Shown: piece after piece, positions 1 to 24,982 of the stretch
How positions within the stretch are numbered: position 1 is the first letter of the stretch
Layout of the letters: the number at the start of each line of letters is the position of its first letter
DNA from: a virus
Lineage: Duplodnaviria > Heunggongvirae > Uroviricota > Caudoviricetes
IMG/VR virus record: IMGVR_UViG_3300029508_000048
Coordinates: 1 to 24,982 of that record
Length of the DNA: 24,982 nt
Reading direction: 5' to 3' (one strand)
Made by a program: the position numbers and the translations under genes
Notes under the pieces: model-generated
Seen by the model: the letters and a program-made list of their open reading frames with translations, nothing else
Databases searched by the model: none
Told to the model about the DNA's origin: nothing

Positions 1-1125
1 AGGAAATCCAAGATAAACACGCTGAATTATCATTCCTCCAGGTAACATAACCCAGTTAGCACCTTCTCCCAAACCAAGGTATGCGAGAAGACCGGCGACA
101 TCCTTTCCACTCAAATTAGTCAGCGTATTGTCCAGCGGTTGTTTGCCTGCCAGTGCATTAAGCACTGTTGTTGAAAAGTTAGGGTCATTCCCCAGCGCCG
201 CCGCCAGTTCATTCAGTGTATCCAGTGCCGCAGGGGCAGAACCCACCATTGCCGCAATTGCTGATTTCACAAAAGCCGTGGTGGCAATCTGTGTATTGTT
301 GACCGACTGTGCCGCAGTAGGTGCTGTTGGCGTTCCGGTAAGTGCGGGACTCGACAGCGGAGCTTTCAGTGCCAGCGCATTGTTAATGGTGGTGCTGAAT
401 TTCGGGTCATTGTTAATGGCTGCGGCAATTTCTTTCAGTGTGTCCAGCGTGGCTGGCGCACCGTTAATCAGAGCGGTAATAGCGGCCTGAACAAACTCAG
501 TGGTCGCAATCCGCGTGGTGTTATTTCCCGCCGCTGGCGTTGGCGCTTTGGGGGTTCCGGTAAACGTCGGACTTTCTTTGGGTGCATACTGTGAATGCGG
601 GTCCGGTGCGGCAAGATGTTTTGCCATCAGGTCATCCACGTACACCTTCAGCTCCAGTGCCTTGTCATCCACATACTTGCGGGTTGCCAGCACTACGGCA
701 GGGTCGATTTTCAGGGTGATATTGTCCGTGCTGCTGGTAATCAACACCATACGCACGGTCTGGGTACGCCCGCTGCCTTCAGCCAGTTGCGGCTTATAGC
801 TTTCCGGGCAGTTGCCCACGGCAATCAATGCCCCGGACTCATCAAACACGCCCACTTCACGTATCCACCAACCGCCCTCGTTTTCAGGGATCACCTGTTC
901 AGCAATAATCTGGCTGCTGTTCTGCGGGTCGATGTACAGCATATTCAGCGCAGCCCGGCGTTTCTCATTTACTAATGCTGTCTGCTTTGCGTCCGGCGTT
1001 GGCAATGTTCCGCCGCCATCGCCTACCGCCATATGGGTAATTTTTAAAGGCACACCGAGCGCGGCGGCGCTGGCAAGTTTCGCCGCACCAATATCCGTCA
1101 GCAGGGTATAAAATTTTGTGCTCAT
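1..1125 (-). CDS. H: Tail fibre protein H (P2 gpH-like), N-terminal part; gene runs off the left edge of the window
   Basis: Minus-strand frame open from ATG at 1125-1123 (translates MSTKFYTLLTDIGAA...) to the window edge (first 60 nt checked, no stop). Lies directly downstream of gpI in the conserved V-W-J-I-H order. Plus-strand ORFs in the track here are antisense shadows. Confidence 0.8.
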   Translation of the reverse strand, partial: MSTKFYTLLTDIGAAKLASAAALGVPLKITHMAVGDGGGTLPTPDAKQTALVNEKRRAALNMLYIDPQNSSQIIAEQVIPENEGGWWIREVGVFDESGALIAVGNCPESYKPQLAEGSGRTQTVRMVLITSSTDNITLKIDPAVVLATRKYVDDKALELKVYVDDLMAKHLAAPDPHSQYAPKESPTFTGTPKAPTPAAGNNTTRIATTEFVQAAITALINGAPATLDTLKEIAAAINNDPKFSTTINNALALKAPLSSPALTGTPTAPTAAQSVNNTQIATTAFVKSAIAAMVGSAPAALDTLNELAAALGNDPNFSTTVLNALAGKQPLDNTLTNLSGKDVAGLLAYLGLGEGANWVMLPGGMIIQRVYLGFP

Positions 1126-1727
1126 GGATTCACTCTCATTGTGTCAATAACATGGACCGCCCCGCCTTCATGCGCGGTGCCACCGGAAATAATTGTTTCG
1201 TTGATATACGGATAGATCGTGATTTCTTCGCCAATATAGCTGGCGGCTCCCACCCAATGCGGGCCGCTGGTCTGCAGATTGATGGACATGCCGATCATGT
1301 GACGGCTACATGGTTTGGCATCGCTTATCAGTCGCTCAAGTTCCAGATAGGTATCTTCAGTGATGCCCTGGTCCTGCACGCCGATATCCAGGCGAAACGT
1401 GCCCGGTGCCTCTCCGGTCTGCCACCACTCAATAATGCGGATCAGAAAGCCGAACGGCTCCACCACCCGCCGCACGGCACTGGTGGTCCCTTTATGCTGA
1501 TGAATATAAAAAGCATCCTTCACCACCTGGCGCTTGACGCTTTCTGTCCAGCCCTCGTCCCAGCGATCCACAGAGAACGCCCAGGCGAGATAAGGCAGGA
1601 AACTGACCGGACAGGTTGCCGGATTCCACAAGTCACGCAGCGGCACCTGCAGATCAGAAATCCCGCTGCAGGTTTGCGCCAGTCGTCGCTCCAGTGAAGT
1701 TGAACCCGGTGGCAGCAGACTATTCAT
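1122..1727 (-). CDS. I: Baseplate assembly protein I (P2 gpI-like)
   Basis: 201-aa minus ORF with ...LWNPATCPVSFLPYLAWAFSVDRWDEGW..., which I recall as characteristic of P2 gpI. Short overlaps with J upstream and H downstream. Confidence 0.85.
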   Translation of the reverse strand: MNSLLPPGSTSLERRLAQTCSGISDLQVPLRDLWNPATCPVSFLPYLAWAFSVDRWDEGWTESVKRQVVKDAFYIHQHKGTTSAVRRVVEPFGFLIRIIEWWQTGEAPGTFRLDIGVQDQGITEDTYLELERLISDAKPCSRHMIGMSINLQTSGPHWVGAASYIGEEITIYPYINETIISGGTAHEGGAVHVIDTMRVNP

Positions 1728-2628
1728 CCGTTCCTCCGTTGGTCACGCTCCACTGCGTACATGATGCCGCCTGTGTTTTGTTCAGGACCACATCCGCCAG
1801 AGGAGAAGCCAGCTCCACACGCTGCACACCCTCAACATGCAGGGCGGCAAAGATGGCGCTACGGCGAATATCCCGACCAAGACGCGTCTGACTGGCAATG
1901 TACCTCTGCAGGCTGGCTTTTGCCGCTGCCATTACCGGCTCTGCTTCCGGTCCCGGATAGAGAAAAATGGTGGCTTCCACGCGGTACGGGATGATTTCCG
2001 CGCTGCGAACCGTCAGACGGTCAGCCACCGGGCGGACATTCTCACTGTTCAGTGCTTTCTCCACCACATCCAGCAGGTCTTTTTCTGCTGTTCCGTCTCC
2101 TTCGCGGCTAAGGACTGTCAGCACCACCTCTGCAGGTGCCGGACTGGTTGCACTGGCATCCGCCACCCGACCGTCGGCGCTTCGGGCATGAAATTCATAA
2201 GCGGCAGTTGGTCCCGCAACTGAAAGCCCCTCAAAGGCTGCAGGCACACGCAGGCGTAACGCTTCATCGCTTTCCATCACAGCTGCAACGGGCGGCACAG
2301 CATCATTATCAGCAGGCGTCACCGTCAGGCGTGTCACGTTGTAGTTAGCAGCGAGCTGGTCAAGATCGCCGCCCATCGCGTAAGCCACCATCACCGCCTG
2401 CGCGGCTTCGTTAATGCGCTGGCGCAGAAGCAACTCACGGTAAGCGTTCTCCTGCAACAATTTAGTGACGGGTTCAGATTCCAGTTCCAGCGTGCGGATC
2501 ACGGCTTCCTGCTCATCTTTCGGATGAAGCGCCACAAATTCTGCTTTGCGTTCGGCAAGCAGCGTCTCAAAGTCCGGCACATCCACAATCTGCGGTGCAG
2601 GCAACTGCGAAAGGTCAATCACTGCCAT
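1720..2628 (-). CDS. J: Baseplate protein J (P2 gpJ-like)
   Basis: Track ORF 1720..2667. Preferred start is ATG at 2628 (MAVIDLSQLPAPQIV...), preceded by AGGAG about 7 nt upstream. Size and order match gpJ. Confidence 0.85.
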   Translation of the reverse strand: MAVIDLSQLPAPQIVDVPDFETLLAERKAEFVALHPKDEQEAVIRTLELESEPVTKLLQENAYRELLLRQRINEAAQAVMVAYAMGGDLDQLAANYNVTRLTVTPADNDAVPPVAAVMESDEALRLRVPAAFEGLSVAGPTAAYEFHARSADGRVADASATSPAPAEVVLTVLSREGDGTAEKDLLDVVEKALNSENVRPVADRLTVRSAEIIPYRVEATIFLYPGPEAEPVMAAAKASLQRYIASQTRLGRDIRRSAIFAALHVEGVQRVELASPLADVVLNKTQAASCTQWSVTNGGTDE

Positions 2629-2974
2629 TCTCTGCTCCTGTTGATACGGAAAGGGACACAGGCACACCGTTATTCCGCCGCCCGGTCAGCTCCACCACCA
2701 TAGAACCGTCAAAGTTGCTGTTGATAGTGATGGAATCCAGCGTCAGCCGTGGCTCCCAGCGACTCAGCGCCACATACACTGCCGACATGACCTGCAGGCG
2801 TAATGCCGGATTTTGTGGCTGATCTATTAAAACCGACAGGAGGGAACCATATTCCCGGCGGGCAATGCGGCTACCCTGCGGTGTCAGCAGAATGTCCCGC
2901 ACCGACTGGCGCAGATGATCAATATCAGTAATGACTTTGCCGCTGGTATTGTTCATCCCGCTATAAAGCGTCAT
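2615..2974 (-). CDS. W: Baseplate protein W (gp25/GPW family)
   Basis: 119-aa minus ORF between V and J, small GPW-like baseplate wedge protein by size, position and sequence character. Overlaps the J start. Confidence 0.8.
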   Translation of the reverse strand: MTLYSGMNNTSGKVITDIDHLRQSVRDILLTPQGSRIARREYGSLLSVLIDQPQNPALRLQVMSAVYVALSRWEPRLTLDSITINSNFDGSMVVELTGRRNNGVPVSLSVSTGAENGSD

Positions 2975-3549
2975 ACCGGGCCTCCGGTTGTATCGCCGCC
3001 TTTCAGGACGCCAGTATGCTGATGCGCATCAACCACAATCCCGTTAGAACTCATCGCACCGCCGCCCTGGGTAACGCCACCATTGATCACCACTTCGCTG
3101 TTAATACGCGTGCGGTCAGCCTCCAGTACAAACTCACTGGTTTTCATGGTGATGTTGTCAGCGGCCTCAATGACCATTGATTTGATGCCCCTGACATACC
3201 AGCGCCCGGTGGCGGGTTCGTATTCAAACCAGCCACCGTCAGGATGTTCTATCACGCAGGCGTCCGCCGACGTCGACGGTGGCGCGAACTGATTCGAATA
3301 GATGGCGGGTAACGCAAAGGCGGTTTCCAGATTGCCGCCCAGACTCAGCAGCACCACCTGCTCACCTTCCGATGGTCGCCACCATGTGCGGGCATTACCC
3401 GCGCGCAGCGTCAGCCAGTTAATCCAGTTGGTTTCAAGGTCGCCCGTTTTCACCCGACAAAGCCAGTTTTCCCGGTCCACTTCGGTGACTACACCTATGC
3501 GGATCAGATTGGTGATAAGGCGCATGATTTCTGTGAGTTGTGAGTTCAT
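2971..3549 (-). CDS. V: Baseplate spike / tail protein V (P2 gpV-like)
   Basis: 192-aa minus ORF; N-terminus MNSQLTEIMRLITNLIRIGVV resembles the remembered P2 gpV N-terminus. First gene of the V-W-J-I-H operon. Confidence 0.85.
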   Translation of the reverse strand: MNSQLTEIMRLITNLIRIGVVTEVDRENWLCRVKTGDLETNWINWLTLRAGNARTWWRPSEGEQVVLLSLGGNLETAFALPAIYSNQFAPPSTSADACVIEHPDGGWFEYEPATGRWYVRGIKSMVIEAADNITMKTSEFVLEADRTRINSEVVINGGVTQGGGAMSSNGIVVDAHQHTGVLKGGDTTGGPV

Positions 3550-3558
3550 GCCTATAGA

Positions 3559-3587
3559 TTGACATGGGGTGATTATGAAGTATAAAT
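3559..3587 (+). promoter_or_regulatory. Sigma70-like promoter for the AT-rich insert gene
   Basis: Perfect TTGACA at 3559-3564, 16-17 bp spacer, TATAAA/ATAAAT at 3581-3587; about 45 bp upstream of the 3631 ATG. Confidence 0.45.
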
Positions 3588-3630
3588 ATTGCGGTTTGTA
3601 TCACTCACTATACAATGCTGATAAAAAACA

Positions 3631-4500
3631 ATGAATAAATTCCAAATTAGTCCAAATTTAAAACCTGAAACAAAACTGTGGCGCTATATGTCTCTTGATA
3701 AATTCATCGATATATTATCCAGAGAAGAGCTATATTTTTCTCCTCTTAGTTCTTACAGCAATAGCGATCCATATGAGGGGTTATTACCTAAGGTTGCCTT
3801 AAATGCGTGGGCAAGCATCGTCAAAAGTAAGTTTAATGATATACAATCATATTTCAATGATACCGTAGAGCGTATCAGGGAAAACGAACTATTAGGCAGA
3901 ATCTCTAATGAAAAAGCCGAAACAGAAATCACCAAGTTGCAAACAATGATGGATACACAATTACCAAAAATAGAATCTATCTATTTTAAGATTTTAAACT
4001 CCGTCACAGTGAATTGTTGGCATCAAAATGAACATGAGTCAGAAGGAATGTGGCGTTTGTATTCAGATGCTAACAAAGGAATAGCAATTCAAACATCAAT
4101 ATCACGCTTGATAGATTCACTTCAATCTGAAGAGATTATCTCTATTAGTGAAGTAAAATACATTGATTATTTCGATGAAAAACTAACATCTGAAGATTGC
4201 GTCGTGAACGGAAGAATGGTTCCTTTTTTAAAACGAAAAGCTTTTTCACATGAAAATGAAGTACGTTTATCCATAACACCAAAAATTATTAATAGCGACA
4301 TCGAAAACTATACTCCCAAGGGGATAAGAATAAAAACAGATCCTGTAAAGCTAATCGAAAAAATATACATTTCTCCATATGCTTCACAACCTTACCCCAG
4401 TGCTGTAGCAGCAATATTAGAAAAATTCAATATTGATAATAACAAACTTGTTATCTCCAACTTGCTTACGATTGATCATAATTTATTGAGATTGTTTTGA
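3631..4500 (+). CDS. Hypothetical protein, AT-rich moron in reverse orientation inside the late tail cluster (position of P2 orf30); possible abortive-infection or defence protein
   Basis: 289-aa ORF with AT-rich codon usage unlike the flanking late genes, opposite strand, own promoter. N-terminal motif LWRYMSLDKFIDILSREELYFSP...SDPYEG. No family assigned. Confidence 0.7.
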   Translation: MNKFQISPNLKPETKLWRYMSLDKFIDILSREELYFSPLSSYSNSDPYEGLLPKVALNAWASIVKSKFNDIQSYFNDTVERIRENELLGRISNEKAETEITKLQTMMDTQLPKIESIYFKILNSVTVNCWHQNEHESEGMWRLYSDANKGIAIQTSISRLIDSLQSEEIISISEVKYIDYFDEKLTSEDCVVNGRMVPFLKRKAFSHENEVRLSITPKIINSDIENYTPKGIRIKTDPVKLIEKIYISPYASQPYPSAVAAILEKFNIDNNKLVISNLLTIDHNLLRLF

Positions 4501-4505
4501 TTAGC

Positions 4506-4955
4506 TTAGCTATCAACCAAAGCACGTAATAATACGTCTTGCGATAATGACAAAATTTTATCGTTATAACCTAACAACTGCCGCTCTGCATAACGCACCT
4601 CCGGTCCCTTACGACTGACGCGATCTCGCAGGCCGTAATGGTGAACGCGGGCAATGCGCTGCAGCTTGCCTTCAAACTGTACACTGGCAGAGTCGGCGCT
4701 GGCGGCAGTTTTCAGGTATTTTGTCGTGCGCAGCTTTGCAAACATCTGACGTTTGATGCGCCCCTTCTTGCTGCGTGCTGTTACCCTGCGCGGTTCATAA
4801 CTGCTGCCATCTGGATTGCGCTGCATCCTGATATTCTGCTGCTGTGTCCGGCGCAGTTCCTGCGCCAGCTGGCGCATCATGCGGCTTCTCGTGGCTGGTT
4901 CCAGATTCGCCAGCAAGGCACTCAGCCAGTCGTCCACCTTCTGCAGTTCAGCCAC
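4506..4955 (-). CDS. S: Tail completion protein S (P2 gpS-like)
   Basis: 149-aa minus ORF, GTG start at 4955 with GGTG upstream; basic C-terminal half; downstream of R. Confidence 0.8.
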   Translation of the reverse strand: MAELQKVDDWLSALLANLEPATRSRMMRQLAQELRRTQQQNIRMQRNPDGSSYEPRRVTARSKKGRIKRQMFAKLRTTKYLKTAASADSASVQFEGKLQRIARVHHYGLRDRVSRKGPEVRYAERQLLGYNDKILSLSQDVLLRALVDS

Positions 4956-5379
4956 GTTTCACCGTCCACATTTCTTCAGGTTCATCGGGTTCTGCTACAG
5001 CTTCAACGCTCGACACACTGCCGTCAGTGCTGACCAGCACACGTTCCGTCAGTTGCAGATTAAGGCTGATATCACAGACATCGTTGCGCAAAATATCCAC
5101 ATCAAAGGTGAATAGCTTTTCCCGTAACGCCGGGTTATTGATGGCATCGGGCTGGTTATCCCGAAGCCACAGTAAAACCGGGGCCATCAGCAGATTCTGG
5201 TCGCCGCTGAAATCCTCTATCACCACGTTCAGGGTATAGCGGTACTCCCATGACATGGAGCTGGCCCCCGTGGCAACCAGCGAACCGTTATCCACAAACA
5301 GATGCAGTTTGTCCGGGTTATTGCGGACATAAGGCACCGCTTTATTGAGGGCGTGGCGCAGGGATTGTGGTTTGTTCAC
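4948..5379 (-). CDS. R: Tail completion protein R (P2 gpR-like)
   Basis: Track ORF starts at a TTG (5400). Preferred start is GTG at 5379 preceded by AGGAG (7 nt spacing), giving (M)NKPQSLRHALNKAV..., similar to the remembered gpR N-terminus. Confidence 0.75.
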   Translation of the reverse strand: MNKPQSLRHALNKAVPYVRNNPDKLHLFVDNGSLVATGASSMSWEYRYTLNVVIEDFSGDQNLLMAPVLLWLRDNQPDAINNPALREKLFTFDVDILRNDVCDISLNLQLTERVLVSTDGSVSSVEAVAEPDEPEEMWTVKRG

Positions 5380-5632
5380 TGTTTCGCTCCTGACACGCAA
5401 TAATCATGTCCACTTTGTCTGCACAGACCGCCCAGGCGGCCTCCGTTTCATCCAGCAACGCATTCAGATCACCGTTAGTGCGCGGTGCTGCCTGCTCCAG
5501 CCGACACGGCGTCACTCGCGGACAACCACTGACGGTAAGCTGCACCTCCGGTGAGTGCCGGACGTTCCCGCAGCCGGATAATGTCAGCAGGCAAAGGAGT
5601 ATCAGCCCAGTGGCGTAAATCCTCGTTCTCAC
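5342..5632 (-). CDS. lysC: LysC-like o-spanin (Rz1-type lipoprotein) overlapping the end of lysB and the start of R
   Basis: 96-aa ORF in an alternate frame, GTG start, N-terminal signal peptide with lipobox LTLSGC, Pro-rich C-terminus. Same embedded arrangement as P2 lysC. Confidence 0.55.
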   Translation of the reverse strand: MRTRIYATGLILLCLLTLSGCGNVRHSPEVQLTVSGCPRVTPCRLEQAAPRTNGDLNALLDETEAAWAVCADKVDMIIACQERNSEQTTIPAPRPQ

Positions 5633-5903
5633 GTTTCAGTTCCTCGATCCGGCGTTGTCGTTGTCTCAGCTGTGCGCTGGTCTGTTCTGCTTCGGCATAG
5701 AGCCGCGCCTGCTCCCGGTTATTGGTTTCAGTCAGAATGGACAGGCTGATAAGCTGGCTGTTGCTCTTTGCCAGTGCCTGGCTTTTGCTCTGCAGCTCGT
5801 TTGCCTGCGTGCTGATGGTCTGGCTGGCATCAGCCAGCCGCCACGTCTGCCAGCCCAGCGCCGCCAGTAATAACGCCAGCACAACCAGCAGCAACCGGTT
5901 CAT
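5475..5903 (-). CDS. lysB: LysB-like i-spanin (Rz-type)
   Basis: 142-aa ORF with N-terminal TM segment LLLVVLALLLAALGW followed by a coiled-coil, charged periplasmic region; located after lysA. Confidence 0.75.
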   Translation of the reverse strand: MNRLLLVVLALLLAALGWQTWRLADASQTISTQANELQSKSQALAKSNSQLISLSILTETNNREQARLYAEAEQTSAQLRQRQRRIEELKRENEDLRHWADTPLPADIIRLRERPALTGGAAYRQWLSASDAVSAGAGSTAH

Positions 5904-6277
5904 GCTGCTACCTGTTGCGCCATCTGATTACGGGTGATCCAGAAGGCAATAACGGTCAGTAGATAAAAGACCAGGGTAATAGCCCACCCCGTCCATGCGA
6001 GACTTACAACAATCAGCAATCGCATCACCCAACTGATAAATACGTTTTCTTTTCGGGTAATTGTCTTCAGCAAAGATGCCCTTAACTCCTGCCAGAGCGG
6101 GCCATTCTGAATTAACGCAGCCAGTGCTACTGGAATTACCGCCCATGTCAGCAAACAGGCTACCCAAACGCCGGACGCTGCCAGTACCGGAAAGATCCCC
6201 TGCGGATACACCATTGCTGCGATTAACAGCGCCATCCATAACATCAGAAACAGTCCGCTGATTAATTTCTTTTTCAT
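5900..6277 (-). CDS. lysA: LysA-like lysis-timing membrane protein
   Basis: Start taken at ATG 6277 (MKKKLISGLFLMLWMALLIAAMV...); multiple hydrophobic helices; immediately downstream of endolysin K. Confidence 0.7.
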   Translation of the reverse strand: MKKKLISGLFLMLWMALLIAAMVYPQGIFPVLAASGVWVACLLTWAVIPVALAALIQNGPLWQELRASLLKTITRKENVFISWVMRLLIVVSLAWTGWAITLVFYLLTVIAFWITRNQMAQQVAA

Positions 6278-6278
6278 T

Positions 6279-6791
6279 TCAGTTTGCTCCCTGTAAACAC
6301 CAGGCCATCTCCCGCGCACGGCGGTTATCCAGCCCCTGATTAAACACACCTTTTACATAAACCCAGCGCGGCAACTGTCGGCACGCATCCGCCCAGCGCC
6401 GCTGATTGAGCAATTTCACCAGCGTGGAGCTGCAGGCATTGCCTGTCCCCACGTTGAAGGCAAACGACACCACCGAGTCATACACCTTTTGTGGCGGCTG
6501 TTGCTTCACACACCTTTCCAGCGCCCGCTCCACACGCAGCACGTTGGAGATAAGCCCTTCTGCTGCCTGTCGTTCCGTAACAGTTTTGCCGGGAATGACG
6601 CCCGACGTATTACCAATGCCGTCGGTCCAGACACCCGCGCTGCACTGATACGGCTGCAGACGACAGCCTTCGTAATCGGCAATCAGTTTCAGCCCCTCCA
6701 CGGAGGTGTGAAGCTGCTGAAACCCCGGCAGCGTGGCAGCAATAGCCAGCACGGCCCCGACAAGGCAGCGTTTAACGATTGATGGATTCAT
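6279..6791 (-). CDS. K: Endolysin K (T4-lysozyme-like, GH24)
   Basis: 170-aa ORF; E...D...T catalytic spacing in ...VEGLKLIADYEGCRLQPYQCSAGVWTDGIGNT...; mildly hydrophobic Ala/Gly-rich N-terminal segment; follows holin Y. Confidence 0.85.
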   Translation of the reverse strand: MNPSIVKRCLVGAVLAIAATLPGFQQLHTSVEGLKLIADYEGCRLQPYQCSAGVWTDGIGNTSGVIPGKTVTERQAAEGLISNVLRVERALERCVKQQPPQKVYDSVVSFAFNVGTGNACSSTLVKLLNQRRWADACRQLPRWVYVKGVFNQGLDNRRAREMAWCLQGAN

Positions 6792-6987
6792 AGTCCTCCC
6801 GCGAGATCTGCCCGTCGCGCAGAAGCTGGTAGGCTTTGTGTTTGTAGTACCAGTTGATAGCCAGCATCAGCACACCGATCATCAGGCCGCCCAGCGTTGA
6901 GGCATCCTTGATGGACAAATCGCCCAGCCAGGCCAGCACGACGGCGATGCAATACGTGATAAAGGCGCTGATTCGCTCAAGCGTCAT
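6772..6987 (-). CDS. Y: Holin Y
   Basis: 71-aa ORF with two hydrophobic helices and a charged C-terminal tail, immediately upstream of the endolysin. Confidence 0.75.
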   Translation of the reverse strand: MTLERISAFITYCIAVVLAWLGDLSIKDASTLGGLMIGVLMLAINWYYKHKAYQLLRDGQISREDYESINR

Positions 6988-6990
6988 AAT

Positions 6991-7194
6991 TCAGTCCCAT
7001 AGCTGGACGGTCTGCACGGTGGTAGTTGTCGGAATGTCCGGCAGCTCCACCTGCAGCCCGTGAGGTAAAAAGGGGCCATATTCGGCAAGCCCCGGATTTG
7101 CCTTCAGTACCTGCTCCGTGACACCCTGCGTGCGCCCGTAATGACGCCAGCAAAGCGCGTCCACCGTGTCATACTGATGCGCACGCACTTTCAT
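6991..7194 (-). CDS. X: Tail protein X (P2 gpX-like)
   Basis: 67-aa ORF in the conserved position between L and Y; size matches gpX. Confidence 0.7.
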   Translation of the reverse strand: MKVRAHQYDTVDALCWRHYGRTQGVTEQVLKANPGLAEYGPFLPHGLQVELPDIPTTTTVQTVQLWD

Positions 7195-7658
7195 CAGATA
7201 AGCTCCACTGTGCAGTGCGGCGCGTCCTGTACCCGGCTGATGGCCCAGCGGGCGTCACGCCATAATTCACCGCTGGCTTCCGCCAGTTCCTCGCCCCGCT
7301 TCACACCGGATGCCGTGGCGTCATAGTCCTGGTAACGTTCGTTGAGCATGGCGCGTGCCCAGCAGTAAACCGCGTTGAAATAGTGCTGAATGCGCTCACT
7401 TTTGCCGTCCAGCTGTTCCGCCGGAACCTCTGCCAGCGAGGTATACCCCAGCATCTGCTGGCGTCTGCGAAACTCATACAGCTCTGCGTTGACCTCCGAA
7501 ATTGCCGACAGCGCAACCTGCTTTAAACGCGGCTGCGTCACCGTGCCGTCAGTGCGCATGACACTGCGAAACTCCGACAGGTCCACATCAGGCCAGAACG
7601 GCGTATTTCTGATGATTTCCGCCTGTTCCGGTGCCTGTTCTGGCGCAACAAACTTCAT
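7194..7658 (-). CDS. L: Head completion/stabilisation protein L
   Basis: Track ORF 7194..7721. Preferred start is ATG 7658 (MKFVAPEQ...) with AGGAG upstream; downstream of M. Confidence 0.8.
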   Translation of the reverse strand: MKFVAPEQAPEQAEIIRNTPFWPDVDLSEFRSVMRTDGTVTQPRLKQVALSAISEVNAELYEFRRRQQMLGYTSLAEVPAEQLDGKSERIQHYFNAVYCWARAMLNERYQDYDATASGVKRGEELAEASGELWRDARWAISRVQDAPHCTVELI

Positions 7659-7753
7659 GCTGCTTTCTCCTGAAATAGAGGGCGGTGGACGGGGTTTTGA
7701 TGTGGCAGTGCCTTTCGCCACCCCGTGCCGCCCGTGCGCGGGGGCACGTTCTG

Positions 7754-8404
7754 TCAGCGGCTGTCATTGCGCAGTCTGCGCTCCAGCTGCTGTTTGTCTT
7801 TTTTCACGCCACAGCGGGGATCGAGCTGTAACGCATGGTTGAGATGATTAAGGGCAGACGCCGGATTGCTTTCACTCAGGACCGCGCCAATCGCTTTATG
7901 CAGACGAGCCCGTGACTGGTCCGGCATATCCAGACCGTCTGTCAGCTCCAGCGTCTGCAGCAACAGATCGGCATCAAAGCCGGTGGCGGCAAGCATTGCG
8001 CTCTGCGCGGCGTCTGCCATTTCCTCTGCCAGCACGGTCTGCACGTTGCGGTTACCCAGCGGCATCACCCAGCCATGACGCAGGGCATGACGCCCGATCT
8101 CCAGCGCCCCGGCATAATCTCCGGCATCAATGCGCCACAGCATCACGTACATCAGCACGTCATCCTGTTGAGCGCCTCCGGCAGCCAGGACGCCCTCCGC
8201 CCAGGCGGCATATTTCGGCAGCAGCTCCACCTTTATTTCCGCTTTTTTCACCGTGGACTGAACGCCCTTGAGACGGCGGCGGTCTTCCGCCAGTTGCAGC
8301 AGCATCAGGTCATAGCCCGACGCGTGGCGAACACTGCCGCCCTCACGGGCGGCCTGTTCAGCCTGAACGCGCAGGCGATGCTGCCGTGCGGGACTCAGGC
8401 TCAT
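7754..8404 (-). CDS. M: Terminase endonuclease (small) subunit M
   Basis: 216-aa ORF directly after capsid gene N in the O-N-M-L order. Confidence 0.8.
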   Translation of the reverse strand: MSLSPARQHRLRVQAEQAAREGGSVRHASGYDLMLLQLAEDRRRLKGVQSTVKKAEIKVELLPKYAAWAEGVLAAGGAQQDDVLMYVMLWRIDAGDYAGALEIGRHALRHGWVMPLGNRNVQTVLAEEMADAAQSAMLAATGFDADLLLQTLELTDGLDMPDQSRARLHKAIGAVLSESNPASALNHLNHALQLDPRCGVKKDKQQLERRLRNDSR

Positions 8405-8407
8405 GGT

Positions 8408-9466
8408 TTACGCTCCGGCTTCTGCTGCGGCGGCGCTGAAGTCGCCAATCTGGATGTTTTCCACCAGTGCGGCGCAGCGGTAGTCCTCAACTACATAGGC
8501 TTCGTTAACGGATTCAAAGTTTTCAATCCGGTCACGTTTCGGGTTGTCGATAACTGAGCGGCGGCGGGTGTCTTCCTGCCAGTAGATGGACAGGTTATCC
8601 AGACGGGTGATCAGCAGTGCATTCGGCGGGAAGAACGGCGCACGCACGGCCTGCAGGCCACCCATGCGTTTCTGACTGATGATCATATCGGCAGCCAGTT
8701 TTTCACTGTTTTCCTGCTCTTTGTTGACCAGCGGGAAATACTTGTCAGACAGCAGTTCACGCCCGCAAATCACCACCAGATCGTCATCGTCCTGGTAGAC
8801 CACGTCGATAAGCTCATTGACCGCATCCATCACCACGGCGTCCAGGTTGGCATATTCGCCACCTTTCCCGACTTTCACCGCACCCGGTGTGGTTTCACCG
8901 CCCGTGGTGGTGCTGCCCATGACGTGATCCGGTGCATCCTCACGGATTTTCTGCAGCCAGCCTTTATTCACATCCTGCAGTAGCGGGTTTTCGCTACGGT
9001 TGGAGGTTTTCGCACGCTTCACGCCGTTAAAGCCGATCATGATGCGGTCCAGTGCCTGACGTTTCACGATGGCGTCACGGATACGCACCTGAAAATCCTG
9101 AAACTTCGCCCACAGGTCCAGCTTCGCGTAGGTCAGTACCGTGTCAAAGTTGGTCTGTTCGCATTTGTATTCCACATCGACCATCAGCGTCGGATCGACA
9201 GGTTCACGCTCTTTCGCGGTGGTGTCAGTGGTTCCGGCAATGGTGCTGCCAACACCCAGCCCCAGCAGCTGACCGGACTGCTCAGTCACTGGCGTGACGT
9301 TAATCAGCGTCAGGAAAGCGGCGGACTGCTGGATTTGGTCTTCCAGCGTCTGCTGCACAGACGGCTCCACAGTGAACTTGCTGGACAGTTCTTCAACTGC
9401 CACACCGTTCAGACGCGCCAGCTGCTGCAGGTAAGCGTTAAAAGCAAAGCGGGTATTCTTCTTCAT
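8408..9466 (-). CDS. N: Major capsid protein N precursor
   Basis: 352-aa ORF, size and order as P2 gpN; ATG at 9466. Confidence 0.9.
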   Translation of the reverse strand: MKKNTRFAFNAYLQQLARLNGVAVEELSSKFTVEPSVQQTLEDQIQQSAAFLTLINVTPVTEQSGQLLGLGVGSTIAGTTDTTAKEREPVDPTLMVDVEYKCEQTNFDTVLTYAKLDLWAKFQDFQVRIRDAIVKRQALDRIMIGFNGVKRAKTSNRSENPLLQDVNKGWLQKIREDAPDHVMGSTTTGGETTPGAVKVGKGGEYANLDAVVMDAVNELIDVVYQDDDDLVVICGRELLSDKYFPLVNKEQENSEKLAADMIISQKRMGGLQAVRAPFFPPNALLITRLDNLSIYWQEDTRRRSVIDNPKRDRIENFESVNEAYVVEDYRCAALVENIQIGDFSAAAAEAGA

Positions 9467-9482
9467 CAGGTTTTGTGCTCCA

Positions 9483-10316
9483 TCAGCAATTGGTCAGAGT
9501 GTCAGCGGGGGCGTTACCGCCTGTTGCACGCTGGCGGTAGTCCTGGCGGCTGTCTTCATGGCTCAGCTTGTCCACCAGTTCGTTAAAGGCGGTCTGCTGT
9601 GCCTGCAGGGCAGCCTCCAGCTCAGACAGGCGTTCTTCCTGCTCAGACAGGGATTTTTCGGTGCACGTGCTCAGGTTCTGCTGCTCAGTGGCGACCAGTT
9701 CCACGGCCTTATGCACATCAGAGAACTTGGCATCATCGGACTGCTCTTTTTTGGTGAACAGCGCCGTGACGCGGGCAAACAGGGACGGCTTGTCCTCCTG
9801 GATTTCTTCCAGTTCGATCACCGTTTCCTCTGCAGCGGTAAAAAGATTGGCGGGATTCTGCTTGCGGTTTGCCAGCGGGTTATGTGCTGCACTGGCGCTG
9901 AATGTCAGCATTTCAGTGCCCAGACTGGCAGGGTCATCAGTGGCAGCCAGGCCGACCAGGTAGGCTTTGCCCGTATCAGCAAACTTCGGGCTGACTTCCA
10001 TAGAGGTGAATAATTTCTGGCCTTTTTTCACCAGTTCCACCAGGGACTCCGTTGGCTCAACGTCGGCATACAGCGCCATCTTGCCTGCCAGCGGACCTTC
10101 CGTGATTTCTTCAGCAAACAGCGCAGTCACCTTGCCGTAGCGGTTAAAGGTGCTGTCCGGCAGATAAGACTTGATGTGCTCAAGGTTAATCAGCGCGGTA
10201 TACACCGCCGGGTTGTAGCTGGCTGCCATCTGTTCCAGCCATTCACGCTGGATTTCGCGTCCGTCGGTGGTGGCACCTTCCACCCCGATGCGAAAACGCT
10301 TTGCTTTCACTGTCAT
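9483..10316 (-). CDS. O: Capsid scaffolding protein O
   Basis: 277-aa ORF, acidic coiled-coil-rich middle, first gene of the rightward late operon, divergent from P. Confidence 0.85.
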   Translation of the reverse strand: MTVKAKRFRIGVEGATTDGREIQREWLEQMAASYNPAVYTALINLEHIKSYLPDSTFNRYGKVTALFAEEITEGPLAGKMALYADVEPTESLVELVKKGQKLFTSMEVSPKFADTGKAYLVGLAATDDPASLGTEMLTFSASAAHNPLANRKQNPANLFTAAEETVIELEEIQEDKPSLFARVTALFTKKEQSDDAKFSDVHKAVELVATEQQNLSTCTEKSLSEQEERLSELEAALQAQQTAFNELVDKLSHEDSRQDYRQRATGGNAPADTLTNC

Positions 10317-10394
10317 GAGCCGTGCTCCGTTAGAAAAAACTTACTGGAGCCTTATGGTTGCGGTGATGGGGGCATGGAAACAATGCGCGGTATT

Positions 10395-10412
10395 TGTACC
10401 GACAACCACACA
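10395..10412. promoter_or_regulatory. TGT-N12-ACA dyad in the P/O divergent late-promoter region (candidate Ogr/Delta-type activator site)
   Basis: TGTACCGACAACCACACA read directly; P2-family late promoters carry TGT-N12-ACA elements. Centre lies 87 bp from the O start codon. Confidence 0.4.
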
Positions 10413-10458
10413 AACCGCAGGCGGGGAAAGCCGTCATTCAAGGCTGTAGGTTTGTGCC

Positions 10459-12225
10459 ATGAACACCACACTGACACCCGCAGATCTCGATCCCCGTCGG
10501 CAGGCTATGCTGCTGTACTTTCAGGGATACCGCGTCGCCCGCATTGCTGAAATGCTGGGCGAGAAAGTTGCAACCATTCACAGCTGGAAAAAACGCGACA
10601 AGTGGGGTGACTATGGGCCGCTGGATCAGATGCAGCTCACCACCGCCGCACGCTACTGCCAGCTCATTATGAAGGAGCACAAAGAAGGGAAAGATTTCAA
10701 AGAAATTGACCTGCTGGCACGCCAGTCTGAGCGCCACGCGCGGATCGGCAAGTTTAACAATGGCGGCAACGAAGCCGACTTAAACCCTAACGTTGCCAAC
10801 CGCAACAAAGGCCCACGTCGTCAGCCGGAAAAGAATGTTTTCACCGATGAACAGATTGAGAAGCTGGAAGAAATTTTCCATTCCTCCATGTTCAACTACC
10901 AGCGCCACTGGTGGGAAGCCGGAAAAACCAACCGCATCCGCAACCTGCTGAAGTCACGCCAGATCGGCGCGACCTTTTACTTTGCCCGTGAAGCCCTGAT
11001 TGACGCCCTGCTTACCGGACGTAACCAGATTTTCCTTTCTGCCAGTAAGGCTCAGGCCCACGTCTTTAAACAATACATCATCGACTTCGCCAAAGAAGTC
11101 GAGGTGGAGCTAAAAGGCGATCCGATGGTGCTTCCTAACGGAGCCACGCTTTACTTCCTCGGCACCAATGCCCGCACGGCCCAGAGTTATCACGGCAACC
11201 TGTATCTGGATGAATATTTCTGGATACCGAAATTTCAGGAGCTGCGCAAAGTGGCTTCCGGGATGGCTATTCACAAGAAATGGCGACAAACCTATTTTTC
11301 CACGCCATCCAGCCTGACCCACAGTGCTTATCCGTTCTGGTCCGGTGCGCTGTTCAACCGTGGACGCAACAAAGCTGACAAGGTGGACATCGACCTGTCC
11401 CACATCAATCTGGCCCCCGGCCTGCTGTGCGCAGACGGGCAATACCGCCAGATAGTCACCGTGGAAGATGCGGTGCGCGGCGGCTGTAACCTGTTCGACC
11501 TCGACCAGCTGCGCATGGAGTACAGCCCGGACGAATACCAGAACCTGCTGATGTGCGAGTTTGTGGACGATCTCGCGTCCGTGTTCCCGCTCAGCGAACT
11601 GCAGGCGTGCATGGTGGACAGTTGGGAAGTCTGGACCGACTTTCATGCACTGGCCCTGCGCCCGTTTGGCTGGCGCGAGGTGTGGATCGGTTATGACCCG
11701 GCAAAAGGTACGCAGAACGGTGACAGTGCCGGGTGCGTGGTGGTGGCTCCGCCAGCTGTGCCGGGCGGTAAGTTCCGTATTCTTGAGCGTCACCAGTGGC
11801 GCGGGATGGACTTCCGCGCCCAGGCGGACGCCATCAAAAAACTGACCGAACAGTACAACGTGACATACATCGGCATCGACTCAACCGGCGTTGGTCACGG
11901 GGTTTACGAGAACGTGAAAGCGTTCTTTCCTGCCGTCCGGGAGTTTGTCTACAACCCCAACGTTAAAAACGCCCTGGTACTCAAGGCCTACGACATTATC
12001 AGCCACCGCCGTCTGGAGTTTGACGCCGGGCACACCGACATTGCGCAGTCATTCATGGCGATCCGTCGCGCCACCACCGCCAGCGGCAACCGCCCGACCT
12101 ATGAAGCCAGCCGCAGCGAAGAAGCCAGCCATGCCGATCTGGCCTGGGCAACAATGCACGCACTGTTTAACGAACCGCTGCAGGGCGAGTCCGCCAATAC
12201 CAGCAATATTGTGGAGATTTTTTGA
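10459..12225 (+). CDS. P: Terminase ATPase (large) subunit P
   Basis: 588-aa ORF, size and divergent position relative to O as in P2; 4-bp ATGA overlap with Q. Confidence 0.9.
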   Translation: MNTTLTPADLDPRRQAMLLYFQGYRVARIAEMLGEKVATIHSWKKRDKWGDYGPLDQMQLTTAARYCQLIMKEHKEGKDFKEIDLLARQSERHARIGKFNNGGNEADLNPNVANRNKGPRRQPEKNVFTDEQIEKLEEIFHSSMFNYQRHWWEAGKTNRIRNLLKSRQIGATFYFAREALIDALLTGRNQIFLSASKAQAHVFKQYIIDFAKEVEVELKGDPMVLPNGATLYFLGTNARTAQSYHGNLYLDEYFWIPKFQELRKVASGMAIHKKWRQTYFSTPSSLTHSAYPFWSGALFNRGRNKADKVDIDLSHINLAPGLLCADGQYRQIVTVEDAVRGGCNLFDLDQLRMEYSPDEYQNLLMCEFVDDLASVFPLSELQACMVDSWEVWTDFHALALRPFGWREVWIGYDPAKGTQNGDSAGCVVVAPPAVPGGKFRILERHQWRGMDFRAQADAIKKLTEQYNVTYIGIDSTGVGHGVYENVKAFFPAVREFVYNPNVKNALVLKAYDIISHRRLEFDAGHTDIAQSFMAIRRATTASGNRPTYEASRSEEASHADLAWATMHALFNEPLQGESANTSNIVEIF

Positions 12226-13256
12226 TGGGAAAGAGTAAGAAAAACCGCGCAGCGGCGATGAATCAGATCCAGCATAAAAACCAGACTTCAGCCGAAGCAT
12301 TCAGCTTCGGCGATCCCGTTCCGGTTCTGGACCGCCGTGAACTGCTGGACTATGTGGAATGCGTACAGACAGATCGCTGGTATGAGCCGCCAGTGAGTTT
12401 TGACGGACTGGCACGAACATTCCGCGCAGCCGTACACCACAGTTCACCGATTGCAGTGAAATGCAACATTCTGACCAGCACCTACATCCCTCACCCGCTG
12501 CTCAGCCAGCAGGCTTTTTCACGTTTTGTGCAGGACTATCTGGTATTTGGTAACGCCTACCTGGAGAAACGCACGAACCGGTTCGGTGAAGTTATCGCCC
12601 TTGAGCCTGCTCTGGCAAAATACACCCGACGCGGGTTAGACCTGGATACCTACTGGTTTGTGCAATACGGTATGATCACCCAGCCATATCAGTTCACGAA
12701 AGGCAGCATCTTTCATCTGATGGAACCGGACATCAACCAGGAAATCTACGGCCTGCCCGGTTATCTTTCTGCTATTCCATCCGCCCTGCTCAACGAGTCT
12801 GCCACGCTGTTCCGCCGCAAGTATTACATTAACGGCAGTCATGCAGGCTTCATCATGTATATGACCGACGCCGCGCAGAACCAGGAGGATGTAAACAACC
12901 TCCGCAACGCGATGAAAAGTGCCAAAGGTCCTGGTAACTTCCGTAACCTATTTATGTACTCGCCAAACGGCAAAAAGGACGGGCTTCAGATCATCCCGTT
13001 GTCAGAAGTCGCGGCGAAGGATGAGTTTTTGAATATCAAGAACGTCAGCCGTGATGACATGATGGCGGCGCACCGTGTACCGCCACAAATGATGGGTATT
13101 ATGCCGAATAATGTTGGGGGGTTTGGGGATGTGGAGAAGGCAAGTAATGTATTTGTTCGTAACGAACTTATCCCCTTACAAAAACGTATAGAACAATTAA
13201 ATCAATGGATAGGAAACACAATTATTAATTTTTTACCATATTCTCTCCAAAGTTAA
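12222..13256 (+). CDS. Q: Portal protein Q
   Basis: 344-aa ORF translationally coupled to P; last about 55 codons switch to AT-rich usage. Confidence 0.9.
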   Translation: MMGKSKKNRAAAMNQIQHKNQTSAEAFSFGDPVPVLDRRELLDYVECVQTDRWYEPPVSFDGLARTFRAAVHHSSPIAVKCNILTSTYIPHPLLSQQAFSRFVQDYLVFGNAYLEKRTNRFGEVIALEPALAKYTRRGLDLDTYWFVQYGMITQPYQFTKGSIFHLMEPDINQEIYGLPGYLSAIPSALLNESATLFRRKYYINGSHAGFIMYMTDAAQNQEDVNNLRNAMKSAKGPGNFRNLFMYSPNGKKDGLQIIPLSEVAAKDEFLNIKNVSRDDMMAAHRVPPQMMGIMPNNVGGFGDVEKASNVFVRNELIPLQKRIEQLNQWIGNTIINFLPYSLQS

Positions 13257-13268
13257 AAAATAGCATAT

Positions 13269-13291
13269 GGGTGCATAATGTTTATGCACCC
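13269..13291. terminator. Hairpin between the convergent genes Q and the ThsB-like gene (putative bidirectional terminator)
   Basis: Perfect 9-bp inverted repeat GGGTGCATA/TATGCACCC with 5-nt loop, followed by TCTTATT on the plus strand. Confidence 0.5.
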
Positions 13292-13296
13292 TCTTA

Positions 13297-13914
13297 TTAC
13301 CAGTTAAAAATTGATGAGCTGCGAATTGCAGGAACATCCGATGGATTTCGTTTAGCAGCTGGTTCCATCAACTTACGCTTGTTAAATGCCTGATCAATAT
13401 AATACTCAGGATTTTTAATAAAGACAGAGTATTTTACCAATGCACAATATACGTCAGAGTCATTATAATGGGGAACTGTTTTTTCATAAACATGATTCTT
13501 TCTAACCAGATAAGGCAAATAATAATCATATCCCCAACCTGGCGTTCTTAGACTTATAGAACATCCGCATGATGGATCTGCACATACTGCAGGAGTAAAC
13601 ACACTATCGTAAATTTCATCTCTGATAACACCAATTAGACCATTATAGTTTTCTCCCCAGAGTGATGCTTGAATTTCAGAGTTTACAAATGGACGATTTT
13701 TGGTTTCCGTTCCAATAAGAACGACAGTAACCGTTGAGTCTTTTAAAAAATCCTCACGAATAGTCCTCATTATTGTTTCATCAGTGTTAGTTGTACTAAT
13801 GTCACCATCACTTACCGACTTATCAATAAACGATTCTCCTCCGAATAAATCAATAATCTCATCTTTGAGATCTTGTTCGTTAGCATGATGATAACTAAGA
13901 AACGTCTTATGCAT
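13297..13914 (-). CDS. TIR-like protein, ThsB-like (DUF1863-type TIR-like domain), candidate NAD-consuming sensor of a defence cassette
   Basis: 205-aa AT-rich ORF. N-terminal KTFLSYHHANEQD, then TVTVVLIGTETKNRPFVNSEIQAS with a Glu near residue 80, resembling remembered ThsB/TIR motifs (F-S-Y-H...D strand, VLIG..T, catalytic E). Start ATG overlaps the upstream stop (TAATG); GGAG RBS. Confidence 0.6.
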   Translation of the reverse strand: MHKTFLSYHHANEQDLKDEIIDLFGGESFIDKSVSDGDISTTNTDETIMRTIREDFLKDSTVTVVLIGTETKNRPFVNSEIQASLWGENYNGLIGVIRDEIYDSVFTPAVCADPSCGCSISLRTPGWGYDYYLPYLVRKNHVYEKTVPHYNDSDVYCALVKYSVFIKNPEYYIDQAFNKRKLMEPAAKRNPSDVPAIRSSSIFNW

Positions 13915-14645
13915 TATTCACTCCATTTATCAACATTTATATCAAACTCTTTGACTACCTTATCATTGAAGAAATCGTTTACTTCTTTAAAACCTTCCAA
14001 TACTTGACTAAAATGATAATAATGCTTTTGTATAGTACTTATAGGGGTTAAATGATACGGCAATGATATAAATTCGCCGTTAGGGTCTCTATCCTTTGTG
14101 GTCACTTTATCATTATCTGAAACATATTTATGCCATCTCCGATAATTATTTTGATGCTTTGTTAAAAAAGAGTTTAACGTTTTCAAAATTTCATTTGAAA
14201 GTAAATACAGTTTTTTATCTCTTTTTTTCTTCACATCTAGTAATTTCATTTCATCTCTAATGAATTTATAGCACTCATAATATGAGTTTAAAACTTCTTC
14301 AATTGAGTCATAATTCGGATCAAATTTAAATAATGTTCGCTTCGTATCCAGATAATTTTTTACGCTCTTTTTAAAAAGAAGATCAGACTTATTTAGTAAA
14401 ATATTAATACCACCAAAACTAAGTTGCTCTAATCTCAATGAATATCTTTGATGAAATGCACCGACCAGCAAGATATAAGCAACTAAAAATAGTATTAATA
14501 CTGATAGAAAAGCACGAATTATGTTTACATTTGACATGAAATTAACTATAAACCACCATTTTTCAAACGGTGAAAACGGAATGCACCCCATGATAATAAG
14601 TAGAAGAACAAAGATACAACCCCATAAAACCCACAATCTGTACAT
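13914..14645 (-). CDS. Membrane protein with two N-terminal TM helices and an unassigned soluble domain of about 180 aa; candidate effector partner of the TIR-like protein
   Basis: Track ORF starts at TTG 14690. Preferred start is ATG 14645 (MYRLWVLWGCIFVLLLIIMGCI...) with AGGA 8 nt upstream. Two hydrophobic helices then a K/N/Y-rich domain. Very AT-rich. Translationally coupled to the downstream TIR-like gene. Confidence 0.65.
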   Translation of the reverse strand: MYRLWVLWGCIFVLLLIIMGCIPFSPFEKWWFIVNFMSNVNIIRAFLSVLILFLVAYILLVGAFHQRYSLRLEQLSFGGINILLNKSDLLFKKSVKNYLDTKRTLFKFDPNYDSIEEVLNSYYECYKFIRDEMKLLDVKKKRDKKLYLLSNEILKTLNSFLTKHQNNYRRWHKYVSDNDKVTTKDRDPNGEFISLPYHLTPISTIQKHYYHFSQVLEGFKEVNDFFNDKVVKEFDINVDKWSE

Positions 14646-14667
14646 AAGAAAGATCCTTTTTCTTTTT

Positions 14668-14695
14668 ATAATACTGCAACTACACCTCAAGTCAA
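14668..14695 (-). promoter_or_regulatory. Sigma70-like promoter of the membrane-protein/TIR-like operon
   Basis: Minus strand TTGACT (plus 14690-14695), 16-bp spacer, TATTAT (plus 14668-14673), about 20 bp upstream of ATG 14645. Confidence 0.45.
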
Positions 14696-14700
14696 AACCC

Positions 14701-14760
14701 TCTTCTGATATTACCCTCTACTACAGTAACCCATCACATGACCTCCGACTTATCAGAAGA
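14701..14760. repeat. Perfect 10-bp inverted repeat pair TCTTCTGATA ... TATCAGAAGA separated by 40 bp
   Basis: Read directly at 14701-14710 and 14751-14760, just upstream of the cassette promoter and next to the cos-like motif. Confidence 0.7.
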
Positions 14761-14794
14761 CTAGCCAAACTTTCTCAATCAAATCAGGTTGCGC

Positions 14795-14820
14795 GCGCTC
14801 GTATCCCCGCCACGCCTGCC
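14795..14820. other. cos-like sequence (candidate cohesive-end site)
   Basis: Minus strand reads GGCGTGGCGGGGATACGAGC. The first 13 nt match the P2/186-type 19-nt cohesive end as I remember it (GGCG(A/T)GGCGGGGAAAGCA-), 12-13 of 13. Confidence 0.35.
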
Positions 14821-14860
14821 CGCTTTATGTAGTGGTTTTCATGCACCTGCATGATCTACG

Positions 14861-14885
14861 CAAAAGCCCGCCAGAACTGGCGGGC
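14861..14885 (-). terminator. Rho-independent terminator downstream of the lipoprotein gene
   Basis: GC-rich inverted repeat GCCCGCCAG/CTGGCGGGC followed on the minus strand by TTTTG. Confidence 0.5.
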
Positions 14886-14989
14886 CTTAACACAAAAGAT
14901 CCTCAAACGATCATGCGATCTCATGCAGCATAGACATGCGCGTTTATGCAGAATGTGCAAAATCGTAACATACTCAGTAAGCGTGAAAC

Positions 14990-15667
14990 CTAGAACGTGA
15001 CAGCCTTGTCAAAGCCAGAAATAATTGTATAAGAAATAGACGAGTTATCAGCCTTGTTCACTTTGAACTTGGCACCTTTGTAAGCGATAACATCACTTCC
15101 CTTAGAATCTACAGAAAAATCTGTTGTAAATGCTGCACGAGCCATATCGTTTGCAAATTCACGATAGGTGAACTTCATTACACCGCCTGCATTTCCATTA
15201 TATTCGATAGTCTTAACCAATGAATTACTCACTCGACACAGCCCATCAGGAACACGTTTGATAGAAATTTCTGATGCAGTATAAGAAGTGCCATTTGGCG
15301 GTGATATCTCATTTTTTGCAGCATCGTAACTAACATAATCAACATAGTTACCGATTTGCCCATAGAGATTTTTTAACGCAACAGCTTGAGGGTTATGATA
15401 ATTGCGGTAAATTCCATTCCCCTCACTGCAATATGTACCAGCAGCGATAGAAGACAATGCACCATTAGCCGCACCAAGTTCTAGTACGTCCGTTTTAAAT
15501 CCAGTAGCAGATGTGATAATGGGATCGCCCATGTAGGCGGTAGCACTTTGCCCAATAGCTGGCTTCACCACTTCAATAGCAGTGATATTTCGGTTAGAAG
15601 CATGTGGCACGCAACCAGTTAGGATTACAGCAAGAGATATTGGTAACGCTACATTATTAATTTTCAT
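14990..15667 (-). CDS. Lipoprotein of unknown function (cargo gene in the cos-proximal right-arm region; candidate surface/exclusion factor)
   Basis: Start at ATG 15667 gives MKINNVALPISLAVILTGC, a signal peptide with lipobox L-T-G-C. Mature part is Gly/Ser/Asn/Tyr-rich. GC lower than the backbone by eye. Confidence 0.7.
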   Translation of the reverse strand: MKINNVALPISLAVILTGCVPHASNRNITAIEVVKPAIGQSATAYMGDPIITSATGFKTDVLELGAANGALSSIAAGTYCSEGNGIYRNYHNPQAVALKNLYGQIGNYVDYVSYDAAKNEISPPNGTSYTASEISIKRVPDGLCRVSNSLVKTIEYNGNAGGVMKFTYREFANDMARAAFTTDFSVDSKGSDVIAYKGAKFKVNKADNSSISYTIISGFDKAVTF

Positions 15668-15690
15668 TTTTAGCCTATTATTCTTTTCTT

Positions 15691-15726
15691 GACAAAAAAC
15701 AAGGCGATATCTGATTGACATCGCCT
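15691..15726 (-). terminator. Putative terminator after the DinI-like gene
   Basis: Minus strand AGGCGAT-(11 nt)-ATCGCCT hairpin followed by TGTTTTTTG. Confidence 0.4.
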
Positions 15727-15780
15727 CTCACTCATATGTAACCCTTTTTGATTAGTAAAAACAAGCGTCTATTGACAAAA

Positions 15781-16014
15781 TCAATGCAGCCAGCTGTCGT
15801 CTTCCCACACCTTCTGCAAAATTTTCATCACTTGTTTTCTTTCTTCGTCCAGTTGCAGTCCGGTCAGTTCCACACCGTTAGAGCTACCTTTACGGATACG
15901 GATTACCGTTTTGGGATACAGGGGGCGCAGATTGCGGTAAAGCTCGGATTCAAGGGCGTCCAGGGTAGACTGGCTAATCTTCTGCTCTTTATCGATCATT
16001 ATTTCAATGCGCAT
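15781..16014 (-). CDS. dinI: DinI-like protein (DinI family; C-terminal-domain equivalent of a 186 Tum-type antirepressor)
   Basis: Start ATG 16014 with GAGGTG upstream. MRIEIMIDKEQ...LDALESELYRNLRPLYPKTVIRIRKGSSNGVELTG...ILQKVWEDDSWL matches the remembered DinI pattern (MRIEVTIAK...VSVRY...ILQETWE). Confidence 0.8.
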   Translation of the reverse strand: MRIEIMIDKEQKISQSTLDALESELYRNLRPLYPKTVIRIRKGSSNGVELTGLQLDEERKQVMKILQKVWEDDSWLH

Positions 16015-16024
16015 AAAAGTCACC

Positions 16025-16213
16025 TCAGCTGATGACATCCATTGAGCGGTTGTATTCGTGGCTTCTGATTTTTGCCATGAGTTCATCTGTCAGTTCAGAA
16101 ACCCACTGCAGAGCCAGCCCCTTCTCTTCATCACTACACTCACTAGCCGCTACAAGCTTAAGAAAAAAATCAATGCGCTGGAGCTTCAAAGACTCCAAAA
16201 AATAGTCCTGCAT
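16025..16213 (-). CDS. Small acidic protein, first gene of the LexA-controlled operon (possible N-terminal part of a Tum-like antirepressor)
   Basis: 62-aa ORF with ATG at 16213 and a strong AGGAGG RBS; ends 11 nt before the DinI-like start in another frame. Confidence 0.55.
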   Translation of the reverse strand: MQDYFLESLKLQRIDFFLKLVAASECSDEEKGLALQWVSELTDELMAKIRSHEYNRSMDVIS

Positions 16214-16253
16214 CTTTCCTCCTATGACACCAAAGCAATACTGTATACATAAC

Positions 16254-16273
16254 CACTGTTTATATTTACAGTA
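16254..16273. promoter_or_regulatory. LexA (SOS) box overlapping the promoter of the 62-aa/DinI-like operon
   Basis: CACTGTTTATATTTACAGTA fits CTGT-N8-ACAG (about 16 of 20 to TACTGTATATATATACAGTA). Overlaps a -10 TATACT (plus 16270-16275) with -35 TTTACA (plus 16291-16296). Confidence 0.6.
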
Positions 16274-16365
16274 TATAATAATCTTACTGATGTAAAACGT
16301 TTTTTTACGCTCATCAGCCTGATATGCCTGGTATTATTAAGAGCACGAATTGTTAACCCGCGTAA

Positions 16366-16722
16366 TTAATACAGGTTTCGCCACTTATCATCTTCCTGCA
16401 AACGCTGGTTCCGATAGAAGATACGCAGGCCTGCTCCTGACGGAATACTGCCGCCGCGAAGCAGTAAATCGACCTCTTTCTCGCTGCCATCAAATCCCCT
16501 TGACTTCAGTTCATACACGAGCTGCAGTCGCTGATGGTCTGTAATTCGCTGTTTGTAGTCTTTACGACGTTTCGGTTTAACCAGGCGTAACCTTGCTACC
16601 AGTTCCCGGCACTCTTTTTTGCTCAGACTGTGCAGGTATTCGTGCAACTCTTTGTCATCCATGCGGGTGATATCCGTTCTGGTATCTCCATCAGCTGATT
16701 TGTTTTTCTCCTGTTGGTTCAA
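16366..16722 (-). CDS. Hypothetical basic protein downstream of A
   Basis: 118-aa ORF (TTG at 16722, or ATG at 16662); Lys/Arg-rich, plausible composition; function unknown. Confidence 0.45.
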
Positions 16723-16730
16723 ATTTTCAG

Positions 16731-16815
16731 CAAGGGGACAGTTATTGCCACGAGTCCAAGGGGACAGTTATTGCCACGAGTCCAAGGGGACAGTTATTGC
16801 CACGAGTCCAAGGGG
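16731..16815. repeat. Tandem direct repeat, 3 copies of 26 bp plus a partial fourth, at the 3' end of gene A
   Basis: CAAGGGGACAGTTATTGCCACGAGTC at 16731-16756, 16757-16782, 16783-16808, then CAAGGGG at 16809-16815. Confidence 0.9.
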
Positions 16816-18859
16816 CGCAAGCGCCCTGGTCGGCTGCCGCCTCCTGAACGTCAACGGCCTTACGGGCCTTTTTCCACTTCATCGCGTGCGTGCAAATCTT
16901 GCCCTCTATAATCGGGGACCAGATGCCATAGATACGGATACCGTGATCGCCGTAAGCGCTCGGTTCGTCGTTAAGCTCATAAGCCGTGCGGACAAGGTGA
17001 TGTTTGCGGGGAACCAGTACACCGCCCTGCTTCATGATGTAAGTGGCAAAGCAACCCGCATCTGCAGCTGCCAGTACCGCATCCAGACGCGGATTATCCA
17101 GTACCGGTGCACCCGCTTTGCGTTCGCCCTGCACTCTCGCCGCCTGACCAGCCAGCAAGCGCAGCTCACGGTATGCCTGACGCCCCGGGATACCAAAGAA
17201 ACGGAATTGCTGGACACGGTGCAGTGACGCCCAGGCACAGACATGCTCGGCGCTGTCACGCAATGATCTGCCGGTTTCTTTGCTGATTTCTTTAGCCAGC
17301 CCGCGCCCGTCGATGTTCTTACTGATGTATTTGGCGATGTAGCTGGTCGGTGTACCCTTGCGCGGGTTGATTAGCTCGGACTTGAAGCGCGGGCCGGTAT
17401 TGGTGCCCAGTTCCTCGCGGTCTTCACGGATGGCGAACTTACGCAGCAGCGCGGTGATGGAACGACGGTCTTTTTTGCGCATAAAGCACAGAAGATGCCA
17501 GTGCACGGTGCCGTCATGGTGCGGCTCTGCAACGCGGACGCCGTACCAGCGCAATCCGGCCTTGTGCATGGCCTTGCGGAAAGCGGCGAACGTATCAACC
17601 AGATAATCACTGCTCTGCCGGACAGTGGCACTGGTCCACTTCGGATTAGGTCTGCCGTTGTTGAGGGTTGCGTGGAAGCGTGACGGGCAGGTGATGGTAT
17701 AGAACACCGCGCAGTCTCCGCGCATTTCCGCTATCAGTTCCAGCCCCTTAACACAGGTCATCATTTCATTACGGCGGTGTGCCGGGTTACTGTTGCTGGC
17801 GTTCACTACATCTTCCATGTCCAGCGTGTCGCCGTCTTCATTGACCAGCTCATGCGAGCGGAAGAACTCCAACGATTTGCGACGCTGCTCGCGTTTGTGT
17901 ATCACGGCTTCATAACTGACATACGGGGACGCTTTCTTGTTGACCAGACAGACGGCGCGCATCTGCTCCTCCCGCCACTCGCAGCGCATCTGCCACAATT
18001 TGCGATACCACCAGTCCGCGCACAGCATGCGCGCCAGCGACGGTGGGATCAGTTCATAAGGCACTGGCTTGCGACGGCGCTTTTTGCGGCGCAACTTCTC
18101 AAAGGCAGGCGGAATGACCTCAAGGCGCATGGCTTCTGCAGCAACCCTTTCCCACGCCTGGCGGATTTCTTCTGGTTTAACATCGTCACTGACAAACAGA
18201 TCACCGCAAGCCGCATCAAGACACATGCTCATATGTGCCGCAACCAGCGTGGAAAGGCGCTTGACCTGATCCTGATTCATTTCAGGAAGTACCAGCAATC
18301 CCTCCAGCCCGTCCTGGCTCGCCATGAATCGGAAAGATGCAGACACCTGGCTGTCACGCACTCGCTCCAGCCGCTCAAAACAAGGCCTGATTGTTTCGCG
18401 CAGATAACGGGAATAAGCTTTAGCCCTGCCTAGGCTATTGAAGTATTTAATCCGCTCTAACAGAGGCTTGCTGATATGGGCAGGCATGGCGCTTACATCG
18501 GCAATAATCACCAAATCGGGATTAACGCGCTGCTGCTCGCGGGCCATTCTGGCATGGCTAATCAGCCGATCCTGCTCTATTTCACGCTGGACAGGATCGC
18601 GGGATTCATTGAAGAAATAACGTTCCCACACCTCATCACTCAGCGCCTCACGGCGCAGATGCTCCTGCTCGTTATCTGCAGCGTACAGAGTGATGAGGTT
18701 TGAAAGCGCAGACTCAGGCGCAAATTCCGCCGGGTCCAAATACGGGTTAACCGCTTTTTTTGGGGTATTCCATGGAAAGGCCACGGCGGTCACAATCGGA
18801 CCGCCTTTATCTTTTAGTAGCTCAGACATCACTGGAAGACTCCAAAGCTCACAAAGCAC
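16742..18859 (-). CDS. A: Replication initiation protein A (rolling-circle endonuclease, P2/186 gpA-like)
   Basis: 705-aa ORF containing the YIAKYISK active-site tyrosine motif typical of gpA/phiX174-A initiators. True start may be a few codons in (MSELLKDKG). Confidence 0.9.
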
Positions 18860-19076
18860 CTCGGGTGTAGTGCATCCCTTTCAGCTCTGCTATTTCCTTA
18901 CAGGTGACGCAGAGATCACAGCCCGGCACTGCAGCACGGCGCTGTTCCGGGATGACGATTCCGCAACACTCACACTCCAGAGAAGAAGCCCCAGTCTTTC
19001 GGCTGCGAGCTGTTTGGATATGGCGCTGACGTTCTTCTTCAACGCGCTGTTGCACGAGGTCCATTGAATCAGCCAT
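18849..19076 (-). CDS. DksA/TraR-family C4 zinc-finger protein
   Basis: 75-aa ORF with CECCG...C..C cysteine pairs; conserved small gene upstream of A in P2-like phages. Confidence 0.7.
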
Positions 19077-19309
19077 CAGTGGATCTCCTGCGCTTCGTTC
19101 TGAATGTTTTCAGCCGCAATACGCAGCAGCTCTGCCGCTTCAACGTGGTTAAGCTGGCGTGACGTGATATGGCAAGCCAGGCTATCAAGACGGGCTGCCA
19201 TTGCTGAGGCACGTGCCCGGCGTTCTTCCATGCGTGCATCAGTCAGCAATTGGTTAAGTCCAGCATCATCTGGTCCGGATTTGGTGATACGGATTTCAAT
19301 ATTTCGCAT
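19076..19309 (-). CDS. Hypothetical early protein
   Basis: 77-aa ORF, ATG at 19309 with AGGAG RBS. Confidence 0.55.
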   Translation of the reverse strand: MRNIEIRITKSGPDDAGLNQLLTDARMEERRARASAMAARLDSLACHITSRQLNHVEAAELLRIAAENIQNEAQEIH

Positions 19310-19376
19310 AGTTGTTTCTCCTGAATTTGGGCAATAAGAAACCCTGCGGGTTTACGCCATTAATTTCTGTTTTGGA

Positions 19377-19718
19377 TTAATTCGGCATGGTTAGCCGTTT
19401 TGGAAATAAGCTCACCACTGCACGAAAATGATTCATTGCTTTAATCAGTTCCCGCTTTTCGTCAGTAGTCAGATCACTAATATTGACGCTATGACGTTCT
19501 GCCGGAATTTTTGCCATATAAAATATGGCTGCCAATGCCCTCACATTTTGTTTATTGTTAACGTCCCTTTGGTTGCGCATATCTTCAATGAACCTTTCAA
19601 GCTCCGACTCAATATTCAGGCCAAACACTTTTGCGCGTAATTCTGCAATATGGTTCAGTCCGTCCAGGCGTTTACCGGGGCTTAATGGGACAGTCACCAC
19701 AGCGCCTTCAATAGCCAT
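19377..19718 (-). CDS. Hypothetical early protein
   Basis: Track ORF 19377..19730 has a GTG start; ATG at 19718 with G-rich RBS preferred. Confidence 0.5.
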   Translation of the reverse strand: MAIEGAVVTVPLSPGKRLDGLNHIAELRAKVFGLNIESELERFIEDMRNQRDVNNKQNVRALAAIFYMAKIPAERHSVNISDLTTDEKRELIKAMNHFRAVVSLFPKRLTMPN

Positions 19719-19797
19719 AAATTCCCCCACTGGTCACTTACTACTCCTTCTCTGATATGATTTTCCGATGCAACGAGATAACTCAGAGGGTGTACCA

Positions 19798-20046
19798 ATG
19801 TTGAACCTGGTTGAGAAGGAACGGATCGAGCAGCTTGAAAATGAAATTGCGCGACTGCGAGAGGATGTTGAGATGCAACAAATCCTGCTGTCTGGCTTAC
19901 TACACAGTGTGCTACGAGGAGAATCATCGAATCAGTCAGCATTTTTAAACATCCTTCGTGAAGAATTAAACAAATTGCCGCCAGGCTCACTCAAACGTCA
20001 GGAATTCACCTACAAACTTCAGGAGCTAATAGAGCGTTACCGATAA
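19798..20046 (+). CDS. Small coiled-coil protein encoded opposite to the early operon (possible moron or regulator)
   Basis: Track ORF 19768..20046. Internal ATG at 19798 has a GAGGG RBS; heptad-like charged sequence (EKERIEQLENEIARLREDVEMQQ). Confidence 0.4.
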   Translation: MLNLVEKERIEQLENEIARLREDVEMQQILLSGLLHSVLRGESSNQSAFLNILREELNKLPPGSLKRQEFTYKLQELIERYR

Positions 20047-20261
20047 GTTTGTTGGCGATACTGTTCAAGAGGTGATGTGCTTTTCCGCATCACTTCCTGA
20101 ACCCGTTCCCCCCGAAAGAATGTCCCATCTCGCAACGTAAAATAGTAACTACCATCACCCGAAAGAGACGGATAACAACTTGCAAACTCGTCCTCATGAA
20201 TTGAATACTTTTCGCCCTTATGGAAGAACTGGTAAAACACACCTTCTGTAGCTTGCGCCAT
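20037..20261 (-). CDS. Hypothetical early protein (74 aa); overlaps the alternative 20090..20425 frame
   Basis: ATG at 20261 with GGGGA RBS; globular-looking composition. Confidence 0.35.
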   Translation of the reverse strand: MAQATEGVFYQFFHKGEKYSIHEDEFASCYPSLSGDGSYYFTLRDGTFFRGERVQEVMRKSTSPLEQYRQQTYR

Positions 20262-20425
20262 GATTTCCCCTTTTTGGTTGTAGACAATTCATCCAGAAGC
20301 GCATTCTGAGTACGGCACAGGTGCCAGCGCTTGCCATCCTTCCCCATAATCCAGCCATGACCGCAGTGCATTGCCGGGCTTTGCCTCACCAATAGTGATG
20401 CAAATGAAGGTTCTTTCGTCAGCAT
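20090..20425 (-). CDS. Hypothetical early protein starting just after the cII-like gene; C-terminal half possibly out of frame
   Basis: ATG 20425 preceded by GAGGTG, 8 nt after the upstream stop. N-terminal about 55 aa look protein-like; the remainder overlaps the 74-aa frame and looks less so. Confidence 0.35.
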   Translation of the reverse strand: MLTKEPSFASLLVRQSPAMHCGHGWIMGKDGKRWHLCRTQNALLDELSTTKKGKSWRKLQKVCFTSSSIRAKSIQFMRTSLQVVIRLFRVMVVTILRCEMGHSFGGNGFRK

Positions 20426-20432
20426 AACCACC

Positions 20433-20942
20433 TCAGATCAGACCGAACGAAGCACCGAGGCCCGTCACGGTATCTACTGCGCTTGCCATCGCTGGGTTAG
20501 CCTGCAAACGCGCCTGTAATGAAACTGCAGTCAGTGCCATCAAACGCGTAACTGAATTAATGCTGCTAATTACATCGCGGCGGCCTGCGGTAGTTTTCAC
20601 TTCACCAGAGACGGCACCTGCAGCAACACGACCTATTTCTGCGGTAGCGCTCATGACGTAATGCGGCAATTTCTCTTTTGCAACTTCGTTTACCGGAACA
20701 CATGGCAAGCAATGAATTTGCGCCAGAAACCCATCAACTAATGTGGAGTCTTCGGTGAGATCGGTTAGCAGCCATATGTCTGGCGCCGTGAGCTGGTGCG
20801 GTTGCTCCGGGTTGAGCTTATTGCGCAGGGTTTGGACGTTCATGCCTGCAAGTTCTGCCAGCTTCGCCATGTTGTGCCGTAAAGCAAAAGCCCGACAGGC
20901 ATCATGGAAATGCGGATGTTTTGATATGCGATAGTCAAACAT
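20433..20942 (-). CDS. CII-like helix-turn-helix regulator (186 CII-type; alternatively P2 B-like)
   Basis: 169-aa ORF immediately downstream of the apl/cox-like gene with HTH-like AKLAELAGMNVQTLRNKLN. Size and position match what I recall for 186 CII. Confidence 0.5.
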   Translation of the reverse strand: MFDYRISKHPHFHDACRAFALRHNMAKLAELAGMNVQTLRNKLNPEQPHQLTAPDIWLLTDLTEDSTLVDGFLAQIHCLPCVPVNEVAKEKLPHYVMSATAEIGRVAAGAVSGEVKTTAGRRDVISSINSVTRLMALTAVSLQARLQANPAMASAVDTVTGLGASFGLI

Positions 20943-20974
20943 AGTCAGTTGCTCCGTGAAGTCTCAGAATGGAA

Positions 20975-21196
20975 CTAGTTGATAGTCACATTGCAATCAG
21001 AAAGAGCATCGACCGTCATCGCAGCGATGTTAATCATCACTTTTTCACGCTTTTTGTCCTTGCGTAGGCGATGACGAAGCAATCGCCCATCCGCAAGCAT
21101 GTCGTTGATTGTGTCGATAGATAACCCAGTGAGTTCACTATATCTTTCAATAGTGACGTGGGGGGTGATGAGAGTGATTGAAATGTTAGGTCTCAT
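20975..21196 (-). CDS. Apl/Cox-like excisionase and lytic-switch repressor
   Basis: Track ORF starts at TTG 21220; ATG 21196 (MRPNISITL...) preferred. Small HTH protein (YSELTGLSIDTINDMLADGRL) divergent from cI. Confidence 0.6.
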   Translation of the reverse strand: MRPNISITLITPHVTIERYSELTGLSIDTINDMLADGRLLRHRLRKDKKREKVMINIAAMTVDALSDCNVTIN

Positions 21197-21321
21197 GATG
21201 CAACATTCCTCGTTTAGCAATGATTAATCAGGATGAATACTGATCGTTTGTATTTTGTGAACACGATAAACATACGATCACATCATGAAATCGTCAAGAT
21301 AAAAGTTCACCTGGAGTGACC
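21197..21321. promoter_or_regulatory. Immunity switch region between the apl/cox-like gene and cI
   Basis: 125-bp AT-rich intergenic region between divergent regulator genes; 7-bp inverted repeat TGATCGT (21241-21247) / ACGATCA (21274-21280). Confidence 0.5.
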
Positions 21322-21888
21322 ATGAATTTGGAAAAAGGCGGCCGTGGTGCCATAGAGCGTATGGTTGAAGCCTATGGCTTCAAGACAAGACAAGCTTTGT
21401 GCGACCATTTAGGGATTTCAAAGAGTACTTTGGCGACACGCTATATGCGCGACTCCTTCCCTGCGGAATGGGTTATTCAGTGCGCCTTAGAGACAGGTAC
21501 GTCATTGAGCTGGCTGACTAATGGCTACGGAATCAAAGAGGGTTCACAAAATGAAAACACCAAAGAACTTCCGCTAAAAATTCTCTATGATGGTGAACTT
21601 TGTCCTGAAGGGTCTTATGTTTTTGATGTAAATTTTCTACCTAAAGCTCTAAAAAATCCGATGGTTGTTGTTGTTGATAGTTCCAAATACATTTGTGATA
21701 TTGATTATGATGATGTCCGTGATGGAAAATGGATTGTTAATATTGATGGTGAAATATCAATGAGAACAATTACACGCTTGCCTGGCAGGCGCCTTCATGT
21801 GGAAGGTGGTATATCTCCTTTCGAATGCGCGTTAGAAGATATAATAATGATCGCAAAAATCGTGATGGCATGTCTTGAATATAAATAA
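21322..21888 (+). CDS. cI: CI immunity repressor (186 CI-type)
   Basis: ATG 21322 with GGAG 5 nt upstream (track starts at GTG 21316). N-terminal HTH-like region (LCDHLGISKSTLATRYMRDSFPAEW), C-terminal domain, about 190 aa as recalled for 186 CI. Confidence 0.8.
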   Translation: MNLEKGGRGAIERMVEAYGFKTRQALCDHLGISKSTLATRYMRDSFPAEWVIQCALETGTSLSWLTNGYGIKEGSQNENTKELPLKILYDGELCPEGSYVFDVNFLPKALKNPMVVVVDSSKYICDIDYDDVRDGKWIVNIDGEISMRTITRLPGRRLHVEGGISPFECALEDIIMIAKIVMACLEYK

Positions 21889-21934
21889 AACTTAAATTTT
21901 AGCAAAATAAATCACGTGAACGAGGAGCTAATTA

Positions 21935-23191
21935 ATGGATGAATGTATAGTCGAGATGTTATTAATAGTGAATAAAGATACTTCCTTTGGACGCTCTCCG
22001 TCAGCCTATAAAAAAATAATTGAGGCCAGTGAGGAAGTCATATTTTCACCAAAAGAATTAAAATTCAAAGAACAGTCATTTAAATATGATATATCAGAAT
22101 ATGGAAGCAATAAAGAAACTATCTCTGTAAAATTAACACTAAACGACGTTAGTGAAGATAATTTAATCACTTTCTCAAGATTAACCAGACTCTTCAAAAA
22201 AATATCTAGCGAAAGTAATTTAGGTAGCACTCAAATTATTTGGGATGATATAAGCAAATATTACTCAATTCAGGCTTATCCATTAATCCATGAAATTGAA
22301 AACTTAATGAGAAAATTAATAACAAAATTCATGATACATAACGTTGGATTGTCTTGGACAAAAGATTCAGTGCCGAAGGAATTTTCAGAAGCATTGAAAA
22401 AATCCGAAAAAAACACAGAATATAATGAACATAATTTAATGTATCAAGTTGACTTTATTGAACTTTCTGACTTTATATTCAAATCTTACCGAGAGATTGA
22501 AATAACAGATTTGATCCGAAAATTAACCCCGCTTGAATTTAAAGACATTAATGCTGATATATTCTCAGAATTGAAAAAAATCGTTCCCAGAACAAACTGG
22601 GAAAAATTCTTTGAGTCAAACATCGAAGCAAATGCTGACACTATAATAAAAAATTGGAGTATTTTATATCGACTCAGATGCAAAGTTGCTCATAATAGAG
22701 ATTTTACTAAACAAGATCTTGATGAAGTAATTCGCCTTACAAATACACTGAGTCCAATACTAAAAAAAGCAATTGAAAAAACCGAGACTCTGACTATTGA
22801 TCCGAAGGAAAAAGAAGAATTAACATCCCAGTTTGAGAATGAGTTTTCTAACAATACTAAAAGTGATGAAGAATTATTCAAAGACAGAGTGCTTGAATTA
22901 TATCTACAAATAAGACATTTATATCAACTTACACATTCAAACAGTGAAAATATTAATAGCTATTACAAAGTAATACAAACAACATTCCAAAATGTTTTGC
23001 ATGACGAAAAGTTCAATGCCGAAGACGTAATGAATTTAATTAATATCTCAACTAATGATGATGTTCTGAGAAAATGTGATAATTTCGAGATACATGATTT
23101 AATGAATATTTGCCATTCTATTAAAGAACTTGTTAATTTTAAAATATCAAGTTTTGAAGCTGGGTCAAATGAAGCAGTTAAAAATGAATGA
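21935..23191 (+). CDS. Hypothetical 418-aa protein inside the lysogenic cI-int operon; candidate abortive-infection/defence protein with an Rx4-6H (HEPN-like) motif
   Basis: Very AT-rich ORF with GAGGAG RBS; motif ILYRLRCKVAHNRDF near the middle; no TM segments; followed by a terminator. Confidence 0.7.
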   Translation: MDECIVEMLLIVNKDTSFGRSPSAYKKIIEASEEVIFSPKELKFKEQSFKYDISEYGSNKETISVKLTLNDVSEDNLITFSRLTRLFKKISSESNLGSTQIIWDDISKYYSIQAYPLIHEIENLMRKLITKFMIHNVGLSWTKDSVPKEFSEALKKSEKNTEYNEHNLMYQVDFIELSDFIFKSYREIEITDLIRKLTPLEFKDINADIFSELKKIVPRTNWEKFFESNIEANADTIIKNWSILYRLRCKVAHNRDFTKQDLDEVIRLTNTLSPILKKAIEKTETLTIDPKEKEELTSQFENEFSNNTKSDEELFKDRVLELYLQIRHLYQLTHSNSENINSYYKVIQTTFQNVLHDEKFNAEDVMNLINISTNDDVLRKCDNFEIHDLMNICHSIKELVNFKISSFEAGSNEAVKNE

Positions 23192-23250
23192 TAATGTTTT
23201 ATCTAATAGTTATCAAACATTGACCACTGTTCAAACATACAGTTAAATTT

Positions 23251-23275
23251 AGCCCTCAGACATGAGGGCTTTTTT
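23251..23275 (+). terminator. Rho-independent terminator between the 418-aa gene and int
   Basis: AGCCCTCA-GACA-TGAGGGCT hairpin followed by TTTTT that abuts the int ATG at 23276. Confidence 0.6.
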
Positions 23276-24328
23276 ATGGCAGTACGAAAACTCGACACAG
23301 GTAAATGGATATGCGAATGCTACCCCGCAGGTCGCAACGGACGCCGCATGCGTAGGCAATTCGCCACTAAAGGCGAGGCTCTGGCTTTCGAACGTCACAC
23401 TATGGAAGAAACAGAAGCAAAACCCTGGCTAGGCGAATCGGTAGACCGTCGGACTCTAAAAGACGTCGTTGAACTCTGGTTCAAGCTGCACGGCAAATCT
23501 CTGACTGCTGGCGAGCATGTTTACGACAAGCTGATCCTGATGGTCGATGCTCTCGGAAATCCCCTCGCCACTGATTTAACATCCAAAATGTTCGCGCACT
23601 ATCGCGATAAACGCCTGACAGGTGAAATCTACTTTAGCGAAAAATGGAAGAAAGGAGCCAGCCCGGTAACTATCAATCTTGAGCAAAGCTATATGAGCGG
23701 AGTGTTTAGCGAGTTGGCACGACTTGGAGAATGGACTGCACCAAACCCACTGGAGAACATGCGCAAATTCACCATCGCAGAAAAGGAGATGGCCTGGCTG
23801 ACTCATGAACAAATCACTGAGCTTTTGTGCGACTGCAAACGCCAAAGCCCCCTGCTCGCTCTGGTTGTCAAAATCTGTCTGAGTACCGGTGCCCGCTGGC
23901 GCGAAGCTGTAAATCTGACTCGTTCTCAGGTTACAAAATACCGGATCACATTTGTCAGGACTAAGGGCAAAAAGAACCGCAGCATTCCGATCAGCAAAGA
24001 GTTGTATGAGGAAATTATTGCCCTGGACGGCTTCAAGTTCTTTACTGACTGCTACTTCCAGTTTTTATCTGTGATGGAGAAAACTTCTATCGTGCTGCCG
24101 CGCGGTCAGCTTACCCACGTTCTGCGCCATACGTTTGCAGCACACTTTATGATGTCAGGCGGTAACATCCTTGCCCTACAGAAAATCCTTGGTCACCACG
24201 ACATAAAAATGACCATGCGCTATGCTCACCTAGCCCCTGATCACCTTGAAACAGCGCTGCGCTTTAACCCATTGGCAACCCTGCCAAATGGCGACAAAGT
24301 GGCGGCAGCGGTTGGCATTGCACCGTAA
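23276..24328 (+). CDS. int: Tyrosine integrase (P2/186 Int family)
   Basis: 350-aa ORF with C-terminal catalytic signature ...HVLRHTFAAHF...HHDIKMTMRYAHL (H-x-x-R ... Y); last prophage gene before the host flank. Confidence 0.9.
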   Translation: MAVRKLDTGKWICECYPAGRNGRRMRRQFATKGEALAFERHTMEETEAKPWLGESVDRRTLKDVVELWFKLHGKSLTAGEHVYDKLILMVDALGNPLATDLTSKMFAHYRDKRLTGEIYFSEKWKKGASPVTINLEQSYMSGVFSELARLGEWTAPNPLENMRKFTIAEKEMAWLTHEQITELLCDCKRQSPLLALVVKICLSTGARWREAVNLTRSQVTKYRITFVRTKGKKNRSIPISKELYEEIIALDGFKFFTDCYFQFLSVMEKTSIVLPRGQLTHVLRHTFAAHFMMSGGNILALQKILGHHDIKMTMRYAHLAPDHLETALRFNPLATLPNGDKVAAAVGIAP

Positions 24329-24387
24329 TCGCCACTCCTTATCACTAACCTAACTTATTGATTATCTTGCAACTCGTTGTTTTAATT

Positions 24388-24415
24388 AACCCATTTACAT
24401 AAATGGGTTTTTTGT
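24388..24415 (+). terminator. Rho-independent terminator downstream of int
   Basis: AACCCATTT-ACAT-AAATGGGTT hairpin followed by TTTTTGTT. Confidence 0.55.
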
Positions 24416-24432
24416 TATCTAAAACTTATCTA

Positions 24433-24969
24433 CTACCCTGCAACCCTCTCAACCATCCTCAAAATCTCCTCGCGCGATAGCGGCTTACGGTCGGTGACAA
24501 AATGCAGCGTCATCCCCTCAATAAACGCATCAAGCGCGCGGGCGGTTCCAGGTTCAAACCATTGTTCGAGCGTTTGCTGACTGCGCTGCATCCAGTTTTG
24601 CATTACCGTTTTTAATAGCGGTTTTCGGCTAGCCAGCGCGTAGAGCTGGTACATCAGCTCCATGTTATCCGGCGTTGCAACCTGTGAGCTGTAGATCATA
24701 TCGGTGATAGCCTGGCATGCGCCCGGAGCATCACTAACATCGCTAAAAAATGCCTGATATTGCCGGGACATGATCTCAGTAAAACTGCTGAACGCCTCCA
24801 GTAACAACTCATCAATTCCTGAAAAATAGTAGGTCATCGATCCCAACGGTACCCCGGCAAGGGTAGCAATTTTGCGGTGCGTAACAGCATGTATTCCGTA
24901 AAGTTTCACCGCCTCCAGCGTGGCCTGGATAATTTTTTCTCGCCGTTGCGGATCGTTAGCGCGACGCAT
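24433..24969 (-). CDS. TetR/AcrR-family transcriptional regulator (host chromosomal gene flanking the prophage)
   Basis: 178-aa ORF with N-terminal TetR-type HTH ([31 protein letters not shown]); backbone-like codon usage; AGGAAA RBS before ATG 24969. Confidence 0.8.
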
Positions 24970-24982
24970 GTCATTTCCTCTG

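Follow-up and report, generated by a model that had tools for sequence, protein, structure and literature searches.

A DUF2971 gene in the S/V slot of an Escherichia coli P2-like prophage as candidate anti-phage cargo

A single gene in the S/V slot of an E. coli P2-like (Peduoviridae) prophage encodes a DUF2971 protein with a predicted ART-like fold, which would be expressed in the lysogen and serve as anti-phage cargo, a reading to which we assign a probability of roughly 0.55. The parts of this reading differ in strength. That the open reading frame is a functional cargo gene is highly probable; an anti-phage role of its product is probable; and action by ADP-ribosylation, which depends on a modelled fold, falls somewhat short of an even chance. 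With membership in a recognised family and a location in a recognised kind of prophage hotspot, the gene is a credible anti-phage candidate. It lies in a window (the whole stretch of DNA analysed, 24,982 nucleotides of the IMG/VR record IMGVR_UViG_3300029508_000048) on which an earlier note had been made from the letters alone. In the following sections we focus on the gene and its family, on the slot in which it stands, and on the promoters that meet there.

The cargo gene and its protein family

The region around the gene is a P2-type late region in which V and S are both encoded on the minus strand and a 289-aa open reading frame lies antisense to both (Table 1). The earlier note had described an AT-rich frame on the strand opposite the late operons, converging on S with a 5-bp gap, and both observations are borne out: the GC content is about 0.33 in the frame itself and 0.32-0.37 across 3451-4500, as against 0.55-0.60 in the flanks, and the convergent stop codons are separated by 5 bp (4501-4505). 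The N-terminal motif quoted there (LWRYMSLDKFIDILSREELYFSP...SDPYEG) is likewise present in the translation. A consensus promoter and terminator scan predicts no intrinsic terminator between the cargo gene and S, and across 4495-4510 transcription of the cargo gene might run on, in antisense, into S, R and the lysis genes.

Table 1. Features of the S/V junction and its cargo gene, in positions of the window.
Feature	Position	Strand	Description
Baseplate spike gene V	2971..3549	-	Flank of the slot; open reading frame list and annotation
Swapped low-GC module	3550..4582	.	V promoter region, antisense cargo and S tail; homology breakpoints and GC profile
TGTCAATCT at V -15..-7	3556..3564	-	Probable extended -10 element of the late V promoter (inferred role)
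Sigma-70-like promoter	3559..3586	+	TTGACA 3559-3564, 16-nt spacer, TATAAA 3581-3586; implied start near 3593
TGT-N12-ACA dyad	3597..3614	.	Begins 65 nt before the V ATG and falls within the cargo gene's 5' leader; read from the sequence
DUF2971 / PDC-S31 gene	3631..4500	+	ATG start, 289 aa, stop codon included; open reading frame list
Helical hairpin, codons 54-124	3790..4002	+	AlphaFold2 helices 54-87 and 94-124; inserted in the ART-like core
HENEVR, codons 207-212	4249..4266	+	H-E-x-E-x-R invariant in 51 homologues; candidate ExE catalytic motif (ART motif III)
S, tail completion / virion morphogenesis gene	4506..4955	-	Flank of the slot; open reading frame list and annotation
AT-rich 3' end of S	4506..4582	-	Last ~20-25 residues; travels with the cargo module

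Identical E. coli copies of the protein share the RefSeq identifier WP_047657211.1 ('DUF2971 domain-containing protein'). The locus occurs in 10 of 5426 complete E. coli genomes, at an identity of at least 99.5% and always on the chromosome, and in strain GPEC1189 the identical locus is found within a complete P2-like prophage extending from ogr to int. In this strain an IS5 transposase and an invertase-type recombinase break the tail-fibre / Z-fun region (L001, 14207-15130), the prophage being otherwise identical. A Megablast search of 50,697 phage records with the locus as query gives no match, and tblastn against phage records finds a distant homologue in one Acinetobacter phage only.

The earlier note had likened the N-terminus to a family that it could not name, sometimes linked to abortive infection. 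Profile searches place the protein in DUF2971 (PDC-S31), of which Aristaios, shown by experiment to be an abortive infection system, is a distant member (PMC11381338). The Pfam profile PF11185 is matched above its gathering cut-off (33.6 bits against 22; E 1.1e-7) by residues 140-213, which span profile positions 1-89 of 89, and the putative catalytic motif HENEVR stands at the end of this match. Four PDC-S31 HMMs of PADLOC also match, the best being PDLC04993 (E 2e-24) and the three others ranging from 2e-8 to 7e-7, as does PHROG 34615 (phrog_34615; E 1.6e-42); a search of NCBIfam with the 289-aa protein gives no match. PDC-S31 is a single-gene family, and neither the module described here nor the homologue loci examined contain a second conserved gene. 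The family has the status of a candidate only, and its location differs from the present one, since PDC candidates were defined by their embedding in BREX, DISARM or type I RM loci (bioRxiv 10.1101/2024.01.29.577857) and the gene considered here occupies a prophage tail-gene slot.

DUF2971 proteins are numerous and widespread. An exhaustive profile search yields 12,296 clusters at 50% identity (E <= 1e-3), a word-indexed search with the protein itself 576 homologues, and tblastn 250 matching plasmid records, which include plasmids of Bacillus and haloarchaea; the family is also found in soil Bacillus and in marine bacteria. Homologues in the same slot and orientation are encoded in Kluyvera (61% identity), Citrobacter (59%), Pantoea (56%), Enterobacter (56%) and Yersinia (42%), and a homologue of Pseudomonas oryzae (41%) adjoins an integrase in a non-P2 context. 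Between the slot homologues synonymous sites are saturated (pS 0.64-0.87) at a low pN of 0.10-0.44, and dN/dS is 0.07-0.22 where computable, from which it follows that the gene is real, functional and long resident in the S/V slot. In two Enterobacter prophages (L163, 4412-4966; L164, 4385-4966) an additional gene of 184-193 aa, without a match in Pfam or PADLOC, precedes the DUF2971 gene in the same slot and orientation, and it may be an accessory partner in the Enterobacter lineage.

An alignment of 51 homologues with 36-61% identity to the query reveals a set of invariant residues, namely W17-R18-Y19, D46-P47-x-E49-G50, C129-W130, S137-E138, M140-W141, Y144, Y177, P198, K201-R202 and H207-E208-x-E210-x-R212. 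The AlphaFold2 model built on this alignment (pLDDT 93, pTM 0.86) consists of a strand-helix-strand N-terminus, a helical hairpin (54-124), a mixed beta core (126-215) and a C-terminal alpha/beta subdomain. Conservation is lowest in the hairpin, where the top-residue frequency averages 0.30 as compared with 0.66-0.72 in the core, and we infer that this hypervariable part is a candidate sensor or regulatory element. When the model is compared with the PDB by Foldseek, DarT chains fill seven of the eight top places, at weak E-values of 0.04-0.7. A split beta-sheet ART fold is thus predicted, with 8-13% sequence identity to DarT in the structural alignments; at the level of sequence, a profile search of the PDB gives no significant hit, its best matches (E 0.3) being helical ones to unrelated proteins. 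A bioinformatic survey assigned DUF2971 to the ART superfamily, close to DarT, AbiGi and Tox-ART-HYD1, and noted in it, besides large helical inserts, a conserved Tyr and an ExE motif (PMC12522546). The invariant R18, S137/E138, Y144 and E208-x-E210 fit the published DUF2971 logo (PMC12522546), and it is a plausible guess that R18, Y144 and E208/E210 form the catalytic set. The predicted assignment to the ARTs is based on a remote fold match, with which the published placement of the family agrees (PMC12522546). Modelled in this way, the product would be a cytoplasmic DUF2971 protein with an ART-like core nearest to DarT, to which the hypervariable hairpin and the C-terminal subdomain are added.

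Three of the known systems closest to this protein each differ from it in several respects. Compared with DarT of DarTG (PDB 7omv, 7yk3 and 8baq), the query has an additional 70-residue helical hairpin and a C-terminal subdomain of ~75 residues, the residue at its motif I position is apparently Arg (WRY) and not the His of the H-Y-E ART clade, and neither the Pfam DarT/DUF4433 profile nor PADLOC DarT matches at E <= 1. It also lacks a DarG partner: no DarG macrodomain gene lies beside the open reading frame, which is the only one in the module and has the phage genes V and S as its neighbours, and DarG is also missing from the homologue loci examined. No match to Rfam is found over 3300-4800 at E <= 1, and thus no known RNA antitoxin or riboswitch lies there. 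A toxin-like ART that is constitutively expressed without an adjacent antitoxin would require some auto-inhibition or target specificity. AbiGi of the lactococcal AbiG system is reported to be related in sequence to DUF2971 within the ART superfamily and is likewise linked to abortive infection (PMC12522546), but AbiG comprises two genes, AbiGi and AbiGii, whereas the gene described here is single and does not match the Pfam AbiGi profile. Aristaios, encoded on the Lactococcus plasmid pUCCL641 (Grafakou et al., 2024, PMC11381338), shares with the present gene the single-gene organisation, the DUF2971 domain, the predicted ART fold, a similar size (316 aa) and carriage by a mobile element; it differs in its Gram-positive host and in residing on a plasmid rather than in a prophage slot. 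The two are compared by description and their sequence similarity is probably low; no Lactococcus record is among the 40 listed of the 250 matching plasmid records.

Some DUF2971 proteins may serve other ends. In a Legionella-centred survey ~18% of them were predicted to be effectors (PMC12522546), and P2-like hotspots sometimes hold toxins such as cytolethal distending toxin (PMC9122126), as would be expected if the gene were a fitness or virulence factor of the bacterium, i.e., a lysogenic-conversion toxin or an effector directed at eukaryotic or competitor cells. We regard this as very improbable, in view of a protein sequence that on direct reading shows neither a signal peptide nor a hydrophobic segment, a single gene with no secretion or delivery genes nearby, and an occurrence in soil Bacillus, on haloarchaeal plasmids and in marine bacteria which fits a general role against mobile elements better than host-specific virulence.

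An exchangeable slot between S and V

The S/V junction was surveyed by means of the S protein: 75 species-level loci and 80 viral contigs were fetched and the distance from S to V was measured, and the counts given here cover 146 related loci, i.e., 66 species-level loci and 80 close viral contigs. The junction is empty (71-77 bp) in most of them and filled in 41 (31 of the species-level loci and 10 of the viral contigs), with inserts of 0.55-3.4 kb whose genes mostly run antisense to S and V. The GC content of the inserts is 0.32-0.40 in enterobacterial loci, where the flanks have 0.47-0.63, and rises to 0.56 in more distant hosts. The cargo falls into about 40 unrelated protein clusters. The variable cargo slot that the earlier note had considered probable is now established by comparison of the junctions.

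Several of these cargo genes are of known or candidate defence types. Septu PtuAB is found in four loci (L022, L023, L027 and L076, from Enterobacter, Tatumella, Scandinavium and Erwinia-like genomes), as complete two-gene Septu-like cassettes that combine a PtuA of 407-442 aa with a partner of 217-218 aa in inserts of 2.0-3.4 kb. Other loci hold PDC-S25 (SIR2/ThsA-like), PDC-S66 (TIR-like), an ApeA-like protein and the candidates PDC-S49, PDC-S15 and PDC-S59, and two further PDC-S31/DUF2971 genes occupy the slot in Winslowiella and Pseudomonas. For about half of the cargo there is no match or defence annotation, and location alone is therefore weak evidence for a defence function. In one locus (L131) the inserted gene, antisense and overlapping the end of S, codes for a membrane protein of 268 aa.

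In P2 itself the slot is occupied by orf30, as the earlier note had stated. Its 261-aa product is encoded antisense at the same position, and the two genes agree in low GC content and size class. They are nonetheless unrelated in sequence (BLASTP E 2.5), so that homology of the cargo gene to orf30 is rejected and the gene is an alternative allele in the same slot, as the earlier note had thought possible; orf30 has no Pfam match. They also differ at the convergent end, where in P2 a hairpin separates S from orf30 (L157, 2975-3015) and the present locus has the 5-bp gap.

The S/V slot is of the same kind as the horizontally acquired accessory loci of P2, old/tin (between A and Q) and Z/fun. Previous work has described such sites at varying depth: gpA-gpQ is the sole P2-like hotspot analysed by Rousset et al. 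(2022), old/tin, Z/fun and a third hotspot near cI were described by Egorov et al., and additional hotspots 'within the tail genes' were reported by Moura de Sousa et al. (2026), who located 16% of P2 defence systems 'downstream of GpL'. This last class most probably includes the S/V junction, and the slot is accordingly already known as an accessory or defence site, at lower resolution. The gpA-gpQ hotspot of the same prophage encodes a ThsB-like TIR protein (PADLOC ThsB E 6.5e-12; 13300-13914, minus strand), followed by a 243-aa protein (13917-14645, minus strand); another protein, of 225 aa, is encoded at 14993-15667 (minus strand), and neither of these two has a match. Together with the DUF2971 gene, the ThsB-like locus gives this prophage at least two candidate defence loci.

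The exchanged unit is larger than the cargo gene. DNA homology to relatives ends at the start codon of V (3549/3550) and, in comparison with 86 related loci, within S at ~4582, and the unit thus takes in the last ~20 codons of S. The C-terminal tails of S vary between the cargo alleles and retain the pattern LLGxN...D.L..L, so that an essential structural gene has a swappable C-terminal tail encoded in a low-GC module. A repeat search around the module finds no flanking direct repeats and one weak inverted pair only. An origin from a transposon or IS element is rejected on these grounds, and the absence of flanking repeats points to recombination within the conserved flanks, and not to transposition, as the route of exchange.

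Since the essential V promoter and the S tail are swapped as a unit with the cargo, hitch-hiking is conceivable, and the gene might bring no benefit against phages, either as a neutral passenger or as a selfish toxin for addiction or stabilisation, kept only by its linkage to the recombining module. The rarity of the allele among complete E. coli genomes would agree with this explanation. It is made quite improbable by the strong purifying selection maintained over saturated synonymous divergence, by putative catalytic motifs that are invariant across the 51 homologues, and by the open reading frame list and Rfam, in which no antitoxin gene and no known RNA appear.

Putative overlapping promoters at the V end of the slot

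The earlier note had credited the gene with a strong near-consensus sigma70 promoter of its own. The two hexamers are indeed present, at a spacing of 16 nt and not the alternative 17. TTGACA-N16-TATAAA is the sole match in the 25-kb window at up to one mismatch, with 0.07 expected by chance, and its hexamer match of 11 of 12 (a perfect TTGACA with TATAAA at 16 nt) is the best of all cassettes and specific to this one. A stricter consensus scan does not report it because the -10 ends in A and not in the conserved final T. In the homologue loci of Kluyvera, Pantoea and Citrobacter the -35 is found as TTGACA or ATGACA, and the -10 region is not conserved.

The attribution of this putative promoter to the cargo gene alone holds only in part, as the -35 is shared with a motif of the late V promoter. 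On the strand of V, a TGnCAA motif lies at -15..-10 of the gene, reading TGTCAA here, TGGCAA in empty sites and TGCAAT in P2; over the longer stretch, TGTCAATCT is replaced by TGGCAACCT in empty sites and by TGCAATCT in P2. Judged by sequence and position, the motif probably forms the extended -10 of the V promoter. Read on the opposite strand, it gives the cargo TTGACA; in empty sites TTGCCA already stands at this place. Given that the V-promoter motif is present even in empty sites, the cargo -35 does not belong purely to the gene's own promoter; what is specific to the cassette is the hexamer pair.

A second probable element of the late promoter is the TGT-N12-ACA dyad, which, on the established biology of P2, we take to be the type of site bound by the Ogr/B-type late activators of P2-like phages. 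It stands at -63 to -66 of the V ATG in most distinct junction sequences surveyed (L002-L156), empty or filled. From the dyad to the V ATG there is otherwise no sequence conservation, with TGnCAA(y)CT kept in position at -15..-7. The centre of the dyad is ~55 nt from the V ATG, and the V mRNA would consequently have almost no leader. This arrangement suggests that the cargo promoter and the late V promoter overlap back to back and that transcription of the cargo would start at the dyad's edge. The cargo may then be expressed while the late promoter is silent, and its expression displaced when Ogr activates the late promoter.

The promoter arrangement also bears on whether the protein works for the phage that carries it. 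Phages use ARTs for host takeover, and the product might be a host-takeover or anti-defence ART of the phage's own lytic or establishment programme, like T4 Alt, ModA and ModB. The ART-like predicted fold would suit such a role, as would the homologue in the Acinetobacter phage and a fold search of BFVD, which returns uncharacterised viral proteins only, at E-values of 4e-5 to 1e-3. A gene of this programme would, however, hardly be expected antisense to the late operon behind a promoter-like site of the sigma-70 type, and the dyad for the late activator, being downstream of the implied cargo start, cannot activate the gene. Furthermore, the slot is empty in most relatives, which means that the phage can do without the gene; Septu and other known defence-type genes are found in the same slot; and anti-defence genes are rare in P2-like prophages (28 of 1511; PMC13586616). 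Altogether, we hold a function in the phage's own programme to be improbable and retain that of lysogen-expressed anti-phage cargo.

A broader picture of the slot can be drawn from the same elements, in which it acts as a self-contained, exchangeable 'defence socket'. Along with an antisense cargo gene, every cassette would then bring the final ~20 codons of S and a late V promoter of its own, with the dyad fixed at about -64 and TGnCAA at -15, and the cargo promoter would make use of the V promoter core, read from the other strand. Cargo expression in lysogeny and Ogr-driven late transcription would be mutually exclusive, such that a potentially self-harming DarT-like ART, in this DUF2971 clade free of an antitoxin and equipped with a hypervariable hairpin that senses infection, would be on in lysogeny and off when its own prophage enters the lytic cycle. 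As a whole we consider this picture doubtful.

Proposed action and biological meaning

For the anti-phage cargo itself, the following course of events is proposed. In the lysogen, the gene would be transcribed from the sigma-70 promoter, back to back with the silent, Ogr-dependent late V promoter, and the protein would be inactive until another phage infects the cell. Upon infection, it would use NAD+ to ADP-ribosylate either nucleic acid or some part of the gene-expression machinery, and this modification would block phage development in a manner resembling abortive infection, as reported for the distant DUF2971 protein Aristaios. Aristaios confers abortive-infection-type phage resistance as a single gene (PMC11381338) and blocks phage transcription or protein production (PMC13064643; PMC12967558), and these phenotypes are those of Aristaios only.

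The result extends a well-described pattern of prophage cargo and overturns no current understanding. It draws attention to the S/V slot, which is less studied than the A-Q (old/tin) and Z/fun hotspots and which, with many of its cargo genes unannotated, is a cheap source of further candidates. Should the protein prove active, it would be the first DUF2971 defence from a prophage of a Gram-negative bacterium in a tractable host, since E. coli comes with its panels of coliphages. The overlapping design of the two promoters raises the question of whether defence expression is coupled to the lysogenic state. An antitoxin-free DarT-like enzyme poses the further question of how a potentially lethal ART stays silent until infection, and the hypervariable hairpin is the obvious place to look for the answer.

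Follow-up and report, generated by a model that had tools for sequence, protein, structure and literature searches.

Type VI Thoeris, which consists of ThsB and ThsG, was named in a preprint of December 2025 (Yirmiya et al., bioRxiv 10.64898/2025.12.03.692087). In its Tables S1 and S2 the gene pair of E. coli ACN001 is described as "TIR + DUF6650 and TM" and assigned to type VI, and Table S2, which gives T7 as the trigger, records it as defensive in E. coli MG1655 (Defense = Yes). This allele was cloned with its native promoter for the initial plaque screen, in which defence was seen. In addition, the type VI systems of E. coli S1 and of a metagenomic Gammaproteobacteria scaffold both defend E. 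coli. The signal reported for type VI is 2'cADPR, that is, added 2'cADPR causes ThsG-dependent growth arrest, and XopQ, an enzyme that cleaves 2'cADPR, abolishes the defence; ACN001 was not used in the toxicity and XopQ experiments, for which the metagenomic systems of Gammaproteobacteria and Bacillus served. 2'cADPR was made by three of the five type VI TIRs tested and was not detectable from the other two, which are left unnamed in the text; two type VI effectors are described as responding to 2'cADPR, neither of them named as ACN001. No His-ADPR was detectable from any of the new TIRs, type VI included, and the authors' AF3 models give ThsG as a homo-hexameric tube with positively charged pockets between the protomers (Yirmiya et al.).

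The other types of Thoeris differ in their effectors. That of type I is ThsA, a SIR2-SLOG protein; in the effector described here Pfam gave no match to either domain and PADLOC none to ThsA. Type II (ThsC, formerly ThsA, and ThsB) is, like the present locus, an effector-TIR pair whose effector has an N-terminal TM region and a proposed membrane-damaging action; its sensor domain, however, is a Macro domain and its signal His-ADPR, whereas the sensor domain of the present effector is predicted to be a helical bundle and the signal reported for type VI is 2'cADPR. As for the place where such genes are found, P2-like phages have a published hotspot for defence genes in the cos-proximal region between gpA and gpQ, and the P2-like phage AC1 carries there a system of TIR and membrane proteins that protects the lysogen (Rousset et al. 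2022, PMC9122126). The AC1 system has three genes against two here, and the two are likened by description, not by sequence.

The DNA analysed here (24,982 nucleotides, IMG/VR record IMGVR_UViG_3300029508_000048, hereafter the window) contains a two-gene cassette that is very probably a type VI Thoeris system (thsG-thsB). It is cargo of a P2/186-like prophage of E. coli, in the gpA-gpQ hotspot, and would shield the lysogen, and with it the prophage, from other phages. The cassette is 99.1% identical in DNA to the ACN001 locus and 98-99% identical in its proteins, and the TIR sequence given in Table S1 for IMG 2638504641 is exactly the product of the ACN001 locus. The gene pair, its order, its overlap and the promoter region of ACN001 are as in the window, and both cassettes adjoin a P2-like portal gene; the prophage of the window looks intact, whereas that of ACN001 has truncated portal and tape-measure genes. 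Defence was assayed on the ACN001 allele, and the window allele is known from its sequence, with two substitutions in ThsB and five in ThsG, none at an invariant position. The original prediction of a Thoeris pair, effector first and TIR second, for which protection against phages was to be expected, thus agrees with the protection reported for the near-identical ACN001 allele. Its further suggestion of an undescribed variant is superseded: the system is already known, since Yirmiya et al. in December 2025 both named the type and validated an allele nearly identical to this one. The TIR of the window may be among the 32 E. coli TIR clusters that were tested by Wang et al. 2024 (PMC11350192). 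A literature search by accession found no mention of WP_085334246 or WP_089602251.

The cassette and its insertion site

The features of the locus are collected in Table 1. Both genes lie on the minus strand and, as had been noticed from the sequence alone, are coupled by a TAATG stop/start overlap in which base 13914 is common to the two reading frames. The open reading frame of thsG as listed runs from 13914 to 14690 on the minus strand and encodes 258 aa from a TTG. The start is almost certainly not this TTG but the ATG at 14645, because the -10 hexamer of the promoter-like site ends at 14668, downstream of the TTG, and because AGGA stands 8 nt ahead of the ATG and all homologues as well as RefSeq begin there. 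The block is strongly AT-rich, as predicted, with a G + C fraction of 0.26-0.37 over positions 13150-14650 against 0.50-0.60 in Q/P and gene A.

Table 1. Features of the cassette and of its surroundings in the window
Feature	Position	Strand	Description and basis
Portal gene Q	12222..13256	+	Bounds the hotspot on the left; annotated in RefSeq at the identical locus of GPEC1189, and ORF list
AT-rich accessory insert	13257..14788		About 1.5 kb in the cos-to-Q slot; breaks in GC content and homology
Hairpin	13269..13291		Perfect 10-bp stem between convergent Q and thsB (terminator scan, + strand)
thsB	13297..13914	-	205 aa, ThsB-type TIR; sensor and signal-synthase role assigned by analogy
thsG	13914..14645	-	243-aa effector with two N-terminal TM helices; ORF and starts of homologues
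Sigma-70-like promoter	14668..14695	-	TTGACT-16-TATTAT; 10/12 match to consensus
cos-like 19-mer GGCGTGGCGGGGATACGAG	14798..14816	-	Position and partial match to P2 cosL
Gene A	16742-18859	-	Right boundary of the hotspot

All the features that the original reading saw in the sequence are there; three of them are sequence signals. The site claimed as its own sigma-70-like promoter is present, but AT-rich DNA yields many promoter-like matches (15 in the AT-rich region against 8.7 +/- 3.2 in shuffled sequences), so the promoter call is suggestive only. The hairpin, which had been taken for a terminator shared with Q, has a perfect stem and stands between the stop of Q (13256) and that of thsB, in a position equivalent to that of the P2 terminator tQ; on the minus strand a T-run begins 8 nt past the stem, and the hairpin is a likely terminator of both Q and thsB that would act in both directions. 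The third signal is the cos-like motif. The region of GGCGTGGCGGGGATACGAG agrees at 20 of 26 positions with P2 cosL and the 7 bases that follow it and has the expected orientation relative to Q, but it does not match the P2/186 19-mer used as query at up to three mismatches; therefore the site is called cos-like by its position and is not a proven cos.

Homology to other P2-like phages stops at the stop codon of Q, and the right edge of the insert is placed at about 14788 because the homology of Fels-2-type phages ends there. The cassette lies between Q and A, beside the cos-like site and inside the gpA-gpQ hotspot. This placement had been regarded as notable; the site is, however, a known one, and Fels-2 and vB_EcoM-813R9 also carry cargo, of other kinds, in the same cos-to-Q slot. 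In P2 itself, old and tin are accessory anti-phage cargo between A and Q by cos, as the cassette is, although the proteins are unrelated and old and tin are on the A side of cos, whereas the cassette is on the Q side like the cargo of Fels-2 and 813R9.

The TIR protein and the membrane effector

The assignment of the 205-aa protein to ThsB is based on several profile matches. It matches the Pfam family PF08937 (ThsB_TIR) at 1e-14 with 55.2 bits against a gathering cut-off of 21.2, the ThsB model of PADLOC at 6.5e-12 and, among PDB sequences, 9vyl (6.5e-7) as well as 6lhy and 9b7d (about 1e-5), the last two being solved ThsB structures. The three motifs on which the original reading had relied, FLSYHH, VVLIGTET and NSEI with its Glu (E80), are all found in the translation, and the profile matches bear out the ThsB-type TIR proposed there. 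E80 is invariant across seven relatives and aligns with the Glu of VRYEIMKS in the ThsB of Bacillus cereus (6lhy/9b7d). That Glu (E85) was reportedly found to be catalytic by Ofir et al. in 2021, and E80 is the putative catalytic Glu of the window protein. ThsB of the window is identical to ThsB of ACN001 (IMG 2638504641) at 203 of 205 residues, the changes being S79T and W127L. The C-terminal half contains the conserved Cys residues C111, C116, C118 and C157.

The upstream protein ThsG has, as predicted, two N-terminal TM helices, which correspond to hydrophobic stretches at residues about 3-25 and about 40-65 of 243. They are followed by a conserved linker (G78-G79-x-N81) and by a helical domain (residues 87-243), and the AF2 monomer model (pLDDT 84.8) is an all-helical bundle with one beta-hairpin. 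The C-terminal domain presumably faces the cytoplasm by the positive-inside rule, because basic residues come right after TM2 (HQRYSLRLEQ). The invariant basic or polar residues of the family are K102, R103, Q165, N166, R169, R170, W171 and Q206, and K102, R103, R169 and R170 would be compatible with basic inter-protomer pockets. Compared with the ACN001 effector, 238 of 243 residues are identical, and none of the five substitutions falls at an invariant column.

The statement that SIR2, SLOG and Macro signatures are missing from the effector also stands: searched up to E = 10, the window effector and 21 relatives gave no Pfam match to any of the three, and PADLOC gave no match to the window effector, including none to ThsA. 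The best Pfam match of the effector, MRJP (E = 0.017), is under its cut-off and was rejected, and a search of the PDB sequences with an effector profile gave chance matches only (E at least 0.35). The DUF6650 label needs some comment. With thresholds between E <= 0.01 and E <= 10, hmmscan found no match to PF20355 (DUF6650) in the window effector, in 21 and six further relatives, or in 56-66 distant ones. Precomputed PF20355.5 matches are given for four of the 66 clusters of the family (P0026, P0050, P0063 and P0065, of which P0050 is graded weak), and the six further relatives included all four of these and none matched. Either the model in the Pfam copy used is narrower or the precomputed matches are marginal, and the label DUF6650 for the window effector rests on the annotation of Yirmiya et al. 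The distant, second-tier relatives of ThsG were retrieved with HMMER at 1e-17 to 1e-9 over 1.84 billion proteins, and these E-values together with shared motifs suggest that they are homologous.

Distribution of the cassette and of its relatives

Of 5426 E. coli genomes, 1286 have the flanks formed by Q and cos, whereas no more than 42 have the cassette, about 0.8% of complete E. coli genomes, many of these carriers being poultry and APEC strains. It is thus an accessory element and is not, as might have spoken against a defence function, common to all related prophages. In ACN001, E. coli S1, E. coli UK_Dog_Liverpool, Klebsiella, Serratia and Oceanobacillus the effector and TIR genes are neighbours that either overlap or stand 1-2 nt apart, so that the pairing spans two phyla and unrelated contexts. 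The Oceanobacillus pair adjoins a gene for a type I restriction subunit, the Serratia pair is in a P2-like prophage, and the Klebsiella pair is in a mobile element. Another E. coli locus has further TIR genes. The S1 and Gammaproteobacteria-scaffold systems have the TM effector first and the ThsB TIR second like the window, and their TIRs and that of ACN001 all belong to TIR cluster 2741407742. The S1 cassette shares about 66% DNA identity with that of the window and lies not in a prophage but in an integrase island by a KwaB-like gene.

Against the phage collection neither the DNA of the cassette nor a tblastn search with the effector gave a match, and no deposited phage record with a relative of the effector was found; the matches of the ThsB query, at 32-38% identity, were confined to TIR genes of phages of Streptococcus and Enterococcus. 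A search of genome contigs with a Bacillus type VI TIR, seeking a ThsG without TM helices, gave only weak Vibrio TIR matches. The sole "plasmid" match was p13TMH22-1. Its reading as an episomal phage was rejected; it is a frameshift-ridden fragment with the chromosomal genes potFGHI, rimK and nfsA.

Proposed signalling and other readings of the pair

If the cassette works as a type VI Thoeris system, its own promoter would transcribe thsG and thsB, and the TAATG overlap seen in the sequence would couple their translation. Infection would then activate ThsB, whose Glu80 would turn NAD+ into a cyclic ADP-ribose signal, by analogy with type VI 2'cADPR. The signal would bind the cytoplasmic helical domain of ThsG, where the eight invariant residues listed above would make up the pocket. 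The activated ThsG, anchored by its TM helices, would arrest growth, probably through a breach of the membrane, and the arrest would abort the infection. Growth arrest is reported for a relative of this ThsG, and membrane damage is the hypothesis of the authors (Yirmiya et al.).

It is possible, although rather unlikely, that the subfamily of ACN001 and S1 has the same architecture and uses a signal other than 2'cADPR, so that it would be a distinct variant filed under type VI. The mechanistic experiments named in the text of the preprint used the Gammaproteobacteria- and Bacillus-scaffold systems, the ThsB of the present subfamily shares only 39% identity with the Gammaproteobacteria-scaffold TIR, and the effector family is at or under the Pfam detection limit for DUF6650. 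Moreover, the TIR-domain sequence listed for that scaffold, which is the domain and not the full protein, stops short of the conserved Cys-containing C-terminal half seen in ThsB of the window. On the other hand, the TIRs of ACN001, S1 and the scaffold are in one cluster, and the text of the preprint does not name ACN001 as one of the two 2'cADPR-negative TIRs. The S1 and ACN001 TIRs were, furthermore, on a plasmid with native promoters and not under pBAD, so low yield is a simple reason for a negative 2'cADPR result. That the ACN001/S1-type branch is one of the two 2'cADPR-negative variants, with another TIR-derived signal, is a doubtful proposition; if true, a new nucleotide might be the ligand of this branch of ThsG, and phage sensing or metal binding might be the task of the Cys module of ThsB.

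Much less probable is a division of labour in which the TIR protein acts as the effector, a toxic NADase, while the membrane protein serves as sensor or anchor; the pair would then be an abortive-infection module and not a signalling Thoeris. Many bacterial TIR domains do deplete NAD+ as effectors, and the limitations section of the preprint allows this for unverified types (Yirmiya et al.), but the top Pfam and PADLOC matches of the window protein are signalling TIRs of the ThsB kind, added 2'cADPR is toxic through ThsG in type VI, and the invariant basic and polar residues in the soluble domain of the effector are as expected for a ligand receptor. A type II Thoeris in which a divergent TM-Macro effector detects His-ADPR would have in common with the cassette the effector-TIR pairing and the two N-terminal TM helices; it is very improbable, since no Macro match was found in the effector or its 21 relatives as described above, the helical AF2 model is not the alpha/beta fold of Macro, and type VI TIRs gave no detectable His-ADPR (Yirmiya et al.). 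Finally, although the genes sit directly between the portal gene and cos, a role in phage packaging, lysis or morphogenesis can practically be dismissed, because only 42 of the 1286 genomes with the same flanks have the cassette and the slot holds different cargo in other prophages, its base composition is foreign, the pair is also found outside prophages, and the cassette is kept in the ACN001 prophage remnant despite the truncated portal gene.

The type VI Thoeris cassette of the window carries little weight as a discovery, the type having been named, a near-identical allele validated and the insertion site published as a hotspot. It is a natural copy of type VI Thoeris, borne by an E. coli prophage and to all appearance intact, and for this reason it is suited to studies of how a temperate phage can have an abortive-infection system on board while its own lytic cycle goes unharmed. 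In addition, PADLOC v2 and Pfam (resources of 2023-2025) call only an orphan ThsB in the window, so type VI Thoeris is under-annotated.

Identity of the cassette with type VI Thoeris

The chromosome of Escherichia coli ACN001 carries the cassette at 99.1% DNA identity, and the translation of its TIR gene is exactly the sequence listed in Table S1 of a preprint (Yirmiya et al., bioRxiv 10.64898/2025.12.03.692087), in which the ACN001 system was cloned behind its native promoter, conferred defence and received the name type VI Thoeris, comprising ThsB and ThsG. Table S2 of the preprint enters this pair as type VI, with defence in E. coli MG1655. The window ThsB differs from that of ACN001 only by S79T and W127L, and the effector by five substitutions (G9S, C21S, N41S, N178H and T204I), none of the five at a family-invariant column. 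The window cassette is therefore an allele of this already cloned and defence-tested system. The original prediction of a Thoeris pair is thus supported, and the suggestion of an undescribed variant is superseded by the preprint's name; the cassette is a known type of Thoeris whose effector is non-canonical and anchored in the membrane. The DUF6650 (PF20355) label given to ThsG was not reproduced with the Pfam copy used for any effector-family protein scanned, and PF20355 appeared only as precomputed matches in four clusters, with the P0050 match marked weak; for this reason type VI membership is taken from near-identity to a tested member and not from the Pfam label.

The prophage is a P2/186-like one of E. 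coli that adjoins rcdA; across the region, strain GPEC1189 has the same sequence (100% identity). The overlapping minus-strand genes, AT-rich block, promoter-like site and hairpin described earlier are all present in the sequence. Base 13914, within a TAATG stop/start overlap, is common to both genes, and GC is 0.26-0.37 across the block versus 0.50-0.60 on either side. We place the effector start at ATG 14645, giving 243 aa, because the -10 hexamer ends at 14668, this ATG has an AGGA in front of it, and it is the start used by RefSeq and by all homologues. DNA this AT-rich yields many promoter-like matches (15 versus 8.7 expected), which leaves the promoter plausible but unproven.

Features of the cassette, its surroundings and other candidate cargo genes
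Feature	Position	Strand	Remark
Gene V (baseplate)	2971-3549	-	
DUF2971 protein gene, 289 aa	3631-4500	+	Pfam 1.1e-7; PADLOC PDC-S31 2e-24 (candidate defence family)
Virion morphogenesis gene	4506-4955	-	
Terminase gene P	10459-12225	+	
Portal gene Q	12222-13256	+	
Perfect 10-bp hairpin	13269-13291		between convergent stop codons of Q and thsB
thsB ORF, 205 aa	13297-13914	-	downstream of Q
thsG (effector) ORF, longest form	13914-14690	-	downstream of Q
Promoter-like TTGACT-16-TATTAT	14695-14668	-	10/12 promoter match
cos-like 19-mer	14816-14798	-	P2 cosL plus 7 nt matched at 20/26 positions
243-aa ORF	14990-15721	-	gene A side of cos; shorter 225-aa form in RefSeq
CI repressor gene	21316-21888		
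418-aa ORF	21935-23191	+	between CI repressor and integrase
Integrase gene	23276-24328		

Placement at cos, distribution and effector family

The cos-like 19-mer lies in the expected orientation relative to Q, and homology to Fels-2-type phages stops at about 14788, which puts the insert between cos and the Q terminator at an estimated 1.5 kb, versus about 140 bp in P2. This placement, at first considered notable, falls in the cos-proximal gpA-gpQ interval, defined as the principal defence hotspot in P2-like phages (Rousset et al. 2022; 2026 NAR study), and Fels-2 and vB_EcoM-813R9 carry different cargo genes in the same cos-to-Q slot. When 5426 complete E. coli genomes were searched with the Q 3' end, cassette and cos as one query, the flanks were matched in 1286 genomes and the full length in only 42, always as one contiguous piece. 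The cassette is therefore accessory cargo and not a packaging function. The one copy on a supposed plasmid, p13TMH22-1 (NZ_CP019257.1, 36 kb), should not be counted as such: the P2-like prophage genes of this record have many frameshifts, it also carries chromosomal potFGHI, rimK and nfsA, and it is probably a piece of chromosome that was mis-assembled or mis-assigned. In ACN001 (NZ_CP007442.1, 859245-872748) the prophage is a remnant with truncated and fused portal and tape-measure genes, and the intact cassette there suggests selection for the Thoeris cargo after phage decay.

The ThsG family is small (39 clusters by single-sequence search, 66 by profile search) and mostly from Enterobacterales, with one branch in Bacillales. 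Searched exhaustively with an HMMER profile, 1.84 billion representatives gave 280 matches at E <= 1e-3. A second tier of proteins, of 200-340 aa, has the common motifs T-R-K, S-W-Y, LN..LRPHLT..QA.FR.W and PQEIQ. A ThsB_TIR gene directly follows the effector gene in all five contexts examined: beside a type I restriction subunit gene in Oceanobacillus, between gpA and portal of a P2-like prophage in Serratia, with resolvase/IS in Klebsiella, in an integrase island beside a KwaB-like gene in E. coli S1, and in E. coli UK_Dog_Liverpool (NZ_CP031653.1, locus 2415-6318). In the last, the 66%-identical thsG-thsB pair directly adjoins two more TIR-domain genes and a hypothetical gene, perhaps as one composite TIR locus, perhaps as two neighbouring TIR systems.

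The two proteins and the signal

The TIR assignment of ThsB is confirmed by Pfam ThsB_TIR (1e-14, well over the gathering score), by several PADLOC ThsB models and by a profile of the window protein and six relatives, which finds the solved ThsB/TIR structures 9vyl, 6lhy and 9b7d. In the profile alignment E80 (NSEIQ), invariant among the relatives, stands against the Glu of VRYEIMKS in Bacillus cereus ThsB. Relatives from enterobacteria and from Oceanobacillus keep C111, C116, C118, C157 and H149 of the C-terminal half (residues ~105-160), which may serve as a module for metal binding or sensing; 9vyl, a TIR1 structure, has a similar C..C.C motif, and the TIR-domain sequence listed for the Gammaproteobacteria-scaffold system does not include this region.

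In ThsG, two segments are strongly hydrophobic (about residues 3-25 and 40-65). The protein is matched by neither Pfam nor PADLOC and, as had been read by eye, lacks any SIR2, SLOG or Macro signature. The AF2 model, based on 45 homologues (mean pLDDT 84.8), has two TM helices and a confidently modelled helical domain (residues 87-243) that includes one beta-hairpin; this domain is probably cytoplasmic because basic residues directly follow TM2. Its residues invariant in the alignments (K102, R103, D113, Q165, N166, R169, R170, W171, Q206 and Y209) would be of the kind expected for diphosphate nucleotide binding. The highly conserved linker G78-G79-x-N81 is modelled with low confidence; residues 70-81, including invariant G78, G79 and N81, are the lowest-confidence segment (pLDDT <50), and this stretch, which joins TM2 to the soluble domain, may take on an ordered form only in the oligomer or on activation.

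According to the preprint text (bioRxiv 10.64898/2025.12.03.692087), three type VI TIRs yielded 2'cADPR, only after infection; supplied 2'cADPR halted growth of type VI-bearing cells, whereas 3'cADPR and cADPR did not; and the sponges Tad1 and MoTad2 overcame the defence, which XopQ, a 2'cADPR-cleaving enzyme, also abolishes. In its AF3 model, ThsG assembles as a hexameric tube, and basic pockets lie at the protomer interfaces; its authors propose a membrane breach for TM-bearing forms. Two of the five type VI TIRs tested gave no detectable 2'cADPR; the same text leaves these two unnamed, and its named mechanistic experiments are all on the metagenomic Gammaproteobacteria and Bacillus systems. 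Expression of the TIRs of S1 and ACN001 was driven by native promoters, so that low yield would explain an absence of 2'cADPR as well as another signal would. A different signal in the ACN001-type branch would be the one feature of the cassette that is new.

Other genes of the window, with two candidate cargo genes

Neither Pfam nor PADLOC matches the 14990-15721 ORF; the DNA that overlaps its 3' end has a match in Fels-2, beside the hypothetical gene STM2726, also of 243 aa. The DUF2971 gene, also present in GPEC1189, is inserted in the tail-gene cluster on the strand opposite to its neighbours and is a possible second piece of defence cargo. The 418-aa ORF, with a sub-threshold Swt1-like HEPN match (5.5e-4) and PADLOC PDC-M34B (4.4e-7), is a possible third gene of cargo or defence type, at the hotspot near the integrase (2026 NAR study); in the prophage of GPEC1189 this position holds just a small YdcA-family gene.

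What the first reader, a model, noticed from the sequence alone, without database searches (positions are those of the whole stretch)
14861..15726. Lipoprotein cargo gene on the right-arm side of cos, the position of the P2 tin/old hotspot
Between the tum/dinI-like module and the cos-like motif, where P2 carries tin and old as I recall, sits a gene for a 225-aa lipoprotein (signal peptide MKINNVALPISLAVILTG-C, Gly/Ser/Asn/Tyr-rich mature part) with its own GC-rich terminator and lower GC than the backbone. Prophage lipoproteins at such loci often act in superinfection exclusion. I see no clean promoter between the upstream hairpin and its ATG, so it may be read through from the SOS-controlled operon.
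Basis: partly seen in the sequence, partly recalled or inferred. Interest (0 to 1): 0.45.

Follow-up and report, generated by a model that had tools for sequence, protein, structure and literature searches.

The report
SOS-linked prophage outer-membrane lipoprotein cargo gene
A 186/Fels-2-type prophage carries, right next to its DNA-packaging site, a gene for an outer-membrane lipoprotein of unknown function that is probably switched on with the phage's DNA-damage operon and most likely protects the cell envelope against other phages, though this has not been tested.

Summary
Window 14990..15667 (minus strand) encodes a 225-aa lipoprotein with lipobox LTG-C19 and Val at +2, which predicts outer-membrane sorting. 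It lies between a split tum/DinI module and a cos site that aligns base-for-base with phage 186 cos.

The family is large (about 2,400 clusters at 50% identity), mostly lipoproteins, and was mobile-element cargo in most contexts sampled. It is under strong purifying selection (dN/dS about 0.05).

The layout copies the 186 SOS operon: LexA box, tum, partial terminator, distal gene, terminator, cos. The 186 distal gene, orf97, is unrelated but blocks 186 infection when expressed from a plasmid. Fels-2 STM2726-28 is induced by a DNA-damaging mutagen.

One detail is wrong: the "own" GC-rich terminator is conserved cos-proximal backbone. Superinfection exclusion is plausible but unproven.

The parts
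16256..16271 (-). LexA box CTGT-N8-ACAG in the promoter region upstream of the split tum operon. It is the counterpart of the 186 p95 operator.
   Evidence: Exact pattern match, 2 in the window against 0.43 expected. 186 annotates p95 and a LexA site at the equivalent place.
16025..16213 (-). 62-aa first gene of the SOS operon, probably the antirepressor half of a split Tum.
   Evidence: phrog_698, 6e-38. Fels-2 and PSP3 have tum split by a stop codon, with the upstream half acting as antirepressor in PSP3 (PMC3121763).
15781..16014 (-). 77-aa DinI-like gene, the DinI half of Tum.
   Evidence: Pfam DinI 8.7e-23 and phrog_189 7.7e-31, matching the C-terminal half of 186 Tum. The NCBI PGAP annotation calls it at 234 nt.
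14940..15782 (-). The 843-bp variable cassette: hairpin, lipoprotein gene and about 50 nt of 3' sequence. It is bounded by backbone shared with prophages that lack it.
   Evidence: blastn against L003 (empty slot) and L004 (other cassette). Homology ends at 14939 and resumes at 15783, the dinI stop codon.
15691..15727 (-). Intrinsic-terminator-like hairpin plus U-run between dinI and the lipoprotein gene. It belongs to the cassette and is the likely partial terminator or attenuator, analogous to 186 t95a.
   Evidence: 11-bp stem, -16.6 kcal/mol, z -4.55, tail UUGUUUUUUG. The 88%-identity alleles keep the stem through a C:G to U:A double change and keep the U-run. 186 t95a is annotated 'partial termination of p95 transcript'.
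14990..15667 (-). Lipoprotein CDS, 225 aa. Signal peptide is residues 1-18, the lipidated Cys is C19, about 11 residues form a tether, then an all-beta body (residues 31-217). It equals WP_000700647.1.
   Evidence: phrog_1353 3e-105 over full length. 99.1% identical to Fels-2 STM2726. dN/dS 0 to 0.08 against most alleles, up to 0.15-0.3 in two near-identical ones, and about 0.05 against the 79% alleles.
14863..14888 (-). GC-rich hairpin followed by UUUUGCG. It is the backbone terminator of the SOS operon (analogous to 186 t95b) and is present whether or not the cassette is there.
   Evidence: -23 kcal/mol, z -5.0. It is conserved in the empty-slot prophage L003 and in all 186/Fels-2-type loci examined.
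14798..14816 (-). Predicted 19-nt cohesive end GGCGTGGCGGGGATACGAG (cos). The left-arm variable cargo begins about 7 nt beyond it.
   Evidence: Alignment to the annotated right and left ends of phage 186. The sequences of 33 distinct loci diverge right after ...GAGCGCGCG.

Best explanation
The gene encodes a Sec/Lgt/LspA-processed lipoprotein that the Lol pathway sorts to the outer membrane. It is carried as a single-gene cassette in the last slot of the LexA-controlled tum operon of a 186/Fels-2-type prophage, 173 nt from cos.

In the lysogen, LexA keeps the operon low. After DNA damage, transcription from the p95-like promoter runs through the antirepressor and DinI genes. Part of it passes the cassette's own hairpin terminator, reads the lipoprotein gene and stops at the backbone terminator before cos.

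The product then sits in the envelope of a cell that is entering lytic growth. Its most likely job is to alter or mask a conserved envelope component, so that other phages (possibly relatives too) cannot adsorb or inject. That would be superinfection exclusion of the Llp/Cor/TraT type. It may also spare progeny from being lost on cell debris.

Shown: the gene, its lipoprotein features, its cassette nature, the operon layout, purifying selection, and SOS co-induction of the Fels-2 orthologue.

Inferred: outer-membrane location, partial read-through in this phage, and the exclusion function itself.
For: Lipoprotein and sorting.
- Lipobox LTGC is present, and the Cys is invariant in 22 close homologues.
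- A lipobox occurs in 142 of 174 family sequences.
- The +2 residue is never Asp in 114 aligned members.

Regulation.
- A LexA box lies at 16256..16271.
- A terminator-like hairpin lies between dinI and the gene, with a compensatory stem change in the 88% alleles.
- No usable promoter lies after the hairpin.
- Phage 186 has the same p95-tum-t95a(partial)-orf97-t95b-cos layout.
- STM2726-27-28 were all induced by the mutagen MX, from 14.8-fold to 2.6-fold.

Accessory status and constraint.
- Slot contents are swapped between sister prophages.
- The left-arm cargo beside the gene varies freely across 57 viral contigs, while the gene keeps its place after dinI.
- dN/dS is about 0.05, and several alleles differ only at synonymous sites.

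Hints of a role at the envelope or in competition.
- 186 Orf97, unrelated but in the same slot, blocks 186 infection when expressed from a plasmid.
- The third known occupant of the slot is also a membrane protein.
- The cos-proximal region of P2-like phages is a validated defence hotspot.
- Relatives at 24-57% identity sit as single-gene cargo in a lambda-like prophage beside an OLD-like nuclease, in SSU5-like and Mu-like phage-plasmids, in Acinetobacter and Moraxella siphophages within or beside tail genes, in an Aeromonas integrase island and beside MobC in Marinomonas.
- In Vibrio the gene is translationally coupled to an 8-stranded outer-membrane beta-barrel gene.
Against: - No experiment bears on function.
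- P2/186-type phages are thought to use LPS (my recollection, not tested here), and it is unclear how a lipoprotein would mask it.
- The family also occurs on non-phage elements and in marine bacteria, so blocking the carrier phage's own receptor cannot be the general role.
- Very strong purifying selection with no sign of diversification is unusual for a protein in a direct arms race.
- The microarray does not say which of STM2726 or STM2728 gave the 2.6-fold value. Prophage replication after induction could also raise the signal.
- The 79%-identity alleles lack the hairpin and carry a conserved promoter-like site (TTGATG-17-TATGAT), so SOS coupling is not universal in this lineage.
Confidence: 0.4

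Rival explanations
1. It is an envelope-conversion factor that has nothing to do with phages. The lipoprotein would protect the lysogen against other outer-membrane or periplasmic insults, such as bacteriocins or tailocins, contact-dependent or type VI effectors, complement or antimicrobial peptides. Alternatively it would modulate an outer-membrane protein or envelope-stress signalling.
For: - The family is broad (2,434 clusters at E no greater than 1e-3) and is found on plasmids, islands and phages in Vibrio, Aeromonas, Marinomonas, Pseudoalteromonas, Methylotuvimicrobium and Acinetobacter.
- A nearly invariant polar set (Y156, Y168, R169, E170, R177, D187, K197, N208, Y213) points to one conserved ligand rather than variable phage parts.
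- The Vibrio operon pairs it with an outer-membrane beta-barrel.
- Purifying selection is strong.
Against: - No effector or toxin gene sits next to it in about 15 contexts examined, so it is not a classical immunity gene.
- Its occurrence in free-living marine bacteria argues against a role in animal-host virulence.
- Its repeated capture by five or more unrelated temperate phage lineages, often in late or SOS-induced operons, fits phage-phage competition better.
Confidence: 0.25
2. It serves the carrier phage's own lytic cycle. Made only after induction, it would modify the outer membrane so that released virions do not re-adsorb to debris or vesicles, or it would help late envelope events. 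It would not protect the lysogen as such.
For: - Expression appears tied to SOS induction here.
- In other phages the gene sits within tail or late modules: after the tape measure gene in a Mu-like phage-plasmid, before it in Acinetobacter Ab1656-2, and among tail genes in Moraxella Mcat28.
- From my own knowledge, T5 Llp is the precedent for a lipoprotein with this dual role.
Against: - The gene is dispensable, since sister prophages lack it.
- The same protein, 100% identical, is carried by phages of Klebsiella, E. coli and Salmonella, whose surface receptors differ.
- Family members occur on non-phage elements.
Confidence: 0.15
3. A rival on regulation: the gene is an ordinary constitutively expressed moron. 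The upstream hairpin would be an efficient terminator that insulates the gene from the SOS operon, and a weak promoter not seen by consensus scans would drive it in the lysogen.
For: - The hairpin plus U-run is a good intrinsic terminator and belongs to the cassette, not to the backbone.
- The 79%-identity alleles lack the hairpin and have a conserved TTGATG-17-TATGAT site 46 nt upstream of the ATG.
- Low GC and a separate origin are typical of self-contained morons.
Against: - No acceptable promoter lies in the 33 nt between the U-run and the ATG, and none was found upstream of the hairpin within the cassette.
- All three genes STM2726-28 rose with the mutagen MX.
- The equivalent 186 terminator is annotated as partial.
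Confidence: 0.2
4. It is a hitch-hiking ORF with no current function.
For: It has no assigned function anywhere, and it is absent from most related prophages.
Against: - Alleles differ at up to 5.9% of synonymous sites with no amino-acid change, and dN/dS is about 0.05 at 79% identity.
- The lipobox and about 20 positions are conserved across a family at 20-30% identity.
- A deep alignment yields a confident fold (pLDDT 90.5).
Confidence: 0.03

Closest known systems
Phage 186 SOS operon distal gene orf97 (p95-tum-t95a-orf97-t95b-cos)
   Same: It occupies the same slot and orientation. It follows a LexA-controlled tum/DinI module, is preceded by a hairpin terminator (annotated as partial in 186), and is followed by a terminator and then cos. 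Both products are envelope proteins of about 225-243 aa. Orf97 blocks 186 infection when expressed from a plasmid (record note).
   Different: There is no sequence similarity (BLASTP E = 3.8) and the PHROG families differ (3403 against 1353). Orf97 has N-terminal hydrophobic, membrane-helix-like segments (my reading of its sequence) rather than a lipobox. The hairpin sequences are unrelated. Here tum is split into two genes, as in Fels-2 and PSP3.
Fels-2 STM2726 and its Klebsiella and Salmonella phage orthologues (phrog_1353)
   Same: It is the same gene: 99-100% protein identity, the same position after the DinI gene and the same flanking cos sequence.
   Different: Nothing of substance differs. 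Fels-2 annotates the longer 243-aa ORF, whose extra 18 codons overlap the hairpin. All records call it a hypothetical protein.
P2 tin/old and the cos-proximal defence hotspot of P2-like phages (Rousset et al. 2022)
   Same: It occupies the right-arm region between gpA and cos, is variable between relatives, has low GC, and is flanked across cos by a ThsB-TIR plus membrane-protein pair.
   Different: It is not homologous to Tin or Old and matches no PADLOC model. It is transcribed with the tum operon towards cos, whereas old-tin are transcribed away from cos from their own promoter. Its product is extracytoplasmic, unlike cytoplasmic abortive-infection proteins.
Phage and plasmid outer-membrane exclusion or conversion lipoproteins (T5 Llp, phi80/N15/HK022 Cor, lambda Bor/Iss, F TraT). 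The comparison of their properties rests on my own knowledge.
   Same: It is a single-gene mobile-element cargo encoding a lipoprotein predicted to reach the outer membrane, often placed in late or induced phage operons. This is the functional class the gene most plausibly belongs to.
   Different: No Pfam family matches at E up to 1. As I recall, Bor and TraT have Pfam models, so that scan would cover them. There is no structural match in the PDB. At 207 mature residues it is much larger than Llp, Cor or Bor. Its fold is an all-beta body with no close solved relative.

Membership tests
Bacterial lipoproteins (Lgt/LspA/Lnt substrates) | N-terminal signal peptide with a positive n-region and a hydrophobic h-region, ending in a lipobox [LVI][ASTVI][GAS]C | tested here: met
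   The N-terminus reads MK-INNVALPISLAVI-LTG-C19. The Cys is invariant in close homologues, and a lipobox occurs in 142 of 174 family sequences.
Bacterial lipoproteins (Lgt/LspA/Lnt substrates) | Actual diacylglyceryl modification and signal peptidase II cleavage | not testable with these tools
   This needs globomycin sensitivity, palmitate labelling or mass spectrometry.
Lol-sorted outer-membrane lipoproteins (Enterobacterales) | No Asp at position +2 after the lipidated Cys (the Lol-avoidance signal) | tested here: met
   Position +2 is Val and +3 is Pro. In 114 aligned family members +2 is A/V/S/T/G/I and never D. The rule itself comes from established knowledge.
phrog_1353 | Full-length match to the family HMM | tested here: met
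   E = 3.1e-105, residues 1-223 matching profile positions 1-230 of 230.
186-type SOS operon (p95-tum-t95a-distal gene-t95b-cos) | LexA operator at the promoter of a tum/DinI gene located between gpA and cos | tested here: met
   CTGTTTATATTTACAG at 16256..16271. A phrog_698 ORF plus a DinI gene follow it. gpA is at 16742..18859. cos is aligned to 186.
186-type SOS operon (p95-tum-t95a-distal gene-t95b-cos) | Hairpin terminator between tum and the distal gene that lets part of the transcript through | tested here: inconclusive
   The hairpin plus U-run is present and keeps its pairing through covarying changes. Partial read-through is inferred from the 186 annotation and from Fels-2 microarray co-induction. 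It was not measured for this phage.
186-type SOS operon (p95-tum-t95a-distal gene-t95b-cos) | Distal gene homologous to 186 orf97 | tested here: not met
   BLASTP E = 3.8, and the PHROG families differ. The slot is the same but the cargo is different.
P2 Tin / Old | Sequence homology to Tin, or to the Old ATPase-TOPRIM nuclease | tested here: not met
   No Pfam, NCBIfam or PADLOC hit. Only the map position is shared.
Known anti-phage defence systems (PADLOC-DB 2.0) | Match to any defence-protein model | tested here: not met
   0 families at E up to 0.1.
Characterised exclusion or conversion lipoproteins (Bor/Iss, TraT, Cor, Llp) | Sequence or fold similarity to a characterised member | tested here: not met
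Superinfection-exclusion proteins (functional class) | Expression reduces adsorption, DNA entry or plating of superinfecting phage | not testable with these tools
   This needs plating, adsorption and DNA-entry assays.

The most novel reading that the evidence does not exclude
phrog_1353 and its roughly 2,400 relatives would be a new, structurally unprecedented class of mobile-element-borne outer-membrane lipoproteins. They would bind a conserved small outer-membrane beta-barrel (OmpA, OmpX or OmpW type), as the translationally coupled barrel-lipoprotein operon in Vibrio suggests. By doing so they would give broad, TraT-like exclusion of phages, and possibly of conjugation or bacteriocins, that use such barrels. 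In 186/Fels-2-type phages this shield would be raised specifically when the SOS response commits the cell to lysis.
Probability: 0.1. Interest if true: 0.65.

Novelty: new member of a known kind. Interest (0 to 1): 0.38.

Why it matters
The cos-proximal hotspot of P2-like phages has been mined mainly for cytoplasmic defence systems. This gene points to a second, envelope-acting type of cargo, placed in a defined sub-slot that is wired to the SOS response.

The protein family is large, is carried on mobile elements in most contexts sampled, and is strongly constrained. It has no Pfam family and no solved structural relative. One clean phenotype would therefore annotate thousands of genes, including ones in Klebsiella ST258/ST512/ST11, Salmonella LT2 and E. 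coli ATCC 8739 and HS.

If the protein blocks phage entry, it matters for the host range of therapeutic phages against these lineages. If it does not, it is still a good entry point to what outer-membrane lipoprotein cargo genes do. As it stands, the finding is a well-defined uncharacterised cargo gene and not a surprise.

Tried and rejected
- Family scans. Pfam, NCBIfam and PADLOC scans of the protein found nothing. A Pfam scan of 63 diverse family members also found nothing consistent.
- PDB by sequence. A profile search against PDB sequences gave only a signal-peptide-like hit to TrwH, E = 0.21.
- Homology to 186 Orf97 was tested and rejected. Homology between Orf97 and the L004 280-aa cassette protein was also rejected.
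- Genome scan. The genome-contig scan gave only one locus.
- Conserved partner gene. About 15 contexts were examined. Only Vibrio has one, an outer-membrane beta-barrel. There are no toxin or effector neighbours, so a T6SS or CDI immunity role was set aside.
- Alternative start. The 243-aa start at 15721 used in the Fels-2 annotation was rejected, because its extra codons lie in the hairpin and homologues start at MK.
- Literature. Searches for STM2726, EcHS_A0921, WP_000700647 and orf97 found no functional study of this protein. Bunny et al. 2002 is not held, and I did not find Brumby et al. 1996 in the library. The supplement of the 2026 NAR paper on P2/P4 hotspots is not held either.
Full report
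**What is there**

On the minus strand, an ORF runs from 15721 to 14990. The start that agrees with homologues and with the NCBI PGAP annotation is the ATG at 15667, giving 225 aa.

- The N-terminus MKINNVALPISLAVILTG-C is a textbook lipoprotein signal peptide.
- The lipobox Cys is invariant in 22 close homologues. A lipobox occurs in 142 of 174 retrieved family sequences, fragments included.
- The residue after the Cys is Val, and it is never Asp in 114 aligned members. By the Lol-avoidance rule (established knowledge), this predicts outer-membrane sorting.
- The mature protein has 207 residues, pI about 7.8, and is rich in Ala, Ser, Gly, Asn and Tyr.
- Gene GC is 40.6% (GC3 31%), against 56% for gpA and terminase.

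**Genomic setting**

The window is a 186/Fels-2-type member of the P2 family. It has a 186-type CI, CII (CP76) and Fil, plus integrase, gpA, terminase and portal.

Upstream of the gene, on the same strand, lie three elements:
- a perfect LexA box at 16256..16271;
- a 62-aa ORF (phrog_698);
- a 77-aa DinI-like gene (Pfam 9e-23).

This is the split tum arrangement described for Fels-2 and PSP3 (PMC3121763).

Downstream, the sequence ...CATAAAGCGGGCA|GGCGTGGCGGGGATACGAG aligns with the annotated right and left ends of phage 186. The cos cut is therefore 173 nt past the stop codon. In the virion map, the gene is the last one on the right arm.

**It is a cassette**

Comparison with sister E. coli prophages shows that backbone homology stops at 14939 and resumes at 15783, the dinI stop codon. 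The slot is empty in L003. In L004 it holds an unrelated 280-aa membrane protein plus a 71-aa protein.

The gene is in 50 of 5,426 complete E. coli genomes, whereas 1,281 match at least part of the 3.1-kb flanking query.

The cassette contains the upstream hairpin but not the downstream GC-rich one. That downstream hairpin (about 14863..14888, -23 kcal/mol) belongs to roughly 150 bp of cos-proximal backbone conserved in all relatives.

In 57 IMG/VR contigs, every allele at 79% identity or above whose flanks are present sits right after dinI. The distance to the portal gene on the other side of cos ranges from about 0.4 to 3.6 kb, and none of these contigs has the TIR pair seen here. The gene is therefore independent of the left-arm cargo.

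**Regulation**

The hairpin at 15727..15701 has 11 bp, folds at -16.6 kcal/mol (z -4.6) and is followed by UUGUUUUUUG. It ends 33 nt before the ATG. The 88%-identity alleles keep the stem through a C:G to U:A double change. No usable promoter follows it.

Phage 186 has exactly this layout, and its record annotates it:
- p95, SOS-dependent, with a LexA site;
- tum;
- t95a, 'partial termination of p95 transcript';
- orf97;
- t95b;
- cos.

For Fels-2, whose gene is 99% identical, a microarray study of Salmonella TA100 treated with the mutagen MX found all three genes STM2726-27-28 induced. The range was 14.8-fold to 2.6-fold, all with p no greater than 0.01 (PMC2225428). This supports SOS-linked read-through. 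It does not separate read-through from copy-number effects after induction.

The 79%-identity alleles have a different 5' region, with no hairpin and a conserved TTGATG-17-TATGAT site. Regulation may therefore differ within the lineage.

**The protein family**

It matches phrog_1353 (unknown function) over its full length. Identical copies occur in many Klebsiella pneumoniae prophages. Copies at 98.7-99.1% identity occur in Fels-2 and in Salmonella phage RE2010. It appears only as 'hypothetical' in the P2 hotspot tables of Rousset 2022, next to varying neighbours.

An exhaustive HMM search found 2,434 clusters (50% identity) at E no greater than 1e-3, and 1,256 at E no greater than 1e-10. Most are 205-245 aa.

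The C-terminal half is the conserved core. The nearly invariant positions are Y156, G158, Y168, R169, E170, R177, D187, K197, G198, A199, N208 and Y213.

No Pfam, NCBIfam or PADLOC model matches, either for this protein or for 63 diverse members. No PDB sequence is related.

Selection is strongly purifying. Several alleles differ at 3-6% of synonymous sites with no amino-acid change, and dN/dS is about 0.05 against the 79% alleles.

**Where relatives live**

Relatives at 24-57% identity are single-gene cargo in many unrelated mobile elements:
- a lambda-like prophage with a serine recombinase, next to an OLD-type nuclease;
- SSU5-like phage-plasmids of E. coli;
- a Mu-like phage-plasmid, right after the tape measure gene;
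- Acinetobacter Vieuvirus and Moraxella Mcat28, within or beside tail genes;
- a small integrase island next to rpoD in Aeromonas;
- beside MobC in Marinomonas;
- an IncC plasmid of Edwardsiella;
- next to IS elements or a VapE-type primase in other genomes.

Only in Vibrio is there a conserved partner. There, a 185-aa OMP_b-brl gene has a stop codon that overlaps the lipoprotein start codon. No toxin or effector neighbours were seen.

**Interpretation**

I am fairly sure (about 0.8) of what the gene is: an outer-membrane-directed lipoprotein cassette in the distal slot of the LexA-controlled tum operon.

What it does is inferred. The best-supported guess is envelope-level exclusion of other phages, switched on when the prophage is induced. 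The support is:
- the analogy with 186 Orf97, which is unrelated but occupies the same slot and 'blocks 186 infection' when expressed from a plasmid;
- the fact that all three known occupants of the slot are envelope proteins;
- the defence-rich nature of the hotspot;
- repeated capture by unrelated temperate phages, often in operons expressed during lytic growth.

Against it stand the absence of any homology to known exclusion proteins, the presence of the family on non-phage elements, and its very conservative evolution. These points fit a conserved host envelope target, but they are equally compatible with a protective role unrelated to phages.

I put the combined statement at 0.4.

**Novelty**

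The gene itself is already in databases (Fels-2 STM2726) but uncharacterised. The slot and its regulation are known from 186. It is therefore a new, non-homologous member of a known kind: SOS-operon or cos-hotspot cargo, a lipoprotein cargo gene. Its family is large and lacks any structural or functional annotation, which makes it worth one round of simple experiments.

Noticed in passing
window 13297..14690 (minus strand): A ThsB-type TIR protein (205 aa; Pfam ThsB_TIR 1e-14; PADLOC ThsB) sits directly downstream of, and overlapping, a 258-aa multi-pass membrane protein (243 aa in the NCBI PGAP annotation). GC is 29-36%. The pair begins about 100 nt beyond the cos overhang, in variable sequence that starts about 7 nt past cos, so it is left-arm hotspot cargo. 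It resembles the TIR plus transmembrane system of P2-like phage AC1 that Rousset 2022 showed to protect against lambda, LF82_P8 and P2. Identity to AC1 was not checked. The membrane partner matches no Pfam, PHROG or PADLOC model.
   Followed up: partly
window 21935..23191 (+): A 418-aa ORF lies between the 186-type CI repressor (21316..21888) and the integrase (23276..24328). Its only hit is a weak, sub-threshold one to HEPN_Swt1 (5.5e-4), with no PHROG match. It is probably cargo in a third variable slot. A second CTGT-N8-ACAG motif lies at 23227..23242, just upstream of int.
   Followed up: no
window 3631..4500 (+): A DUF2971 protein (289 aa, phrog_34615) is encoded on the strand opposite to the surrounding minus-strand ORFs (which I did not annotate). 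It is another likely accessory gene. A DUF2971 gene also sits beside the lipoprotein homologue on an Edwardsiella IncC plasmid (L101).
   Followed up: no
L033 (phage 186) 2105..2836; L004 2235..3292; window 14940..15782: Three mutually unrelated cassettes occupy the same post-tum slot: 186 orf97 (phrog_3403, membrane-anchored), the lipoprotein (phrog_1353), and a 280-aa membrane protein plus a 71-aa protein (phrog_3630 and phrog_9843). All are predicted envelope proteins, so this sub-slot may favour envelope-acting cargo.
   Followed up: partly
L070-L072, about 4926..4955: Lipoprotein alleles at 79% identity have a completely different 5' region. It lacks the terminator hairpin and has a TTGATG-17-TATGAT promoter-like site. 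The site keeps its position in two diverged sequences, although a 9/12 match is no better than chance for the region.
   Followed up: partly
L013-L017 7444..8675; L025 3447..4678 (Vibrio): The Vibrio homologue (28% identity) is translationally coupled to a 185-aa 8-stranded outer-membrane beta-barrel gene (OMP_b-brl), with the stop and start codons overlapping. The pair sits in several different genomic neighbourhoods and on a plasmid.
   Followed up: partly
protein collection, cluster of window 14990..15667: The 90%-identity cluster that holds this lipoprotein is represented by a 308-aa branched-chain amino-acid aminotransferase and mixes the two unrelated proteins. This is a clustering artefact, and it hid the exact cluster from the first homology search.
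   Followed up: no
window 14789..14940 and 33 distinct related loci: The roughly 150-bp cos-proximal block is nearly invariant across Klebsiella, Salmonella and E. coli phages. Sequence diverges abruptly about 7 nt after the 19-nt cohesive end, which marks a very sharp recombination boundary for the left-arm hotspot.
   Followed up: partly

Follow-up and report, generated by a model that had tools for sequence, protein, structure and literature searches.

A predicted LexA-controlled tumA-tumB operon in a Fels-2-like prophage of the P2/186 family

Introduction

Phage 186 carries a gene, tum, whose product inhibits the immunity repressor CI and which is transcribed from the LexA-regulated p95 promoter (PMC7708051). 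Tum binds CI and thereby blocks its binding to operators (PMC3121763, PMC7708051). It is a single polypeptide of 146 aa, in which an N-terminal module and a DinI-like C-terminal half are joined by a linker of approximately 25 residues; this agrees with the first-pass annotation of the DNA studied here, which had described Tum as a protein of about 146 aa with a DinI-like C-terminal part. The DinI module of 186 is also made separately, from an internal AAGGAGG-GTG start, and the 186 record annotates this truncated Tum as "modulates SOS induction".

In Fels-2 of Salmonella Typhimurium LT2, tum is described as divided into two parts by a stop codon (Lemire et al. 2011, PMC3121763, with reference to Bunny et al. 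2002), and the same paper describes a split tum for PSP3. That the upstream gene of PSP3 is an antirepressor is a personal communication of G. Christie, cited second-hand in PMC3121763. The PsP3 GenBank record names the two genes tumA ("similar to 5' end 186 tum; UV induction of prophage") and tumB ("similar to dinI and 3' end of 186 tum"). The dinI-gfoA/gftA modules of Gifsy-1/2/3 are also LexA-controlled and combine a DinI homologue with a small antirepressor directed against a non-cleavable repressor (PMC3121763). In these lambdoid prophages, however, dinI comes first, and both the antirepressors and the repressors are of other families.

Here we analyse a 24,982-nt stretch of viral DNA (the window), in which the first-pass annotation had pointed out a LexA-box-controlled pair of ORFs as a possible split tum. 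We read the region, with a probability of about 0.88, as the SOS operon in a Fels-2-like prophage of the P2/186 family. Two cistrons, tumA (ORF1) and tumB (ORF2), carry the function of Tum in this operon, which would act by the induction mechanism set out in the last section. This is the tumA-tumB arrangement of Fels-2 and PsP3 and is as such already known. LexA repression, the binding of CI by TumA and the modulator role of TumB are taken by analogy from published work on 186, PsP3 and Fels-2, and are worded accordingly below.

The region has approximately 97% nucleotide identity to that of the Fels-2 pair STM2728/STM2726.1, and Fels-2 has the same gene order: gpA, LexA box, 62-aa ORF, DinI-family ORF, 243-aa ORF. 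The Fels-2 62-aa ORF has 96.8% protein identity to ORF1. PsP3 also has its two genes behind a LexA box after gene A, and its tumB is a close homologue of ORF2; however, its tumA and tumB share a frame and are separated by 3 nt, whereas the two genes of the window are in different frames and 10 nt apart. With 186 the window shares the genomic position, the geometry of LexA box and promoter, and the two modules and their order, the difference being that the modules are separate genes.

The predicted SOS promoter

Minus-strand features are given 5' to 3', i.e., with descending coordinates. The LexA box, TACTGTAAATATAAACAGTG (plus strand, CACTGTTTATATTTACAGTA), occupies 16273..16254 on the minus strand. 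It has a perfect CTGT-N8-ACAG core and three mismatches to the 20-mer consensus, and it is the sole match in the window at three or fewer mismatches, where 0 are expected (100 shuffles). Its first hexamer, TACTGT (16273..16268), is a putative -10, and a putative -35, TTTACA (16296..16291, minus strand), precedes it with a spacer of 17 nt. The annotated LexA-repressed p95 of 186 has a like geometry (TTCACA-18-TACTGT, with the box beginning at the -10), so by analogy we place a p95-like SOS promoter at TTTACA-17-TACTGT, with TTTACA as the equivalent of the p95 element. A generic sigma-70 promoter scan made no call at this putative tumA promoter, because its -10 fits the consensus at only three of six positions (i.e., it is weak). 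The near-consensus LexA box overlapping a -10, as reported in the first-pass annotation, is therefore present and unique in the window, with the promoter itself deduced from 186 p95. A promoter overlapped by a LexA box is what one looks for in front of a Tum-type antirepressor gene, and it is found here on the basis of the predicted box.

For comparison we used 33 species-level loci from different Enterobacterales species, which were found with the single ORF1 protein. A CTG-N10-CAG motif lies no more than 120 nt 5' of the ORF1 homologue in 31 of these. The box is likewise present in all the phage relatives that we examined, namely 186, PsP3, ESSI-2, ESSI2_ev015 and Yersinia phage YenM_06.16-2. 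The distance from box to ATG is approximately 58–67 nt in the Fels-2 group versus 36–46 nt in 186, PsP3, ESSI-2 and the Yersinia phage.

Two further sites in the window resemble LexA boxes. Directly 3' of the box, between it and the ribosome-binding site (RBS) of ORF1, the minus strand reads ATGTATACAGTA at 16239-16250; this is LexA half-site-like and could be the remnant of a second box. The CTGT-N8-ACAG core also recurs at 23227-23242 (CTGTTCAAACATACAG), between the integrase gene and a 418-aa ORF. This second match is probably due to chance, because approximately 0.4 such matches are expected at random per window and the site differs from the full 20-mer consensus at more than three positions.

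The upstream gene

ORF1 (16213..16025, minus strand) encodes 62 aa and ends with a TGA at 16027..16025; a Shine-Dalgarno sequence, AGGAGG (16223..16218, minus strand), lies 4 nt 5' of its ATG. Both the ORF and its RBS had been listed in the first-pass annotation. Existing resources say little about the protein: PHROGs places it in phrog_698 (5.9e-38), which is labelled "unknown function", Pfam and NCBIfam hold no family that matches it, and RefSeq labels it "hypothetical protein" in E. coli (ORF2 is labelled "DinI family protein"). In direct BLASTP, ORF1 and 186 Tum did not align. The labels and the negative pairwise search would suit a different reading, in which ORF1 is an unrelated small SOS-induced protein and no antirepressor, the prophage is induced in some other way, and the operon modulates the host SOS response via its DinI-like protein.

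Because BLASTP gave no alignment, we tested the relation between ORF1 and Tum with profiles. An exhaustive search for the ORF1 family returned 67 protein clusters, from which we built an alignment of 28 diverse members (consensus M.DLF.ES..LQRI.L..RLVA...CS..DKELAL.W..ELT.EL.). When this was compared by hhalign with an alignment of 186-type Tum N-termini, the probability was 96.1% and the E-value 3.7e-9, and the alignment was gapless, placing ORF1 residues 2-44 on Tum residues 2-44. Intermediate sequences lead to the same place. For example, family member P0279, which is 48% identical to ORF1, aligns by plain BLASTP to 186 Tum residues 1-41 (37% identity, E 6e-9), and in tblastn full-length 186 Tum aligns colinearly over the ORF1 and ORF2 genes of phage MLG42 (84% identity between the MLG42 and window ORF1). 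The homology is thus established through profiles and intermediate sequences, since the pairwise search was negative, and ORF1 is, as judged from these sequence comparisons, a diverged remote homologue of the 186 Tum N-domain, with only approximately 19% identity to it. This bears out the proposal that ORF1 is a Tum homologue; the alignment with 186 Tum, which the first-pass annotation had suggested as a check, did not reveal an unrelated protein lacking Tum N-terminal homology.

PsP3 TumA (60 aa) is very divergent from ORF1. Its hhalign match to the ORF1 family is weak (E 0.004, probability 8.6%), and only a core of the form C-x6-[LI]-A-L-x-[LW]-[IV]-[AS]-[ED]-[LI] aligns.

AlphaFold2 models ORF1 as a hairpin of two helices (residues 2-23 and 28-61) at pLDDT 88, and the turn contains the conserved Cys. 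Foldseek with this model returned only generic helical hairpins (best E 0.83), and the ORF1 family profile matched nothing among PDB sequences. Across the 33 loci, the median pairwise dN/dS of ORF1 is 0.073, compared with 1.26 and 1.99 in the other two frames, which indicates strong purifying selection.

The window also encodes the presumed target of TumA. A 186-type CI immunity repressor lies at 21316..21888 on the plus strand (35% identity over 173 aa to 186 CI, E 1e-39; it also matches PHROG transcriptional repressor families). A CI of this type has no LexA-like cleavage domain, so an antirepressor is needed. By analogy with 186, ORF1 would be that antirepressor of the prophage CI. Against ORF1 being an unrelated protein stand the presence of this CI, the profile match to the Tum N-domain, which extends over the entire conserved core, the position of ORF1 after gpA and a LexA-box promoter (as for tum), and the retention of ORF1 where the DinI gene has been lost. 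A further point is that a lexA-null mutation is reportedly lethal in Salmonella because of Fels-2, as the title of a 2002 paper by Bunny, Liu and Roth has it. We therefore regard the unrelated-protein reading as unlikely and treat ORF1 as the tumA homologue in what follows.

The downstream gene and the operon end

ORF2 (16014..15781 including the stop, minus strand) encodes a DinI-family protein of 77 aa, the tumB homologue. Its own Shine-Dalgarno sequence, GAGGTGA (16026..16020, minus strand), overlaps the TGA of ORF1 and lies 5 nt 5' of the ORF2 ATG. ORF2 matches Pfam DinI (PF06183) over profile positions 1-63 of 63, with E 4.6e-23 and 81.8 bits (cut-off 24.2). As had been claimed, it is a DinI-like ORF 3' of the 62-aa ORF and in a different frame, namely +1 relative to ORF1. 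It also qualifies as a homologue of the Tum C-terminal part, with 43% identity to 186 Tum residues 71-145 (E 1e-24), and it falls on positions 71-148 of 151 in phrog_189. The internal AAGGAGG-GTG start of 186 lies exactly at the residue where ORF2 begins. On the host DinI equivalog NCBIfam NF007893, ORF2 scores 44.1 bits, below the cut-off of 111. These matches identify it by sequence as a phage DinI-like paralogue of the TumB type, not as chromosomal dinI.

A terminator-like hairpin with a T-run lies at 15727..15701 (minus strand), where an 11-pair stem is followed by GTTTTTTGTC, and it would close the tumA-tumB operon. In 186, the partial terminator t95a lies directly 3' of tum according to the 186 record. 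The hairpin of the window is probably an intrinsic terminator and the positional equivalent of t95a.

Next to this terminator, on its 3' side, is the 243-aa ORF (14990-15721, minus strand; 243 aa as counted from its first ATG), which belongs to phrog_1353 ("unknown function"). It resembles 186 orf97, the gene 3' of tum, in position and length, but it is not homologous to it (BLASTP E 4.5), and we ruled out that assignment. When read from the RefSeq start (ATG 15667), the protein begins MKINNVALPISLAVILTGC, which resembles a lipoprotein signal peptide with a lipobox. A promoter-like site of its own lies at 15695..15666, and the ORF is a candidate cargo ("moron") gene.

The junction between the two genes

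The first-pass annotation left two cases for the split tum, two genes or a frameshift, and they differ in what happens at the junction. The ORF1 stop is separated from the ORF2 ATG by 10 nt (given there as 11, a trivial correction). A fused tum could have been broken by a frameshift mutation, or could appear so through a sequencing or assembly indel, in which case ORF1 and ORF2 would be a non-functional pseudogene pair. The +1 offset of ORF2 and the combined span of approximately 144 codons, near the 146 aa of 186 Tum, are what such a break would leave behind. A sequencing indel is ruled out because a 701-bp region that includes the junction is 100% identical in three independently sequenced complete E. 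coli genomes. Pseudogene decay is contradicted by how widespread and how well kept the pair is: the region occurs in 1125 of 5426 complete E. coli genomes (approximately 21%), ORF1 is intact with 62 codons plus a stop in 32 of the 33 species-level loci at a dN/dS of 0.07, and ORF2 has an RBS and ATG of its own. In addition, a fusion to a DinI domain occurs in none of the 67 protein clusters of the ORF1 family, and the split is common to PsP3 and Fels-2. We consider a broken pseudogene exceedingly improbable.

A programmed +1 frameshift or stop readthrough is a second way in which the junction could yield fused Tum, in this case besides the two separate products. The precedent is 186, where one gene gives both full-length Tum and a truncated DinI-only product. 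Recoding, however, needs a conserved frame together with a slippery or stop context, and in the related loci these vary. The stop of ORF1 is TGA, TAA or TAG, and where the DinI gene is present it begins after a spacer of 9, 10, 11 or 12 nt, which puts ORF2 in any of the three frames relative to ORF1. Despite this variation in spacer length, there is always a purine-rich RBS 5' of the second ATG. Thirteen of the 33 loci have no DinI gene at all. As for the junction hairpin, its stability does not exceed that of shuffled sequence (z = -0.38), and it is unconserved in relatives. In short, the conserved frame, slippery sequence and stimulatory structure of a recoding site are lacking, while the features of a split tumA/tumB (two cistrons, a stop, and an own RBS and start for the second) are in place. 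Recoding at this junction is very unlikely.

That same hairpin (16036..16019), which contains the ORF1 stop and the ORF2 RBS and came up in the terminator scan, was also considered as a translational-coupling or attenuator element. We dropped it because of its z-score against shuffles and because the junction sequence is unconserved.

ORF1 and ORF2 are thus predicted to be independently translated cistrons of a normal bicistronic operon. The two-gene branch of the first-pass proposal holds, and the frameshift branch fails on the variable frames and stops, the separate RBS and the missing fusions.

The prophage and its hosts

The 701-bp region is 97-98% identical to Fels-2, RE2010 and a large group of Klebsiella P2-like prophages. 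The host of the window prophage is most likely E. coli, because the 100% matches are in E. coli chromosomes.

The operon lies just 3' of gene A in a P2/186-family prophage with a 186-type CI, i.e., in the setting expected of tum. The P2/186-type replication gene A (gpA; 18859..16742, minus strand) is upstream of the LexA box. Other genes of the window match PHROGs families for a Cox/Apl-like excisionase, a CII-like activator and an integrase, the first two being adjacent to CI.

The gpA gene of the window differs from that of Fels-2 in having two additional copies of a 26-bp repeat, and its frame is broken. The repeat is a perfect tandem, CAAGGGGACAGTTATTGCCACGAGTC, with 3.3 copies at 16731-16815 on the minus strand, at the end of the gpA ORF. 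Fels-2 gpA is 52 nt shorter at the repeat (equal to two 26-bp copies). In the window, these additional 52 nt put the gene out of frame and leave a 705-aa A ORF and a separate 118-aa ORF (16722..16366). In Fels-2 (809 aa) and E. coli EC361 (804 aa), gpA is one continuous gene, and the top E. coli matches span 209 nt at the repeat versus 261 nt, i.e., they carry the short allele. The difference may reflect a polymorphism in repeat copy number, with truncation of A as its result, or an artefact of assembly. A truncated A may still work, since the A proteins of 186 and PsP3 are only approximately 700 aa. Nevertheless, because the window copy of gpA carries this frame break, the prophage may be partly defective even with a working switch.

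Two other ORFs, of 418 aa (21935-23191, plus strand, between cI and int) and of 258 aa (13914-14690, minus strand, beyond the SOS operon), match no PHROG at E <= 0.001. Their positions are typical of prophage cargo or defence genes. In the related prophage of E. coli EC361, a hypothetical protein and a HIRAN-domain protein are found beyond the lipoprotein gene.

A possible modular organisation of Tum

Across the comparative data, the DinI module comes in several states while the LexA box and the N-domain stay. Besides the 13 species-level loci without a DinI gene, approximately four more have a disrupted one: in loci L010, L021, L024 and L038, tumB is truncated or frameshifted 3' of an intact tumA. 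This damage to tumB beside intact tumA in several species suggests relaxed selection on tumB relative to tumA. ESSI-2, ESSI2_ev015 and Yersinia vB_YenM_06.16-2 have a LexA box and a stand-alone ORF1/Tum N-domain gene without DinI. There are also many 186-type "Tum protein" genes, of 63 and 67 aa, close relatives of the 186 N-domain, which follow gpA and a 186-type LexA box and have no DinI gene next to them. A stand-alone N-domain behind a LexA box fits the N-domain being the antirepressor.

The modular pattern itself is visible in these data, and because the DinI module is variously absent, adjacent or fused, the conserved core is the LexA box plus the N-domain. At even odds, we would say that the LexA-controlled N-domain (TumA) is the universal, self-sufficient core of Tum and that DinI is an optional addition, with the fusion in 186 being derived and its AAGGAGG-GTG start being the retained signal of an old intercistronic junction. 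One possibility for the role of TumB is that it tunes RecA* activity, either to set the timing of induction or to disturb RecA-dependent prophages resident in the same cell. We found no explicit statement of the modular pattern in the literature that we searched, and we regard it as a modest extension of what is known, not a discovery.

Proposed mechanism and significance

By analogy with 186 and its relatives, the switch would work as follows. In an uninduced cell, host LexA would sit on the box overlapping the -10 and keep the operon off. DNA damage would lead to self-cleavage of LexA, and the operon would be transcribed. TumA, as a 62-aa helical hairpin, would then bind the 186-type CI and keep it off its operators, so the early lytic promoter would be derepressed and the prophage induced. 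TumB, DinI-like and made from its own RBS, would be an accessory modulator of the SOS/induction response, probably via RecA filaments, and would be dispensable for antirepression.

The value of this result is mainly in annotation: a 62-aa "hypothetical protein" (phrog_698) can be given an identity as a TumA antirepressor homologue. ORF1 is the likely SOS induction trigger of a prophage that is present in approximately one-fifth of complete E. coli genomes and also in Klebsiella and Salmonella. The TumA identity predicts that SOS induction of such prophages would proceed via an antirepressor, not via cleavage of the repressor. Lysogens would, on the same grounds, be expected to suffer from the toxicity of lexA-null alleles, as is reported for Fels-2.

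Follow-up and report, generated by a model that had tools for sequence, protein, structure and literature searches.

The gene A protein of phage phiX174 is the prototype of the two-tyrosine rolling-circle initiators, and its origin reads CAACTTG^ATATTAATAAC..., with the caret at the nick. Termination in phiX174 needs less sequence than initiation, and this is the source of the idea, taken up below, that an initiator may rejoin DNA at a partial site. Initiation and termination between tandem origins are known from f1, from pT181 and from the 'replicational release' of geminiviruses, and Michel and Ehrlich reportedly described in 1986 illegitimate recombination at the nick sites of the M13 gene II protein and of pC194 Rep. 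We know of no report of a tandem duplication at the phiX174 origin. For rolling-circle plasmids of staphylococci, a review mentions only a general recombinogenic role of single-stranded DNA intermediates (PMC5703833), and a literature search gave no usable account of origin duplications in the P2 family or of the mapping of the P2 nick site. The P2 record (NC_001895) carries a 'nick site at ori' at 29892, within gene A at codon ~620 of 761, and the record of phage 186 (NC_001317) a rep_origin at 28576, at codon ~611 of 694, which is qualified as 'located by similarity with P2; consistent with electron microscopy mapping'. Both annotated sites lie in the sequence CTCG^GAGTyCTGTCAATAACTGT.

The DNA analyzed here, called the window in the following, is a whole contig of 24,982 bp and represents a 186/Fels-2-like prophage of the P2 family (Peduoviridae), with regulatory and integration genes (CI, CII, Fil, integrase) as well as structural and packaging genes (portal, terminase, scaffold, capsid). 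The portal gene and the A-DinI region are separated by a low-GC two-gene cargo (13297-14690, minus strand; GC 0.32 versus 0.50 for the window) that encodes a 205-aa ThsB-like TIR protein (PF08937, E = 1e-14; PADLOC ThsB, E = 6.5e-12), the gene of which is overlapped by a 258-aa ORF without family match. No ThsA was seen. The same ThsB-like gene is present in L013, a human-gut metagenome contig compared with the window below. In addition, a low-GC (0.29) ORF of 418 aa between the CI repressor and the integrase (21935-23191, plus strand) has a sub-threshold match to Swt1-like HEPN proteins, and a low-GC (0.33) gene for a 289-aa DUF2971 protein is located among the late genes (3631-4500, plus strand).

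The minus-strand ORF 16742-18859 matches Phage_GPA (PF05840, E=2.8e-131 in Pfam) and runs into a tandem array, for which Tandem Repeats Finder (TRF) reports at 16731-16815 a period of 26, 3.3 copies, 100% matches and a score of 170, with the consensus CAAGGGGACAGTTATTGCCACGAGTC. The array, 3.27 perfect copies, is the sole strong one that TRF finds in the window. Exact units start at 16731, 16757 and 16783, where 100 shuffles give an expectation of 0, and no further 26-bp unit was found elsewhere in the window, even with 3 mismatches allowed. The first-pass annotation of this DNA had described three perfect tandem copies and a partial fourth, read by the A ORF in three successive frames; TRF and exact matching confirm the copies, and translation confirms the frames. 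TRF also lists four weak short repeats (22300-22329, 18919-18944, 5876-5896 and 3532-3546; scores 30-39), and the 12-bp AT-rich one among them sits within the HEPN-like cargo ORF. The elements of the array and of gene A are the following, the nick positions being predicted from homology:

16813..16826, minus strand: GC hairpin GGGCGC-tt-GCGCCC, ending 4 nt 5' of nick site 1; not duplicated.
16731..16815, minus strand: tandem array, reading CCCCTTG and then 3 x GACTCGTGGCAATAACTGTCCCCTTG on the strand that codes for A.
16783..16808, minus strand: unit 1, the ancestral copy, with predicted nick site 1 at 16809/16808, CCCCTTG^GACTCG.
16757..16782, minus strand: unit 2, an extra copy, with predicted nick-site core 2 at 16783/16782 and no hairpin; the out-of-frame reading of A starts here.
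16731..16756, minus strand: unit 3, an extra copy, with predicted nick-site core 3 at 16757/16756; it holds the premature TAA stop of A (16742-16744).
16742..18829, minus strand: truncated gene A ORF, 695 aa from ATG 18829 (705 aa from GTG 18859).
16742..16782, minus strand: frameshifted tail of 13 novel codons, units 2 and 3 read out of frame.
16366..16731, minus strand: orphaned C-terminal 121 codons of A plus stop, the frame still open.

Written in the phase of the nick, the A coding strand reads CCCCTTG^(GACTCGTGGCAATAACTGTCCCCTTG)x3, so that every unit spans from a predicted nick to a second CCCCTTG. The 3' end of unit 3, CCCCTTG^CTG (16731/16730), is the look-alike heptamer found in all single-copy relatives, and alignments of the window with relatives, among them the 2-unit strains S88 and N53, show CCCCTTG plus a single unit at the position of the array in Fels-2, Cartapus, 813R9 and MLG42. 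Of the three candidate nick sites that the prophage would thereby present, the first alone, that of unit 1, is preceded by the GC hairpin.

Why should the unit be regarded as part of the replication origin? In a codon-by-codon alignment the window sequence CCCCTTG^GACTCGTGGCAATAACTGT matches up with the nick sites of P2 and 186; counted over these codon-aligned sequences, 22 of 30 positions are identical between the window and P2. At the protein level, residues 615-626 of P2 A (GIAAPRSPVNNC) align with residues 675-686 of Fels-2 A. The nick position in the window is assigned by homology, the annotations of P2 and 186 fixing it to about 1 nt, and the nicked strand is taken to be that of the features in the two records. 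With this assignment the 26-bp unit is predicted to start at the gpA nick, within about 1 nt. The placement of the origin inside gene A, which the first-pass annotation had proposed by reference to P2 and 186, holds, as the unit aligns to their annotated sites at 29892 and 28576. The core G^GAnTnnTGnCAATAACTGT forms invariant columns in an alignment of the window, Fels-2, MLG42, S88, N53, P2 and 186, and GAnTnnTGnCAATAACTGT is also found in EtG, K139, phiO18P, PK23, Acica and P88_4B11, that is in phages of Erwinia, Vibrio, Aeromonas, Burkholderia and Acidovorax, high-GC genomes included. In the high-GC phages PK23 (L127, Burkholderia) and Acica (L128, Acidovorax) the Asn-Asn-Cys codons of the origin are still AAT AAC TGT, indicating that the motif is under a constraint at the DNA level that goes beyond the protein sequence alone. 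Moreover, a GC hairpin of 5-8 bp is located 4-8 nt 5' of the nick in the lineage of the window and in P2, 186, EtG, K139, PK23, Acica and P88_4B11, a criterion that is reached by 8% of shuffled 32-mers. The stem sequences vary between the subfamilies and the pairing is kept by compensatory changes; the origin hairpins of F108 and phiO18P are weak, with 3-bp stems. The origin of the P2 family can thus be placed as a hairpin, a nick and a 19-nt core, kept from enterobacterial to Burkholderia phages.

The array covers codons ~672-695 of A. For the A protein the ATG at 18829 is the likely start, preferred because the exact 695-aa product is the record entry for this contig, and an exact-sequence look-up among about 15 billion proteins finds this truncated protein in this contig only. 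The catalytic motifs are intact and lie upstream of the lesion (HWH at 17495-17503; YIAKYISK at 17318-17341, which in the alignment to P2 A matches Y450/Y454). In tblastn searches, homology to A of P2, 186, K139, phiO18P and Burkholderia phages stops at residue ~690 of 705, and Fels-2 A reads different residues where the window has its frameshifted tail. The homologues in Fels-2, 813R9, Cartapus and MLG42 are single coding sequences of 802-809 aa that run through the region of a separate ORF in the window (16366-16722, 118 aa, in the mechanical ORF list), at the head of which no ATG is found. The site lies 121-142 codons ahead of the A stop in P2 and in the Fels-2 type. Furthermore, the family profile phrog_91 ('nicking at origin of replication') covers both ORFs of the window, the truncated A with its positions 28-645 and the 118-aa ORF with its positions 654-759. 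When the array is collapsed to one unit in silico, an uninterrupted ORF of 803 aa results, from ATG 18829 to the stop at 16366. The extra 52 bp thus shift the frame, A stops at 16742 and 121 codons are lost. That the array, which the first-pass annotation described as forming the 3' end of A, is the natural end of the gene is therefore rejected: it is the end of a truncated ORF, and A of the relatives continues for 121 codons more. The proposal of a recent expansion that changed the C-terminus of A was essentially correct, and the expansion moreover frameshifts A and removes these codons.

Across 57 distinct sequences from relatives, the 121-codon C-terminal region has a pN/pS of 0.18; by this measure the lost C-terminus evolves under purifying selection in the relatives, and the orphaned frame is open in every multi-copy allele. 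Searches of NCBIfam, Pfam and PDB sequences gave no clue to the role of the lost domain, and the C-terminal regions of the A proteins of P2, 186 and the Fels-2 type are not homologous to one another. A split A is also seen in four Salmonella loci (L014-L017, including serovar Typhi records), where a 709-aa A is followed by a similar 98-aa C-terminal ORF; since these loci have a single origin unit, the truncation of A in them must come from a different mutation, located downstream of the nick.

About 99% of the relatives carry one unit. Among 5,426 complete E. coli genomes the unit is present in 2,469, with two units in 8 records and three units in 0, which corresponds to 8 variants in 2,847 E. 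coli places or about 0.3%. Of IMG/VR, 80 relatives were collected on the basis of protein similarity, and 78 of them have one unit; IMG/VR as a whole contains five 2-unit loci and the metagenome collection three. The 72 deposited phage records with the unit all contain it once, and the 185,579 species-representative genomes do not contain the exact 2-unit junction. PGAP annotates A as a frameshifted pseudogene in each of the five 2-unit loci fetched; such 'replication endonuclease' pseudogenes with two units occur in the E. coli strains S88, N53, M8, EC261 and O9:H10. As several 2-unit loci are nearer to single-copy loci than to each other, the sequences suggest more than one origin of the 2-unit alleles, or recombination. 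In total, about 16 loci with +26 and one lineage with +52 were collected.

The +52 lineage consists of the window and L013, an independently assembled contig from ENA with an identical 3-unit array; beyond these two, no 3-unit allele was found in the 5,426 E. coli genomes, in IMG/VR or in the other collections scanned. An in-frame 4-unit allele was found neither in the E. coli genomes and species representatives nor in IMG/VR and the metagenome collection. L013 is 100% identical to the window over 12366-17167, and all 88 differences fall in 17168-18800, the 5' 1.6 kb of A, amounting to about 5% divergence in the 5' part of the gene. Upstream of A, L013 encodes at 1-1857 a Dam-type methylase and a 294-aa ORF (versus 18805-19076 in the window); the methylase is also present in Fels-2 and most relatives, and in the window A directly follows a gene for a DksA-like zinc-finger protein. 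A mosaic boundary coincides with the nick site (~16783, 16731): the window A is nearest to that of Yersinia phage MLG42 (L012; 97.6% aa identity) on the upstream side and Fels-2-like (L001; 97% nt identity) on the downstream side, MLG42 diverging right after the unit. In the family as a whole, the homology of A goes no further than the nick. The expansion of the array is rare and recent. The expectation of the first-pass annotation that selection acts at the DNA level is borne out for the unit, which is part of an origin that aligns to the nick sites of P2 and 186, and fails for its repetition, as about 99% of the relatives are single-copy.

Other length variants occur at the same point:

+6, GACTCG doubled: 14 loci (10 IMG/VR, 3 metagenome contigs, Serratia sp. 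L9) with several different flanks; loci and not events are counted, and the doubling may be one old event spread by descent or recombination.
+12, GACTCG tripled: one locus.
+21, in frame: E. coli RM10809-3 (L098), A annotated as intact.
+6, GAGTTC doubled at CTCG^G: a 186-like phage (L179).

The doubled GACTCG stays in frame and adds Thr-Arg to the PWTRGNNC motif. The in-frame variants at the nick are those of loci L102, L104-L113 (L107 among them), L114, L115, L119, L120, L179 and L098. The +21 of L098 and the +6 of the 186-like phage have no flanking microhomology, so that their phase can be set in one way only and puts the left edge at the predicted G^G; the left edge of the GACTCG doubling lies within 1 nt of the predicted nick, and +26 and +52 are compatible with a start at the nick. 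At the second endpoint, CCCCTTG recurs 26 nt downstream for +26 and +52, and no such match exists for +6 and +21. A scan that was blind to the start, anchored on the hairpin and a downstream 12-mer, returned 9 insertions, all of them duplications starting at the nick. Moreover, when 81 sequences were aligned over 2,150 nt, the only internal indels in A were three at the nick, and the ~1,960 nt between reference positions ~135 and 2099 contained no others. None of the 81 sequences has a duplication at any of the 12 other direct-repeat pairs of at least 7 bp within 40 nt in A, which include a 10-bp and a 9-bp pair 27 nt apart. A family-wide scan for CAATAACTGT occurring twice within 40 nt gave mostly chance matches besides the known +26 loci. 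Its only possibly relevant extra match is a 33-bp tandem duplication at about 675-717 of L138 (IMGVR_UViG_2531839591_000017), which has an origin core of the 186/K139 type (AGTTCTGTCAATAACTGTACGGAGGGTG...); the left edge of this duplication is 1-2 nt off the expected nick, and it is flanked by the inverted repeat CCGTCTG / CAGACGG.

Taken together, we consider it highly probable that the window carries a duplication of the origin nick site that truncates A. The reading we prefer, with a probability of about 0.6, is that the tandem triplication (+52 bp) at the origin nick is a mutation at a hotspot and not a functional array. Whether the initiator itself drove the duplication is in our view evenly poised. 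Briefly, gpA as a two-tyrosine HUH enzyme would nick at CCCCTTG^GACTCG and stay on the 5' end, and the 3'-OH would be extended for a short way, displacing the gpA-bound 5' end. Rejoining of the bound 5' end onto the extended 3' end by gpA would then create a tandem duplication that begins exactly at the nick. Rejoining would be favored 26 nt downstream, where the new 3' end would again be CCCCTTG and resemble the natural substrate. The DNA gained by such nicking, extension and rejoining would be the first n nucleotides after the nick, which would fit a shared left edge and a variable right edge (6, 21, 26). From two units on, further gain or loss would be easy, by nicking and rejoining or by slippage. 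Duplications of 6-52 bp anchored at the predicted nick in two subfamilies suggest that a rolling-circle initiator can scar its own origin.

The main rival assumes the same anatomy and attributes the expansion purely to slipped-strand mispairing, in the course of ordinary replication, between two CCCCTTG heptamers with 19 nt between them; the initiator would have had no share in it, and the match with the nick position would be incidental. The single-copy relatives indeed offer a perfect 7-bp direct repeat on either side of a 19-nt spacer, a classic substrate for short duplications, and +26 is seen only where the downstream heptamer is CCCCTTG, with 0 cases among more than 30 loci with CCCCCTG. 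Slippage would account for the 26-bp event equally well without gpA, and on the 33-bp repeat it suffices for the step from two to three units. However, the +21 has its left edge at the predicted nick despite the lack of microhomology, and the +6 duplications of two subfamilies (GACTCG, GAGTTC) start at the same point with 0-1 nt of microhomology, so that slippage fits these events poorly; nor did the 12 other repeat pairs in A give rise to any duplication in the 81 sequences. We regard slippage alone as possible but somewhat doubtful.

The readings that ascribe a function to the copy number fare less well. A selected array, iteron-like or an origin with several nick sites, would imply that A is naturally shorter and that the 118-aa ORF is a separate gene. 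It is in keeping with such a role that the unit is strongly conserved as DNA and part of the origin, that the 3-unit allele occurs in two mosaic backgrounds and that the PHROGs family phrog_23581, composed of stand-alone 118-aa proteins, matches the orphan ORF. However, nearly all relatives are single-copy and have an A protein with a longer, conserved C-terminus, and among the about 15 billion proteins the exact truncated form occurs in this contig only. The 2-unit alleles are annotated as frameshifted pseudogenes; the orphan ORF does not open with an ATG, and the family profile joins it to A. The conserved hairpin is missing from copies 2 and 3, and the array is not unusually structured: the single-stranded fold of the 151-nt region has a z of 0.45 versus shuffles, with the upstream hairpin as its only standout, and a structured DNA element made by the array is rejected. 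The comparison of A 3' ends and copy numbers across related prophages thus speaks against the iterons or structured site that the first-pass annotation had suggested, and an iteron array is rejected as well, the repetition not being conserved among relatives; a selected array in any form is very unlikely. An artefact of assembling a short repeat seems less credible still. It is true that the window is a metagenome-derived contig (JGI/IMG), but the whole array of 85 bp is shorter than typical reads, the identical 3-unit array recurs in the independently assembled L013, and eight complete E. coli genomes contain 2-unit alleles. An adaptive or reversible off-switch, in which the copy number toggles A (one unit on, two or three off, four on) and domesticates a cargo-bearing prophage, could draw on the facts that 26 is not a multiple of 3, that alleles with one, two and three units are seen, that the orphaned frame is intact in all multi-copy alleles and that low-GC cargo including the ThsB-like TIR protein is on board. 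Against it, the variants are rare, the in-frame 4-unit allele was not found in any collection scanned and nothing sets the pattern apart from ordinary prophage decay, making such a switch distinctly unlikely. A phase-variable tract is not convincing on similar grounds: the frame does depend on the copy number, but allele frequencies of about 0.3% do not support switching. The bolder variant that the initiator writes the duplications as a reversible toggle of the replication competence of the prophage, which would make the nick site in A a self-inflicted hotspot of mutation, is improbable, though less so than a switch under adaptive control; each event would switch A off, as 26 is not a multiple of three, and a rolling-circle round between the cores of two units could delete units and switch A back on.

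Gene A of this contig should be annotated as a frameshifted pseudogene and the 118-aa ORF as its orphaned C-terminus. Judged from its sequence, the prophage is probably replication-defective for want of a full-length gpA and hence probably incapable of lytic replication, even if the structural genes and the defense cargo look intact. Moreover, rolling-circle rounds that start and end at different ones of the tandem nick-site cores should alter the copy number, so that such arrays should be unstable in a replicating phage and last mainly in silent prophages.

How does this locus compare with the known systems? The origin of P2 and 186 likewise lies inside A and shares with the window the core CAATAACTGT, the upstream GC hairpin and the HUH and two-tyrosine motifs of the initiator. 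The difference is that the window carries three copies of the 26 nt that follow the nick, by which A is frameshifted; in P2 and 186, unlike in the window, the heptamer before the nick does not recur downstream. The prophages of E. coli S88, N53, M8, EC261 and O9:H10 have the same unit, the same place and the same disruption, but with +26 where the window and L013 have +52. The initiator of phiX174 would by analogy belong to the same enzyme class, and its origin appears similar near the nick, with ..CTTG^ and AATAAC downstream; phiX174 is, however, a single-stranded DNA phage, unlike the double-stranded DNA temperate phage of the window. With recombination at the nick sites of rolling-circle replicons the locus has in common that one endpoint lies at the predicted nick of the initiator and that the second endpoint of the 26-bp event falls on a sequence similar to the nick site's 5' half; and where such replicons carry tandem nick sites, the intervening unit is expected to be gained or lost during rounds of replication. 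The rolling-circle cases concern plasmids and single-stranded DNA phages and are for the most part deletions or engineered duplications, whereas the family of the window presents natural tandem duplications of 6-52 bp within the initiator's own gene, in a double-stranded DNA temperate phage.

Follow-up and report, generated by a model that had tools for sequence, protein, structure and literature searches.

A candidate HEPN ribonuclease gene as putative antiphage cargo at the cI-int junction of a 186-like E. coli prophage

The solo HEPN protein HepS of the Salmonella prophage Gifsy-1 is an abortive-infection protein of 218 aa which consists of one domain, forms a tetramer and cuts tRNA anticodon loops once the tail-tip protein J binds (PMC13043305). 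ApeA is also a single-gene HEPN defence system, with about 600 aa and a C-terminal HEPN domain (Gao et al. 2020; bioRxiv 10.64898/2026.03.20.713152). In the Abi2/Swt1 clade of HEPN domains the active bacterial versions are embedded in restriction-modification and other defence loci (Anantharaman et al. 2013, PMC3710099). As to the genomic location, cI-int cargo hotspots of P2-related phages have been described previously (PMC9122126; PMC13586616), for example in the K139-like P2-related Vibrio phages (Rousset et al. 2022, PMC9122126), and the integrase-primase interval accounts for 8% of the recognised P2 defence systems (PMC13586616). HEPN genes are found among the uncharacterised systems of the P4 hotspot and none is among the seven reported as validated (PMC9122126; PMC13586616).

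The DNA analysed here, referred to as the window, is a stretch of 24,982 nucleotides from an E. coli 186/P2-like prophage which is integrated beside rcdA and carries an additional gene between cI and int (Table 1). We consider it rather probable that this gene is a horizontally acquired cassette coding for a single-gene HEPN endoribonuclease which shields the lysogen from other phages, likely by abortive infection. A preliminary description of the locus had reported an AT-rich open reading frame of 418 aa behind a GAGGAG ribosome-binding site and a product devoid of transmembrane segments, and these observations could be confirmed. The GC content of the reading frame is 0.291, whereas cI has 0.408, int 0.502 and the window as a whole 0.495; the GAGGAG ends 7 nt ahead of the ATG, and the highest mean hydropathy over 19 residues (Kyte-Doolittle) is 0.6. 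The 3′ half of cI is AT-rich as well (GC 0.354) and divergent. When the spacer between both genes was scanned, neither terminator-like sites nor promoter-like sites on the plus strand were found; a weak promoter-like site lies within cI (21674–21702). In Kosakonia the corresponding spacer is 16 nt long, in Cronobacter 12 nt. In the presumed lysogenic operon, cI is the upstream gene.

Table 1. Features of the cI-int junction (positions in the window)
Feature	Position	Strand	Remarks
cI repressor gene, 186-like prophage	21316–21888	+	Pfam Phage_CI_repr 1e-30, Phage_CI_C 9e-25
cI-HEPN spacer, 46 nt	21889–21934	+	contains Shine-Dalgarno GAGGAG 21922–21927
Cargo gene, 418-aa HEPN-superfamily protein (probable), three domains	21935–23191	+	ATG start, stop codon 23189–23191
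N-terminal alpha/beta domain, aa 1–99	21935–22231	+	fast-evolving
Catalytic Swt1-like HEPN domain (putative RNase), aa 100–289	22232–22801	+	
Helix-1 motif E122-N123-L-M-R126-K127	22298–22315	+	alignment of homologues
Putative catalytic motif R248-C-K-V-A-H253-N254 (R-x4-H-N)	22676–22696	+	conserved in 116/117 homologues
C-terminal helical domain, aa 290–418	22802–23188	+	aligns with HepT-like second HEPN (alignment A1)
Cargo-specific 3′ tail, right cassette border	23192–23214	+	sister-prophage similarity resumption points
Phage backbone spacer and hairpin	23215–23275	+	same element in L015 and L017
Tyrosine integrase gene (int)	23276–24328	+	Int_N and Phage_integrase

The HEPN assignment was originally based on the motif RLRCKVAH, which is indeed present at aa 246–253, and had been rated as weak since one such motif may arise by chance. 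This caution was justified, as 59% of the sequences obtained by shuffling the protein 20,000 times contain at least one R-x4-6-H, and a second instance in the protein itself, RHLYQLTH at aa 327, is not conserved. Because the mere presence of the motif is at chance level, its significance comes only from its conservation. The R, A, H and N of R248-x4-H253-N254 are kept in all but one of 117 homologues (each of at least 300 aa, with identities down to ~25%), and the motif is invariant in an alignment of 30 sequences. In the helix-1 motif, E, N and R are invariant, and the K is present in 115 of the 117 homologues. The window protein matches the Pfam family HEPN_Swt1 (PF18731) with 20.6 bits (E = 5.5e-4) and thus stays below the gathering score of 27.5, whereas the homologues P0036 (32.1 bits), P0053 (29.9), P0027 (29.4) and P0039 (27.5) reach it; its membership therefore rests on transitive homology. 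These homologues are 41–51% identical to the window protein overall and 47–53% over the best local alignment. Among the 30 aligned family members, 27 match HEPN_Swt1 at E <= 0.01.

A structure prediction, which had been proposed as a check, yielded a four-helix up-and-down bundle with the motif at the C-terminal end of the helix 234–252, as expected for a HEPN domain. NCBI already names the protein "HEPN domain-containing protein". Searches of NCBIfam and PHROGs with the protein gave no match, and a PDB sequence search with a profile of the central domain returned only spurious matches to the GCN4 coiled coil. With the conservation of the motif and the HEPN_Swt1 matches, the HEPN assignment has become the best-supported part of the description, and the sequence comparisons indicate that the cargo protein is most likely a HEPN-type ribonuclease of the Swt1-like branch.

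The family comprises 623 clusters at 50% identity when a threshold of E <= 1e-30 is applied and 1754 clusters at E <= 1e-3. As far as can be judged from the sequences, its architecture is conserved, with an alpha/beta N-terminus, a Swt1-like HEPN domain and a C-terminal bundle derived from a HEPN domain. The three domains evolve at different rates: with two close homologues excluded, identities amount to 39–69% in the HEPN core, 12–48% in the N-terminal and 7–41% in the C-terminal domain. Such a divergence of the terminal domains would fit the evolution of sensor-like domains, and the N-terminal domain is a candidate for a sensing or regulatory module. Downstream of the first motif, a strict RN-x(2-4)-H is found in none of the 37 full-length sequences within P0001–P0040, but of the 80 more distant members listed, 62 have it. 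Two of these distant members, P0041 and P0044, match the HepT-like family PF01934 above the gathering threshold; the window protein has no match to PF01934 and its RNxxVH motif is gone. In addition, a PDB search with the full family profile gave weak HepT matches to the C-terminal domain (6m6w and 5yep, E about 0.2). The C-terminal domain thus appears to be a degenerate derivative of a HepT-like second HEPN domain which has lost its motif in the clade of the window protein, and this loss could mean a reduced or changed activity.

These relatives allow a more far-reaching reading, in which the family would consist of hitherto undescribed tandem-HEPN single-chain RNases whose N-terminal sensor is followed by two HEPN domains, one Swt1-like and one HepT-like, that ancestrally formed a composite, intramolecular Cas13-like active site; decay of the second site to a regulatory pseudo-HEPN would have made the protein of the enterobacterial cI-int clade rely on trigger-dependent homodimerisation. 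We regard this scheme as doubtful. If true, it would provide an independent natural case of HEPN duplication followed by specialisation, and a new defence family common to P2-like phages, P4 satellites, Pf prophages and BREX or restriction-modification islands. Comparing the tandem-HEPN relatives with the degenerate second HEPN would also give a handle on how HEPN RNases may be switched off and on without an antitoxin.

The lost second motif could also point to another conflict gene, that is one for anti-defence or inter-element competition (with P4-type satellites or the host's RNA-based immunity as possible targets), or to a catalytically decayed HEPN domain that only binds, and counter-defence genes are also carried in hotspots (PMC13586616). 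However, the first HEPN motif is retained throughout the clade although the proteins have diverged by about 50% overall, the placement of relatives within BREX and beside type I restriction-modification operons is typical for defence genes, and no search revealed any similarity to known anti-defence proteins. We therefore think that such a function is very unlikely.

The preliminary description had also taken the gene for foreign cargo and had proposed to compare the cI-int junction of related prophages. This comparison agrees with its view, as does the low GC content. The DNA similarity to a sister prophage with a KAP cargo breaks off at 21828 and restarts at 23187, and across the sister prophages the similarity on the right side resumes at 23187, 23206 or 23213. 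In related phages the junction is occupied by a 61-aa ORF together with a KAP NTPase, by a 63-aa ORF alone, by a 558-aa SMC-like ATPase or by a 349-aa protein, while the integrases of sister prophages with differing cargo are 91–94% identical. Hence, conserved flanks enclose unrelated and compositionally foreign genes in related elements, and the alignments clearly argue for the cargo gene being foreign DNA placed exactly between conserved backbone sequence. In Kosakonia the order cI, HEPN gene and int is the same, and the identities to the window are 45% for cI, about 50% for the HEPN protein (50% in alignment A1, 51% by BLASTP) and 91% for int. We also considered that cI and the HEPN gene move as a single module; the Kosakonia locus led us to reject this, since its cI is only 45% identical, compared to about 50% for the HEPN protein and 91% for int.

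L001 has the entire locus at 99.6% identity, and the identical protein is found on 174 contigs of a larger collection. With megablast the gene had no match in the complete E. coli RefSeq collection, so this collection is unusable for estimating the prevalence; by tblastn the protein had none among 50,697 deposited phage genomes either. A HEPN gene between cI and int is an expected type of cargo in a known type of hotspot. As the HEPN name already exists at NCBI and cI-int hotspots have already been described, the gene is less surprising than first rated.

Directly upstream of int, an 8-bp G+C-rich hairpin (23251–23270) is followed by a T-run up to 23275 and abuts the ATG of int. The RNA folding of the region 23192–23300 yields z = −3.3, and the conserved spacer contains a promoter-like sequence, TTGACC-N18-TAAATT, at 23220–23249. 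The preliminary description regarded the hairpin as a strong terminator behind the cargo gene. Hairpin and T-run do exist, but in sister prophages with other or no cargo a hairpin with compensatory changes in the stem also precedes the ATG of int; by this comparison it is part of the phage backbone and not of the cargo. Thus, the argument from the terminator for a lysogenic transcription unit is partly off, and we rejected the terminator as evidence for the cassette being a self-contained transcription unit. The 3′ arm of the hairpin includes a GAGG which is probably the Shine-Dalgarno sequence of int.

The location of the gene within the lysogenic cI-int unit, just 5′ of a conserved hairpin which may sequester the int Shine-Dalgarno sequence, would also suit a factor of the phage's own life cycle that binds or processes RNA of the lysogenic transcript; it could, e.g., set the Int level by processing the cI-int mRNA at the hairpin, and would have no role in defence. 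Moreover, there are HEPN domains, e.g., that of eukaryotic Swt1, which bind RNA without catalysis (PMC3710099). On the contrary, the sister prophages with their 91–94% identical integrases and the same hairpin have no such gene or an unrelated cargo, and the gene is therefore dispensable for the phage cycle. The family is also found in P4 satellites, Pf prophages, BREX and restriction-modification loci and in a remnant devoid of a phage, and its putative catalytic residues are conserved. Of the explanations considered, we give this one the least credence.

More can be learned from where the relatives reside. One is located in the psu-int hotspot of P4, one in a Pf filamentous prophage beside a gene which matches HTH weakly and below the threshold, and one between brxC and pglX of a BREX operon. 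In three loci a type I HsdR adjoins the relative, and in a B. thuringiensis island a relative is accompanied by genes for RES and RT. Cronobacter has kept the gene along with a 51-aa fragment of cI but has lost the remaining phage. The family thus recurs across prophage, satellite and defence-system settings, and this genomic context, on which the defence role rests, makes such a role credible. Guilt by association does not discriminate between defence and addiction or other conflict functions.

Addiction has to be weighed in particular, as HEPN RNases are common toxins of toxin–antitoxin systems, for example HepT/MntA, RnlA and AbiF with its ncRNA antitoxin (PMC12737573). The gene could accordingly code for a toxin that stabilises the prophage and kills the cell upon prophage loss, with a cis RNA (as in the type III system AbiF/AbiFr), the C-terminal pseudo-HEPN or cI itself as antitoxin; the C-terminal domain is HepT-like in the relatives and the linkage to cI is tight, with spacers of 12–46 nt in three lineages. 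Yet, an all-against-all BLAST of the neighbouring genes (~4 kb) in 80 species-representative loci did not reveal a conserved partner gene, nor is there an MNT-type partner. No neighbour family occurs in more than 5 of the 80 loci, the commonest being a Zn-ribbon-like ORF of 91–98 aa in five Firmicutes MAG loci. There is also no room for an antitoxin RNA, as the cargo gene is preceded by a spacer of just 46 nt and followed by ~23 nt of cargo-specific sequence. An AbiF-like type III system was rejected for lack of this intergenic space, of a repeat array and of any Rfam match above noise, and Pfam Abi_2 gave no match. The sole tandem repeat is weak (2.5 copies of 12 nt, score 39) and lies inside the reading frame at 22300–22329; the Rfam matches to RyhB and the Phe leader (E 0.17–0.65) merely overlap the backbone hairpin. 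Finally, the Cronobacter remnant with its fragment of cI implies that cI is not required as antitoxin. An addiction function thus seems unlikely to us.

For a ribonuclease that protects the lysogen, we suggest the following course of events. cI and the cargo gene would share the transcript of the lysogenic promoter, and because of this co-transcription the protein would be present in every lysogen. Since there is no antitoxin, it would be inhibited by its own domains, the fast-evolving N- and C-terminal domains holding it inactive until a component or a consequence of the infection lifts the inhibition. Two HEPN1 domains would then homodimerise and form a composite R/H site; distant relatives could use their second HEPN motif intramolecularly, which the window clade has lost. 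The activated enzyme may cut tRNA, mRNA or phage RNA and thereby halt phage production. The solo prophage protein HepS (PMC13043305) and ApeA can serve as precedents by analogy.

If confirmed, an additional single-gene HEPN defence family with members in many bacterial phyla would be at hand, and the cI-int junction of E. coli 186-type prophages would be a working defence slot expressed together with the repressor. The prophage would then hold three candidate defence islands, namely the HEPN gene, a ThsB-like TIR operon and a DUF2971/PDC-S31 gene. Current views are not overturned by this; the gene is not surprising, but makes a solid candidate for an experimental screen. In the literature, no family member was found to have been studied experimentally as to its RNase activity, its toxicity or a resistance to phages, and searches for PF18731/Swt1-like HEPN in defence and for HEPN in P2 hotspots likewise led to no experimental work on the family.

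How does the locus compare to known systems? All 30 aligned members partially match the PADLOC model PDC-M34B (best E = 8.7e-14, window protein 4.4e-7). The match comprises aa 113–180 of 418, the first HEPN helices, in a model with a length of 192. PDC-M34, on which we found no publication in the literature, is a multi-gene candidate, whereas the window locus lacks the "A" partner and has cI and int as neighbours. The AbiF/AbiD proteins (Abi_2, with the AbiFr ncRNA as antitoxin) and the window protein belong to a common Abi2/Swt1 HEPN clade, but the flanking domains differ, neither the window protein nor the 30 members match Pfam Abi_2, and the locus has no room and no repeats for a cis antitoxin RNA. 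HepT (DUF86, of the type VII system HepT/MntA) is resembled by the C-terminal domain of distant family members, which matches PF01934 and has the RNxxVH; in contrast to HepT/MntA, the window locus has no MntA nucleotidyltransferase partner.

ApeA and the window protein each combine, in one polypeptide, an N-terminal domain of sensor or undefined role with a HEPN RNase (predicted in our case), and both need intermolecular dimerisation because one catalytic HEPN is present per chain (putatively here). Size and domain order differ, as the HEPN domain of the window protein is central and followed by the degenerate second one. Neither an ApeA match in PADLOC nor an Apea-like HEPN match in Pfam was obtained for the window protein and 30 members. 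The UniRef entry of a 98%-identical homologue bears the name "Apea-like HEPN".

Like the P2 and P4 hotspots, the window junction is a variable, AT-rich cargo slot between conserved phage genes; the canonical hotspots of E. coli P2 are, however, the gpA-portal and the tail-gene (Z/fun) intervals, and the cI-int junction of the 186 type has not been singled out (PMC9122126; PMC13586616). [quoted passage not shown] Nevertheless, both are single HEPN proteins encoded by a prophage in an accessory-gene slot without a partner or inhibitor gene, both have the canonical R-x4-6-H, and for both, expression in the lysogen together with inactivity until a trigger appears would be expected.

The window spans the greater part of a P2/186-like prophage, with genes for tail, baseplate, capsid, terminase and portal, the gpA gene and an early region of cII/apl-like type, and ends with cI, the HEPN gene, int and E. 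coli rcdA. All features that the preliminary description had reported for this gene were found again, namely the open reading frame, its ribosome binding site, the low GC content, the cI and int flanks, the hairpin, the lack of transmembrane segments and the sequence RLRCKVAH (aa 246-253). Judged by the profile matches, the identity of both neighbors is certain. The reading frame has a GC content of 0.291, with cI at 0.408, int at 0.502 and the whole window at 0.495, and by hydrophobicity the protein has no membrane helix (maximal Kyte–Doolittle mean 0.6 in 19-residue windows).

Features of the cI–int junction, of other islands in the window and of related loci (window positions unless a locus is named)
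Feature	Position	Strand	Remarks
cI	21316-21888	+	Pfam Phage_CI_repr (1e-30), Phage_CI_C (9e-25)
Shine–Dalgarno GAGGAG of HEPN gene	21922-21927	+	7 nt before ATG
HEPN gene	21935-23191	+	418 aa, ATG start
Hairpin and T-run	23251-23275	+	8-bp G+C-rich stem; region folds better than 200/200 shuffles, z = -3.3
int	23276-24328	+	Int_N and Phage_integrase matches
DUF2971 protein, 289 aa	3631-4500	+	Pfam DUF2971 (1e-7), PADLOC candidate PDC-S31 (2e-24)
Portal gene	12222-13256		flank of gpA–portal hotspot
ThsB-like TIR protein, 205 aa	13297-13914	-	Pfam ThsB_TIR 1e-14, PADLOC ThsB 6.5e-12
258-aa ORF	13914-14690	-	no matches; 3' end overlaps TIR gene start by 1 nt
243-aa ORF	14990-15721	-	no matches
DinI gene	15781-16086		after 243-aa ORF
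gpA	16742-18859		flank of gpA–portal hotspot
Cysteine-rich ORF, 61-63 aa	L015 2160-2345; L016 and L017 3681-3872		sister prophages
CxxC ORF, 91-98 aa	L070 4381-4656; also L080, L082, L083, L088		Firmicutes MAG loci

Taken alone, the R-x4-6-H motif is no more than chance, as at least one such arrangement occurs in 59% of 20,000 shuffles of the protein and a second, unconserved one is present at aa 327. To this extent the earlier concern about a chance motif was justified, but RLRCKVAH becomes meaningful because it is conserved across homologues. A word-indexed search yielded 134 homologues. Among 117 homologues that have at least 300 aa, R248, H253 and N254 are each found in 116. When 30 diverse members were aligned (A1; identity to the query down to ~24%), R248, A252, H253 and N254 proved invariant, as did the helix-1 motif E122-N123-x2-R126-K127. 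In Pfam, aa 123-267 of the window protein match HEPN_Swt1 (PF18731; E = 5.5e-4, 20.6 bits, below the gathering score of 27.5). PF18731 matches 27 of the 30 aligned members and the HepT-like PF01934 matches 10. The PF18731 threshold is reached by the homologues P0036 (32.1 bits), P0053 (29.9), P0027 (29.4) and P0039 (27.5), all with the R-x4-H motif inside the matched stretch; P0036, P0027 and P0039 are 41%, 51% and 33% identical to the window protein in A1. In the AlphaFold model of the whole protein (mean pLDDT 80.7) an alpha/beta domain takes up aa 1-104, the motif sits in a long helical domain, and the C-terminal part forms a helical bundle. A Foldseek search against the PDB gave no significant match, and generic helical bundles reach similar scores. 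Nevertheless, profile matches, invariant catalytic residues and predicted fold together back the earlier HEPN assignment, and the protein very probably belongs to the Abi2/Swt1 branch of the superfamily (Anantharaman et al. 2013, PMC3710099).

Comparison with sister prophages that share the rcdA integration site bears out that the junction has conserved flanks with a different cargo in each prophage, here the low-GC, foreign HEPN gene. In blastn, similarity stops at 21828, 60 nt before the cI stop, and resumes at 23187 in the KAP-cargo prophage and at 23206 and 23213 in two other sisters. As the similarity to the KAP-cargo prophage ends in cI, the variable region starts inside this gene and not at its stop codon. 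The cargo is a 61-aa ORF with a 443-aa KAP P-loop NTPase in one sister, and only a 63-aa YdcA-family ORF in another; phage vB_EcoM-813R9 has a 558-aa 'chromosome segregation ATPase' there, and Klebsiella phage 4LV2017 a hypothetical protein of 349 aa. Across these prophages the integrases are 91-94% identical, as against 45-72% for cI. A cI–int hotspot is known from K139-like P2-related Vibrio phages (PMC9122126), and 8% of recognised P2 defence systems lie in the integrase–primase interval (PMC13586616).

The 3' half of cI (21600-21888) is AT-rich (GC 0.354 vs 0.463 in the 5' half), and the C-terminal half of the repressor is 34-56% identical between sister prophages vs 63-90% in the N-terminal HTH half. 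In the sisters the gene directly after cI specifies a cysteine-rich protein of 61-63 aa whose N-terminal stretch is hydrophobic. Its annotation is 'YdcA family' in L017, and in L015 and L016 'hypothetical protein'. This gene is missing from the window prophage, which has the HEPN cassette in its place. A further cargo slot of the sisters is the interval between int and the attachment site. In one of them it holds a Panacea-domain protein with a 251-aa hypothetical protein, likely a toxin–antitoxin pair, and another has a hypothetical protein of 161 aa there (slots at L016 5246-6474 and L017 5145-5630); in the window (24329-24432) the interval is empty.

The preliminary description had taken the terminator together with the HEPN gene, which does not hold, as the hairpin is kept before int in sisters with other cargo. 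The arrangement AAACATTGACCACTGTTCAAACATACAGTTAAATTTAG-hairpin-TTTTTATGG is common to the window and the KAP-cargo prophage, where the stem is GTCCTCAGACATGAGGAC, and an equivalent structure (GCTCTCTACTGGAGGGC) precedes the int ATG in the prophage without large cargo. The stem thus shows compensatory changes across prophages differing in cargo, and hairpin and T-run end exactly at the int start codon (window 23215-23278; L015 3700-3775; L017 3990-4065). GAGG in the 3' arm is the likely int Shine–Dalgarno sequence, and a conserved promoter-like element, TTGACC-N18-TAAATT, lies 5' of the hairpin. By these comparisons the hairpin is phage backbone, bearing on int regulation rather than on the cargo, and the region looks like an attenuator or a translational control of int; it would still end or attenuate a cI–HEPN transcript. 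Such co-transcription is suggested by the 46-nt cI–HEPN spacer, in which a scan found no terminator-like and no plus-strand promoter-like site, by the strong Shine–Dalgarno sequence, and by spacers of only 16 nt in Kosakonia and 12 nt in Cronobacter. That the HEPN gene acts in the phage's own lysogenic RNA metabolism appears highly improbable to us.

The family is large and widespread: a profile run against 1.84 billion cluster representatives retrieved 623 clusters with E <= 1e-30 and 1754 with E <= 1e-3, and species-representative genomes of Proteobacteria, Cyanobacteria, Bacteroidota, Bacillota, Acidobacteriota, Verrucomicrobia, Planctomycetota and Chloroflexota carry copies. The identical protein, named 'HEPN domain-containing protein [Escherichia coli]' at NCBI, is found on 174 contigs; a complete-genome E. 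coli collection, unfit for estimating prevalence, has no copy, and a larger collection has it on complete chromosomes, e.g., CP056920.1. In E. coli 186-like prophages the identical gene always stands in the order cI-HEPN-int, while their gpA–portal hotspots vary by strain (GmrSD, DUF4325 with a 324-aa protein, others). Kosakonia uses the cI–int slot again for a ~50% identical protein (50% in A1, 51% by BLASTP). In Cronobacter (L020/L021 5833-7221) a 51-aa C-terminal cI fragment and an intact HEPN gene persist at the same chromosomal site beside an rcdA-like TetR gene, int and the other phage genes being gone. This arrangement occurs on 13 contigs, which suggests retention for host benefit and domestication of the cargo gene. 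Further copies are located between psu and int of P4-like satellites in Enterobacter, the canonical satellite defence hotspot (PMC9122126); in Pf-type filamentous prophages of P. aeruginosa, 3' of a 91-aa ORF with a sub-threshold HTH_19 match (21 bits, cut-off 30.2); between brxC and pglX of a Nostoc BREX operon; next to type I HsdR in Pseudoalteromonas, Massilia and Fulvivirga; and in a B. thuringiensis island with RES and reverse-transcriptase genes.

Within ~4 kb no neighbor family recurs in more than 5 of 80 species-representative loci, so the HEPN gene is a solo unit. That it encodes the toxin of a toxin–antitoxin or addiction module is in our opinion unlikely. An AbiF-type RNA antitoxin was ruled out, as the locus contains no candidate repeat array (just a weak 12-nt repeat of 2.5 copies within the ORF) and has no match in Rfam that rises above noise. 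The sole recurrent neighbor found is a Zn-ribbon-like ORF of 91-98 aa that has CxxC pairs and a weak DUF7695 match. It lies directly 3' of the gene in five Firmicutes MAG loci and is confined to that subclade.

The window has two other AT-rich islands. The classical P2 gpA–portal hotspot (13297-15721, minus strand; GC 0.27-0.42) holds three genes, possibly a non-canonical TIR system; from the 1-nt overlap, the 258-aa ORF is probably the operon partner of the TIR gene rather than a canonical ThsA. The second (GC ~0.33), between tail genes 2971-3549 and 4506-4955, encodes the DUF2971 protein in a tail-gene (Z/fun-type) hotspot, giving one prophage with three candidate defence cargos.

A HEPN RNase site needs two R-x4-6-H motifs, which may come from the same chain, as in Cas13, or from different chains, as in HepT and ApeA (bioRxiv 10.64898/2026.03.20.713152). 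Distant members carry a second HEPN as their C-terminal domain, of the HepT/DUF86 type and with RNxxVH (RNIMVH in P0041, RNIIVH in P0044; PF01934 scores 28.7 and 27.8, threshold 23.5), and the family profile weakly matches HepT structures there. Of the 80 more distant members listed, 62 have a strict RN-x(2-4)-H after the first motif. None of the 37 full-length sequences among P0001-P0040 has it downstream of that motif; these include the enterobacterial cI–int clade with the window protein. The window protein is thus predicted to combine a single catalytic HEPN with a degenerate bundle of HEPN origin. It is a doubtful possibility that the family is a tandem HEPN whose composite site is intramolecular and, in the window clade, has decayed to a regulatory pseudo-HEPN; some other conflict role or a decayed binder is quite unlikely. 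With the closest homologues, P0014 and P0018, set aside, the others are 39-69% identical to the window protein in the HEPN core, 12-48% in the N-terminal and 7-41% in the C-terminal domain, a pattern to be expected if the flanking domains serve recognition or regulation and evolve under diversifying pressure. Ferredoxin-like/KA1-like matches (Med20, aIF2-alpha C-terminal domain, bS6, METTL16 VCR, M20-peptidase dimerisation domains) were obtained with the full-length model alone and probably reflect the N-terminal domain, a weak lead to an RNA- or protein-binding module.

With moderate confidence we favor that the HEPN gene encodes an endoribonuclease expressed in the lysogen and self-inhibited, with the N-terminal domain and the pseudo-HEPN as sensor and brake. 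A phage cue would activate it and, with one motif per chain, HEPN1–HEPN1 dimerisation would form the composite site; RNA cleavage would then abort infection. The HEPN label already stands in public annotation, and single-gene HEPN defences and prophage hotspots, including cI–int ones in P2 relatives, are established. We found no experimental study of this family in the literature, and it matches the unpublished PADLOC candidate PDC-M34B in part only. Thus, the gene is a good candidate for testing and no surprise to the specialist. It belongs to none of the HepS, ApeA, AbiF/AbiD or HepT families. The closest functional precedents are ApeA and HepS, the latter a solo prophage HEPN that is constitutively expressed, non-toxic until a tail-tip protein binds, and a tRNA anticodon nuclease (PMC13043305).
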